From Monocercomonoides exilis PA203 (lineage: Eukaryota; Protista; Preaxostyla): 64,000 nucleotides of DNA. Position 1 is the first letter of the stretch, and every line of letters starts with the position of its first letter. Made by a program: the position numbers and the translations under genes. Under the pieces are notes generated by a model. The model made no database searches and was not told the origin of the DNA. It saw only the letters and a program-made list of their open reading frames with translations. Shown in pieces: positions 1-64,000 of this stretch. The stretch is from the NCBI GenBank assembly GCA_001643675.2, contig LSRY02000002.1, forward strand, positions 62,001 through 126,000, read 5' to 3'.

Positions 1-115
1 GTTTCTTATTTTCCACCATTTTCTTTCAAAAAGATTAATTTGAAAAAAATAAAATCTGAAGAACCCTTTTTAGTCATTATTTCATTCGATTTTTAATAAA
101 AATGATCACTTTTCC

Positions 116-150
<35 letters not shown>

Positions 151-397
151 AAATTTATTTATTCATTTTATTTCACTATTGTTTTGGCCTTTTGATCAAT
201 TATGAATTGAATGTTATCATTCTCATAAAAAGTTCATTAACTCTATCAGTAATTTAAAATTTTTTAATTTTTTAAAAACAGCTAGAAAGATTGCTAAATT
301 AAAAATTCACATTACATACTTTTTATTAATTCCAGTTTTTCTATTTTGAAATAACGTAAATAAGTATGAGTTGAATATAACAAAAACTGATTTTAAA

Positions 398-3300
398 TCA
401 GTGAAATACAAAATCGTGAGATGGCAACATATTTTTCAGTGAAAGTGGATCCTGCGCCCCACTATCATCACTTTTGGCAAGGAAAGTAGTTAAGGAGAAT
501 GACGTGCTTGATGAAGGGGAAGCAGATGCACCAGAAGTTAAAGATGACCCAGCAGATGATGATTGCAACTGATCAGGCGTTATAACCTGATTCTTCGGTT
601 GCTGCGGCACTTGAATCGTTGAAGTTGCAGATGTGCTAGAGGTCAATGAATTTGTTGAAGAAGAATCAGAACCAGAAGATGGGATGATCACCAAATCAGG
701 AGTATTTGATGAACTTTGTAAAGATTGGATAGAAGAGAAGAATATGGACGGAGAAGAAGCAGGATTCATGTTGGCTGTTTCTGATGGATCAACTGGCAAT
801 GACGAGGAAATGGGTATCATGTTCCGCTGATCTTTTTTGTGCGAATGATGGTGGTGGTGGTGTCGATGGTGATGGCGGTGGAACTCAGATTGATTTTGCT
901 GTTTGCTACTGTTTGAATTGTGCTGAAGCAACGGCAATGCAGATGAATCTGACGATGGAACAATAAATGCAACTGGAGGAGTTGTGCAATCTCTCTGAGA
1001 CGACGACAGTTCGGTAAATTGGATGTCGTCCTGCGACTGCATTGTTGGGATGGCATCTGGCTGAGTTATTGGAGCACTTGCACAATCAGAACAATTGCAT
1101 ACAATAATCTTTTCTAATTTGTTCGAATCAGAATATTCAGAGTCTTCGCAGTTTGATGAACCAAACGATGAGCAGCTCTCAGAATCGATGCTGCCCAGCT
1201 CCTCGTCAATTCCGCTGCTCGACTCGCTTTCTTCTAGCTCAACTTCCTCTTTCCTATGACCATCTTTCGAATTGCTTGGAATGTCAGCAGAAGGAGATCC
1301 AGCATTTGATGCTTCCTTTGCATTCGGTGTTGTCTCTTCGCATTTCGAGTCGTCTGCTTCTTTTGTATCGCGCGCACCACAAAGCACAACACCCTTTTTC
1401 GATTCTCCATCCACAACAACCGTAATCGGATCTTTTGTTCGGCACCAAACAGTGAATTCTTTCTCCTCCACAACTTCTTGCTGCATCAGCCATTCCCAGT
1501 CGATATAGACAGATTGCTTTCGAGCAGATGAGGAAGAAGCAATTGCATTTTCAGAAGAAGTTGAAGAAGAAGAAGAAGATGATGATGAGCTTGTTCCTGT
1601 TTGAGCGTTCTGCTTTGTATCTGGAAGTGAAGGTGGAATGTACAGGAACGGTATCCGAAGGCCCATCACGTTGTGCATAAAGTGTGTGCCCAGCGAAGGC
1701 TCGATGTGGAAGGAAGGCAGGCCTGTCTCGATCAGCACACGCGCCCCGCAGATCTGCGGCCATTCCAGCGGCATCCCAAGAGAAGGAGACGAAGTGCCCC
1801 AGCGCCCCAGTCCAATCGCAGCAAATGGTATTTTCCGCGGGCCAGATAGAAACTTCCTGTTGAACTCAGAAATCTCAGCAGCCATTTCTTTCGTTTTCAT
1901 CTTGTCGAACGTTGTTGGACGCACAAACAGAATATCGCGGATGCCTTCCGTTCGGCCGTGCCCCAGACACACGTTCGAGCGGGCCACTGCTCTCTGCACA
2001 GGAGCTGTCTCCACGATCTGCTTGAGAGAAGTGCCCTCAGCACCTCCGCTTGGGCCGAGCATCGGGCGGAGTTGGAGAAGCACAAGTTCTGATGGCTTGG
2101 AGGACAGATTGGCAGCAAACTCCATCTCCACCGGGCCAGCCATGCCCCACTCTGCAATGCGCATCACGCTCATCAAGATGGACGGGAGGGGAAGTGCAGA
2201 CGTAGACGAATACGAAGAAGAGGAAGAGGCAGAAAGAGAGGAGCGAGGGAATGTCGGTGTTGCAGCAGCGGCTGCTGCTTTCTGACGGAATGCAAATGAC
2301 ATTTGAGGTAAATGTGGGCGCTGCTGAATGCTGATTGGCGCATCGCCATCTGAAAGAGAAAAAGAGGAATTGTACGATGAGTCATCAGCAGGCCTTTGCG
2401 AAGGAGAAGCCAAAGGCGACTGAAACTTCTGTGAAGACAGCGCTGAAAAGTTCATTGGAGAAGTTGAAGAGACGACACCAGAGGTTGATGCTGTCAAACC
2501 AGGCTGAGAAGAACTCTGCTGCACAAGAGACGAAAGTGCAGGGGCAGACACAGCAGAGGAAGGAGAAGCATATCCAAACTGGCTCATTTGGATTCGCCCA
2601 GAAAGAAACGATGAAGAAACAGAAGAATACGCAGAACTGGATGGAACAGGAGCCACATTCGAAGCAGAAGGAGAAGAAGAAGAGACAATTGGCGTTGAGT
2701 ATTTTAGCAGCCGATTGAATGTCAGAATTCTGGGGCATCTGTACTTGTCGCCAGAAATATAGTCCTTGATACGCTGATCGTCCATGTCATACACACTTCC
2801 TATTCCTTGAAGCGTCCCGTCTTCCTCTGCATCATCCAATGTGTACTTTCCTAGATTTGTCCCTTCGTCCATCGTAGGCACACTCCCGTCTCCCTTCAGA
2901 TTCACCGCATAGAACTCCTTTTGCGTCTTCAGCAAATAGTCTGTCTTTTCAAAGAGATACGACACAGAAGGCCGGCCCAACGAAAATCGGTAGCAGGATC
3001 CTCCGTCCACAACAGTCTTGCCGAGACCCAAGGCGATTGTGCAGAGCCCATCGTCTGCTTTCATTCCTTCGATGGCATAATAGTTGATCGACTGCACAAC
3101 ACCCGATACATCCGGATAATATCGCGAGTCGTTGTGTGCTACACCCACCACTTCCTGCAGAATGACAGACATCCGCTCGCTTGATGGGCTGAAGCCCACA
3201 ACAGATAGATAACTCCGAGCATTCTCATAATACGTCGACGCCCACACAAGTTTGATTGCCCGGCACAGATGATCCAATCTTGTGTCAATGTCATCTTCGT

Positions 3301-6192
3301 ACTCATCCTCGGCCGAAGAAGATGATGAAGAAGCTTTCTTCCTTTTCGCTTTGTTGGGAATCATGTGTGTTGCATATATTCCAGCCAATGGTTGATGGCG
3401 AGAATCTTCCAAAAGACCAGATGACCGTACAGCCAGCGGTGCGTGGACGCAAAGTAAGAATTCTCGCAGCTGTTTCACAAGAACTGGATTCATCCGTCCC
3501 TTCAAAAACAACTGGGCAACTTCTGCGTCTGTGCACCTTCGGCGCGATGACAGCTGCGCAGACGAAGGAGAGGATGTCAGCGGAGACGATGCATTCGACG
3601 GAGATGACTGGGAATTCAGAAGAGGAAAGACGGGCGAAGGGAACGGCTCAGGAGAAGGTGATAGAGCAGCAGATGGAGTGGAAGTGTACGGAAGAGAAGG
3701 AGATGTCGAGGCAGGAAAAGGAAAAGAGGGAGCAGGCTGCTTTGGAACGGGTGCTGCAAATGGAGAGGGAGACAATGAGGAAGAAGAGGAAGAAGAAGAT
3801 GCAGCATTTGGAGTGGATGGACTTATGCTCATTGCACCTACAAGTGTTGAGAGTGCCTTTGTCTCATCGTTTCCTGCCTTTTCTGCTTCGGCTGCCGAAA
3901 TGCCGCTTTCTTTGACTTCCTCCTCTTTCACTCTTTTTTCCAGTTCTTCCACATCGATTTCTTCATTACGAGACAAAAACTCCAAATCGTTCTCTTTCAC
4001 AAACATCTCAAACATGTCAGAGCACAAAACCATCGTTTTCGGGAGCCGGACGTTGTAGCCAGCAAAATAGTGTTTTCTGACGGCGAGCAAACGCTCCAAG
4101 AAGAGAAGCCCTCGTGCCTTCCCACCCATCGACCCGTTTCCGATGCGGAGGAAGAAGTTGGTCTCGTGGTGCAGAATATCAAGCGAGAACGGGCGGGCAA
4201 TGCCCATCGTGTGCTTCGCCTTGTACTGTCTGTATGTCTCTGCAAGAAACGCACGCATTCTGTCGACGCGTTCTTCCAGCGTCTTCCCCGAAGTGAAGAT
4301 GGCGTTGCCTGCACTGACCATCCGCAGCAGCCGCGCCAGGCCATATTCACCGTGCGCAAACAGCCACGTCGAGAAGTCGTTGCGGAGCGAATGCTTTGCC
4401 ACAATTTTTGCCGGGGCAGTCTTCAAAATCTCGAATAGCTCGTCCATCGAGCTTGCCTGGCGGTACACTTCCTGCGTTTCTGGATCGCGGAACACAAAGT
4501 TGCCGAGCCCAACATACACCTCCATAAATTCTCTGAGCACATGCCGAATTGCTTTATCTTGCTTGCGGGCAATCCGGATGCTGGAAACAACACCACCTTC
4601 GCTCGTCCATCTCCCACCTTTGCCGTTATTGTCGAGGCTCAACTGCGGATGGCACACAGACTGCGAGGTGGTCAGAAACAGCACGGCACCTCTTTCGCCT
4701 AAAAGCTGTTTGAGTTCAAATCCAGCACCATGTCGCAGGTTATTGTCCCAGGCAGCATTTGAAGACGGGGATGAAGAAGGAGAAGACTGGTCAGATGGAG
4801 TCGAAGCAACAGAATTGACATTGTGAGGATCAGAGCAGAGCAGATCAACATCGCAAATAAGTGCTATGACGCTTTCTCTGAAGCGCTCAATCATAATCCA
4901 GCCTTCTTCAAAGGTGCGACAATGCAACACTTTTGGTCGAGCTGCCCTTCGAAACGGTGAAGCTTCTGATGTTTGTGAGGGGTGGTGAGACGAAGGAGAA
5001 TACTGAAGCTGTGGTGGTGTAAATTCATAATTATGAGAAGGTGTAGAGAACGTCGATGGATTTGTGTAAGAAGGAGTCACATGAGTGGAAGGTGTTCTGG
5101 ACATTCTGCCTGGATCTCCTCCGGAATATTTTTGAGTTGTGAGAATGTGGTATATCAATGGCAGGAAATATGAATAAAAATGCGGATTATGTTCTACATA
5201 AACAATAACTCCGACTCCAAGTACGGTATCTTCCTCTATGTTCATTGCATCTTCAACAAGAGACATCAACGTTGAAAAAATATACGCTTCTCCATGATAC
5301 TCCCAGGGCTCAGGAATTATCAGTGGACCTACAGCTGGTGAGTGAGACCCATAGGGATGAAGTGGAGTTATCAACGTTGAAGTTGAAGAAGAAGAAGAAT
5401 TAAGAGCTGGAATTATGCTATGTGAACGAATGTGTGCATCAGGATGGATGATTGGTGGAGGTGAAGTTGAAATTAAGTCATCTGAATCTTTAGCAGAATT
5501 CTCTTGAGAAGATGGAAGTGGATTTGATAACTGAGAAAAATCAACAACATCAGGAAGCAGTGTTGTAACTAATGGGAAAAGTGGGACATCTGAACCTGCT
5601 GCCTTTCGAAGAGTTGAAACGATTTTCACCATTCCAGTATCGTTAAACTGAGAAAGAGTAATAATTAAATCAAATTTTCTCTTTTTAATCGCTTCCAAAG
5701 CCCGAGCCAAAGTTGATACTCGGGTAATAAATGGTGTATTTTGAAAAACAATATCTGCATTTCGAATATTTCTACGCAACAGATCGAGATTTTCTCCATC
5801 ATCAAGAATTTCTAAAAATTAAAAAACAAGAAAATGAGAAGTATAATAGTCATAAAAAGAAATATACTTTCTTCTTCCATTAAAAACAATTCATAAGGAG
5901 AAGCAACAAGAAGAACATCAGTAACACGAAATTGCATTAAATTGTTTGGATTTCCATCATTCTCGGAATGGCCAATTAAATTCCATCCTAAAATTTAAAT
6001 ATTTAGCATTTTTATTCATTTAAGCATCCAATAATTATCATCGGTAAAAATATACAAAAATACGTCAAATTAAACTACTAGCAACAAAAATTGAGTTTCC
6101 AAACCCACAGGAGTAGACCATAATGCTGAAGCAATTAAAGTGCTTGTTTCTGCGGTAAATACATTCGATTGAGTACTTTGAAACGTTGCCAT
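398..6192 (-). CDS. PEP synthase/pyruvate-phosphate dikinase-like protein (N-terminal receiver-like region + PPDK_N ATP-grasp + C-terminal His-containing domain), bacterial-type family. Proposed exons 6192-6105, 5987-5868, 5811-398 (~1,873 aa)
   Basis: Motifs GKARGL, PLAVRSSGLLEDS..QPLAGIY, MSVILQEVVG, LGLGKTVVDG, PVEMEFA, LLQLRPM, GRWGTSSP.LG.P..W, SLGTHFMHN and NDFSTWL. Splicing GT..AG introns 5867-5812 and 6104-5988 restores in frame the family N-terminus NLMQFRVTDVLLVASPYELFLMEEE. The first exon is tentative. Confidence 0.85.
5812..5867 (-). other. Spliceosomal intron (56 nt) in dikinase-like gene
   Basis: GTATAT...TTTTTAG; phase 1 join gives MEEEK-ILDDGENLDLLRRN in frame with the long ORF. 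Confidence 0.85.
5988..6104 (-). other. Putative intron (117 nt) in dikinase-like gene
   Basis: GTTTGG...TTTTAG; phase 1 joins ATG at 6192 (MATFQ...TPVG) to WNLIGH. Confidence 0.5.
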
Positions 6193-6366
6193 AAGGTGGT
6201 TAGCAAGTTTATAAAAAAAGTATTTGAATACATAATTTATATATTAATTCCAGTGAAACTTATCATATGTTTTATCTTCTTGTTTTCATCCATTCATGAT
6301 GTTGGAGAATTGTTTCATTTATTTATTTCAAGTCGATTTTTAACTTTTTATTAAAAAAACAGAACT

Positions 6367-6544
6367 GGGGCAAAATTTTTTTATTTATGAAAAAAACAAC
6401 TATTTGTTCCAAACTTTTTCTCCAACATTGTCATTATAAGTCTTTCATTTCCGTATCAAAATAATACAGAAAAATTCAAGAATTGAGATAAATATTTGTT
6501 AGAGAAGAATGGAACAAAATTCATAAAGCAAAATATTTTGTCCC
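6367..6544 (+). mobile_element. MITE-like non-autonomous DNA transposon, copy A (178 bp)
   Basis: Imperfect TIRs GGGGCAAAATTTTTTTATTTATGAA / TTCATAAAGCAAAATATTTTGTCCC; flanked by direct repeat AACT(G); homologous to copies at 43077-43254 and 44731-44908. Confidence 0.75.
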
Positions 6545-6763
6545 AACTGTCTCAAAAAATATATGACTTTTACATTGTTTTTTGGATTTTTTAAATAGGA
6601 GATAACAATAATATTCATTCTTCACATTTGATATAACAGCATATTCAAACTTAAAACGTTAAACTGAAACATAGAATTTTATTTGAAAATGCTTTGAAAG
6701 AAATCAAATGAAAAGGAAATAATCTAATTACATGTTACATAAAAAATAAATATTAATACAATT

Positions 6764-9700
6764 CTAAGCAAAGAATAAGCTAATTTGTGGTAATTGCCGA
6801 GAATTTGTGTTATTTATTGGAATTGAAACATCCATGATAATATTCTGACGTAAAATTACTTCTGGTATTTCATTATTTTGGCATAGTTTAAATGATGAAA
6901 TAAGTTTTGATAGCGATTGCTGTCTCAACTGAAACACAGGACAAGAAACATAGGAAGTGTGATATCCTCCTCCGCTGGACAAAGAAAGTGCAGAATCCGC
7001 AGAAGTGGCAAGAGCACTGTGTATCTGAGCCTGTCTTTCTGAAACTGCTTGCTGAAAACCAGAAACTGTATTCACCCTCTTTCGAAGAAGGTTCCATTTG
7101 TTGCCCTGCGGAAGAGGAGGAGGAGAGATAGAAGGTGAAAGAGAAGACGACGAGGAGGAAGAGGAGGAGGAAGACTGAGAAGTCGAAGTGATTGTTTGTA
7201 ATGGAGCAAGCGACGATGCGGAGGAAGATGCAGAAAGAGAAGAATGAGGCTGCGATTGATTGTCCTGCGTTTGAAGAGATGGAGAAGAAGTATCTGAATG
7301 AACAGCAGCTGTTGGTCCTTGTGCCACAGGCTTTCTTATTCCCCACCGATCCTGAAACGGCTTTGTTGGTGTTCTGTCGACGATGAGGGATGGGACAGAA
7401 AGCGAAAGAGAAGAGGCAAATGAAATAGAAGGAGTGAGCAAAAGGGAAGAAGGATTGTCCAACTGAAGAAAGCTCGAGAGAATAGCAGAAGAAGGAGGAG
7501 TTGCCATCGCAAAGTGAGGGTGCGTTGCAGACAGCAAAGGATTGAAAGACACAGCATTGCTCAGCTGTTGATCCTGTTCGAACAACATTTCGACACAAAG
7601 AAGAAGAGGAGGAAGCTGCGAATGTGTGTGAGATGGCACAACACACATTGCGTCCTTATCCCATCTTCCATTCTCCACATACAAGCCTCGAATAGCCACA
7701 CCAAGCGAATTATGAACAGATTCAAAAGCGGATTTGGCAGTTTCTGACTGAGGACACGGTAGAAGATGGAGCTGTATGGCATTTTGAGGCACTTTTGCAG
7801 ACTGAGAGATTCCAGCAGCAACAGCAGAGAAGAATGAAGTGGGGCGCCACAAGCAGGACAAGTCAATGAAGTGAGAATGAAGAGGATGTGAAGGGCAAAG
7901 CGTTGGGAGCTGATCTGCCCTGTGCAAAATGGAGCACAAAAAGGATTGAAGAGGAGAAGAAGGAATGCAAACAGTTGGTTTTATTGCTTTCATTGAAGAA
8001 GACATTCCAGTTAAGTTAGAACCTGAGTCATGTAAAGCATCATCTGCACTGAGCAACACATCATCATTTGATGCAAACATCGCCAAAGCAGACAACGGAG
8101 CGAGTCGCATCCACTCCAACGGCACAACTCCTCCAGCGACAGCATGAATGCCCCTGCGAATCATCGGACTGCCATCTTGAATGCCGCTGAGGGTGGCCAC
8201 GCAAGACGAGCAAAAGAGGCGAATAAACCGGATGAGATGTGCCAAACACGAAAGCTCGTTGAACAAAGATAACAACACAAAAGGCTGAGACATCAGAGAA
8301 CTGTTTAAAAGGGATTTACCTGCCCCATCAGATGTTGGGACAATGGAGAAGGAGCTTTTTGTTGAAGCTCCTCGAAGAATTGAAGATGAACGATTCAAAC
8401 CAGATTGCTGCTGAGAGAGTTGTGAAGACGAAGAAGCAGAAGGCGCCGAAGGCAACGAACTGATTGAAGACGTGAAATAGTCAAAGAGAGAGGTTTCATC
8501 AGGAAGAGCGGTCAAGATCGTATAGAAATGCTGAAGGAGCAGTTGAGTTGGAGACGAAAACGGACTCAAAAGAGAAAGTGCGCTAAACGCTTTCGTGAAT
8601 ATAAACTGAGTGTTTGAAGGAGAAGAAGAAATTCTAGTTGATGGTACAATTTGAAGGCTTTGAGATGTGTGAGTCAAAACTTCAGAATGATAAAGACGGT
8701 TGAGCGTTTGGACAGCATTTGCAGCAGGTCGCGATGAAGACGAAGGAATAAAGTTTAAAAGAGAAAGAATGTTCAACGAATGAACAGGGGAGTTTGAGTG
8801 AGTAAACGATTCTTCAGAGATATTTAGTAAAGAATCATCAAATGGAAGAGAAGCGGAATTTGCCAAAGAAGAGGTGAAGCTGGAAATTCCATTGAACAAA
8901 ATTGATTCCAATGAAAGAGAGGGAAGTTTAGCCAATGACAATTTGGGGTATGGTATAATTTTTAGTGTTTTGTGCTCATTTTGAGCAGCAACTTGATTGT
9001 CTACAGGAAAATCATCTTCTGAGAGTAGTTTTGGAGATTGGACTTCGCTTGGAGAAGAAGGCGGTACGGTAGAAGTTGATGAGGACTGTGCAACAGAAGT
9101 TGCTGGTGGCAATTCTGTGGAAGATTCCTCCAGAAAAGCTGTGTCTTGAGAATACACAGCTAAACCACGGGTGTTCTTGCTGTATCTGAAGAGAAAATCA
9201 GCATACTGCAAAACAGAACTAACAGCAGAACCGGAAGATTGCCCAAAAGACCTGCAAAATGCATCGTATCTCGAAATATAATTTGGCATAATTGCAGCGT
9301 TGTAAATTCGAGAAACAGGAAATGACAGTTGGTTCTCTTGTTCCAAACGTTGTGGCTGAGTTCCAATAGGAGGCGTACGTTTGATGAACAGCGATTGAGC
9401 TGTGTGGTTTTCAGCCTCAAAAGCAGATGCTTGTGAAGTAGATGACGCCAGAGTGGCAAAAGTGGATGACGAAGAAGATTGGCTCACTTCGTTCATCATT
9501 CTCTCAAGTGCAGTTTCGCGATGATCGCAAATGCCAACCGCTTTCTTAACTTCTCGAATAGGATCTCGTTCGGTGTCGCTCCAGTTTGCATCATCGCAAA
9601 AGTCATCTGCGAAGCACATTTCTTCTCCACTTTCATCTTCTGCTTCTTCGTCCTGTATTCCTTCATCATCTACTTCAAGTGATATTCCATATGGTTTGTG

Positions 9701-12700
9701 TCTCTCTCTTCTTGAGGAATCTCCTTTGCCAGCATTCATATTAGCCCTTTCACTGATTCCTCCGAGAGTTAAATTGCCAGAAATTGAAGCAACAACATTC
9801 TTTCTCAACTTGCTCCAGTGCTTCATTTCGTTTTTGACGATCGATGCTGAAGCACTAAGATCTGAACTAGACGGAATAAATGCACAAGCCCTGTCCAGCG
9901 AACGATTAGATCGAGATGAAGGCAAATGCGAGCGATGCAGCATGAGCCATACAATAATCGAATGAAACCAGCACAAAGCAATTAGCATTTGCGTCTGAAG
10001 GCGGCGATACTTCATTTGCGAAGAGCGAAGAGATGAAAAACACAACGAGGTGTGCGGAACACTCAGCGGATCATACAACGAAAAACAGGAAGGTCCGCTT
10101 ACATTCGATGGAATATTATTTGCTTCATTGACAGAAGCAATTTCTTTCAAAGAAGACGAACAAAATCCAAATGCAACAACAGAACGACTCAAATGATCTG
10201 TCTCTCCAAATTCTGGTTGTTTTCTTTGCTTTCCTTGAAGATTTCGTTTTCTCAAATCGAATAATTCAATCTTTGTTGCATCATTTCCAAAGAAGCAATC
10301 GCTCCATTTCACCGAAGTCAATGGAAGATCAGCCAGTTTCTTTTTGATCTCTTCTCTTCTTTTTGCTTCTTCTGCCTCCTTTTCCGCTTCTTCCTTTCCA
10401 AACTTGGATGCTGCCTTGTTAATATTCTGTGTGGATGTCGTTCTTTTCAAAGAAGGAAGTTCATCGCCATGTGAAGCAATGTTGGAAGAATCGCCAGATG
10501 ATTGCACTGTTGGAGAAGTGGATTTAGGCACGTCTTGAAGAACAGCACTGCTTCTGTCGCGCCTCATCATGCCAGGAGACGCCGAAGCAGAGTGATTTGA
10601 AGGAGGAGAAGCCAGCTCTGAGGCATCACCACCGACGACAGATTGTCTGCGCAGATTCATTTGAGGTGGCAAAGCAAGTGGAACACTCCCAGAAGACAAA
10701 GTGAATGATGATGTTGAAGAAAGAGAAGGGGCTTGGAAGTTCTTCTGTAAGGAAGTTCCAGATGCAGACGAGCCAATTGTTGAATTCATAAAGTTGGCTG
10801 AAGAAGAAGATTGTGTCAATCCTTGCGATTTGCTTGATTGAACCGGAGCAAGGCGTTGCTGAGTCATTTTTCTGTGTCTCATTTTTGATTGAGATTCTTT
10901 CCGCTCTCTCTCTCTTTGCTTTTGTGCTTCTTCTTCATCTCTGATATGAGACAAAACCAACAATCTCTCTTGAACGATAGATGGATCAAAGAAAGAAACC
11001 GATGCTTCTCCTTCTGACAGAGCATGATGGGCAAACGAAAAAGGGAATGGAACAAACGCAAACTCGCCTGCAGTCTGAATGGTGCGCTTCAACGCAAGCA
11101 ACGCAGAGATTATCCTTCCTTTATTGCGGAGGACAGAATCTTCGTCAGATTCATTGAAATAAAGTGGAAGAAGCGTTGGTATTATTTCTTTCAGCTTTTC
11201 AAATGTGATTGGAGCGTCTTCTTTCTTTCCTTTTGCTCCTATATCTGTTGCTTTATCTCTTCGAGTGTCCAGATTTTGCTCACTCATCTGGCTAAGCTCA
11301 GCAGCAAGTGATGATTCTTTCTCAGAATCTTTTAATTCGCTTCTCAGTCGATGAATAAGAGAGACAACAGGATCAGAAGAGTTGGCAAATGATGACGGAA
11401 TAAACGTGGAGCGGAACCAAATGTCGAACGAATGCAGGAAAAAGAACTCTGGGAATTGTATTGGCAGTTGGCTCAGTTCCGCTGCAGAGAACACAACCTG
11501 CAAAGACTGACGAAGAATTTCCACAAATGAAGTTGGATGGCAGACATGCAATTTCAGAGAATGAGACAGCAGAAGAGGATGAAAGGCCGAGTTCCTTTTC
11601 TGAAGTGACAATGACGATTGAGGTTGATGTTCAACTGGAGTTGTAGCCAGAACGATGATTCTGAAATTGGAATGAATAAACAAAGCATTGGAATCTGCGT
11701 CACGCTCAGCCACTTCTGTCTTCCTTCTATCGTTTGTTGGTCCTCCTTGTCGTTCACCTCGAGCGATCGTCGTTTGAGACGATCGTATTGATTGCTGCAT
11801 TGAGCCAGCTCCTTCCGCTAAAACTTTTGGAATGCCAGCCAGCTCTCCTTCAATGTCTTTTTTGCGTTTCTCTCTCTCCTTTTCACCTTCCTTCTCCGCA
11901 ATCATCGAAGCACGAAGCTCGTTCACAACAAGAGCAAGATCTCGCATCAGAAGAGGAGATAACTCAGAGTCAGAAATAACAAGCCATACAGAATCCACCT
12001 TGCACTTCTCGACCAAAGCACTGAGCGGCCATAACTTGTTCCATTTCAAAGACGAACCAGATAATGATGATGATTGAGGCGGTCGAACAACCTCGTTGAG
12101 ATACAAATTGGAATCAGAAAGTGAAACATTGTCACGCGTTTCGCTAAGAGCAAGTGGAAGAGGCTGATGCTCAAAGGACGGATATGACGGAGCATATTCC
12201 ACTCGGATGTGCAATGATGTGGCTGCTGCTTGGATAACTGGCGTTGGATCAGCATATGGAGGAGACATCAGAATCAGAGGCTGGACAGCTGATGTCATCT
12301 TAAGTGAGTTTATTAGCAGAGCAGGTGTAAAATACGAAGTATTGAGAATTGTATTTACTGTCACTCCATGCTGCAAATAATACGATGTGAGTGTCTGCTT
12401 GCTTTCATTAGCTTCTGAAAAGAACAGATTTGAATTTTGATCAGAAAAAGTACCATCATCTGCATCCACGGAAAACAATGAATCAGTGTATGATGTTGTG
12501 CTTTCTCTTCTTTGTGAAGCTCCTCCAAATGAAGGAAACTGATTCAGATTTGGAGAAAAACTTGTTCGATAAGAAAACGGAGAAAAAGACGATTGATTGA
12601 CTTTCTTTAGCTCTGCAGTCATTAAAGAGAGGAGAGAAGATGAAGGTGGCTTCATGCGATGAATAGGAAGGAACGAAAGAAGAGCAAATGGGGATTTCTT

Positions 12701-15700
12701 TGTTTTCGACATCTTTGGTGATAGATAAGCTTCTGATTGCAATTGCGACTGTGATTGACGATGCGTTTGCTGCAGGCTTCTCTCGTCAGAAATAATTATA
12801 GATGATTTTTTGGTTAGTGTGGTTTGCTGAGTGCGAGTTGTTCGAGGCTCTTCCTCAATTAATTCGCCTTGAAGCGACATTTTTGTGTCATCCTTTTCTT
12901 TCTTTCTATCTGTTTCTCCCAAGGCGGTTCCAAGTCCCAACGAGAATGGAAGCTTATCTATTTGTGATTGTAGCTCTCTTTTGTGTTCGATCTTAGAAAT
13001 GAATTCTTTCATCGTAGATTTCATCAGAGTTATCTGTGTTAGTCCTCTGATACTCTCTTCTTTCAGCAGAGGATCCTGCCCAAATACAACTGCTTGTAGT
13101 GATGAGCCCAAAACCGTTGAAGAAAAGCAGCTTAAAAGCTGTGAATACAAATGAGGTGGTGAAAGAAGAAGAGAAAGTAGAAGGCGAATTACAGCTGGAA
13201 GATAAGGTGCTTCTTTAAAGTTGCATAAAGAACTTAAAACTCGGTATGATGTTGCAGGAGACGCATGCAAGAAGTTAGAAGAAATGTTTGGAGAAGAAGA
13301 CGATTCAGATAATTCTGAAAAGATGTGAGAAATTGTTCCCCGATCACTTAACAGAAGACCAAATGTCGCAAACGAGTAAAGTTGGGAATAAAGATTGTTT
13401 AATGTTTTCTGATCATTTTTCAATTGTTCGCATTCTTCCTTCTCGTTCTTTTTGTTATGCGTTCCAACACCAGTTTCCGCATGCCTTGATTCTTTGCTCC
13501 TCATGAGCTCTTTCTCTCTTTGTTCGCATCTCTGTTTCAATATCTTTATCCTCTGGTGCAACAAATTGAGTTTCACAGAAAGGAATGGGGCAACAGGAAT
13601 TAGAGGTGGGTGTGTAAATGGAGATGCGCAATCTGGAGGAATTCTTGTTCTCTTTTGAGCAGCTGCAAAATTCATGTTTTGAGAATTGCTTGAAATGGCA
13701 GGTGTTGATGAAGATGTTGAAATTTCAGTATTCGATTTTGCTTCCGAAGTGTGCTTCAGCATCTGGTTGAATAACAAACTGGAATGATACACCAACGAAA
13801 AATGATCTGACAAAGTCTGAGAAATATCCTTCATTTGAGGAGCATTTGATGGATATGTGAAAAAGAGACGACAAGCAGTCTGAAAGCTTTTCTGGACTTG
13901 TGTTTGCTGGAGCAATGAAACAATTGCATATTTGTCTGAATTATCTTTAACATTCTCGCTATTTGTTGAGTTGATGCCTCGCAGTTTGTGTGTTGCAGTT
14001 TGATTTTCGGGAGAGGGAGACGAAGAGGTTGCAATCATTGTTGGAATAATTGGAGTTGAAGCTCTTGACGCATATGGCGAAACGGAAATATCGTAGTCGA
14101 ATAAAAATGTTTTTTTAGATTCTTTTTTCCTTTGTTTTTTGTCGAAATAAGTAAGCATCTCATCTTCTTTCCACTCAAACCCTTCGAAGTTCTCGTCCTC
14201 ATTCTCTTCAATGCCAGCAAGAGTCGGATTAAGAGCAAACTCCTGCCATTCTTGAGGATTGTTCCAGATGGAAGCAGGAAGAGAGGCCAAAAATGGGATA
14301 CGAGAACTGACTGCCACTATCAGATCCCAATGAGATTGACTCCACAACGAAGTGCTCGGTGGATGAACCAACTTCGCTGCCATCGCCAGCTTTCGGTATT
14401 CAACAAGCGCTTCTGCTTCGATATGCTCAGATTCCAATGGAGATGTTTGAGTTTGTTCCAAAAGCTGCTCCCACAGTGCAACATTCTCCAGCTCATCTTC
14501 GTTGATATCTTTAAGAACTCCATCATTTGCTGAACTGCTCCTTTTTGTTACTCCTTCATTCCCATTTGCAGAACTTTGTGAATCATCTGCTTTTGTCTCA
14601 TGACTCGAAGAAGATGGATGCTTCTGCCCTTCTCCTTGGTTCTTTCCACAAGATGCTCTAATATTTCCGGATTTTCGTTTTCCTTCTTCTTCTTCTAGAT
14701 AAGAAAGATCTAAAATAGTGTGACATTCATTCAATGACAACAATTGAGGAGGAAGAACTATATTTCGATATATCGACATTTGTTGCTTCCAGAAAGATAC
14801 AACCGAAGAAAAACCATCCAAAACATTTGATGTTCCCCAGCCTCGGCAACACTCAAGCGAAAATGCCAACAGAAAAGAAAGCGTTGGCTTGTCACTTTCA
14901 TGGCACATTTGACTCAATGACTGGATAGCAGCAACGAAAGTGAGAGAGGAGAGAAGAGAAGAGTAGAAAAGAGGAGACGAAATACAAAAAGGATTCGCCA
15001 TCTGGCCAGACTGAGATTGCATCGTTGAAGGAAGAATGGAGACAGATGAAGATGAAGATGGCAAATTTTGAATAGACGAAGATGAAAGCAATGACAAGGG
15101 AATACCAGTGGGCGAAACAGGAATTCCTGAGGTAAATGACGGAGAATGCTGCAGGAATGCACCAGTGGGTGTGATAAGCGTGCTGGAAGAAGCTGCTTTC
15201 ATCATCGGTGGAAGCATTGCAGTTGATTCAGTAAATGCAGATGATGAAAAAGATGGCTGCAGAATTGAAGAAGACGTCGATGAAGTTGCAACTGGAGCTA
15301 ATGTTGGTAGCGAGCCTTTTTGTTCCTGTGCAAGCTGTAGGGACTGAGATGACTGTGATATTTTCATCTTTGCTGTTGCTTGCGAAAGTGCTTCATCTGC
15401 TTGCTTCAGAATTGCAAATAAGTTTATGGCTTCGGAATCCGCTTTTGGTACAAGTGAAGTTTCGGCTTTTGATGGTTTTGGAGGTCTGCTTTTCGGAACT
15501 GCAGTTTTTTCCTTCTTTAAGTGAGTCTTTTGATGCATTATTGACTGCTGATAGTGATTGATTTGTGCAACGAGTAACGTTAGTTCAGAAGCCAAAAACT
15601 TGTTGTTGTTGAAAACGAGTGATGCAAGCGTCTGAACAGTTAGTGGAACAAAACTAGTAGTTTGACTGTCAGCACGTGCACAAAGAAGGTCGAGTGTTTT

Positions 15701-18700
15701 TATTGCCTCCTGTTCTTTTTTATCCATTGAAGTCACACTTTCAAGAAGGTTTAGCTTTTGCCTGCTGCTTGTTGGCTCCTCTGTCAGCACATCAAAATCT
15801 CCTGAAGTTTCTTCTGTTTTGAAATCATCACACAAAACATTAACAGTTTCATCAGGGAAAACAGAAGATGCACTTCTCAGGAGCGTCTCGCACGCCTTTT
15901 CCATCCACCGGAGTGCATCTGTTACTGACACTTCGCATTCATCGCTGATGCTTCCGAGGCCGTTGTGCATGTGCGCATACAAAAGAGCAGTGTGTTTTGC
16001 AGCTTCCTTTATTGGCTTCAGAAGTTTCTGCAATATTTCCTCTCCCTTCAGCAGAAGTCGAAGTAAATTGTTCTCATTTGCAACGGACTTTTTCATCCTT
16101 GTGACGTCATTAAGAAACGATGCATCTTCAAGAAGAGCGTCTGCTGGCGCGTTTGTGAGACAGGACAGAATCATAGCTTCATTCTCTTGAAGATCAAGCA
16201 AAGTCACCGCAATGGCTTTTCTGGCAGATTGGAGAGCCTTGTGAAGAGAAGGTGCAAGGAGAGTTAGATAAGCTTTGAAGAAATACTCGGCAAGTCCATC
16301 AACCGACAATGTGAAGTCGACGATTCTTGTGCGTGAAGAAAGAGAAGGATGAGAAAGGACTGAAGCAGATGAGAGAGGATGAGTAAAAGGTGAACGAGCG
16401 GCAGATGGTCGTGAAACAACAAACAGACGAAGTGGTTGCGATTGGAGAAGTGCAGCTTTGGAAATTAGAGACGAAGCGTAAATAGGAGGAAGAATAGCAT
16501 CCGTGTCTTTCAGTTTGAAGAACTGGAGAGGATCAGAAGGCAAAGTTGTGGATGAAACAGTTGAGGAGAATTGAGAAGACGTTGAAAAGGAACTAGACCC
16601 AGCCGAAGAAGGAACAGTTATTGAGAAAGATTCCATTTCAGAAGAACCAGACAGAAGTGGCAACAGCAACGAGGGAGGCTGGCCATCCCCATCGCATGTC
16701 ACAACAGTTGTCCCTCCGTTGTGTGCTGAATGAGAAATAGCAGCTGCAAAACGAGGATGCTGAGTGGAAATGAAAAGAGGCTTTGCTGACCGGGGGATAG
16801 AAGATCGGAGCCATTTCAACCCAATCGAAAGAGGATCAAGAAGGAACGGGAAAGAAGGAGCAAATGAAGCACATAGAGCTGATTCAATCACATGCCTATC
16901 TGGCAATAAGCCTTGTCCTACAAAAAGGGATTCAATCACTCCATCAGGTGAGAGTTCGTGAATAAGAGAGAAGGATGTTGTTGAAGTTGTTGTATCGTAT
17001 GGAGGAGGAATTGGAAATGGCACTGGAGTTAACGATGATATATAAGTTGGATGAGTGTCTTGCGATAAAATTGAACCCGAAAAACTTGATTGGGAATCAT
17101 CATCAATCAGCATCTCTTCCAATTCGTTCAAAGTAATTGCCATTGTCATCAATTTGTGATCAGTCCTGAAATCGTCATCAACATATGGATCAAAGTATTC
17201 TTCGACTTCCTCACTAATTCCAGCTTCCGTGTCATTTCCTAACTCGTCTTCTGAATCATCTTCAATGTGCCTTTCATTTTCATTTTGAATTGATGTGGAT
17301 GATTCTGATTGAAGCAACTTTCCTTCGTTTTCTTGCTTTCGAAACATTTCTCTCAACTTTTCTTTTTGAGATCTTTTTTCCTTTTGAACCAACAATTTTG
17401 ATCGAATTTCGATCCATTTGCGTGCTCTGACACCAGAAGCACCACCAGACTCTCTTGCAATCTGCTCCATTTCTTCTTTTATGCTGTTGGCTTCTTCCAA
17501 AATACACCCTTTGACATCTTCATTGCGAAGAATGCAGCCATCCCTTCTTCTTTGCCTCAAAACATCTTCTATTCTATTCATCAGAATATCTCTTTCCTTC
17601 TCTCCGAATTGCGATCCATACACAACACCAGCTGCTGCTATCACACATCTCCATGGAACAGTACGCAATTCTTGTTTTGCTCTCCGAACAGACACAGTCC
17701 ACTTCTTCTTTTCTTCGTTGAGAGATTTCATTGCCTTTCCAGCCGCTTTCAGTCTCTTTTTGGTTTCTGCAAGAACTCTTTGGGCTTCGCGAGATCGGGC
17801 CATGTCAGCCTCATATCGATCGCTAAGAGCGCGAATACGTGCTTCGATCTCTCGCAATCTACCACGCTTCTTTTCCAGCTCTGCTCGTGCTCTTTCGAGT
17901 TGAGTTTTTGCATCGTCTGCCGCTTTCTGCAATGGAAGCACATTTTTAAGCGCATCACGGTACTTCACAATTGCCTTTGTCCAGACGCATAACGAGGCTG
18001 CTGCGGTGGAAATTTTCTGGATCATTTCTGGAACATACTTCTTCCCCTTTTCTGTAATGTATCTCTTCAACCACATAATAGTCTGCTCTGAAAGAGTATC
18101 CTTTGATTGAAGTAGTCTTTGTCTGAAATCACGCTGTCCAAGCAGATTCTTCGCAGAGCTCCATCCAATGTCACAATCCATCACGGGACAGATCGCATCC
18201 ATCACAAGCAACACTCCTTCAGGTGGACGCACATACGAACGCATCTCATCGATGTCCCTCTGCTCAATCGCATTAACAGCCTCTTCTGCTTCGCGCAGTG
18301 GTGGAAGCGCTTTTTCTAACTCCGCAGTTGCCAGATCCCCAAGACGTTGCTGTTCCTGTGCTTGCTCAGCTATTTTAGCTTCTTCCTTCGATAGAACTTG
18401 CTGTTCAGCAGACGCTGTTTGCTTCTCTATGCTGATCTGCTCCAAAAGAGTGGCAAGTGCATCTGCTTCTTTTTGTTGCTGAGGTGCTGCTGCTGCCAAT
18501 GTTCTCCTGAGTGTGTCAACAGACTCAGTTGCCTCTGCCAGCTTTTTCAGTCCAGATGCCCATCTGGTGATGTTTGTTCGAAGCGTGTGAGTGCGCAGGC
18601 GGGAGAGATAAGAATAGAGTCGAATGAAGAGAAGAAGCGAAGAATGAGGAATCTGATGAGGAGACGAAGGATAAGCTGATAAGTCAAATGGCAATTCTGA

Positions 18701-21700
18701 TTCTATTGTTCTTGATGACGCAAGCGACGAATGAATTTGCTGTGCAAATTGAACTGCAACAAGATGCAAGTTAGCAAAAAGAATAGGAAGAACGGTGAAA
18801 GATTCTTCTAATGCTGAATCTTTGAGAGGATTTCCTCCAAACAATCCTTCTGGAGCAATAAGAATGGTCGAAGCAGGTGCTTCAATTTGTTGTTCTGTTG
18901 TGTCTGCAACAGACAATGAGACTTTTGATGAAGAACTTGTTGGTTCTTTCTGTGTGGGAATCTCTTTCAGGTAGCTTTTAGCAGACTTAAATCCAGAACA
19001 CCACGTTGTCCCACCACAAAGCACAAAATGCTTTGATGCTAAATCAATCCAAAAATCAATGGGATATGGATGTGTGGTGATAAACTGCGACTGAGAAACA
19101 AGAGATGGAGAAAGATGGACACATAAGTTTTGTAAAGTTGACACTGAAACCAAAGATGAAGCAGATGCTTCTTCTTGTGTAGTTGAAACTGAATGAGTTG
19201 TTTGAGATGCTTCGTGTGATGGAGTTTCAAGCAAGGAAGATGAAAATATCGAAGAAACAGGAGCAATATGACTGAATTGAACGTTTCCGGTGCTCATTTC
19301 ATTGAGAATTGGTAGACAAAGAGCAATTCTAAGGTTTTCTTTGACTCTTTCTGCAAAGAAGTTCAGCGCATCTTGCTTTGATATTCGGATGGATGTTAAT
19401 GCAGCAAGCATTTGACGTTCTTCGTCAATCGCATCTTCGTCTTCGTCAATCACTTCACCTTCTTTTGTGTCGTTTTCCCAATCGTCTTCATTGAGTTGCA
19501 TTTCGTGTCTGCCTTTTGTCGACTTTCCACCAGAATCTGCTCCTTTTTTCTTTCCTTCGTTCTTTCCTCCATCTTTGTCCTCTTTTCGCTCTTTTCCGTT
19601 GTGCCTCGATGGATCCATTTGATTTTCCAATTTGCTATTGCCTTCTTCATCTCCCTTCTCGTCAAACACTTTCTCTCCTTGTGGCTCTTCGACAAGATTT
19701 TGCAATGACTCATCAATCTGTTGCGATTCCTCTGGATCTTCATAAAACAGTTCTTGTTCTTCTTCTTCATCATCGCTCTGATCATCTACTCCATTTCCTG
19801 CGCTTCTTCTTGCTCCGCTGCTAATGCTTGAATCTTTGTTGAATAGATAATATTCCGCATAGCTCGTTGAATCCATGCTGCCAGCAGTACCTGGTCGTGA
19901 ATTCACATTCGATCCTTGTCCACTTTTCCCATTTCCTTTTTGCCCTCCTTTATTCTTCTTTCCTTTGCCTTTGTTTCTCTTTCCATACATTCGTGCATTC
20001 TCTTCCTCGATATGTTGTATTTTATGCTTGTATAACTCGCCAACGCAGTCCTCTGCCGTTTTCTTAACCGCCTTGAAGATAAACTGCTCGTCATCGGATG
20101 AAAACAGCCCAGTAACATAGCCAGTCTTCAACAATGTACCCAAAATAGGCAATGCAGAACGAAAGATGGCAGAAAGATGAGCTTCATTCAAACAGAATAC
20201 AACTGGTGTCATTGGCGTTGAAGATGGACCAAAAAGTGAAGAAAGAGGCAAATTGTTTGGATTCGTGAAGAAGAAGTTGGACGATGAAGCTGACGTTGTT
20301 GAATTTGCGGAGGATAAATTCGCAAATGAAGTTGCACCAAATCCAATTCTTGAAGACTGAGAAAGCATTCCCTTTGATTTCTCTTTTGCTGTTCCTTTCG
20401 TGTTGCCTTTCGTCTTAACTGTTTCGATGCTTCTCTTCACCTCTTCGCTTCTTTCCACTGCCACATCCCACTGCTTTTCAATCTGTGGAGGAATAAGTTC
20501 CAACCCGCATCCAGCTCTCAGCATTGCTCTTTTCAAATCAAACAGGAATTCGTCCATTCCATAATGGAACGATGGAAGAGGTGTCATAAAGTTGAAGCCC
20601 AGAAGAGCAGCTGCTATATGTGCTTGAGTTGTTCGCCCGCTCAGTGCATCTCCCATCACAACAGCAGATGTTGAAGATAATGCTACCATCATTTTGGCAA
20701 TTGTGCGAGTGAATTGGTCGGTAAAGATGACTGGAGATGGAAGTGAATGTGTTTGCGAATAGAACGTATTCTGCATCGAGTTTGGTAAACAAAGAGAAAT
20801 ATATGAACGGGAGACCAAAGGAGGAGAATCAAGTTCAAAGGAAGAAGATGATGATAAGCTTGTGGACGAGCTCATAGACTTCAATGCAGACTCAATGGCA
20901 TGTGAAAGCTGCCTTAAATCTTTGATGCCTCTAACACGAGAAAGTGGAGAAAGTGTTACAATTGTATCTGGAACAGCAGTAATTCCACTAAATGAAGCTG
21001 AAGATGAATTTGAAGTTTGGGTTGGCAAAACAGAAGGAATTAGAGAAAACAGGAATTTGTCAAATGGAGACTGAAGCCAGCTTTTCAGAGGCACAAGTTC
21101 TTCAACGTCTGCAGGTATTCTCATCAGCTCATTCTCCTTTCCAACTGACGAAGAAGACATCATTGCTAAGACACTTTCTTCTCCTCCATCATCTTTTTCT
21201 CCAAAGCCACCAATTGCACCCATCTGTTCATTCATTGCATCTCCGCTTAGCAGATTTGACAGTTCAGCAGAAACAGCCACTGCATTGAAACGACCCTGAA
21301 GCAAAGATCCCATAAAGTTAATAAGCGCCTTGCGCTGTTGAGTTGATGTGAGTGAATCGCCCAGCACTCTCAAAACAGAATGTGACCAGATTCGCAAAGT
21401 GTCTGATGACAAAGTATCTTGAGTGGTGTCAAACAATGCTAATTTCGTAGAATTTTCTGGGAATGTTGGAGTTGAAGATGGAGCAACTGTCTGAATTAGA
21501 CTTGTTTGAGAAAGAGCACCCTGAACAAAGGTGGCATTTGATGGATGACGTGAATGAGCAGGTGTCACTGGACGTGATGCTTGTGTGACAAGACTTGACG
21601 TAGAAGGAGATCTCATCATTGATGAAGCATCTCCTTTTGCAGCAAGAAGGGAATAGTGGTTGCCCATCGGAGTTAGTACTGCTGAAGAAGAGCTGCTCGA

Positions 21701-24700
21701 TGATTCGAAAGAGAAAGTCTCCAACTTCACCCCCAAAAGAGGATGTTGAAAGGCAGATGGCAAAAAGAACACCTGGAGACTTTGTTGTGTTTGTCTTGAT
21801 GTTGAAGAAGGTGTATCTGGAGAAGACGAAAAGAGATTTTGAGAAGAAATTGCTTTCGTCATAGAACTTATAGCAACAGATGTAAGTGATGGTGAAGGAG
21901 AGTTAGATGATCTGAGCTTGCTGTGTGATCCTTGTCTTATTAGCGTAGACGATGATGATGAGCCCAATGGAGATGGTACAAACGCCACAGAAGACATCGA
22001 CGATGCAGTAAGCGGAGCCTGCATTCCGAAGCGAGTTCCCACTGTGCTGCCCAAAGGCGATACTCTGGAACTAAAAGTGGATGTTGGAGAAATTGCACTA
22101 TATAGAGGCGATGAAACTGAAGGAAAGAGTGAAGATGATGATGAAGATGATAGCAAAGTTGAACTATCCATTGAAGGTGGGTCAAGAGAAGGAAATCCGA
22201 TGAGAGTGGCATCGCTAACTTTGAAGGCAATCAGAATTCCTTTCATCACACGAATCACATCATGCAGATTAAACACAAATGGAAGAGGCATCGAAGAGCT
22301 TGCTGAAGAAAACAACGAAGATTCTCCAACCTTTCCGCCAATTCTATCGCTTCCTCCACTTACTCCGCCTTTTCCGCCAGATCCGCTGTTTCTGTCTCCT
22401 CCAAGTTTGTTTGTGCCCATCGCTGCAAGTAGACACACGGTGCAGTCGACAAGCTGAGAAAGCATTTTTGGCAATCGCATCACATCCGCTGCAGCTGACA
22501 CGATCTTCCCCTGAACAAGCGCAGAGATTAGAGCTGGAACAACAATGGCAGCTGCTTCTGAGCCAGTGAGTGCATCAACATGGTAACTCATCCAAAAACG
22601 TCCGAGCCTTCGAGACATTTGATGTGGACCGCTTCCTCCACCCAATCGTTGCAAACCATTCTTTGATATAAATGAATTCGGATTCTCCTTCATCATCGAA
22701 TGCTTCCATGTTGCTGGTGTCATCTGAGCAACACGCTGACGTGTTCCACCAAAACCAGCAAACGGCTTCGAGAAGTTAGATGAGATTGTATTGCGCTTCA
22801 TTCTTGTTGTACTCATCGAAGGAGATCCTGCTTCAGATGAAGATGAAGAAGAGCCAGAAAGACGAGAAAGAGCAGGACTTGACGGTTGACTTTTAGCTGC
22901 ATTTTTTGGGTCAAGCTTGTCGTTTTCTTCCTCGTCTGTATTCTCTGCAAGTTCATCAATTGGAAGAGCAGACGAATGACAAGCTGCGAAAAACGAAACA
23001 CCTCCAACAGTTCGAGGCAAAGGCGATGAAAAATCGTAGAAAGTTCGTGTTTCAAGCAGCATTCTAAGTAACTCTGTTAAATGAGGCCCATTCACAAATG
23101 GCTGGAACGGTGTTGATGAAGAAGAATTGGGAATGGATTGACACATCAGCGCGTACTCGAAATTGTCCAATGCAACAGGCATGGAACCTTGCTTTGCTCT
23201 GGACAAAGGCGGACAAAAAGGAGCAGAGGCATTCAGAGAAGAAGCCAAAGACATTTGAGAAAAACCGCTGTCTGTCAAATATGCCCTATTTCGGATGAAC
23301 ACAGGAAGGGACGAATCAGATGGAAGAATGGGCATTCCAGAAAGTTGCCCAACAAATCGGCTTAAAAACCCATTTCTTCCCAAAACAAGTTGATTGATTG
23401 GCGAGTCAAATGAATAATACAACGGAGTGGTAAAATCAGAAGGATGTGTAACAATCTCATATGGCGTTTTCTTCTTGCTGCCGTTTTTCTTTTGCTTTTT
23501 GCTTTTCTTTTCGTTTCTTTCCTCTTCGCCAAGATTGCCCATTCTCTCTTCCGAAGTTGATTGGCTCTTTCCAGAATCATTCTGATAATCGAATCCACTC
23601 CAACCCCATTTTCCTGAAGCCCATTTGTGCAGAACAACTTTTAAAGCAGTGGTCTTTCCGATGCTGCTTCCATCCAACAAAACATTAACTCCTCCACACA
23701 AAAGTGGAGCAAGCACTTTTGTTGCAGCATCTGTAAGCTTCGTGGTTTGCACATAAGAAGTCCGCGACATTGGCTCCAGTTCTGATTCGGTGGCATTGCA
23801 CAACTGAACAGACGGATCTGATGTCTCGTCCATCTGCGACAGCGCTCCATAAAATGGTTTGTGAAGCCTTGAAAACTTGTACACAACATCTGTAACCAGA
23901 GGAGGTTCTTCAATTTCTTTCTCTTTCTCTTTTCCGTTCTCTTGTGTCGAATCTGAAGCAGCTTTATCTTCTGAAGTTTCTGAAGATGTAGTTGTTTGCT
24001 GTGAAGTTGCACTAGGAGAGGTAGAAGAACGAGGCGTTGTGTAAGAATTCGATCTATCTGTTTTATTTGATGTTTTTGATTTATCTTTGTTTTCTTCAGC
24101 TTTTGGCTCCGAGCTCTGCTGCATTACAGATGGATCCTGCAGTTCTAAAAGTGATAAGGTCAGCTTCTTTTGTTTCTTTGAAGTCGCAGGATTAGCTTCA
24201 GCAAGCGCCTGTGCAAATGACGAAATTGAGCGCGATCCTCCTTTGTTGATAAGTCTCTGCTGAACCTGATAGAAGTTGAGAGGAACACGTTTCGGCTGAA
24301 TGAAAAGCGAAAATATTGATGTTCTTTGAGGAAGCGAACGAACAATGGATGGAATTCTGCAGTTCATTGCATCGACAACAAGAGACGAGAAAGCATCTTT
24401 CACATCGCTGCCTATCAATGCAGATCCAAATGACCAGACAACACAAAATAAAAAGTATGAGTCAACAAGACGAGTAATTCGATTTTGAACAGCTGTCTGC
24501 CTTAAATCCATCGAAAGATAGGAATTGACTGTTGTTTCAGATGAACCCAAAGGCAAATTTGTTGTGTGCTTGAAACCTTTGAAAATGCCTCGATATCTCA
24601 CAAGAGTACCGTATTCTTCTGTGAATTTTGTTGAAATATTTTCAGTTTGAGGTGAAGATTTCTCTTTCATTTCATTTTCTGCTTCAATCACGCTGTCCAA

Positions 24701-27700
24701 ACTGAATACCAGAGGTGCCCGTTGAGCATCGCTTTCATAAGGAAGTGTCAGCCCCAAGTCGACTAATCCTCCGCCTGCACGTTCTCCGCATCTTTCCAAA
24801 AATACTGTAAGCATCGCACAGAACGTCTCGACTCGAGCAAAGTCTCCAGTGTTGTGTGAGAGACATGCCTTTGGCAATCCAACAAGAGACGGATAAGGCG
24901 CATCTTTTATGTCCCATGGCCTGTTTTTAGGTGACGGAATGAACGTATTGGAATTCGCAAGTGAAGCAGCTGAAGAAGTCAAATGGGGTGGAGTGCCAAT
25001 TCCCAGACTACTTTGATTCCTGATTCTTCTGCTTTGATATGAGCGAGCTGATTCCAACACTCCGTTGTCGTCTATTCGACTGAAGCCAACAGAAAGTGGA
25101 GTGCCAGTAAGGCTTCCTCTTCGAGTGAGTGGTGGCCTTCCTTCTCTTCGTGTTGACAGCAGATCGTATTGGCTATTCCTTGAAAAATCATTTGAGCCTG
25201 CTCCATTTTTGTTTTTCTCGGACTCAAAAATATCATCCTCTTCAGCATGTACCATCTCATCTTCTGGCGTAAGAACTTTGCTCCGTCCATTTAAGTATGC
25301 AAGAAGAAGAGGGAATAAATATGAAATATGCTTCCAAATACGTTGTCGTATCCAAAGAGAAACTCTTTCCTCGTCGTTAAGTGCAGAATACTCTGGTAGT
25401 TCGTTCAACGAATTAAGGATTGCCTTTGCAGAAGAGTCAGATGCAAATGATGGAACAGAACCTTCTGCGTTGGCTGGCCTCAATTGATCCTCTGATTGAG
25501 AAGTGCTGCCAGAAGAAGATGATTGCAAAGAAGCATCTTGAGAAGCAGCTTTTGCAGGATCGTTCGATGAATCAAAGCCGAGCAAGTCATCTTGTTTTCT
25601 CGAAGCTTGCTCGTCTGCTTCTTCTTCTTCTTCTTCAACAGGAATTTCATTGTCTGCTTCGTTGTGCATAAGCAGAAGTGACGAAGATTGTCCCATCGCT
25701 TTCAAACGCATTCTGTTCTCAAACTTTGCATCCAATTTTGCCAAGCTCTGTTCTTTGTCTGTTTTGTCTTTTATCCACTCCGCAATATCGCATGGAAGTA
25801 AAGGTTGCGGTTTTTCGTCTTCACCGTCTATCAGTTGCAGCCACGAGCGAACAAAAGATCGCCACTCGACACACGCCCTTCGACATTGGCCATTCGATGG
25901 ACTAATCATACCTCCACATCCGCTGCCACTCCCGTTGACTGCTTCCACTTCGTAATCTTCAGTCGATTTCGTGTTCAAGCAGTCGTCGCTTGTGTTATTG
26001 CTCAGCAATTTGTTGACAACATCTCCAGAAGCTGTAACCTGATCTGGTTGTTGTGCGATAAATGTTCCTCCTGACTGACGCTGGGCAGCCAAAGGCTCAG
26101 TATCTTCACTGATGGATATCATAGCGGTTGTGGATGATGTTTGCTGAGAAGAATCTCCATTGTTTGCCAATCTATCTGCTCCCAAGCCAAATCCTGTGAT
26201 TGCACATTTCTTTGGAGGAATTGAACATTGATTCACATCAGCCATATGAGAAAGCGAAATTAATACGCCTGCATCTGACTGTTTGCCATTAATGTTATCA
26301 TTTGCTGATCTGCCACCAGCATTCAAACTGTTTGAAGTAGCATGCTCCAGTTCTTGTGATGTAGCAGCCAATGCAGGTGGATTTGACTTTGATGAACCAT
26401 CAGAAGATGAAACAGAACCCGAGGTCATTGAGTTGACGGAAGATGAGATAGACAAAGAAGATCTTTTTTGCAAAGTTGGCTTTTCTTGATTTGCTGCCAA
26501 AGGAGAAGGGCATGGTGATAATTTCGACGCTGAAGATTGTCTTGTCAGCAAACCTGTCTTTTGTTTGGACGAATGAGAAATAAGAAGTTTTGACTTAACT
26601 TCTTCTCCATTGGGAACATAAACAAGTCCTGTTCGAGAGAGAAGCGAAGGTGATGCTGACTGAAGTGTGTCTGTTTCAAAGATAAAACAGACACCATCAG
26701 GAATCATCAAGCGACGAGATGATTGGAGCGTCACTGCAGGTAAAGAGGAGGAAAACGCTGAAGCAAATGACGAAGAAGACGGAACAGGAGTTGTTGGGGT
26801 GTTAAACGATGAGGACATCGAAGATGACTCGTTTGCGGATACTTTCATGGCAGACAATGGTGGTTGAGAAATTGGGGGCACAAAAGTTGAAGTCAGCGAA
26901 ATCAATCTTGCAGCCCAGCTGTCTTCAATTGGCGAGTCAAAGATTATCCAGTGTGAGCGTGGTGGTGCAGGAGGGACAGGAAGAATAACTTGCTCTTCTT
27001 CTCCTTCAGCAGCAGTTGCTGTCATTTGTGCCGAAGTGCTATCGTTTCTTCCTACATCATCAACTCGAGAAATTTGCTCTAAAATCATTGCTGTTGCTGG
27101 ATTAGCATCTGAGGCATCAGAATCAGAAGATGCCATCGCAGCTTCCACTTGCTTTTGTTTGTGAATTGTGGAAATTGTGATGTTCTTCATTTTTTGTAAT
27201 GCAGCTTCCAATTCTTGTCGGTATTGTTCTCGCTGCTTCAGGTAGTTTTCTCGTTCCTCAGCAATTGAATCGAGCAGTTCTGGAAGCACACCAACAATTG
27301 GCCTATCTGTGGTGCAGTCATTAAACGGAATATACACTCTTCGACTCTCTTTCCCTGAAACGTCATCAAACGTGCTGTCTCTTCCTATTCCTCGATCCTC
27401 TCCACTTCTCCTGTCGTCTCCCCCTTCATTCAACATCCCTTGACTTCCTCTTGAATCTCCACTTGATTCAGATGCATCTAAATTTGAGTTGCCAAACAGC
27501 CCTCTTTCCCCAAGTGCAAGTGGATTTATGTAGTGGAGAACAACTTGTGTGCCAAACGCAACACGAGGCACAGAAACTGGAAGAAGTTTAGACAGCGCTG
27601 TTGGATGCCGATGGAACGCAGATTTCAGTCCTTCATTTCCTTCCATTTCGAATGTTTTATCCATTTCACTTAACTTTCCATTTGCACTGGATGAATCACC

Positions 27701-30700
27701 TTCATCATTCAAGTCATCACTTCCATGACTGTTTTCATTTTCATCATGTTGTTCATCGACATTTCGCCCAAATGCAGAACTGTATTGCTCATTCTTTTTA
27801 CCTTTTCTTTGATCATTCAAATCGCTTGGCTCGTTCAAAGGAAGAGATAAGCATTGAGCCAGAAGACGAATGATGCTTGTCTTTCCAGAAGCTGCCCCGC
27901 CCAACACAACTGCAACAGGCGATGCGAGCAAAATCGAAAAAAGTGTTGCAGCGCATTCCAACTGCTTCTGGACAGCTTTGCCACGCCAGAAAAGACCCAG
28001 CATGCGAAGAGAAAGGCGGAGACGATCGTCCAAATATGGTGTCAGCAAGGGAAGTGAAGAAAGAGCTGGAGAAGTCGAAGGATTCTGCGAAGTTGTTTCA
28101 TTTTGAGATGCATTTGCACTTGATGACTGAGGAGGAACAAGCAAACTGGAAATGATGTTGGTTTCGTATCTCTGTTCAGCTGGTATTGCTTCTAAAGCCA
28201 TCGATATGAAACGGATAAGTTGCTCTCGATTAAGTCTCGTCTTCATCTCAACGGCAATTGCATGAATCAGGTCTTCTCTTTCTGCTTTTAGTTTCTCTTG
28301 TACGTGCGTTGCCAAATAATAAATTTCTTCATCAACTTCTTTCATTCGGAGGAGTTGCAATTGTTCGACTTGTTTTGGTTGCATTCTCTTTCTCTTTTTC
28401 AATTGGTTCTGGGATACAATTGAAACAGCTTCATTGACAATGAGCCTTGTCCATTTAGCTCTTCTTTCTTCGGTCATTCTCTGCTCTTCAATAAACCTTT
28501 GCTGAGCAAAAGCACTGCAGCGTGCAATAACTGAAAGAAGAACAGAAAGGGAAAACGCAGAAGGAGGGATGAGTCCGTTGAGTGAGAAGACAGATGCAGC
28601 AGAATGGAAAAGAGATAGAAGTCGAGGAGCATACAACTGCGGATTGGAGAATCCTGCTTTGAGAAGAGCAACCGACAATACAGCAGAAGGATGAGGCGTT
28701 GCAAGAGTCACTGGTCGCAGAAAATCAGTCAAAGATGAAGGCAAAACAAATGGAGGAGCAGAAATAAGAGCAGTTCGAGACGGAGTCATGTTGTTCTCGA
28801 GAGATGCTGATCGGCCAAACGAGGCAGATTCTAATGCAACAAAGCCAAGTGGAGAGGGTGTCATCCATGTTTTCTGTGATGGAATGCTGACCTTTTTCCC
28901 GTCGATTGTAACATTACGTGAATGAAGAAGCATGGCGTTGCTAATCAAAGTTAGCTGAGATGAAAGAGCCGAAAGAGCAGAAGAAGAGAAAGATGACAAA
29001 CCATCAATGCATCCGATGACTGATGAAGAGTTCATCAAAAGTCCAGCAATGAAAGATGAAATAGAATTAGAGCTGATGTTAGATGAAGCATTTAGAGAGA
29101 CGAAAAAGGCACCGAGCGTTCGTGAGAAATCTGAGACAAATGCAGATGAAATGGAAGAAGACGATGAGACAAATACGCCGAGATTAGGCGAAGATGATGA
29201 AAGCGACTGAAGCAGAGAAGAATATGATGATGAAGAAGAATCTGAGTTTGAGGAAGATCCAAAGGCATGCATCAAAGGTGTAAACAGCCTTCTGTCAGAA
29301 ACATGTGGAATTGGCATGAACAAGGGCTCGTTTGATAGATATTCATAGCCATAGCGGAACACATCATCGCCGCACACAATCTGCAAGGAGTCTTCTTCGC
29401 TATTCCAGACATAGCGAGGAAAATGAAATGCTGATGGATGAGGCATTTGAAAGACTTCAGACGTATAAGATGAAATTGGAGAAGATAATTCGTGTGAAAA
29501 AGAAGTTGAAGCTGAATCGCTCATGTTGAAGACAGGAAGAACTTCAACTGGATTTATCTGGAAATTCAGAGAGTTTGGATCATCGTACCAATGCGAAAAG
29601 CTTCCTATGTCTTTTTGTTTGTTTTCCAACCGTCCTGTTATTACAGCATTCCTCAAGCATGTCAGAAGTTGTTTCTTATCATCGCTTTTGACCCCAATTT
29701 GATCTGTTGACGAAACTTTCTTTTCGTGTTTTAAGGCAAGTTGTGAGAAGGCACCGACTGAATTAATCAGAGCAATCACTTTGTCCGTGCTGGCTGTGTT
29801 TCCAGAAGAACTTTTTGTGCTTCCACCTGAAGCCAATCCTTCAACACAACCAGAAGAGCTTATGCCCAGCTCTTGAAACGACATCTGATAGCAGTCATCA
29901 ATCACATCTCCTGTGATGTCTCTATGGCAGATTTCTGAGCTGATAAGAGAAGCTACCAATTGTGTTAGATGATGAGGATGATGAGGACGAAGGCGCAAAC
30001 GCCTGCTGAGCCATGTTATTCTGTTTATAACTCCTTTTTTCAGTAAGTTCAAAGATTTGACAGTTGTGTCTAATCGAGTTGTAGCGATTGCGTGGATCAT
30101 TTGAGCTTGTTGTGATTTTGATGACCCACCTTCATTCCTTCCATTTCGTGTTTGCGTTCTGGAGGTGGATAAATTTGACGAACCAATTGTTTCAGAAAGA
30201 GTGTCAAACTTCCCTGCATTTGATGGATTGTTGACAATTGACGAATCCAGATCAATGGCTGATGCAACATTGCTTGATCCAAACTGAGACGTGTTTGGGC
30301 GTGATGCACAAAGCGATGTCCGAGAAATTGGTTGAGTGAATATTCCATGTGATTCTATCTCTGTTTGGATGAGTGCTTCATCGAATGACTTCCATTGGGT
30401 TAGAGCTTCGTCCAGCGCCAATGAGTAATACACTTCTGTTGCAGCCAGTACAATCTGCGAAGGAAAAGAAGACAAATAAGCCCATTGATAAGACAGACGA
30501 GACTCTGCAATAGTATGTGTTCCAGTAAGATTAGCAGGCATGATCTGGTGCAAATTATTCTTTTGTTGTGAATACGAAGAAGACAGTGAATCTGTGGGGG
30601 TTGTTGTGCCTCGTTTAGCCAAAATAGAAGCTGCATTCTGAGAGACGCGTGCTGATGGAAACTCAGATGGAATGTATTTTGTGGATAATGAAGCATCTTT

Positions 30701-33700
30701 CAAATGCTTTTCTCTTTCTGCTCCTTTCATCAGCATCAAGCTCACTCGCTCCTTTGGCACAGAAGCTGCATAGTGCACAAAATCTTCAATTACGTCAGAA
30801 ACTGGCGGTGCATGTTGCATCGACTGGTTGATGGCATCTGATTCCAGCGGCGAGGAAGAAGAGAGTGGCTTTGCAGACACAAAGAAAGGCGATAAAGGAG
30901 AGCATGAAAGAAACGAAGCCGGATGAATTGGAGTAGAAATGTTGCTCACGCTTGTTCCAGGAAAGCGATGAAATAGAGGAAACTCTTCAATGGCTCTGCG
31001 AGAGAGCATTTTGAGCTCCTTTTGAGAAGTCTTGAGGATGTCAGAGAGAACAACATCAGCTGTTGATTGCACACGAACAATTGAAGAAGAGAAGAAAAGT
31101 AATTCGTCATCAGCATTTACAACTCCGTTGATGCTGTCACCAAATCTGCTTGTTCTAACAAGTGTGTTGATGAATGACAGTGCACCAGTTGATGCAGCTT
31201 GTCTTTGAGTTGTTGGCGTTGTTGGAACAGCTGGCGATGTCGGAGTTGTTGTGGCTGTTGCAACAGTTTGCTTTGTCTGCATTGGAACAAGAGGATTTGG
31301 ATGTCCTGATGCAAACGATGGAAGCTTGTTCGTTTTTGCAGTAATTTGATTTAAAAGTCGTTCTGCGTGCCAAACTGAAGCAATGTTGTTGTTGGATAAA
31401 GAAAGCTGTCCTGTTGAAGCAGAAGACAAACTATTTGGTGTGCGTACCTCCTGTTGAAGCGACTGTAACGTTGTTGAAACTTTCGATGAAATCGCCAATG
31501 AACGTATCCCAGCAAACAGATAAGGGAAGTATCGATATAAATTCTGTACATTCCCTCCAAACGTAATAACTTTCGCCAAGTCTGAGTCGGAAATGAAGCA
31601 AAAACGAGGAAAAGAAGCACGCCGTGAGTCGAGAAAAGCAGAAAGAGCGGCTTTTGCTTTTGTCAAGCGGTTAATCCACAGAGCAAGCAGATCATAAGTG
31701 AGTGAAGGCACTTTCGAATCTCGTTCTCTCCACGCAGTGACAATTGCAGGAGATGGATGTAAATATCGAACTATTGGTGCTCTCACAATTGACTCAACGA
31801 GATCGACAAATTTCATATCAATTTCTCGAAATTGAATACGTGATGTTTGAAGGTTTAAAATTATTTGTGCGTTTTCTCTTGATTGTGAAGTCAACGATGA
31901 GGCAGTTTGAGTGAGAGAAGAGGAAGATGATCCGCTTAAAACAGACAGAACATCTTCCAAAGAAGAAAAAACAGGGCATAATTCGAGCCACAGCGACTGA
32001 ACCTGCGAAATGCGAGTGATAATTTTGCGAAAAGCATCCAAAAGCTCCTTCCATCTGTTGATATGATCCTGCACAGCAGCTCGGTGAGGAGACGAAGAAA
32101 TTGCAGTCAGTTGCAATTCGCTGTCTTCGAGAAGAGACAGCAACGAATCAACTGGAGCAATCAAGAGCATCTGACTTGTCTGTGATGACGAAAGAGATGA
32201 TGATCCATCATAATTGCCTCCTGTTTTCTTTCCTTCATGTGTCTTGTCCGAGCTTCCGTCCTTTGTTCGTGCTCTTGAATAGGATGATGAAGAGGAGGCA
32301 GAAGATGATGACAGAGAAGCATCATCATCTCTTCGCTTGACAGTCGTCCTCACAAATGAAAACGATGCCCGTGACCATGTTTGATCCAATCGGCGGAGTT
32401 CTGCTTCCAGTGCATATTCTGCATCAGCAGCCTGCGCAATCGCCTGAAGCTGCTGAACATGATCGAGAAGCCCTCCGTTCACCAGCTCTCCCACCGTCGT
32501 CTCGTTTGTCATCACAATGTTGAGCACTTGGTTGATCAGCTGTCTGTGCCTTTCTCTCAGAGTATGTCTTGTGAGGATGCTAAGACAAGGGACAGATGCA
32601 ATCATCAGAGCAGTCTGACTGTTAAGTGAGGCAGGTGCAGTTGAGAGTGGATGTGCTGCTTGTACTTGAATCAATGATTTTGACACAGAGTCGAGCTTTG
32701 TCTTGAGGCGGTGGAGTCTCAATCCTCCCAGGCGGGTCATTTCCACAGACTGTGCAAAGAGATCCCAGTTTTTGATGAGCAGCCACATTCTCTGAAGAGA
32801 CTTCCATCCGAATTTCACTCTCTCCAGCAGCTTCTCTTCCTGCACAGGCTCTGCTCGTTCCAACAAAACAGCAAAGTTTTTGTAGAGCAGAAGCTCAGCT
32901 GAAAGAGACTCGAGAATTATTCCTCTGTCAATCAATCTGTTGTGAGCACGGGCAGAAAACGATTTGAATCTGTCTGTCTGAAACAATCGTGCAAAACATT
33001 CTGATCTCTTTTTCAGATTCTTCAGCGCAATGGCAGCAGACGTCAAAGGCTCTGTTTTCTTTTCTCTTGGCGTTGGAGGATTTGATGATTCAGGTGTCTG
33101 CGATTCATTGGGAGAGCCAGCATATGAATTTGCAGTACTTTGGGAAGTTGAAGTTGCTTGATGCCTGTAATTTGTTGGATAAGGCTGTATTTCGAATATG
33201 TCTTGTGGTTCAAAACGAATTGGTGGCGGATCTTCATTAAAAACGGTATCACCTGGCTGCATTAGCCCTTCTGTCAGATCGCAAAGCTGAGAAGAATGCA
33301 AATCTTCTTCGACTGCAAGAACTTTTCTTCTGAAAGCTTGCAGACGCTGCTCGTACACTCCGAGCCATGTGGCCACGAGATCAGCCTTTGACTGAGTAAA
33401 TTTCGTGAGTGCAGTCTGGAAACGCGTCATCTGCTGGTCGACTTTGTCCAGCATGTGGAGATACGAATTCACTCCTTCATTTCGTGCTGTCATTGAAGAT
33501 GGCATCGGAGATGAAGACGCACTTAGAGATGTCGGAGTAGTTGGCATTGCAGCTGAAGAAGATGTAAGTGGTGGAATGCCCGCTCCGCCTTCAGATTGTG
33601 AGTCATTCAGCTGCTTCATCAGTTCTGGATATCTTTCTCCAAAGATAATCCAGTCAACGTTTTTCACTCTTCGTTCTCTTTGCTTCTTCTCCTCGGCCAG

Positions 33701-36700
33701 CCTCTTTTCAAGGTGCATCTTTGTCCTTTTCTTTCTGTTGAAAATTAGCGACACAACCAATCCGTAGCGAATGTCCGTATCTGGTTCACTATCTTCATCT
33801 TCGTCCAATGAATCATCATCGTTATTCGAATCATTTTCTCCCTTTGTTTCTGGTTTCTCTCCTCTCTTTGCAGCAGCTAATGCTGCGCTTTTCTTCTTCT
33901 CTCTTTCTTTCCTTTTTGCAGCACGCTTAGCTTTCTCTTTGCTCTTCAGGAAGAGTGAGGTTGTGTTCACAGGAAGTTGCAACTCGTGTGGAGGTCGTGT
34001 GATGTGGCTCAGATCCAATGAGAAGTCAACACACAACGCATCCAGTGCAACAATTCTCTTGTGCGCTTTGAGCATCGCCTCTCCATCTTCATTGGCTGTT
34101 GTTAGCGCAGCAAGAGCAGCACAACATGAAGGAAGCGAAGAGACCATTGCTGACAGTCGCTGTATGTGAATCTCCAGCCACACGGCTAACGATTCACATA
34201 AGGAAACGACAACTTCTGGAATGCGTTGCTCCAATGCAATTCGTGCCTTATTGACGAATGGAAGTGATGCAGCAACAAATGGACGCAGATCGAGACGAAA
34301 GCATCCGACGCTGATGAGCCTTGCCAGCGAAGAAATGGCCAAACTGTCTTCTCTCATTCGAGTGAGAGTCCGACGGAACACTTTTGACGAAGGTGGGGCT
34401 GTCTCGTTCGAACTGGACTGAGTAATCTTCTGATAAGGAAGCTGAGAAAGTGCAGAAGAAAAAGGATACGATGCAGAAAGTGGATGAGTTCGTTCAACTT
34501 CCACCGGAAACACAGCGCTGTCAAGTGCAGAAGAGATGGCATAAGTTTGTGGAAGAGGAAAGTCGAAGCGTGAAATGTCGAAGTGGACGTAGTGCGTCGC
34601 CAGGTCATAGCTTTTCGACAAAACTGCGTTAAACTGGCGGATAGTTGCATAGCTGTCCTGCACAAGAGAAAGGCAGCGCAGACGCATGTTGTCTGTCAAA
34701 AGGCCAATCTGAAGGCGATCTTGCTCAGCAAGCGAAGAAGAAGACGAGGACGAAAAAGAAGAATGGTGAGAAGTGAATGCACGTGTTCCAAGTGCGCCAA
34801 ATGGCGAAGATTTGAGTAGTGATACAACACTTGGGTGTGTCATAAGATTGGGGAGAGAATTGCAAATAGAAGTGATGTCTTCGAATATTTGATTAATTAG
34901 GAACATTATGAAGTCCTCCGATGGATCAAATGTGATCCCTTTCTTTGTGAGCGACACAGCAATTGTTGTTGCCGGCGGAGTGAAGTTGAGACGAGACAAA
35001 ACAGGCCACACTTCAACTCTGCTCAGAAGCGTGGTCGGAAGATCAGACGAATCGTACGGGCGAAATTTGAATGTTGAGGATGCTGTGAAAATGATAAAAA
35101 CATCAAAGAAAAAAAATATTAATCAAAAAAATTAATCAAGATTGAAAAGGATCAAACCAGCAATTGAGCCAAATTGAGACAAAAACCCAGAATTTGCAGA
35201 AGAAGTCACAGAAGAAATGCTAAAAGAAGCTGATAGCATTTTTGAAAGTGCATCATTTGCTGCAGCTGCCGCGGCAGATGAATAGTTCGAGTAAGAAGCC
35301 TGAAGATAAAGAGACGAGGCAGATGGCATGCGAGATTCCAGGACACGCCCAGGCAAAGCAGAAAGAGGGGAAGGAAAAAGAAACAACGGCTGATTCATTT
35401 TTTCTGGTGGAATATGTTTTATTTGAGGGAGAAGTCCAACATTTGAGGAAATAATACGAGTTTCAGGATTAGTCGTGGATTGTTGCGTTGTTGCAGGGTG
35501 AGTTTGAATCTTTGAAGGTGTCAAAAGTGCCTGTGCAGCAAAGTCCTTTCTATCTTTCGACCCGCCAATCTTCTTTGTTTCGTCTTCTTCTTCTTCTCCC
35601 TCTGCTTTCATTACATCGCTTAGTATCTTTTCTTCAAGCTCCTTCTTTTTAGCTGCTCGGCGTGATTTGATAGCTTCGTGTGCGAGTGTGCGTATTATTT
35701 GGTTTTGCTCTTCTAATTTCAGCTTTTTCGAGGTGTGTGACTGCGCAGCAAGTGCAGCTGCAGAAGGCGCAGATGAAGAAGCTGCCTTGGCAGAAGAAGA
35801 GGAAGATGAAGCTGAAGAACTTGCTGCAGATTGGTTCGTTCCAGAAACAGACAAATCTCCAGCACCACTTCCTGAATCTCCACCTCCACCGCTACCGCCT
35901 TCTCCTTGTCCTTCTCTCCACACATTCAAATACTTTTGTATTTCCTCCTCCTCATCTGGTGTCACCCGCACCCACACCATCGACGCCAGCTTCACCCACA
36001 TCGGAGGGAAGTGGTGCATCTGCAGTGCCAGCGTGCGAGGCTGAGACAAAGCTATCGTTGTTTTGTCTGTCCCGCCTGATAAGGACGAAGAAGAGTTTTG
36101 AGCAGAAAGCGCATTTGACATCGCTTGCATCCCTGAATGTGTATTCGGCTCTTCCTCTGTGTCATTCCCCATTCCATACGCAAATTTCTCTTCATTCTCC
36201 TCGTTGCTCATGTTCAGACCGTTTGTTTTTCCACTCATTTTCCCGGCTTCGATTCCCATCATCTCCTTCTGCAGCCTCTGGTAGTATTCTCGAATCTTCT
36301 TTGGTTTGTCTCCAAGCTCATCTCGAAACCCGAAATCGTCGTCGAGAAGCGGATCTCCAAAGCGATAAAAAGCAGGCGATGTCTCACTTGGCGATGAAGA
36401 GAGGAGAAAATGGGGCATAAATGGATGCACCACAAACGGCCTTGAATTGGATGGTGTGAAATGTGAGGGTGGAAGTGTACTTTGTTGATTCTGCGACTGA
36501 AGCCTGTGATTGAATCGAAGGTAATTCTCTGGATTTGTTTTGTTCAGCTTCACCTTCAGTCTCTGTGCAATTTCAATTGAAGTCGGGAAAGAAAGCTCCT
36601 CTGAACGAGCAAACGAGGCACGACTTCTGTTTCGTGACTTTGTATTTGAATCGAAGCGGCGCACGCTTGAAAGTGTTGTTGGGGTTCCAGAGATTCTTGA

Positions 36701-39700
36701 CGGTGTCAAAGACTTTGACAGATGGTGTTTTCGACTGATTGAATGCCTCAATGTTCTCAAAGTGCGAGCTGAATCATAAGTTTCCTCGTTGTATTCCTTG
36801 TCTCTCTCGTCATCTGATTCATTCCCACCCGAAAGCTCATCATCAAATCCTTCGTTTTCTTTGTCCTTTGTCCATGCCCATGGAGCGTGTGCCCCAACAA
36901 ACTCGCCTCTCTCGTTTTCCTCCTCCCACTCTATCCGATGGGCCACAGAACGCGAGTCCATCCTCCACACAGCCTCTGCCTCTTCTTCTTGGTGTGTGTC
37001 TACGCCAAGTGCTCTGCAAATACACTTTCCACTTTCAACAGCCACAAAGCACAGCACAGACGAAACCATCTCATTCACCACTTTTATGAATGAGGCAAGC
37101 GTTTTGCCAATTTTTGCTCCTTCGTCTTCAGCTTGCTCATAGCGTTGTTCATCGTTTCCGCTTTTTCCGTCTTCCGTTCCACTTTCTTTCTTTTTGCTGT
37201 TTTTAATCCCCAACCCATCACGAATCACTGTTTGACCCGCCTTCAACATCACACTCATCACATCGTGCATAAACAGAGTAAGTTCATTTCCCCGCTGTGC
37301 CCTCACACGCGACTGCAAGTCTCCGAAGAGAAGAACAGGCGGTGCACGAAGTGTCAGTGCAGTGAATGCGTCGACAGGAGACAGAAACGCCACTTGAAGT
37401 GCAGAAAAGAGAGGAGGCAGTGGAAGAGCTGAAACTCCAGGTGCTGCTGTGTGGAAAGAGGTTGTGGAACTTGGCGAAGGAGACGCTGAAAGCTGCCTTT
37501 GCGACACTTGCGAGCGTTGTGTTGCCTGCGGAGTGGCAAAATGAGCAGCAAAGGATGAATTAAATCCAATCGAGCTTGAGCCGCTGGGAGTCATCCCTTC
37601 TCTCATTCCAAACTTTGCGTCGTTTCCTCTTCCGAGTGTGTTTCCAAGCTGAGAAATTGGCAGGTCAGTCAGAACTCTCTCAAACAAGCGAATGCGCGAT
37701 GCCTGTATGCAGCACCGTTTGATATGCAGCAGGGCATTCCGCAAAGGCGTCGATATAAACAGAAGTCTGCTGTCCACTCCCAAATGGCCTCGCCGATAAA
37801 CATGGCTGCTGATCAGCTTTTTCCACAGACCAAAATACTTCCTCAGCCGAAACTTGCTGAAAAATGACTTCTTTCGCAGTGCTTCGAATATCTTTTTCTC
37901 TTCAATCCACTGCGCAGTTGGTATCAGCTCTGTTGTTGTCTCTTTCCTTCTTGGAATGCCATCCACTCCTCCAACAACCTGTCCAGGAGAAGGCCCCTTG
38001 TCAACAACATGCATCAGCCCATTCACTGAGAGTGTGAAAAAGTCTCTGAAGTTGACGTCTTTCTCTTCGATGATCCGAAGAGTGTAGCTGTTTTGCTCCT
38101 TCTCCGCTGGATCGTAGCCCAAATAGACAAAATCATAGCTGTTTGGAGTCAGCGACTGATACGCCAGAAACGTCGATGGTGCTGCGAGATCGGCATGTGA
38201 CAGCAGAAGTGTCAATTCGGGTGGAACTGGGCGGACAGCGCGCGAGCGGAAGAGCGATGCAGAAGAAGCTGCAGAGGAAGAGGAGGAAGACATGCCAACA
38301 ATTTGTCGCGGCGTGGAGACTGTGAGACGAGGAGCAAAAGACGATGCAGTGGTGACAGTCGATGTTATAGAAGAAACAGATGCTGAAGATGAAGGCCTCT
38401 GAGGAGCAATCGAAGAAAGTGTGGAGAGCATAGAATTCTGTGTTCGAGCAGTTGACTGAGCAGAAGACGAGGTTGGACGCATGCCTTTGGAAGAGGCGCG
38501 AGCAGAGTGTTTAAGTGCTGTTGGTGTGGATGGCGTTGCTGTTGCAACATGTGTGTTGTTTGAGTCATTCAACTCAGAAGAAGCTGTTTGATGTGTTGGA
38601 GCTGATATGCTTGAAGAAGCAGGAGAGTTGCTTCTGTGTCTGGGAGAGGAAGAGCGAGAATGTTGAGAGCGTTTAGCGGGTGTTGGAGTTCTGAGAAGAG
38701 AAGAAGTTTTGCCAGACGGCTGTGAAGTGGACGAGAGGAGTGAAGTGGGCGAAGGAGGCAGAGCGGGAAGCGAAGTGGATTGGAGAGAGGATTCTGATGT
38801 GGATGAGAAGGACGAAGATGTTGCTGCTGAAGTGGCTGAAGTGGCGTGTGAAGTGGAGCGAGGTGTTGATGACTGAAATGGATGTGGTTGAGACAGATAA
38901 GATGAAGTGTCAGTGGAAGGTGCTGAGGAAGATGACTGGCTTTTGGCAATGAGATCGTCAATTCTGCTTTCTTCATTCCAAATTCCTTCAGATGATTCAG
39001 ACAGACTTTCCAGTCCATCGCTGCTGTTTTCTTTTCCTTTCTCGATTCTGCCATCTATCCCTTCTCTTTCGTTGTCTTTCTTCTTTTCCTCTGATTCTTC
39101 GTTTCCCTTCTTGCCTTGTGATTCCTCGCCACTGATGCTACCATGAGCTGAGCTGGGTCTGCTGGCAGTTCGCATCAAATGCCCGCTGCCTGCACTCTGC
39201 GGACGATGAAGTCGCAGGCCCTCCATTTTTGCCTGGTTTTCTTTCTCTTTCATCAAACGCAGCATTTCCCGCTCGCGTCTCTTCCGAATTGTCTGCTTGT
39301 TGACTTCTTCCTTCAAAATATATCCTGATTTTGTTTTTGTTCCTGTTTTAAGAAGAAGCTTGTCAAGCAGTGAAATATCATGCAAAGAAGACGTAAATAG
39401 ATCAGGGCGAGTAACCAGTGGTTTGAATGTTCCAGAAAATGATTGATCACTTGCTGGAAGTCTTTCAAATGAGAGATTCTTTTCTTTTTCTTCTGTGTCG
39501 GATGTCAATTCTGAAGATGTGAGAATGTTTAAAGGTGGAGAAAGTGAAGAACGATTAATAGAAGGAGAAAAGCCCAATGATGGCGAATCCGATTGAAAAG
39601 TCGGTGATTCTGAAAGAGGAGGTTGATCATAATTTGTGTTCTCCAGCTGCGTTGGTAGCGCATGTTGTTTTGTTTTGTCCTGCCTGCTCTGCCGCGAACT

Positions 39701-40438
39701 GTATTGTGAAGATTGATCAGAAGATGACAAAGATGATGCTGTTTGTTCTGTTGGTGCATAACTTGGATTTATTTTATTCGAACTTGGAATAGAAGGTGCG
39801 CACGTTATTCCATAAGGAGATCTTAGTGCTGAATGAGGTCTGTTTGAAGGTTTTCGAAGATCACTTACGGTGGCAACAGAAAAGCGCAGCGGATCAGATC
39901 TATTTCGCATAGAGGACGATGAAAGCGGTCTTTGCTGTGTTGATGAATGTATATTAGTAATGTCTGTAGAAGAAGGAATTTCAACAGAAGAAGTTAACGA
40001 AGGGGATGAAAGAAAACTTATTGAATGCATCAATTCTTCATTTCTATTGGGAAATAAGGACGAATTTCGATATGATACGGATGAAGAAGATCGAACTCCA
40101 ACTGAAGAAGCACGTTGCGATGAGCGAAACATTACAGACGATGCATCAGGAGTTTGAGATCGAAAAGATGATTGAACAGAAAATACAGAGTGTGGCGTTG
40201 ATAATCCAGCAGGTGCCAAGGAACGTCTATAGGACTTGGTAGCAGAGCTTATGGATAAAGGTTGCGATTGAATGTAAGAGCCAGGAAAAACAGAATTTGA
40301 TGGTTTAAGTTGTTGAAATGATTTATCATAACTGTTCAATCGTGATTGGCTTCCTCGTTTTAAGGTCGATAAAAATAGTGCGTCTTTAAGAGAAGGGATT
40401 TGTTTCTGTTCTCTTTCGGTCCCTTGTTCCCTGCTCAT
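6764..40438 (-). CDS. Giant axonemal dynein heavy chain-like protein (DNAH6/DNAH14-like N-terminus). Exons 40438-35158 and 35082-6764; 33,600 nt = 11,199 aa; AAA1 degenerate
   Basis: N-terminal FVYL..YTLRII..FFTLSVNGLMH..W..EKKIFEALRKKSFFSKFRLRKYFGLWK; linker AEYALEAEL..W, WLELCPVFS, RASFPRFCFISDSDL; YGYEYL; LRPV; AAA2 GGAASGKT and HWIIFDSPIEDSW; stalk/MTBD ALPPLREAEEAV..EMRSYVRPPEGVLLVMDAIC; C-terminal GLYVENGRWD and YVSCPVF. Two ORF-track ORFs are joined in frame by one intron. Confidence 0.9.
35083..35157 (-). other. Spliceosomal intron (75 nt) in dynein heavy chain gene
   Basis: GTTTGA...TTTCACAG, T-rich; phase 1 join (G|CA) is in frame with the 9415-aa ORF. Confidence 0.85.
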
Positions 40439-40688
40439 TTAGAAATTTTATGAACCAAATATTTCCCATTGTATATTTTTTTTGAAAATGTTCAAATTTT
40501 TTCTATTTATTGAAATTGGAAAAATAACTTTTGAGCAAACACAGTCTTTGTTGAACAGAATTGAAATTGAATACATGAACGTTGAAAAAACTTAAAGCTT
40601 ACTATATGAACAATTATTTTAATACTCTTTTTTATTGAGAGATAAAAGGCTCATTAATAACAGTTATTCGCTTTTATAAGTTATTGAT

Positions 40689-40692
<4 letters not shown>

Positions 40693-40725
<33 letters not shown>
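40693..40725 (+). repeat. Poly(A) tract (~33 nt) in the divergent dynein/actin intergenic region
   Basis: Direct reading; a similar T30 tract lies at 117-146. Confidence 0.9.
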
Positions 40726-40729
<4 letters not shown>

Positions 40730-41397
40730 CGAATACGAATTCCATTTGTGTTCAAAAATAAAAGAAATATTGTTTAGTTTAACAAAAAGTGAAAAAATGT
40801 TCCAACTTATTTTAACCTTTGTTATGAAAAAAATATAAAGAATGAAAAGTCATTCATTGAATTTTTCAAAACGTATTTCTTTATATATTTTTATCAAAAA
40901 AACATTTGCCTTTTGACAATTGAATACATGTTGCGTTCTGAATTTGTCAATTTATGAATATTTAAAGCAATTATCTCAATTTGTTCCATTCATTTTCATC
41001 TTAAACAATAAAAAGAAACATCCTTCAATATTTGAAAAGAAGACATTCGTTGCATATCTTTCAAAAAGTCTCAAATATGAAGAGATATAAATTTGTATTT
41101 TATAAAAAAAACACAAACATTCTTTTTCTTTTTTTTTAAAATAATTAATTGTATGAAATAAATATAAATAAAAAGCAAAGTGCATTATACAACGAACGTG
41201 ACGAGATATTTGCACAATAGAAGAAATTATCTTTTATGGAATTTATTCTTCTTCACACACTTCAAAAAATTATTGAAAATTTTTTCAAAACCAAATATGA
41301 AAAATAATAGGGGTTAGATCAAATTAAAACAAAATCTTATTTAAGATAGTTACGAAACTCTCAATCTCATAAATAAAAATAGATTTGAATAATAAAC

Positions 41398-42531
41398 ATG
41401 TCTGACGATTCTTCAACACTTTCACTTGTTATTGATAATGGATCTGGGATGTGCAAAGCTGGGAATGCTGGTGAAGATGCACCAAGAGCTGTTTTTCCAA
41501 GCATTATTGGTCGTCCAAGAACAACATCAATTATTATTGGCTCAGGTGATAAAGAGTGCTATATTGGAGATGAGGCCCAGTTGAGGAGAGGAATTCTAGA
41601 GTTACACTATCCAATTGATCATGGAATTGTAAATAACTGGGAGGAAATGGAAATGATTTGGCATCACACTTATTTCAATGAATTGCGTGTACGTCCTGAA
41701 GAACATCCTGTGTTGCTTACTGAAGCTCCGTTGAACCCAAAGGCAAACAGAGAGAAGATGACAACAATTATGTTTGAAACGTTTAACGTTCCTGCAATGT
41801 ATGTTCAGATACAAGCGGTGCTATCGCTGTACTCAACTGGACGAACAACTGGAGTGGTTGTGGATTCTGGAGATGGTGTGACACATACAGTGCCAATATA
41901 TGAAGGGTACAACTTGCCACATGCCGTAAGGAGAATGGATCTTGCAGGAAGAGATCTTACAGACATGATGATGAGGATATTGTTGGAGAGAGGATACTCA
42001 TTTAGAACATCGGCAGAGCGTGAAATTGTGCGAGATATCAAAGAAAAATTGTGTTATGTTGCTCTTGATTTTAATGCTGAGATGGAAAAGGCAGCCTCAT
42101 CATCAGCAATTGACAAAAATTATGAGATGCCAGATGGTCAGATACTTACGATTGGAAATGAAAGATTTAGATGCCCAGAGACTCTGTTTCAACCCAATTT
42201 GATTCATATGGAGGAGACTGGAATACATGAAAAGACTTACGAATCTATCATGAAGTGCGATGTTGATATCAGGCGTGATTTGTATGGAGAAGTTGTGATG
42301 TCTGGTGGAACAACCATGTTTAGCGGTATTGCCGAGAGACTGCACAAGGAACTCACAGCTCTTGCACCGTCCTCAATGAAAGTTCAAATTTCAGCTCAAC
42401 CTGAGCGCAAATATTGCGTGTGGATCGGAGGTTCTATTCTTGCATCTCTTAACACATTCCAGCAAATGTGGATATCAAAGGAAGAATATGATGAATGTGG
42501 TGCTTCTATTGTGCATAAGAAATGTTTTTGA
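41398..42531 (+). CDS. ACT: Actin, copy 1 (intronless, 377 aa)
   Basis: [66 protein letters not shown]-terminal HKKCF. Confidence 0.98.
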
Positions 42532-43076
42532 GATAAGCATATTCTCATTCTGTTGCAAGTTTTCAAAATTAAATTGAGAAAAGGAATAGGCAAGGATATG
42601 CAGCCATGTTTATGTGTATCTTTCCATTTCTTTAAACGTTTAGTGCGATCTAGTTTATTGTTTGAGTTTGTATTTTCTTTAATAAGTTACTATTTTTGTA
42701 GAATATTTAATTTTTTTATTAAATATTGTTAGTTTAAGTTTTTTTGTAATTATTTGTTTTAATGTCGACATATTTTAATTTTATTGATTTTTTACCAAAA
42801 TTTGCCTTTTATGTTTTCCTGTTAAGTGGAAAAATATGATTGTTTGTTGAATAATTAAGTCTCTCTTTATTATTTAAATAAATTTGAAACATTGTTAAAA
42901 ACAAAAATGGATATGAATTTATTTCTATCAATTTACATGGTTGCACAAATAAATATTCATAATAAGAATTTTCACTACCAAATTAATAATTTCAAATATT
43001 TCCAATTGAAAAAAAAATTTCAAAATAAAAAAAAAAAAAAAAATTATAAAAAATAATAATTGTTTAAAATTCATTT

Positions 43077-43254
43077 GGGACAAAATATTTTTCTTTATGA
43101 ATTTTGTTCCATTCTTCTCTAACAAACATTTTTCTCAATTTTTGAATTTTTCTGGAATTATTTGCATCGTTACGATTGATTTATAATGAAATGATTGAAG
43201 AAAAAGTTTGGAACAAATCTCAGTTTTTTTTCATAATTGCAAAATTTTTGCCCC
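43077..43254 (-). mobile_element. MITE-like element, copy B (inside left arm)
   Basis: Reverse complement of copy C; GGGACAAAATA...TTTTTGCCCC flanked by ATTT direct repeat. Confidence 0.75.
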
Positions 43255-43562
43255 ATTTGTTTAAAATGTTTATGACAAACTCATGATAATTCCAATGTTT
43301 AAGGGAAAGTTAAATTTTTTGTAAAATATCATTTGATCCTGAATATGTTTTTTACTGTTGAACAGAAAATTATTATTATGTTTGCAAATTATTTCATTTT
43401 CGGTAATTTCTAGTGTGGTGATTTATTTATCCGGGTAAAATATTTATTTACTATTTTGTAATAAATTTCAATAGAAAACTGGCAATGATTGCAATATCAA
43501 TAAATAATTGCAAATTTAATAGTTTCAAACAAAACTTTTTTCAATTGACTTAATCTCAAGAT

Positions 43563-43737
43563 GAAGTGAATTTTTTGCTTTTTCGAAAAAAGTTTCCCAT
43601 TTATTCTTGGCTTTTTCTGCTTTTATTTCACAACAAATCTAACATTACTGCACAAATCTTTTTAGATTATCAAAAAAACAAAAATGATTCGAAAATGTTG
43701 TGTGGAACAAAATTCAGAAACATTTCTATTTTGTCTC
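43563..43737 (+). mobile_element. Decayed MITE-like copy at the inner arm/spacer junction
   Basis: Ungapped match to the left end (TTTTGC-6nt-GAAAAAA-7nt-ATTT.TTC-4nt-CTTTTTC) and right end (TGGAACAAAATTCA-10nt-TATTTTGTCTC vs ...GTCCC); the terminal GGGGC is missing. Confidence 0.55.
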
Positions 43738-44730
43738 ATATGGGTTATTCATTTTGAAAAGTTGCAAATGCTTTATTTTCAATTGAAGAAAATTTTCATG
43801 TTTTTCTCAAATTTCTGTTTCCACTGACGAATCTTCTTTGGAATGTCTGAACTAGCATTATGCAGAAATGGTTTCCGTATTTGTGAAGCTTGTTGCATGT
43901 GGGTTATTATTTTTGAAATCATAACTTTTTTTCGGTGTGTTGATAATTTTGAAAATTTCAAGAAATAGAAAATATAATTTTCCTTAATATGTTTTATTCA
44001 TCTCATTTGTCTAAATTGAAAATGGATGATGTGAAAAAATTACAGAGATGTTTTTAATTGGAGTTTTCTCTTTTCTGTGTTCATTAACAAGCATTAGAAG
44101 TGAAAATTCAAACCGAAATGAGCAAAATATTTTGCTTCAGGCATATTTTATTGAAAAATTATGCACTTTTCAATGACTTTTTTATTCAAAAAACCATAAT
44201 AAAAAAGTGTTCATTTTTTGACATTCGCTGAATTTCACAATTCTTTATGTTATGATTTCAACGATGCCTGTTTATGGATATGAAAATCAAATTTATTTTG
44301 AAATCTGAGAAAGTGAAATAAAGGAATGAGTAAAACAACTTTTTTGAGCTATGTTCATTAAAAGCTTAAAACTCCTTATTTCACAATTAATTTATTTTAA
44401 AAATAGAAAAAAAATTCACTTCATCTTGAGATTAAGTCAATTGAAAAAAGTTTTGTTTGAAACTATTAAATTTGCAATTATTTATTGATATTGCAATCAT
44501 TGCCAGTTTTCTATTGAAATTTATTACAAAATAGTAAATAAATATTTTACCCGGATAAATAAATCACCACACTAGAAATTACCGAAAATGAAATAATTTG
44601 CAAACATAATAATAATTTTCTGTTCAACAGTAAAAAACATATTCAGGATCAAATGATATTTTACAAAAAATTTAACTTTCCCTTAAACATTGGAATTATC
44701 ATGAGTTTGTCATAAACATTTTAAACAAAT

Positions 44731-44908
44731 GGGGCAAAAATTTTGCAATTATGAAAAAAAACTGAGATTTGTTCCAAACTTTTTCTTCAATCATTTCATT
44801 ATAAATCAATCGTAACGATGCAAATAATTCCAGAAAAATTCAAAAATTGAGAAAAATGTTTGTTAGAGAAGAATGGAACAAAATTCATAAAGAAAAATAT
44901 TTTGTCCC
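44731..44908 (+). mobile_element. MITE-like element, copy C (inside right arm, 178 bp)
   Basis: GGGGCAAAAATTTTG...AAAATATTTTGTCCC flanked by direct repeat AAAT(G); same length as copy A with a different TSD. Confidence 0.75.
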
Positions 44909-45450
44909 AAATGAATTTTAAACAATTATTATTTTTTATAATTTTTTTTTTTTTTTTATTTTGAAATTTTTTTTCAATTGGAAATATTTGAAATTATTAA
45001 TTTGGTAGTGAAAATTCTTATTATGAATATTTATTTGTGCAACCATGTAAATTGATAGAAATAAATTCATATCCATTTTTGTTTTTAACAATGTTTCAAA
45101 TTTATTTAAATAATAAAGAGAGACTTAATTATTCAACAAACAATCATATTTTTCCACTTAACAGGAAAACATAAAAGGCAAATTTTGGTAAAAAATCAAT
45201 AAAATTAAAATATGTCGACATTAAAACAAATAATTACAAAAAACTTAAACTAACAATATTTAATAAAAAAATTAAATATTCTACAAAAATAGTAACTTAT
45301 TAAAGAAAATACAAACTCAAACAATAAACTAGATCGCACTAAACGTTTAAAGAAATGGAAAGATACACATAAACATGGCTGCATATCCTTGCCTATTCCT
45401 TTTCTCAATTTAATTTTGAAAACTTGCAACAGAATGAGAATATGCTTATC

Positions 45451-46584
45451 TCAAAAACATTTCTTATGCACAATAGAAGCACCACATTCATCATATTCTT
45501 CCTTTGATATCCACATTTGCTGGAATGTGTTAAGAGATGCAAGAATAGAACCTCCGATCCACACGCAATATTTGCGCTCAGGTTGAGCTGAAATTTGAAC
45601 TTTCATTGAGGACGGTGCAAGAGCTGTGAGTTCCTTGTGCAGTCTCTCGGCAATACCGCTAAACATGGTTGTTCCACCAGACATCACAACTTCTCCATAC
45701 AAATCACGCCTGATATCAACATCGCACTTCATGATAGATTCGTAAGTCTTTTCATGTATTCCAGTCTCCTCCATATGAATCAAATTGGGTTGAAACAGAG
45801 TCTCTGGGCATCTAAATCTTTCATTTCCAATCGTAAGTATCTGACCATCTGGCATCTCATAATTTTTGTCAATTGCTGATGATGAGGCTGCCTTTTCCAT
45901 CTCAGCATTAAAATCAAGAGCAACATAACACAATTTTTCTTTGATATCTCGCACAATTTCACGCTCTGCCGATGTTCTAAATGAGTATCCTCTCTCCAAC
46001 AATATCCTCATCATCATGTCTGTAAGATCTCTTCCTGCAAGATCCATTCTCCTTACGGCATGTGGCAAGTTGTACCCTTCATATATTGGCACTGTATGTG
46101 TCACACCATCTCCAGAATCCACAACCACTCCAGTTGTTCGTCCAGTTGAGTACAGCGATAGCACCGCTTGTATCTGAACATACATTGCAGGAACGTTAAA
46201 CGTTTCAAACATAATTGTTGTCATCTTCTCTCTGTTTGCCTTTGGGTTCAACGGAGCTTCAGTAAGCAACACAGGATGTTCTTCAGGACGTACACGCAAT
46301 TCATTGAAATAAGTGTGATGCCAAATCATTTCCATTTCCTCCCAGTTATTTACAATTCCATGATCAATTGGATAGTGTAACTCTAGAATTCCTCTCCTCA
46401 ACTGGGCCTCATCTCCAATATAGCACTCTTTATCACCTGAGCCAATAATAATTGATGTTGTTCTTGGACGACCAATAATGCTTGGAAAAACAGCTCTTGG
46501 TGCATCTTCACCAGCATTCCCAGCTTTGCACATCCCAGATCCATTATCAATAACAAGTGAAAGTGTTGAAGAATCGTCAGACAT
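45451..46584 (-). CDS. ACT: Actin, copy 2 (protein identical to copy 1)
   Basis: ORF translation identical to 41398-42531. Confidence 0.98.
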
Positions 46585-47358
46585 GTTTATTATTCAAATC
46601 TATTTTTATTTATGAGATTGAGAGTTTCGTAACTATCTTAAATAAGATTTTGTTTTAATTTGATCTAACCCCTATTATTTTTCATATTTGGTTTTGAAAA
46701 AATTTTCAATAATTTTTTGAAGTGTGTGAAGAAGAATAAATTCCATAAAAGATAATTTCTTCTATTGTGCAAATATCTCGTCATGTTCGTTGTTTCACAT
46801 ACATTTCTTTTTATTGCATTAGTTTTTAATTTTTGATTAAATTTCAAATAGAGGGAATTTATGAATTTCAAAATTTGCAGAGAAATAATGTTGAATTGAA
46901 CAAATGGATTTTGATATCAAGAAATAAATGAGATTTTTTATCATATTCGAAAGCTTATTAATCAAACATTTTAAAAGATATAATCTGCGAAAGAAAAAAA
47001 TAATGTTATTCTCTTTTGTTTAAAATAAAGAATTAACCAAAATTGAGAATTCAAAGGTGATAAAAATGAATTGAGACAAAAAATTATTACAACACGAAAA
47101 ATTCTTTGTGACAGTTCTAAAAATCAATTACAAAAACCACGAAATATGATAATTGGAAATTATTACAAAAAAACATTCAAACACAAAAAGATGTAATTTA
47201 TTTCTATATTTTGCAAATAATCTAATTCAAAACAACAAAACTATTTCTCCAAAAGTAATCAAATTGTATTCATCTTCAATCCGATTACTGCAATTTCTTT
47301 CCAAAAAAATAATAACATTTCTTATTTTAATGATAAAACAAGCAAGTCCCTCTGCATT

Positions 47359-50300
47359 TCAGGTGATTTTCGCTCTTGCCAAATCTGGTTTCCCGTCTTT
47401 GTTGAACATTCCACGCGACATTGCGACCAGGCGCATGGGAGGAGGGACAATTCCAGTCTCTATCATCAGCTCTTCGCTCCTCTCTCTCTCAGACTTTTCA
47501 GTCTTCGCTGGCTTTATGGCGGCACCGACCACAAAACGGGACGAAAGGGAGCGTTTGTTGAAAGCAGAAGAAGGATACTCACGAGACAACGAAGAGGAAG
47601 TGGAGAAGACAGAAGAAGAGGAAAGAGAAGAGCGGGGACGAGTACGAAGCGAAAGGAAAGAGGAAGAGGCGGAGGAGGAAGAAACAGAAGAGGCGTTTGT
47701 TGAGGCTGAAGTGCAAGACGAAGGACGAGGTGTGCTGAAACAGTTAGAGCGGCGAGTCATCGAAGTGGCTGGATGCGAAATGGAAGAAGATGGCCTGAGT
47801 GAATTCTGAAGTGCCGACGAATGAAACGAAGAGGAAGAGGCTGACGAGCCAACAGGAGGTGAAAGTGAATGAGGAGGAACAAGGCTGTTGATTGAGCATT
47901 CGTCTTCTGCGCTTTTGAATGCCTGCTGAGAAGACATTTTGGTGTTGGAATCAGAATAGAAGCTCTGAGTGAAGGAAAGTGATGGTGATTGCGAGGCCGG
48001 AGGAAGAGGAAAATGAGATGCTGCTAAGAAAGACGAGGCAAACGTGGGGATGAGCAGCGGCTGGCCACTCGAAGTGAACTTCACTCCGCTGTTTTCTGCC
48101 CATCCACGAACACTCTGCACTTCTGGCTCTTCTTCTTCTATTTCTCTTTCTTTCTCTTTCTCTCTCTCTTTCTCCTCCTCTTCTTTCTTGGCTCTCATTC
48201 GCTCTTTGCGTCGAATCCGTTCTTCGTATCCCTCAAATATCGATGACTCGTTGCTTGCGATTGTATCCATCGTCGATTCGGAAGATGTCAAATTCATTCT
48301 TCCACTTCTTGTTGTGCCTCTATTCATCATTTGTGCAGTTGCTTCTTTTGCCCCTTCTTCTGCCCCATTGCCAACCTTCTTTCTTCCTTTCCGAATTTCT
48401 CTTTCCTCTTCCTTCTTTTGCCTCAGCGACTCAAGTTTCAGAGATTTCCGATACAAATCAATAGTCCCATCTTCCACAAGACCGACTTGACACAGCTGTT
48501 TCATCGGTGCATTTTCAGCTTCATCACTTTCGCTCCCTCTTTCGCTTTCTCCTTCTACTCCTTCTCCTTCTCCCTCCTCCTCTCCTCTTTCTCCTCTTTC
48601 TCCTTCTGTTCTGTCTGAGTAGATCTGCGCAGGTGGAAGAAGCGGATACTGCTTTTGTGCAGCCAAAGAGCGAGTGTTCAAAAGAGGGCGCTGGATTGGT
48701 GGCGCAGACAGTCTCATTTTATTCGCATTGACAGACGAAACAAGACGAGCACTCCCCACAGCTGGTGTGTGCGAGGCAGAAGACGACGTTGAAGAAGGCA
48801 GATTCGACGCAGAAAGAAAGAGACTCTGTGAATTGCGCCGGCTGAATGCGCTTTTTGCTCTGTTTGGATGCAGCTTCAATGCAACTTGCCTGCCGAGCTG
48901 TTCTTTCTCTTCCTGTTCTGCTGCCATTTCCTGTCTGCTCAGCAGAATCGCCGCCAAGTTGTCTTCGGTGATGCACCTCGAGTCGTCCATCGAGTGATCA
49001 CTCAGAACTTTCCACATTCCATCAATCTTCTTCATCAGCTCTTCGCACTTGTCTCTGATCTCTCCAAACGTCCACTTCATCTCAACACTTCGGCTCGTCT
49101 GCTTCTCATTCGCTTCAATCTTTTGGCTGCTTCGCTGCAAAGCAGCATCTTTTGCCAACCCTTTATTAGAAGCATAGTCATTGTTTGCAGTTCTTCCCTT
49201 TTGCGAACTCAAATTTGATGCATTCTTTTCCCTTCTGACAATTCGAGGCTTCTTCAGAACTGAACGAACAGCCGATGTCACATCCACAAACCTACCGTCT
49301 CTCGGCGGAGGAGCACGTGTTGAGCGGACAGCTGTGGCGAGTGAGAAGAGCATGTCGCGTGCTGTTGAAGAGAGGCCCTGTTGATTAGGCTGCTGCAGTT
49401 TAGCTACAGCAGGTGTGTCTGTGCTCGCACTCCCCAGAGAGGCAAAAGAGCGGAAACCAGCTGGAATCTGAGATGACAAAGAAGAAGAAGAAGAAGAAGA
49501 AGAAGATGATGATGATGATTGTGATTTTGTGCCTAAAACAGCAGCAGAAGTTGTTGGGCGCAAACGAGCAGTGGATGCAGCAGTAGAAGCTGTGGAAGAA
49601 GACAGAGAAGAAGAAGTAGAGGAAATAAAAGAAGGGGCAAAAGAAGCATTAGTAAATGTCTGGGAATCGTTGCTGCCTGCAAAAAGCAACCTTGACATTT
49701 GCGACGGGAGAGAAGCAGTGGAAGAGCGGAGAGCAGCTGTCGAAGGCAGCTCAGCTGTTGATGCAATCAAAGAATGTGTCGATGAAGCCATCCCGCCTTC
49801 TGCTTTCTTTCCTGTTTTCTTCATCTCTGCTGGCTTTGAAGACATCGCCTGGTTCAGAATGAATCGACTTCCTTTGCTTTCTGTTTCTGCTGAAAACGTC
49901 TTCACAAACGGCGAAACGGCATAAAACAGATCTTTCGGAATTTGCTGTTCTCTCGGCTTTTCGTGCTCTGCTATTCTGATTCCGTCCATCGAAGACTCGA
50001 GTGCAGGCATCCGTGTGCCTGAATGAGAGGGGTCGACTGTATCTGTTACGAAGCTGTCGCAAAGATGAAGCACAAACTCGAACTCGCCATTGGTGAGGGT
50101 GTTGATGTTAGGGCCGAAGGAAGTGGAGAGGATGGAGTGTGTTGCTGCTCGAAGGCAGAAGAGGCAGAAGGGATGGAAGAAGATGAAGCCAGCCTCCTGA
50201 AAAGAAGAGATTTCGTGGAAGAAAGGGGCAGATGCGTGCATCAGCGAGAGATATGTCTGCTGGATCAACGGAGTGGAGAAGGGAGGGATTTCACAACTGT

Positions 50301-53300
50301 GCATGGCGCCAGAGGTGAAGATGAAAGGAGACGTCTTCGCAGCATTGAGCTGTCTTTGATTGCTTGCTGAAGAACGAGACATTTTTGAGAGGGGAGTGTG
50401 CGGAGAAGTCAGCTGAGAGAATGTCTCGTTGTGCGGGCTGAGAGGCGACAGAGGCGCGAGATAAGAAGAAGAAGAAGAAGGCGTCGGAAAAGAGAAGAAA
50501 GAATGAGCAGAAGAATTTGACATGTACGATGATGCGGAAAGAGGCGGGCCAGAAGCGCGTGCAGATGTTGGGGTGACAGCAGTCATCTGCTTCTGAATCT
50601 GCCGCTCGACCTGCTCTTCCATCCTTTTGTGCTCCATCGAGTTTTCTGGATTGGGCAGCGAAATCAGATGGAGCGTGTGGCACACACTCAACATCACATT
50701 CTTCAGGGCAGGCGACATCCGGTCGATAAAATGCTTCTTTTCGTTGTTCGTCAGAAATGCAAAGTGGAAGCGCGGGTCGTATTGCTCAACCATCTGCCTG
50801 TCAGTCGATGGAGGCGAAGAGGCAACAGACAGAACAAGAGAATAATTGCGCAGTTTGGAGAAAGAAGAAGAAGAAGAAGATGCTTCACGTTTATCTTCAG
50901 ACAAGTCACACGAAGACCTCACTCCTTTCAGAAGTCGACTGGGATTTGAGTCAAATGCATGCTCATTCAATGAGCGGCGTGTGACAGAGCCAGAAAAGGG
51001 ACGAGAATGTGCCTCTTGATTGGGGAAAGAGTGTCTGAGTGCTGTTTCATCTTGCAGAGGGACTGAGCCGCTCAAAGGGAAAAAGAACGGCATCACAAAG
51101 AGCAAATAGCAGAGGCGCACGAACAGCCTCACGATCCGGTTGAACTGCGGGTGATGGACCAGTCTGATTGCATATGACACACACGCCCGGTGGACACGGT
51201 GCGAAACACGGTCAAATGGAAACACATCGACAAACGCCTTCAAATAGAGGGAGATCTCAAATGGTGTGGGATCAGGCACAATCAGCCGCGCCTCTTCAAA
51301 CGAGAGCTCAAGATCTTCTTCCTCTAAAGGCTTCTGGTTGTCTTTGTGCGCTGAAGGATCAGAAGAAGAAGGAGCAGCGGCAGCAGAAGGAGGAGGAGCG
51401 AGTTTGAGATCGATGCATCGTTGCTTTTCAGCCTCTCTTTCTTTCTCCTCGTTCTCTGCCATTTCGTCCTCTCTCCTTTGCCTCGCCAGCATCAGAGCGT
51501 GTTCCTTCAGATCTTCTGCTGTCGCTGGCTCTTTGATGGTGAATGCAACACCACCTGCACTTTTGACCATCCTCTTCTTCAGCACCACTTTCACTCCGTT
51601 CTTCGTTGTTGTCTCGAGCTGTCCAGAAACAGTTGGCTGTGAGGCAACTGAAGACGATTGTGAAGACGAATCAGAAGTGATGATGGCGTTGTCCAGCTGC
51701 CGCATCCAGAAGCTGGTGCTTGTTGGATCGCCAATGCCATCTTTCTCCTTCTCTCTCAGACGCATTCGCCTGTTTTCCTGGAGATTCGCTTTGTACTCCA
51801 AAAGCTCGTCCACATCGAACAATTCTGACCCTTTGTCGATGTTGAATTCTGAAGCATTTTCGTCTTCCGAAGTGAACAGCCCGATTCCTGACTCAACAAG
51901 CCTGCTGTTCTTTTGCTCACGAAGATTGGCTGCCTTTTTCAGTTCCTTTGCCTCCCTCTCTGCCTCAGCTCTTTCTTTGATCCTCTTTTTCATGTAGAAC
52001 AAGAACCGCTGGTTGACATCGCGTGTGTGTGTCAAGCAGAACGGATACACAAACATTGCTTCGATTTCAACCCACCTCATTTTCGGAGGCTCAATGCGAA
52101 GATTCAGCAGAAACCTCAAATACGATGCTGGCGTGTATGACGATGCAAGGACATACTCTGGATCAACTGCCTGCGCTTTTTCTTTCATTTTCTTCTTCGC
52201 CTCTTCTTCCTCTCGCAGTTTGGCTTCTCTTTCAGCTGCCTCTTCTTCATCCAGAAATTCATCATCATCGTCCTCGTCTTCTTCTTCGTCCTCATCTTCA
52301 TCTTCATATTCATCGTCGTCTTCATTATCTTCACCATCACCATCATCATCGTCATCTCCGTTTCTGTTCCATTCATCTTGTTTTGCACCCGCTTCTCTGC
52401 TTTGCCCTTCCTGCTTCATATTTTGACTCAAATGAAACAGTCTTTCTTCTCTTTTGGCTTGCCTCTTTCTTTCCCTCTCCTTCTTTTTCTCTTCGAGCAT
52501 CGCCTTCCGCTTTGCCTCCTTTTCTTGCTCTTCTTTCTTCCTTTCCTCGTCTCTTTCGCCGTAATGCCCAAATATCTTCCAAATGCGATTCATGTCTTGC
52601 TTTCTGATCAGATTGCCCACAAACCCTGCTTCCAACGGATGCTTCCGCAAATACTCTCTTCGCTCTTTCCGTGGCATCCCCCGAATCTCCCTCTTCTTCC
52701 TCTTCCTCTCCTCCTCTTCTGCCTCCAGCGCAATCAGGTGCCCGTAGTACCTCACACCACACTCCTCTCCTTTCGTGTCCACTTGCTCCAGCTCATTCGA
52801 CTCCAGAATCTCGCCAAGCTCACTCGACATCAGCGACTTCATCGAAGGCGACACGCGGTGGAAGGCAGACTCCGATTCAGCACTCGAATTAGACACCTCG
52901 TTTTTGGCTCCTTTTCTCCTTTGGCTTTTTGCAGAGCTTTGCGGAGACTGCCTCCGAGTGGATGCACCAGAACTTGGAGGAGACGAATGCTTCGATGAAG
53001 GAGATGAGCGCTCATTTGAGGCAAATGTGTTTGACGGGTCAGCCGAAGAAGACGGCATCGAAAGAAGCGGAGTGGCAGTAAAAGAAGAAGTGGAGCTTTT
53101 TGAGGGTGCTTTTTGTGTTATGTCTTTCAAAAAACGCGGCTGGTGCTTTCTGTCCAATTTGTACTTCTTCGTGGAAAATGGCTTGTTCGCAGCGGAAAAA
53201 GAAAAAGGCTGACTCAGCCTTTCCATCGCTTCTTTTTGGCTCCTGTGCTTTTTGCCTTCATTCGATTGGGCTGTTGCAGCTGTAGAAATCGGCTCTGTTT

Positions 53301-55300
53301 TCTGATCATCCTTTTGCGAAGACTTTTTGTCTTGTTTTGAAGCAGACGTCGCAATGGCATCAGAATCTGATTCAACATTTTCGCCTGATTCGAAAATTTG
53401 GCTATCTCTAACATCTTCTCCTTCTTCCTCCTTTCTTTCTTCTTTTTCCTCGCTTTTCAGATCAAATGCCCACTCCCCAAGCTGTTCTCTTCTTTCCTGT
53501 TCTCTTTTCTTTCGCTTTTCTTCAATCTCTTCATTTCTTTTCTGCTCTTCCAGCTTCCTTTGCTCCTCTTCGTATTCCCAATGATCTTCCAAATGTGTCG
53601 TTATCTGCTGATACAGCGTGTGCGACAGCATCGGCTTCATATGGTCCCAATCTTTGATTGCGCGCGCTGCTCTTGTCGGCTTCGACCTGCCTGCCGGCGC
53701 GCCTGTGCTGGTCGTCTCAGTCAGCTGGAGGATCGATTGAAGTGCATTCATCGGCGAGGCAGGCTCCTTGGTTGACTTCAGAGAAGACGAAAAGTTTCCC
53801 AGCGTGGTCGAAGAAGGAGCACGAGACAGGCGATGAGGAGGAGACCGACTGAACGACAGTCTGGCAGACAACGGGGCATCGCCCACGGGAACGACATTCG
53901 GAGTGGATGGCCTCGACGGAGAGGACAACGCAAAAGAAGGCTGGTGCGATGGAGAAAGCTCGGGTGATTGATAAGGTGAACGTGAAGGTGAACGTGAAGG
54001 TGATGCCAATGTGTTTGAAGTGCTTGAATTGCGAGCTTGAGGAACATTTTGCACAGTTCTTGAAGAAGAAGAAGTCACATTTTTATTTTGAGTATATTTT
54101 GTTTCAAAATTGAAAGAAGGGCTTCTCAAAGGAGACGATTCAAGTAGAATCTGCTCTTTTTGATTCTCACTGACATCATTTTGGGAATATGCTATTTGTG
54201 TTGCTGAGGAAAGCATTTTGGAAGAAAGAGTTTCAAACGAATCGTTCTGTGCGGGAGGAGCAGGATGGGAAAAAGTTGTGGACACACTCGATGAGGGTGG
54301 AAAACCAAGCTCGTTCGACGAGGAAGATCGATGCATTGACGAAAGATGAGACGGTCCAAGCTTTTGCGAAGCGCATTTATTTGGCAAAAAAGATTGAGAA
54401 TCATCAGAAGCAGACAAGGAAATTGGTATTTCTGCCAGTGATTGACGAGAAGAATTAGACGAAGTTGTATAAGAAAGAATATGAGGAGCTAGTTCAGATT
54501 TGCTTTTTGCCAGCTCTGCTCGCTTAGCAGCTTTTTGTCGTTTCTTTCGTTGCTGTTGCACATGCATTATTGCAACTTCTGCAGGATCGCGCACTCCGGA
54601 TGGTTCAATGTAGATTGAATTCTCGAGGAATCCTCTTCCAAGAGTTCTTATCTGAATGTTTTCTTTTTTAATTTTAATTCTATCGCGAACAAGTTGTATT
54701 GATTCATGAGTAGGCGGCAAGCCTGTTTCCTCAAGATAGTGCACAGCAAATTCTGTCTTTGCTTGCTCTAAAAGTTGATCATTTAACGAAAGCAAAGCAT
54801 CTGAATCAGGCTTTATAGGTATTATCATCTTCCATTGTCTTTCAGAACCAGCAATTCCAGCAGAAGTCAATACATTTGTGGATAAAGGATTTACACCTGC
54901 TTGACCAAAACGAGCACCTTCTCTCCTGTCTTCTCGAGCAATTTTGTTTCCAAGAACTTTAACACACATAAAACGTAAAAAAAGTTTGGCATATAAATTC
55001 TCATACCCTTTAATTTTGCAGCTATAATTCGGGCGGTGTTCTCCTTTAAATGTGATCGATAACTTGCTGTTACATGTCCCTAATTTTCAAATGAATTATT
55101 AATTTAAAATGCAAGAGTACGAACAAAATGAAAAAAGAAAATAATTTAATAATAACCATAAGACGTTTTGATTTTTCTTCAAGTTCTTCTTCTGTATATT
55201 TTCCCTTGAAAATATCTGGCTTTGAAGCAGAAGAAACATATTTAATCTTTCCTTGAAGAAGATGAGATTCTTCTTCCTCTTCTTCTTCTTCAATATTCAT
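47359..55300 (-). CDS. Uncharacterised protein (~2,604 aa); Ser-rich, acidic and coiled-coil tracts with a hydrophobic globular core. Exons 55300-55157, 55079-55007, 54956-47359
   Basis: 2536-aa ORF extended by two GT-AG introns (55156-55080, 77 nt; 55006-54957, 50 nt) that join in frame: ...KRLM|GHVTASYR...AKLK|VLGNK. No family confidently recognised. Confidence 0.75.
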
Positions 55301-56207
55301 GATATTATATAAAATTGATGGGTAATTATGCTATATAAGTTTTCTAAGCAAATATCTTTAAAATTTCCTTCAAAAGCTGATTATTAATTGATCTTCATAA
55401 AAGCTTTACCAAATTATTTTTTTCTAAATAATAATTTTCAATTTGAAAACCAGATAACAATTGTCAATAATAAAGAAATTTCATACGTTTTTGAAACTTT
55501 TTATTTGATGATTCTGTCCACATTCAGTTTTTGAAAAACAGTCCAGCATCTTTATTCAACACTTCAACCAACTTTTACGTGTAAACAACGATATCATTCA
55601 ACAACTTTCAATCGCTTCAACAAAAGAAAATTTAAAGATAATCCAATGCATATTATTTCTATAGAAATAAAGAAATATTCTATCCATAGCAAAAGAATTT
55701 AATAAAATCATGAATATTTTTGGTCTTTCAAAAAATGTTACAACCGAATCAAACACAATAATTTGCAAAAAAACTCACTTGCAAAAAGACACTTGAAATC
55801 GCAAAACATTGTTTTTTGTTTTATCATCGAATGTTTATTTCTTAACATCTGAATAACATCGTAAATCTATTTAGAGATTTGAACAATTCAAAAGTTCAAA
55901 ATTGAACTTTTTTTAACTCTATATACAACAAAAGCAAATTAATTGCACACAATTAGAAGAGGAATATTTCAATTAAGTTCAGCTTTTCAGATTTTGTTGA
56001 TGAAATAACGTCATCACTGCAACCCTTTTCTATAGAAAGAATAATCGAAATCAAAAAATAATTTGTTATGACTTCATTGATTTCTTCCAATGCAATTTAT
56101 AAAAAAGATGTCTAATACTTCAGAAAAAATAGTGATTGAAACCATAATTGAAAATTTCAGTTGATCATTGTTGCAGGAAAGAGAAAAACGAGCAGCAATT
56201 CATTCCA

Positions 56208-59200
56208 ATGCGCGTGGGATTGGCAAAATGCAATGACATCTCCATATTGATACTTTTGGTGCTTGTTCGCTCGTCGGTCGAGAAAAGTGTGAACGCACAA
56301 GAAAGCACAGAAAATGGAATTACTATTTGTTTTGGAGAAAAAGGCATAAATACAATTGAAAGAGGATGCAATGAAATGGAAAACGAAAATAAAAATTTGG
56401 TTAATGAAGTTCAACGTTCTGGAAGGCATTTCAAAGACTTGTTTTTGAATGATGCGAAAGAACAACAAATTGAAGAAATGATTGAAAAAGAAACAGAAAA
56501 GGAAACTCGAAAAAAGAGAGAAGAATTTGTTGACAACAAAGATTCGCTGATTTTTTGTGGAAAACGACGAGAGACAAAAAGCATCATAAGGTGTCAAATT
56601 GGAGCATGGAATTCTTCAGTTGCGATGAACAAACTGGAAGTTGTTGGATCAGAGAAAGGAAAGGGAATTGAGGTGGGAAGAAACTCGTTTTTGCATTTCG
56701 AGTGTGTGGAGATGATGGTGGAATGCACAGATGTGTCGCCAATTCTGTGCATTGGAGGAAGAATCCTTCTGGAAAATTCAAGCCTGAAAATAGAAGGGGA
56801 AGAGAAAATGATGCCTCCAATGTTTGACACTGAGCAACGCAGCAGAAGAGAGAACGAGCTTGGGCAGGCAAAGATAAGAGCGTGCAGCTTTGGATCGTTC
56901 TGCTTATTGGGATCATCACCGTTTATTGTATCGCCAGCACTTGGGAATGTTGAAGTGATCGGCTCGAGATTTGAGAACATCACAGTTGGGAGCCAGTGGA
57001 GGTTCGTGGATGGAGGGAAATACGATTGCAAAACAAGGCTTGAATGTGTGGAATTCATACGAGTGGAGGATGTGCTGGATGGGGCTATTGTTCCTCCACT
57101 GAGCATGCCTTCCTCGTCTGTTGTCTCGCGAAACTGCACCTATCAAGACAACATCAGGCATCCGAACAAATACGATATTTACAAGGGGAGTATAGGAAGA
57201 AAACTGATTTTTGCATCGACTTCATTTGAGGACGACACATTCGAAGGCTGCAGAACTGATTCTGGAACAGGAGGAGCATTGAGTGTGAACTCAACTCGGG
57301 TATCGCTGAATGTGACGAGATGCAATTTTACAGGATGTTATGCCTGCGAAGGAGGAGGTGCCGTTGATTTTAATTATTTTAAACAAACAATCGTTGAAAA
57401 TTCACAATTTTTCAACAATTCTGCAACAAATAACGGAGGCAGTATGAAAATTGCGATAATTTCATGTTGTTCGTTGACAAAGGGATGCCTTTTTATGAAC
57501 AGCAAAGTTGAAAAAGGATTTGCAAGTGCATTATATTACGGCGAATACTCCTCAAATGCCCCAATAAGCTGTCTAGGAGTGGATGATGGAAATGGAGGAC
57601 AAGCCCAGGTTATTGATTGCCAGTTTGTGAAATGCTCAAATAAAGGAAATTATGGAGCTGTTATGAGTTGGTCAAACTCCCGACATTTTGCAATGAGAAG
57701 TTGCCAATTTATCAAATGCAAGGCTGTCCAAGAAGGTGGAGCACTTCGCCACCATTTCGTCAAGTGCCAAGGAGATCAAACGAATTTGAAAGCTTTTTTC
57801 TTTTTATTTTTCCACGAATGCTTTTGCACAGATAGTGAGAATCCATCGGGGCATGATGTTTATCTAACTCAATCAAGTCCAGATGTGAACCTCACATCAA
57901 CACCTTTCAAAGAGAGTTATTCAACAAATATGAATGAAAAAAGATTATATTGGGGAGGAGCAAATAAATACGAAAAAGATTGGCTTCCAACAACGAAAAA
58001 GTTGTTCACCTCTTGCTTTGTTTCAACAAGTGGGAATGATGGGGATGAGCTGTGTGGGTTATCTGATGAATCGGGATGCAGAACAATTTCACATTCGCTG
58101 GGGAAGTGCATGACTCAGTTTGAATCGAGGATATTTTTGGGGAAAGGAACACATGCATCAGAGGAGGGAGAAATAAGTGCTGGAATTCGAGAGCTGAGTG
58201 TGTGCGGGGAAGGTGTGGAGGAGACTGTTGTGAGCACAAGCAGCATGGAGAATGGAGACAGTCTGTTTAGTGTGACAAGCGGAAGAGTTTTTGCGAGCTT
58301 GTTCACAATCGAGCACTCACACACGAAGCACGAGATGAGACTGTTTGTTGTGAGGGGAAGTGGAAGCGTGGAATTGAAGAGGATGCGGATGCAGCCATCA
58401 AATGGACATTCATCTCTGAATGCATTTGGTGCATCACTGATCGTATCTGGAGCAGGAGAAGGGAAAGTGGGGATGGAGCAGGTTGAGATTGGAAACTTTG
58501 TGCTGGAAGATGCGCCAATTGTTGGTGTTGATGGGAAATGGAAAGTGACAATGTCATACACCACTTTCAGGAATATTGTGAGGCTGAGGGGAGATGGGAG
58601 CGTGATATCGAAGAGTGTGGCAGAAGGTGAAATGCTGCTGATGAACAATGTGACGATGCAGGGATGCCGATGTGAGAGCGGGGATGGAGGAGGAATGGCA
58701 ATTAGGATGGAATCAGGAGCTCGTGCTCGTGTGGGGAATGAGAGCGAAGTGTTGTTTGGTGGATGCGAAGCAAGAGAAGAGCAAAGCGGAGGAGGAGGGT
58801 GTGGAGGAGGGTTGATGATTGAAGTGAAGGAAGGAGGATATGATTTTGTGATTGACAAAGCATCGTTTGCAGGGTGTGCGTCAACAAAGGCAGGGAGCAA
58901 GCTGTTCGTGAGAGCACCCCAGATGGCAGAGGTGGCGAAGAGAGAGAAGCTGAAGTTTGCGATTGATGAATGCAATCTGAGTGAGGTGTGTGGATATGAG
59001 AATGGGGATGAAGTGAATGTGATTCCACTTGTAGTGTATCTGCGGAGCAAGCCAAGCGAATATCATGTTGGAGGGATGAACAAGAGAGACTGGGAGATGT
59101 GTGGATTTGGAGATGTGCAGTGTGCGAGTGTGGATTATGCGATCAGGAAGCATGGGACTGGGGCAGGGATAACAGTTGTGGCGAACAGCGGGGCTGTTGT

Positions 59201-62200
59201 GAAAGGCGAGGTTGAACTTATGAGTGGAGTTGTTGTGGTGAAAGGACAGGCATCTCCACCTCGAGTGGTGATAGAGAGCAGAGAGAGTGGGAGAGCAGAG
59301 GGAGTGATCACAACAGCTGGAGCAACAACATCGATTGTGAATCTGGTGATATCGCTTCCTGCAAGTGCGGGTGATGGAAGAAGCGTGATTGCGTGCCGGA
59401 GTGGGAGTGTGGAGGTGGGACAGTGCAATTTCGAGGGAGTGGAAGGAGAGATGATCGGATATGTGGTTATGCTATGCAGCGGAGGCAAGTTGAGTGTGCG
59501 ACAGGTGGCTGTGAGTGGGCTGAGCTTTACAGGGAGCTGCATGGTCTGCGTGAACAATAATGGAGAAGGATTGATTTCCCAGACAAACATAAGTGGAGGA
59601 ACAGTGGAATGTGAAAATGGATTGGTATATTATGCATCCAGTGGGAAGCTTATTGTTGAGCAGACGAAATTTGAGGGGATAGCATGCTCGTTGAGTGGGA
59701 TTGTGGTTGGGAGAGGAGGGAGCGATCTGGAGATAGAGAAGTGCACTTTCAGCGGGATTGAGAGTACAGAAGGGAATGGGAGTGGAGTGCAGTGTGTGAT
59801 TGGAGATGGAGAGAGTGTGGTGATTGGGAACAGCAGCTTTTCTGGTTGTTGTGTGGAGAAAGGATGTGGAGGGGGAGTGTGTGTGGAGATAGAAGCAGGA
59901 GGATATTTTCGAATGGGGAGGAGCGAGGAAGAAACACTGGTTGAAAAGTGCAGGAGCAGTTTGAGAGAAGGAGTTGGAGGATGTGGAGGAGGGATGTTTT
60001 TGAAAATGGAGGGAGGCAGTGAATCAAAGGGATGGGATCATGAGGTGCGTGGAGTGGTGTTTGGGACAGGTGTGGGAAAGAATGAAGCAGTGAGAGGAGG
60101 AGACAATATATTTGTGGAAGCTGGAGATCTGAGTGAAGCAGTGGGAAGTGAAGAGTTTGTGGGAGTGATTGCGACAGATAAAGGGAGAGTGAGAGAGGCG
60201 ATGGGGTTTGAAGGTGGGGATGAGAGTTTTCTGATTCCGCTGATGTTTTTCATGGTTGAAGTGGAAGGTGTTGCGGGGCATGTTGGAGGAGTGAATAAGC
60301 GAGACTTTTCAGGGTGTGGGTTTGAAGGATATGGATGTGCGACTATTGGGAAGCTGGTTGGATTGAGGTTTGCGAACAGTGAGAAGAAGATAATTGTGAA
60401 TGAAGGGTTCAACTGGAGCGAGAAGGTGGAGATGAGCGGACAGAAATGGGAACTGAAGGGTGTGAAGAGAGGAACAAATGTGAATGTGGTGTGGGGAGAG
60501 GCGGGAGTTGGGAATGGGATGATTCACACAACAACAGAAACACATGTGTCAAATTGCACATTTGGTGTGTTTGTGAAGAGTGAAGGAGTGGGTTGTTTGA
60601 TTGAGTGTATTGGAGGTGATTTGGAGATGGTGTGGTGTGTGATGAGACTGTCTGGCGAAGAGGGATTGGATGGAGTGAGTGGTGGGCTATTGAAAGTTGA
60701 GGGAGGCGGAGTGGTATTGGATGAGTTTGTGGTTGAGGGAAACGGGGATATAGGGTTTATGGGAGTTCCAATTGATATTGGAGGAGGAGGGAAGATGAAA
60801 GTGAACAACAGTGTTTTTGGCTGTGCTTGGCACAGAGGAGGAGATGGAGGGTGCATGAGTTCGGAGAGTGGAACTGGTCAATTGCGAGATATCCATGTGG
60901 AGAATTGCACGATCAAAGGAAAGTGCAGAGGTGGGAATGGGCTTCGAGGAGGAGGGATGATGGTGAGGCAGGGTGAGGGAGCAGAGGTGGTGATAGAGGG
61001 GACAAAGTTTGAAGGATGTGAAGTGCCTGAAGGAGAAGGAGGAGAAGGGAGAGGAATGGGAGGAGGGGTGTATTTATTGTGTTCGGATGGAGTGAGTGGG
61101 TTTGAATTGAAAGGGCTGGAGTTTGAGGGGTGCAAAGCATGGAAGGGGAAGAATGTGTTTGTGGAAGGGAGGGATTTGAGTGCTATTGTGAGCGGAGGCT
61201 CAATGAATTTTGAGAGAGGCGGGATGGAGATGGGAGATCTGATGGGATATGAGCGTTGGTCAACAGGTGATACTTTTGGAATTCCACTTGGTGCATATCT
61301 TGATCAGTTTGGAGGCACAGCATATGTTGGAGGAGAGTCAGACTGGGGATATGATCATTCAGGCTGTGGAATGGCATATGCTCCCTGTCGAACAATTGAA
61401 CAGGCGCTGAAAGTGCGTTTTGGAGGAGTAGTTGGAAGTGGAGAAGTGGTGGCGATGGAATCATTTGAGTTGAAAGATCATGTGGTGCTTGAGCTGCAGG
61501 GAGTGAAGTTGAAAGGGGTTGTTGAGGGTGGAGAGACAAGTGTTCATGTGCGTGATGATGGAACAGGGGAGGGAGAAGGGCTGTTGGAAACGAGAGTGAA
61601 TGCATTTGTGAAGAATATATCGTTTGTTGTTCCCAACGAGTTTTTGACAGCCAGATGGGAGTGTCTGTTTGCGTGCAAGGGAGAGGAGCTGAAGCTGGAG
61701 AACTGCCAGGTGGAGCAAGTGAATGGGCAGTTGAAAATGAAGTATTCATTGATAAAAGCGAGTGGAGGAAAGGTGGTTGTGGATGGGTTGAAGATGACAA
61801 ACATGAACACAGGGGAATTTGAGTTGTTTGAGCTGTGTGGAGGTGAAGGAGTGTTTGCGGGATTGGAGATGGAAAATGTTGTTTGTGGAGCAGAAAGTGG
61901 GCTGATTGGTGTGAGGGAGGGATCTGCACTGAGGGTGGAAAACAGCACAGTGAAGGGAAAAACAATGGATGATGGAAGTGTTGTTGCGTTTGAAGAAAGG
62001 GCGAGTGTTGGGGCAAAGAACGTCAGCGTGGAAGGAAAGACTCGGAAGAGCGGAAATGGAGGTGTGTTTGCAGGGAAAGTGGGAGAAGGGCAGAAAGTGG
62101 AGGTGAAGGAGAGCACATTTGTGCAGGATGTGTGCATGGGGAATCCGTCATGTGGAGGATGTGTGTTTGTGAGTGTTGCCGGGAAGGGGGAGTTTGTGTT

Positions 62201-64000
62201 TGACTCGAACAGGGTGGAGAGGTGTGCAGTGGTGGGAACAGCAGGATATGGAGGAGGAGTGTTTGTGGAGCTGGAGGACAGGGATGCGAAGTACTCGCTT
62301 CGAGAGGATGTGTTTGAGGGGAACGCTGCAGCAAAGGGACTGGATGTGTTTGTTGTGTGTGGGGAGCCAGAGGTGATGCTGCGGGAGGATCTGTGGATGG
62401 GGACAGTGGATGAGGAGAGCACGCCAGAGGTGAATGTGTGGGTGATGGACTCTGTGACAGACACAGTGATCGACTTGTCAGTGAAGAAGTATCTGTTTCC
62501 TGCGGAAGGGGCGATTGTGTATGTGGAGGCAGGGAGAAGCACAGCCGCCGATTCGTGTGGAAGCGAGATCTCGCCCTGTGACAGGTTCATTGATGGGTTC
62601 ACGAACATGGGAGAGGAGAAGACGACGATCCAGATGAACAACGGGAACTGGATGGATTATGTGATTGATCGGAAAGGGAAATCGCTGGCAGTGCGGGGGA
62701 AAAGTGCTGGATGCAGCTTGGAGGTCAGAGAACATGGGTGCTTCAGGCAGAGCATTGGAGACTCACAGACAACACTGACGCTCAGCCGCCTGGATTTCAG
62801 ACTGCCAGAGGTGGCATCAGAGGAAGTGGACGGGCTGATCAGTGTGAGTGTGGGTGTGGTGCTGGTGATGAACTGTGTATTTGGGGCAGGTTCAGGAACA
62901 GATGCTGGGGAAGAGGAAGCAGGAGCTGATGTGAGGTGGGAGACAGGGATGAGAATAGTGAGGGAAACCGGAGGAGAGGTCCGGATGAATCAAGTGGCAG
63001 TGGAAGGTGTGAGTTTTGGAGTGGATGGAGGCTTTGTGAAAATGGAGGGAGGAATGCTCATCATGAACAACACGAACATATCGAATGTTGGAGGAACAGG
63101 GAAGGGGTTGATTGAAGGGAGCGGAGAGGCTGAGTTTGGGATGCACAAGGGATGTGTGGAGGAAGTGGATGTGGCAGATGGGGGAGTGGTGTGGATGGAG
63201 AATGTGAGAAGTTTGGAAATAACAGAAGGCAGCACATTCAATGGATGCCGATCTGCTCATGGAGATGGAGGAGGAGTGCGCTGCGAAGTGAGTGAAGGAA
63301 GCAGTTTGTGCATCACAGATGGAGTGTTTACGAGGTGTTGTGTGAATGGTGAAAGCGGAAGAGGGGGAGGAATATATTTGAATGTTGCAAGCACAAAAAT
63401 GGGGGAAATGAATTTTGATGGGCTTGAGTTTTCAGAGAATGCAGGAACATGGGGGAGAGATGTGTTTGTGGAGTGTGAGGATCTGAACAAGACAGTAACT
63501 CGATCTCGATTCCGGTTTGCAGTGAAAAATGAAGAAGGTGAAGTGATTGTTGATATGAAAGGAGTGGATCGGGTGCGATTTGTTGAAGAGGCAGTGGATC
63601 TTGCAGTGTTTCTGGTGGAACATAAGTGGGGAGAAGTGCATGTGAGAGAAGGAGGGTGCGACATGATAGGATGTGGGAGTGAGAAAATGCCATGTGAGAC
63701 ATATTGGAGAGGGGTGAAGAATGCAGATCGTGAAACAGTTGGGGGAGCTAAGATCTTGGTGAAAGGGAAGATGAGAGTTGCCGATTGGTTTGATGTGTCA
63801 GGGATAAGAACGGTGTGCAATGGGGCAGGAGCAGGAGCAGTCACGAGGTGTGTGATGGAGGTTGGGGAGGAGATCAGTGGAGGAGATGGGAAGTGTGTAT
63901 TTGAGAACAGCAGGAGAGCAGGGTTTGAAGGAGTTGAGTTTGTTCTACCAGGGATGTTTGCAAGTGGGCAGGAAGTGGTGCTGCTTTCGGAGACAGATGA
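56208..64000 (+). CDS. Large secreted/surface parallel beta-helix (pectin-lyase-like / Pmp-like GGA-FxxN) repeat protein; 5' part only, continues beyond the window (>2,590 aa)
   Basis: I translated this frame at several points (56.2-56.8, 57.2-57.4, 58.0, 63.96 kb) and it stayed the same; the ORF track lists no closed ORF in it. Signal-like MRVGLAKCNDISILILLVLVRSS; GGA/GGG and FxxN/FxGC motifs; recurring V..G....CG....PC.TI caps. Confidence 0.8.
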   Translation, partial: MRVGLAKCNDISILILLVLVRSSVEKSVNAQESTENGITICFGEKGINTIERGCNEMENENKNLVNEVQRSGRHFKDLFLNDAKEQQIEEMIEKETEKETRKKREEFVDNKDSLIFCGKRRETKSIIRCQIGAWNSSVAMNKLEVVGSEKGKGIEVGRNSFLHFECVEMMVECTDVSPILCIGGRILLENSSLKIEGEEKMMPPMFDTEQRSRRENELGQAKIRACSFGSFCLLGSSPFIVSPALGNVEVIGSRFENITVGSQWRFVDGGKYDCKTRLECVEFIRVEDVLDGAIVPPLSMPSSSVVSRNCTYQDNIRHPNKYDIYKGSIGRKLIFASTSFEDDTFEGCRTDSGTGGALSVNSTRVSLNVTRCNFTGCYACEGGGAVDFNYFKQTIVENSQFFNNSATNNGGSMKIAIISCCSLTKGCLFMNSKVEKGFASALYYGEYSSNAPISCLGVDDGNGGQAQVIDCQFVKCSNKGNYGAVMSWSNSRHFAMRSCQFIKCKAVQEGGALRHHFVKCQGDQTNLKAFFFLFFHECFCTDSENPSGHDVYLTQSSPDVNLTSTPFKESYSTNMNEKRLYWGGANKYEKDWLPTTKKLFTSCFVSTSGNDGDELCGLSDESGCRTISHSLGKCMTQFESRIFLGKGTHASEEGEISAGIRELSVCGEGVEETVVSTSSMENGDSLFSVTSGRVFASLFTIEHSHTKHEMRLFVVRGSGSVELKRMRMQPSNGHSSLNAFGASLIVSGAGEGKVGMEQVEIGNFVLEDAPIVGVDGKWKVTMSYTTFRNIVRLRGDGSVISKSVAEGEMLLMNNVTMQGCRCESGDGGGMAIRMESGARARVGNESEVLFGGCEAREEQSGGGGCGGGLMIEVKEGGYDFVIDKASFAGCASTKAGSKLFVRAPQMAEVAKREKLKFAIDECNLSEVCGYENGDEVNVIPLVVYLRSKPSEYHVGGMNKRDWEMCGFGDVQCASVDYAIRKHGTGAGITVVANSGAVVKGEVELMSGVVVVKGQASPPRVVIESRESGRAEGVITTAGATTSIVNLVISLPASAGDGRSVIACRSGSVEVGQCNFEGVEGEMIGYVVMLCSGGKLSVRQVAVSGLSFTGSCMVCVNNNGEGLISQTNISGGTVECENGLVYYASSGKLIVEQTKFEGIACSLSGIVVGRGGSDLEIEKCTFSGIESTEGNGSGVQCVIGDGESVVIGNSSFSGCCVEKGCGGGVCVEIEAGGYFRMGRSEEETLVEKCRSSLREGVGGCGGGMFLKMEGGSESKGWDHEVRGVVFGTGVGKNEAVRGGDNIFVEAGDLSEAVGSEEFVGVIATDKGRVREAMGFEGGDESFLIPLMFFMVEVEGVAGHVGGVNKRDFSGCGFEGYGCATIGKLVGLRFANSEKKIIVNEGFNWSEKVEMSGQKWELKGVKRGTNVNVVWGEAGVGNGMIHTTTETHVSNCTFGVFVKSEGVGCLIECIGGDLEMVWCVMRLSGEEGLDGVSGGLLKVEGGGVVLDEFVVEGNGDIGFMGVPIDIGGGGKMKVNNSVFGCAWHRGGDGGCMSSESGTGQLRDIHVENCTIKGKCRGGNGLRGGGMMVRQGEGAEVVIEGTKFEGCEVPEGEGGEGRGMGGGVYLLCSDGVSGFELKGLEFEGCKAWKGKNVFVEGRDLSAIVSGGSMNFERGGMEMGDLMGYERWSTGDTFGIPLGAYLDQFGGTAYVGGESDWGYDHSGCGMAYAPCRTIEQALKVRFGGVVGSGEVVAMESFELKDHVVLELQGVKLKGVVEGGETSVHVRDDGTGEGEGLLETRVNAFVKNISFVVPNEFLTARWECLFACKGEELKLENCQVEQVNGQLKMKYSLIKASGGKVVVDGLKMTNMNTGEFELFELCGGEGVFAGLEMENVVCGAESGLIGVREGSALRVENSTVKGKTMDDGSVVAFEERASVGAKNVSVEGKTRKSGNGGVFAGKVGEGQKVEVKESTFVQDVCMGNPSCGGCVFVSVAGKGEFVFDSNRVERCAVVGTAGYGGGVFVELEDRDAKYSLREDVFEGNAAAKGLDVFVVCGEPEVMLREDLWMGTVDEESTPEVNVWVMDSVTDTVIDLSVKKYLFPAEGAIVYVEAGRSTAADSCGSEISPCDRFIDGFTNMGEEKTTIQMNNGNWMDYVIDRKGKSLAVRGKSAGCSLEVREHGCFRQSIGDSQTTLTLSRLDFRLPEVASEEVDGLISVSVGVVLVMNCVFGAGSGTDAGEEEAGADVRWETGMRIVRETGGEVRMNQVAVEGVSFGVDGGFVKMEGGMLIMNNTNISNVGGTGKGLIEGSGEAEFGMHKGCVEEVDVADGGVVWMENVRSLEITEGSTFNGCRSAHGDGGGVRCEVSEGSSLCITDGVFTRCCVNGESGRGGGIYLNVASTKMGEMNFDGLEFSENAGTWGRDVFVECEDLNKTVTRSRFRFAVKNEEGEVIVDMKGVDRVRFVEEAVDLAVFLVEHKWGEVHVREGGCDMIGCGSEKMPCETYWRGVKNADRETVGGAKILVKGKMRVADWFDVSGIRTVCNGAGAGAVTRCVMEVGEEISGGDGKCVFENSRRAGFEGVEFVLPGMFASGQEVVLLSETD

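What the first reader, a model, noticed from the sequence alone, without database searches (positions are those of the whole stretch)
28700..29400. Dynein heavy chain with a destroyed AAA1 ATPase site: candidate 'dead-motor' dynein
Seen: after YGYEYL the AAA1 region reads LGVFVSSSSSISSAFVSDFSRTLGAFFVSLNAS...GCIDGLSSF. Known: canonical dyneins have GPAGTGKTE..KDL...LG..C.VFNCS and WGCFDEFNR here, and AAA1 is the essential hydrolytic site. The Walker A Lys and Walker B Glu are both gone while the surrounding spacing is kept. AAA2 (GGAASGKT, ~27880-27900) is intact, AAA3 (DGSSIGKT, ~23650-23675) and AAA4 (GDALSGRT, ~20630-20655) are altered, and the stalk/MTBD (~17950-18330) is the best-conserved part. 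The 33.6-kb frame is uninterrupted, which argues for purifying selection. Inference: a non-motile dynein used as a microtubule tether, cross-linker or regulator, for example in flagella or an axostyle-type bundle.
Basis: partly seen in the sequence, partly recalled or inferred. Interest (0 to 1): 0.85.

Follow-up and report, generated by a model that had tools for sequence, protein, structure and literature searches.

The report
Giant motor-dead, microtubule-gripping dynein
A gut protist without mitochondria carries an unbroken gene, present in RNA libraries, for an 11,200-residue dynein that has lost its ATP-burning site but has kept its microtubule-gripping tip better than any other part, so it probably acts as a passive strut between microtubules rather than as a motor.

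Summary
Confirmed. The gene (minus strand, 40438-6764, one 75-nt intron, about 11,200 aa) is in Monocercomonoides exilis and encodes a single-headed inner-arm dynein heavy chain, most like DNAH6. In AAA1, Walker A GPAGTGKT reads SSSSSISS, the Walker B Glu is Gly, and sensors I and II are lost, yet the AAA+ fold is still predicted. An RNA-library contig spans AAA1-AAA3 with no differences or skips. The Blattamonas orthologue (7,694 aa) has also lost AAA1, with different residues. Conservation is inverted: between the orthologues AAA1 is 28% identical and the microtubule-binding domain (MTBD) 72%; in 231 canonical pairs the means are 62% and 39%, and the MTBD never exceeds AAA1. Tail motif, linker, stalk length, buttress and the AAA2 nucleotide site are kept. 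Best reading: a non-motile cross-bridge that binds microtubules constitutively, in the flagellum or the axostyle (about 0.6; function inferred, not shown). Non-motile dyneins are known (DNAHX, DNHD1), but DNAHX still binds ATP and its stalk and MTBD are disrupted, the opposite pattern. New variant of a known kind. The scan noted similar dead dyneins on other contigs of this genome.

The parts
35158..40438 (-). Exon 1: ATG at 40438; Ser-rich N-terminal tail
   Evidence: the NCBI gene model ends at the same position
37685..38152 (-). Conserved tail motif of single-headed inner-arm (DNAH6-like) heavy chains
   Evidence: best PDB hits 8glv_Fm E 1.8e-8, then 9y6s_6z and DNAH6 at E about 1e-3; 43% identical to the Blattamonas orthologue
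35083..35157 (-). 75-nt GT..AG intron, 20% GC, holding the only two in-frame stops
   Evidence: orthologue similarity resumes at the start of exon 2; splice not tested on reads
6764..35082 (-). Exon 2: rest of tail, linker, AAA1-AAA6 region, stalk, C-sequence; stop at 6766-6764
   Evidence: 9,452-codon open frame from 35122; Pfam hits
31448..32950 (-). Neck and linker (DHC_N2), 45-48% identical to the orthologue
   Evidence: Pfam E 6.5e-45; best PDB hit DNAH6
28520..29353 (-). AAA1: fold kept, catalytic site destroyed
   Evidence: Pfam AAA_6 E 1.1e-11; alignment; model and Foldseek E about 1e-11 to dyneins
29144..29167 (-). AAA1 Walker A position: SSSSSISS for GPAGTGKT (Gly, Lys and Thr lost)
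28991..29014 (-). AAA1 Walker B: IDG for FDE (catalytic Glu replaced by Gly)
28811..28837 (-). AAA1 sensor I: ALESAS for TMNPGY (Asn replaced by Glu)
28535..28558 (-). AAA1 sensor II: AFSLS for DFGMR (Arg replaced by Ser)
27878..27901 (-). AAA2 Walker A GGAASGKT, intact (GGTASGKS in the orthologue)
26627..26653 (-). AAA2 arginine-finger motif SPSLLSRTG (faces AAA1); kept here, not found in the Blattamonas model
23651..23674 (-). AAA3 P-loop DGSSIGKT, one residue short in both orthologues, GKT kept
22595..22618 (-). AAA3 arginine-finger motif RRLGRF (RRFLRHF in the orthologue), which completes the AAA2 nucleotide site
   Evidence: matched to canonical PRFLRHF by eye
20630..20653 (-). AAA4 P-loop GDALSGRT (Lys replaced by Arg; GPPSSGKK in the orthologue)
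17570..18586 (-). Coiled-coil stalk of canonical length with MTBD (18274-17953); no flap and no large inserts
   Evidence: Pfam MT E 8e-28; DNAH6 E 5e-48; model pLDDT 92.5, TM 0.75-0.83 to the best solved stalks
15950..16354 (-). AAA5 region and buttress coiled coil, present
   Evidence: Pfam AAA_9 E 1e-11; alignment
7589..7957 (-). C-sequence (Dynein_C)
   Evidence: Pfam E 1.4e-9

Best explanation
A functional pseudo-ATPase dynein heavy chain derived from a single-headed inner-arm (probably IDAg/DNAH6-class) dynein. Shown: AAA1 has lost every residue that binds and hydrolyses ATP, and no other AAA module has a Walker B Glu, while tail motif, linker, buttress, stalk and MTBD are kept under selection in two oxymonad genera. 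Inferred: in dynein, ATP binding at AAA1 closes the ring, shifts the stalk registry through the buttress and releases the MTBD. Without it, the head should stay in the nucleotide-free, straight-linker, strongly bound state. The tail anchors the protein on one microtubule or scaffold and the MTBD grips a neighbour, giving a passive, ATP-insensitive cross-bridge or brake. AAA2, and possibly AAA3, still hold a structural nucleotide that stiffens the ring. The site is either the flagellar inner-arm row beside the N-DRC or the axostyle/preaxostyle bundle, at about even odds.
For: AAA1 motifs are lost in both orthologues with different residues (SSSSSISS here, about IQNDTIEG in Blattamonas), against 24 of 24 other aligned dyneins that keep them. 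Conservation is inverted: AAA1 28% and MTBD 72% between orthologues, against means of 62% and 39% in 231 canonical pairs, in none of which the MTBD exceeds AAA1. The stalk has canonical length and folds confidently. Linker 45-48% and AAA2 P-loop region 55% conserved. The exon-2 frame has no stop in 9,452 codons; 1% neutral divergence would leave it open with P about 2e-6. An RNA-library contig of 15,450 nt spans AAA1-AAA3 with no differences. Lineage control: another giant Blattamonas dynein (P0007, 6,996 aa) keeps GPSGVGKT and DE, so inflation alone does not erase AAA1. AAA1 is the main hydrolytic site and its mutation abolishes motility (PMC2533788). IDAg's linker contacts DRC3 of the N-DRC (PMC10266980), a non-motor reason to conserve the linker. 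Oxymonad axostyles carry dynein-like cross-bridges (PMC2114570).
Against: There is no localisation, proteomic or biochemical evidence. The rigor state is extrapolated from canonical dyneins (own knowledge); AAA1 and AAA5-AAA6 are so remodelled that the stalk registry could be set otherwise. A permanently bound bridge would resist doublet sliding in a beating flagellum. The dynein-like axostyle bridges described in motile axostyles respond to ATP, so they need not be this protein. Only two species could be compared, and the RNA evidence is contigs, which cannot exclude DNA.
Confidence: 0.6

Rival explanations
1. A non-motile assembly or regulatory partner like DNAHX: it pairs with active heavy chains (a phi-like, inhibited complex), or occupies docking sites to space or silence motors. 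The conserved stalk and MTBD serve protein contacts or transient binding rather than load bearing.
For: Precedent in DNAHX (bioRxiv 2025.01.18.633724): a long, insert-rich, AAA1-degenerate heavy chain in a heterodimer. Linker and tail are conserved here.
Against: DNAHX has stalk kinks and MTBD inserts predicted to abolish microtubule binding, whereas here the MTBD is the most conserved element and has no large insert. No DHC_N1 dimerisation-tail hit.
Confidence: 0.17
2. A nucleotide-gated clutch: no powerstroke, but ATP/ADP binding at the retained AAA2-AAA4 pockets switches the MTBD between strong and weak binding through the buttress and stalk.
For: The AAA2 Walker A, the AAA3 arginine finger, the AAA3 GKT and an AAA4 P-loop remnant are kept in both orthologues; the buttress is present.
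Against: In canonical dyneins the affinity switch is driven by AAA1. No module has a Walker B Glu. The AAA3 P-loop is one residue short and the AAA4 Lys is Arg here.
Confidence: 0.14
3. Still a motor, through unconventional chemistry or hydrolysis at another AAA site.
For: Linker, buttress, stalk and the AAA2 arginine finger that faces AAA1 are all present.
Against: AAA1 has lost the P-loop Gly, Lys and Thr, the Walker B Glu and both sensors; the replacements differ between orthologues (0 of 8 identical in the P-loop); there is no catalytic Glu elsewhere.
Confidence: 0.04
4. A decaying paralogue or pseudogene, or an assembly artefact.
For: Large Ser-rich inserts (15.5% Ser) and low identity over AAA5-AAA6 and the C-terminal part. 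One DNA run shows single-base deletions.
Against: The frame is open over 9,452 codons; the orthologue is collinear along most of its length; MTBD identity is 72%; three RNA runs show none of the deletions, which fit the homopolymer errors reported for the old 454 assembly.
Confidence: 0.03

Closest known systems
DNAH6 / Chlamydomonas dynein g (IDAg; DHC9 or IAD5 class of Kollmar 2016, PMC5100056)
   Same: DNAH6 is the best PDB hit for stalk (E 5e-48) and linker, and among the top hits for the tail motif; no MTBD flap; no DHC_N1; same domain order.
   Different: AAA1 is destroyed; about 11,200 aa against about 4,150 aa; the MTBD is more conserved than AAA1.
DNAHX (bioRxiv 10.1101/2025.01.18.633724)
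   Same: Non-motile heavy chain with a degenerate AAA1 and many inserts, maintained across species.
   Different: DNAHX derives from outer-arm alpha, is limited to some animals, is 5,272 aa, keeps Walker B and a bound ATP (pre-powerstroke lock), and has a disrupted stalk and MTBD. Here the P-loop is erased and the stalk and MTBD are canonical and the most conserved part; the predicted state is the opposite one (nucleotide-free, strongly bound).
DNHD1 (DHC11, orphan heavy chain)
   Same: Aberrant heavy chain once dismissed as a relic and now tied to cilia and flagella. The eel protein P0165 lacks the Walker B Glu.
   Different: Eel DNHD1 keeps an AAA1 P-loop (GPSTSGKT) and normal size (4,686 aa); animal lineage; stalk hit much weaker (E 6e-22).
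Blattamonas nauphoetae KAK2954747.1, 'putative dynein axonemal heavy chain 6' (P0001)
   Same: Orthologue: collinear, 53% identical in the stalk, 100% tree support, AAA1 also dead.
   Different: 7,694 aa, shorter inserts, other residues in the dead P-loop; automated name only, and I found no description of the lost ATPase site.

Membership tests
Dynein heavy chain | Tail, linker, AAA ring, stalk/MTBD between AAA4 and AAA5, and C-sequence, in that order | tested here: met
   Pfam DHC_N2, AAA_6, lid, AAA_8, MT, AAA_9 and Dynein_C in order; AAA2 and AAA3 by alignment; AAA6 had no profile hit
Active dynein motor | AAA1 Walker A GxxGxGKT | tested here: not met
   SSSSSISS
Active dynein motor | AAA1 Walker B DE, sensor I Asn, sensor II Arg | tested here: not met
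   DG, Glu and Ser respectively
Active dynein motor | Microtubule-stimulated ATPase and motility | not testable with these tools
   needs biochemistry
Single-headed inner-arm dyneins | Groups with single-headed IADs; no DHC_N1 tail | tested here: met
   linker+stalk tree, SH-aLRT 96, quick search with a single outgroup; no PF08385 hit
DHC9 / DNAH6 / IDAg class | Class-like tail motif and flapless MTBD; best hits | tested here: met
DHC9 / DNAH6 / IDAg class | Monophyly with DNAH6/14 in a motor-domain tree | tested here: inconclusive
   long stem (1.4-1.7 changes per column); placed outside the DNAH6/14 group with weak support; no AU test run
DHC9 / DNAH6 / IDAg class | Docks at the IDAg site of the 96-nm repeat | not testable with these tools
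   needs cryo-ET or localisation
DNAHX | Origin from outer-arm alpha; animal distribution | tested here: not met
   inner-arm best hits, oxymonad host
DNAHX | Stalk and MTBD disrupted by inserts | tested here: not met
   canonical length, pLDDT 92.5
DNHD1 (DHC11) | Groups with DNHD1 | tested here: not met
   eel DNHD1 is a weak hit and falls elsewhere in the stalk tree, on a long branch

The most novel reading that the evidence does not exclude
Oxymonads turned inner-arm dyneins into a family of giant, ATP-independent structural cross-linkers, of which this DNAH6-like protein is one. They form the passive bridges of the axostyle, the group's hallmark microtubule bundle, whose linker proteins I did not find identified in the papers searched.
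Probability: 0.25. Interest if true: 0.85.

Novelty: new variant of a known kind. Interest (0 to 1): 0.64.

Why it matters
Dynein's AAA1 site is nearly invariant across eukaryotes (24 of 24 other aligned sequences). A heavy chain that discards it while keeping the microtubule-binding tip above all other parts is a natural experiment in using the dynein scaffold as a static linker, the mirror image of DNAHX. It gives a testable molecular candidate for the microtubule bridges of the oxymonad axostyle, seen by electron microscopy since the 1970s, or for a passive inter-doublet brake in flagella. It also warns that dynein inventories of oxymonads built on domain hits may count dead motors as active ones.

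Tried and rejected
dN/dS was not possible: the Blattamonas CDS could not be fetched (protein over the 5,000-aa limit); it would probably be saturated anyway. A third oxymonad orthologue was not found: the word search on the linker gave nothing, the stalk searches gave only P0001, and the metagenome scan gave one unrelated flap-bearing dynein (L006); these searches are length-limited or cluster-collapsed, so this is not absence. I could not test whether M. exilis also keeps an active DNAH6-class gene: no supplement of PMC6759080 is held, and the paper says only that the axonemal set is nearly complete. A hidden intron or alternative splice restoring AAA1 was rejected: no AT-rich intron candidate in exon 2, and RNA contigs are collinear across 23650-29600; the listed joints have sides of only 20-21 letters at a Ser-codon repeat. 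Trees did not resolve the class. Alignment A2 held a junk 10-aa row and was replaced by A3. Searches stopped on slips and were rerun. Literature searches found no paper on dead oxymonad dyneins.

Full report
Source and gene. The actin gene beside the locus maps the window to assembly GCA_001643675.2, contig LSRY02000002.1; the fetched locus is identical to the window. That accession is the Monocercomonoides exilis assembly (PMC8767320). The dynein gene runs on the minus strand from ATG 40438 to a stop at 6766-6764. The only stops (35134, 35125) lie in a 75-nt, 20% GC, GT..AG intron at 35157-35083, which gives a 33,600-nt CDS and 11,199 aa; the NCBI model starts at the same place and has 11,184 aa. 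I searched the exons separately and did not join them. Pfam finds DHC_N2, AAA_6, lid, AAA_8, MT, AAA_9 and Dynein_C in canonical order. The extra 7,000 or so residues are largely low-complexity inserts (15.5% Ser in exon 2).

AAA1. An alignment with 25 other heavy chains fixes the register: GPAGTGKT corresponds to SSSSSISS (29167-29144), FDE to IDG, the sensor I Asn to Glu and the sensor II Arg to Ser. Of 26 rows, 24 have both Walker motifs; the two exceptions are this protein and its Blattamonas orthologue. An AlphaFold model (mean pLDDT 64, core 80-94) keeps strand 1, loop and helix where the P-loop should be, and Foldseek returns dyneins at E about 1e-11. The model was built on an alignment of canonical domains, so it shows compatibility with the fold, not proof of it. 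The domain thus survives as a scaffold with an empty active site.

Other sites. The AAA2 Walker A is intact in both orthologues, and so is the AAA3 arginine-finger motif that completes that pocket. AAA3 keeps GKT in a loop one residue short in both. AAA4 has GRT here and GKK in Blattamonas. No module has a Walker B Glu at the catalytic position. The arginine finger facing AAA1 is still present here (26653-26627), and so is the buttress.

Not an artefact. Four RNA and four DNA runs from two studies hold the stretch. One RNA-library contig of 15,450 nt spans 23650-29600 with no differences or gaps; two more RNA runs tile it with no differences. Single-base deletions appear only in one DNA run and fit the homopolymer errors reported for the 454 data. 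Contigs cannot prove transcription. The culture metatranscriptome described in PMC12308965 was DNase-treated, but I cannot tie the coded runs to that study with certainty.

Not a pseudogene. The exon-2 frame has 9,452 codons without a stop, while the other two frames have 4.1-4.6% stops; 1% neutral divergence would give about 13 stops. The orthologue KAK2954747.1 of Blattamonas nauphoetae (7,694 aa) is collinear from the tail to the AAA6 region and groups with this protein at 100%. Its AAA1 is also dead, with different residues, so the loss most simply predates the split of the two genera and the site has drifted since. The central result is the inversion of conservation: orthologue identity is 28% in the AAA1 core and 72% in the MTBD, whereas 231 pairs of canonical heavy chains average 62% and 39%, and none has the MTBD above AAA1 (the pairs are not independent of each other). 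Linker (45-48%), coiled coils (44-47%) and the AAA2 P-loop region (55%) lie in between. The stalk has canonical length, both boundary prolines and no flap, folds at pLDDT 92.5 and superposes on solved stalks (TM up to 0.83). As a control, a second giant Blattamonas dynein (P0007, 6,996 aa) keeps its Walker A and B: size inflation occurs in the lineage without loss of these motifs.

Ancestry. Stalk and linker hit DNAH6 first; the tail motif hits the Chlamydomonas chain 8glv_Fm first (probably dynein g, my inference), then a Leishmania chain and DNAH6. A linker+stalk tree places the pair with single-headed inner-arm dyneins (SH-aLRT 96) on a long stem, but not securely in the DNAH6/14 group. DNAH6-class origin is likely but not proven.

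Mechanism. Shown: no catalytic machinery; selection on MTBD, stalk, linker, tail motif and the AAA2 pocket. Established: AAA1 is the main hydrolytic site and its mutation abolishes motility (PMC2533788); ATP binding at AAA1 is what releases the MTBD (own knowledge). Inferred: the head sits in a nucleotide-free, strongly bound state and works as a passive bridge or brake between microtubules (0.6). For a flagellar site: the class-like tail motif, and a conserved linker, which in IDAg contacts DRC3 of the N-DRC (PMC10266980). For the axostyle: oxymonads have this bundle (PMC6759080), motile axostyles carry dynein-like bridges as well as passive links (PMC2114570), and permanent rigor would hinder a beating flagellum. 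Rivals are a DNAHX-like assembly or regulatory partner (0.17), a clutch gated by AAA2-AAA4 (0.14), an unconventional motor (0.04) and decay or artefact (0.03).

Comparison and novelty. Non-motile heavy chains are known: DNAHX and probably DNHD1; Kollmar 2016 lists 216 sequences in new classes or as orphans without analysing their ATP sites. DNAHX keeps Walker B and a bound ATP and has a disrupted stalk and MTBD; eel DNHD1 keeps a P-loop and lacks the Glu. This protein differs in having the P-loop erased, a canonical and highly conserved MTBD, single-headed inner-arm ancestry and about 2.5 times normal length. I found no paper describing it or dead oxymonad dyneins; the library is incomplete. 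An unrelated normal-spaced dynein with a deleted AAA1 P-loop also turned up in a metagenome (P0029), so such losses recur. Earlier notes of this scan report several similar giant dead dyneins on other contigs of this genome; I did not check them and have not scored on them. Verdict: real, most likely functional, a new variant of a known kind; interest 0.64.

Noticed in passing
window 41167-43576 and 44409-46815: Two nucleotide-identical actin genes (41398-42531 +, 45451-46584 -) form the arms of an inverted repeat of about 2.4 kb (93-99% complementary) around an 832-nt spacer, head to head with the dynein gene: recent inverted duplication or gene conversion.
   Followed up: partly
window 401-5818 (-): ORF of about 1,750 aa with a PPDK_N ATP-grasp domain (E 5e-28) stretched by inserts; also noted by the scan (s1-466563).
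   Followed up: no
window 47362-55086 (-): ORF of about 2,575-2,604 aa, Ser/Glu-rich, no Pfam hit.
   Followed up: no
window 56148-63998 (+): ORF of more than 2,600 codons running off the window, with extreme GC skew (0.5-0.66) from 58 kb on and no significant Pfam hit.
   Followed up: no
P0001 residues about 3230-3265: The Blattamonas orthologue lacks the second half of AAA2, including the arginine finger (about 350 aa of the M. exilis protein have no counterpart): a real deletion or a mis-called intron in its gene model.
   Followed up: partly
L007 43-8115 (P0029, JGI sample 3300034010): Partial dynein heavy chain of normal spacing from an unidentified organism whose AAA1 P-loop is deleted and Walker B lost; not in the oxymonad clade by similarity. 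An independent dead-motor dynein.
   Followed up: partly
window 6764-40438: The NCBI model is 15 aa shorter (11,184) than my one-intron model (11,199); a further 45-nt intron may be annotated. It is not in 23650-29600; candidates were listed but not resolved.
   Followed up: partly
P0007 (Blattamonas, 6,996 aa): Giant DNAH1-like chain with intact AAA1 Walker A and B but an altered sensor I (FEP for MNP); possibly an intermediate stage of decay.
   Followed up: partly
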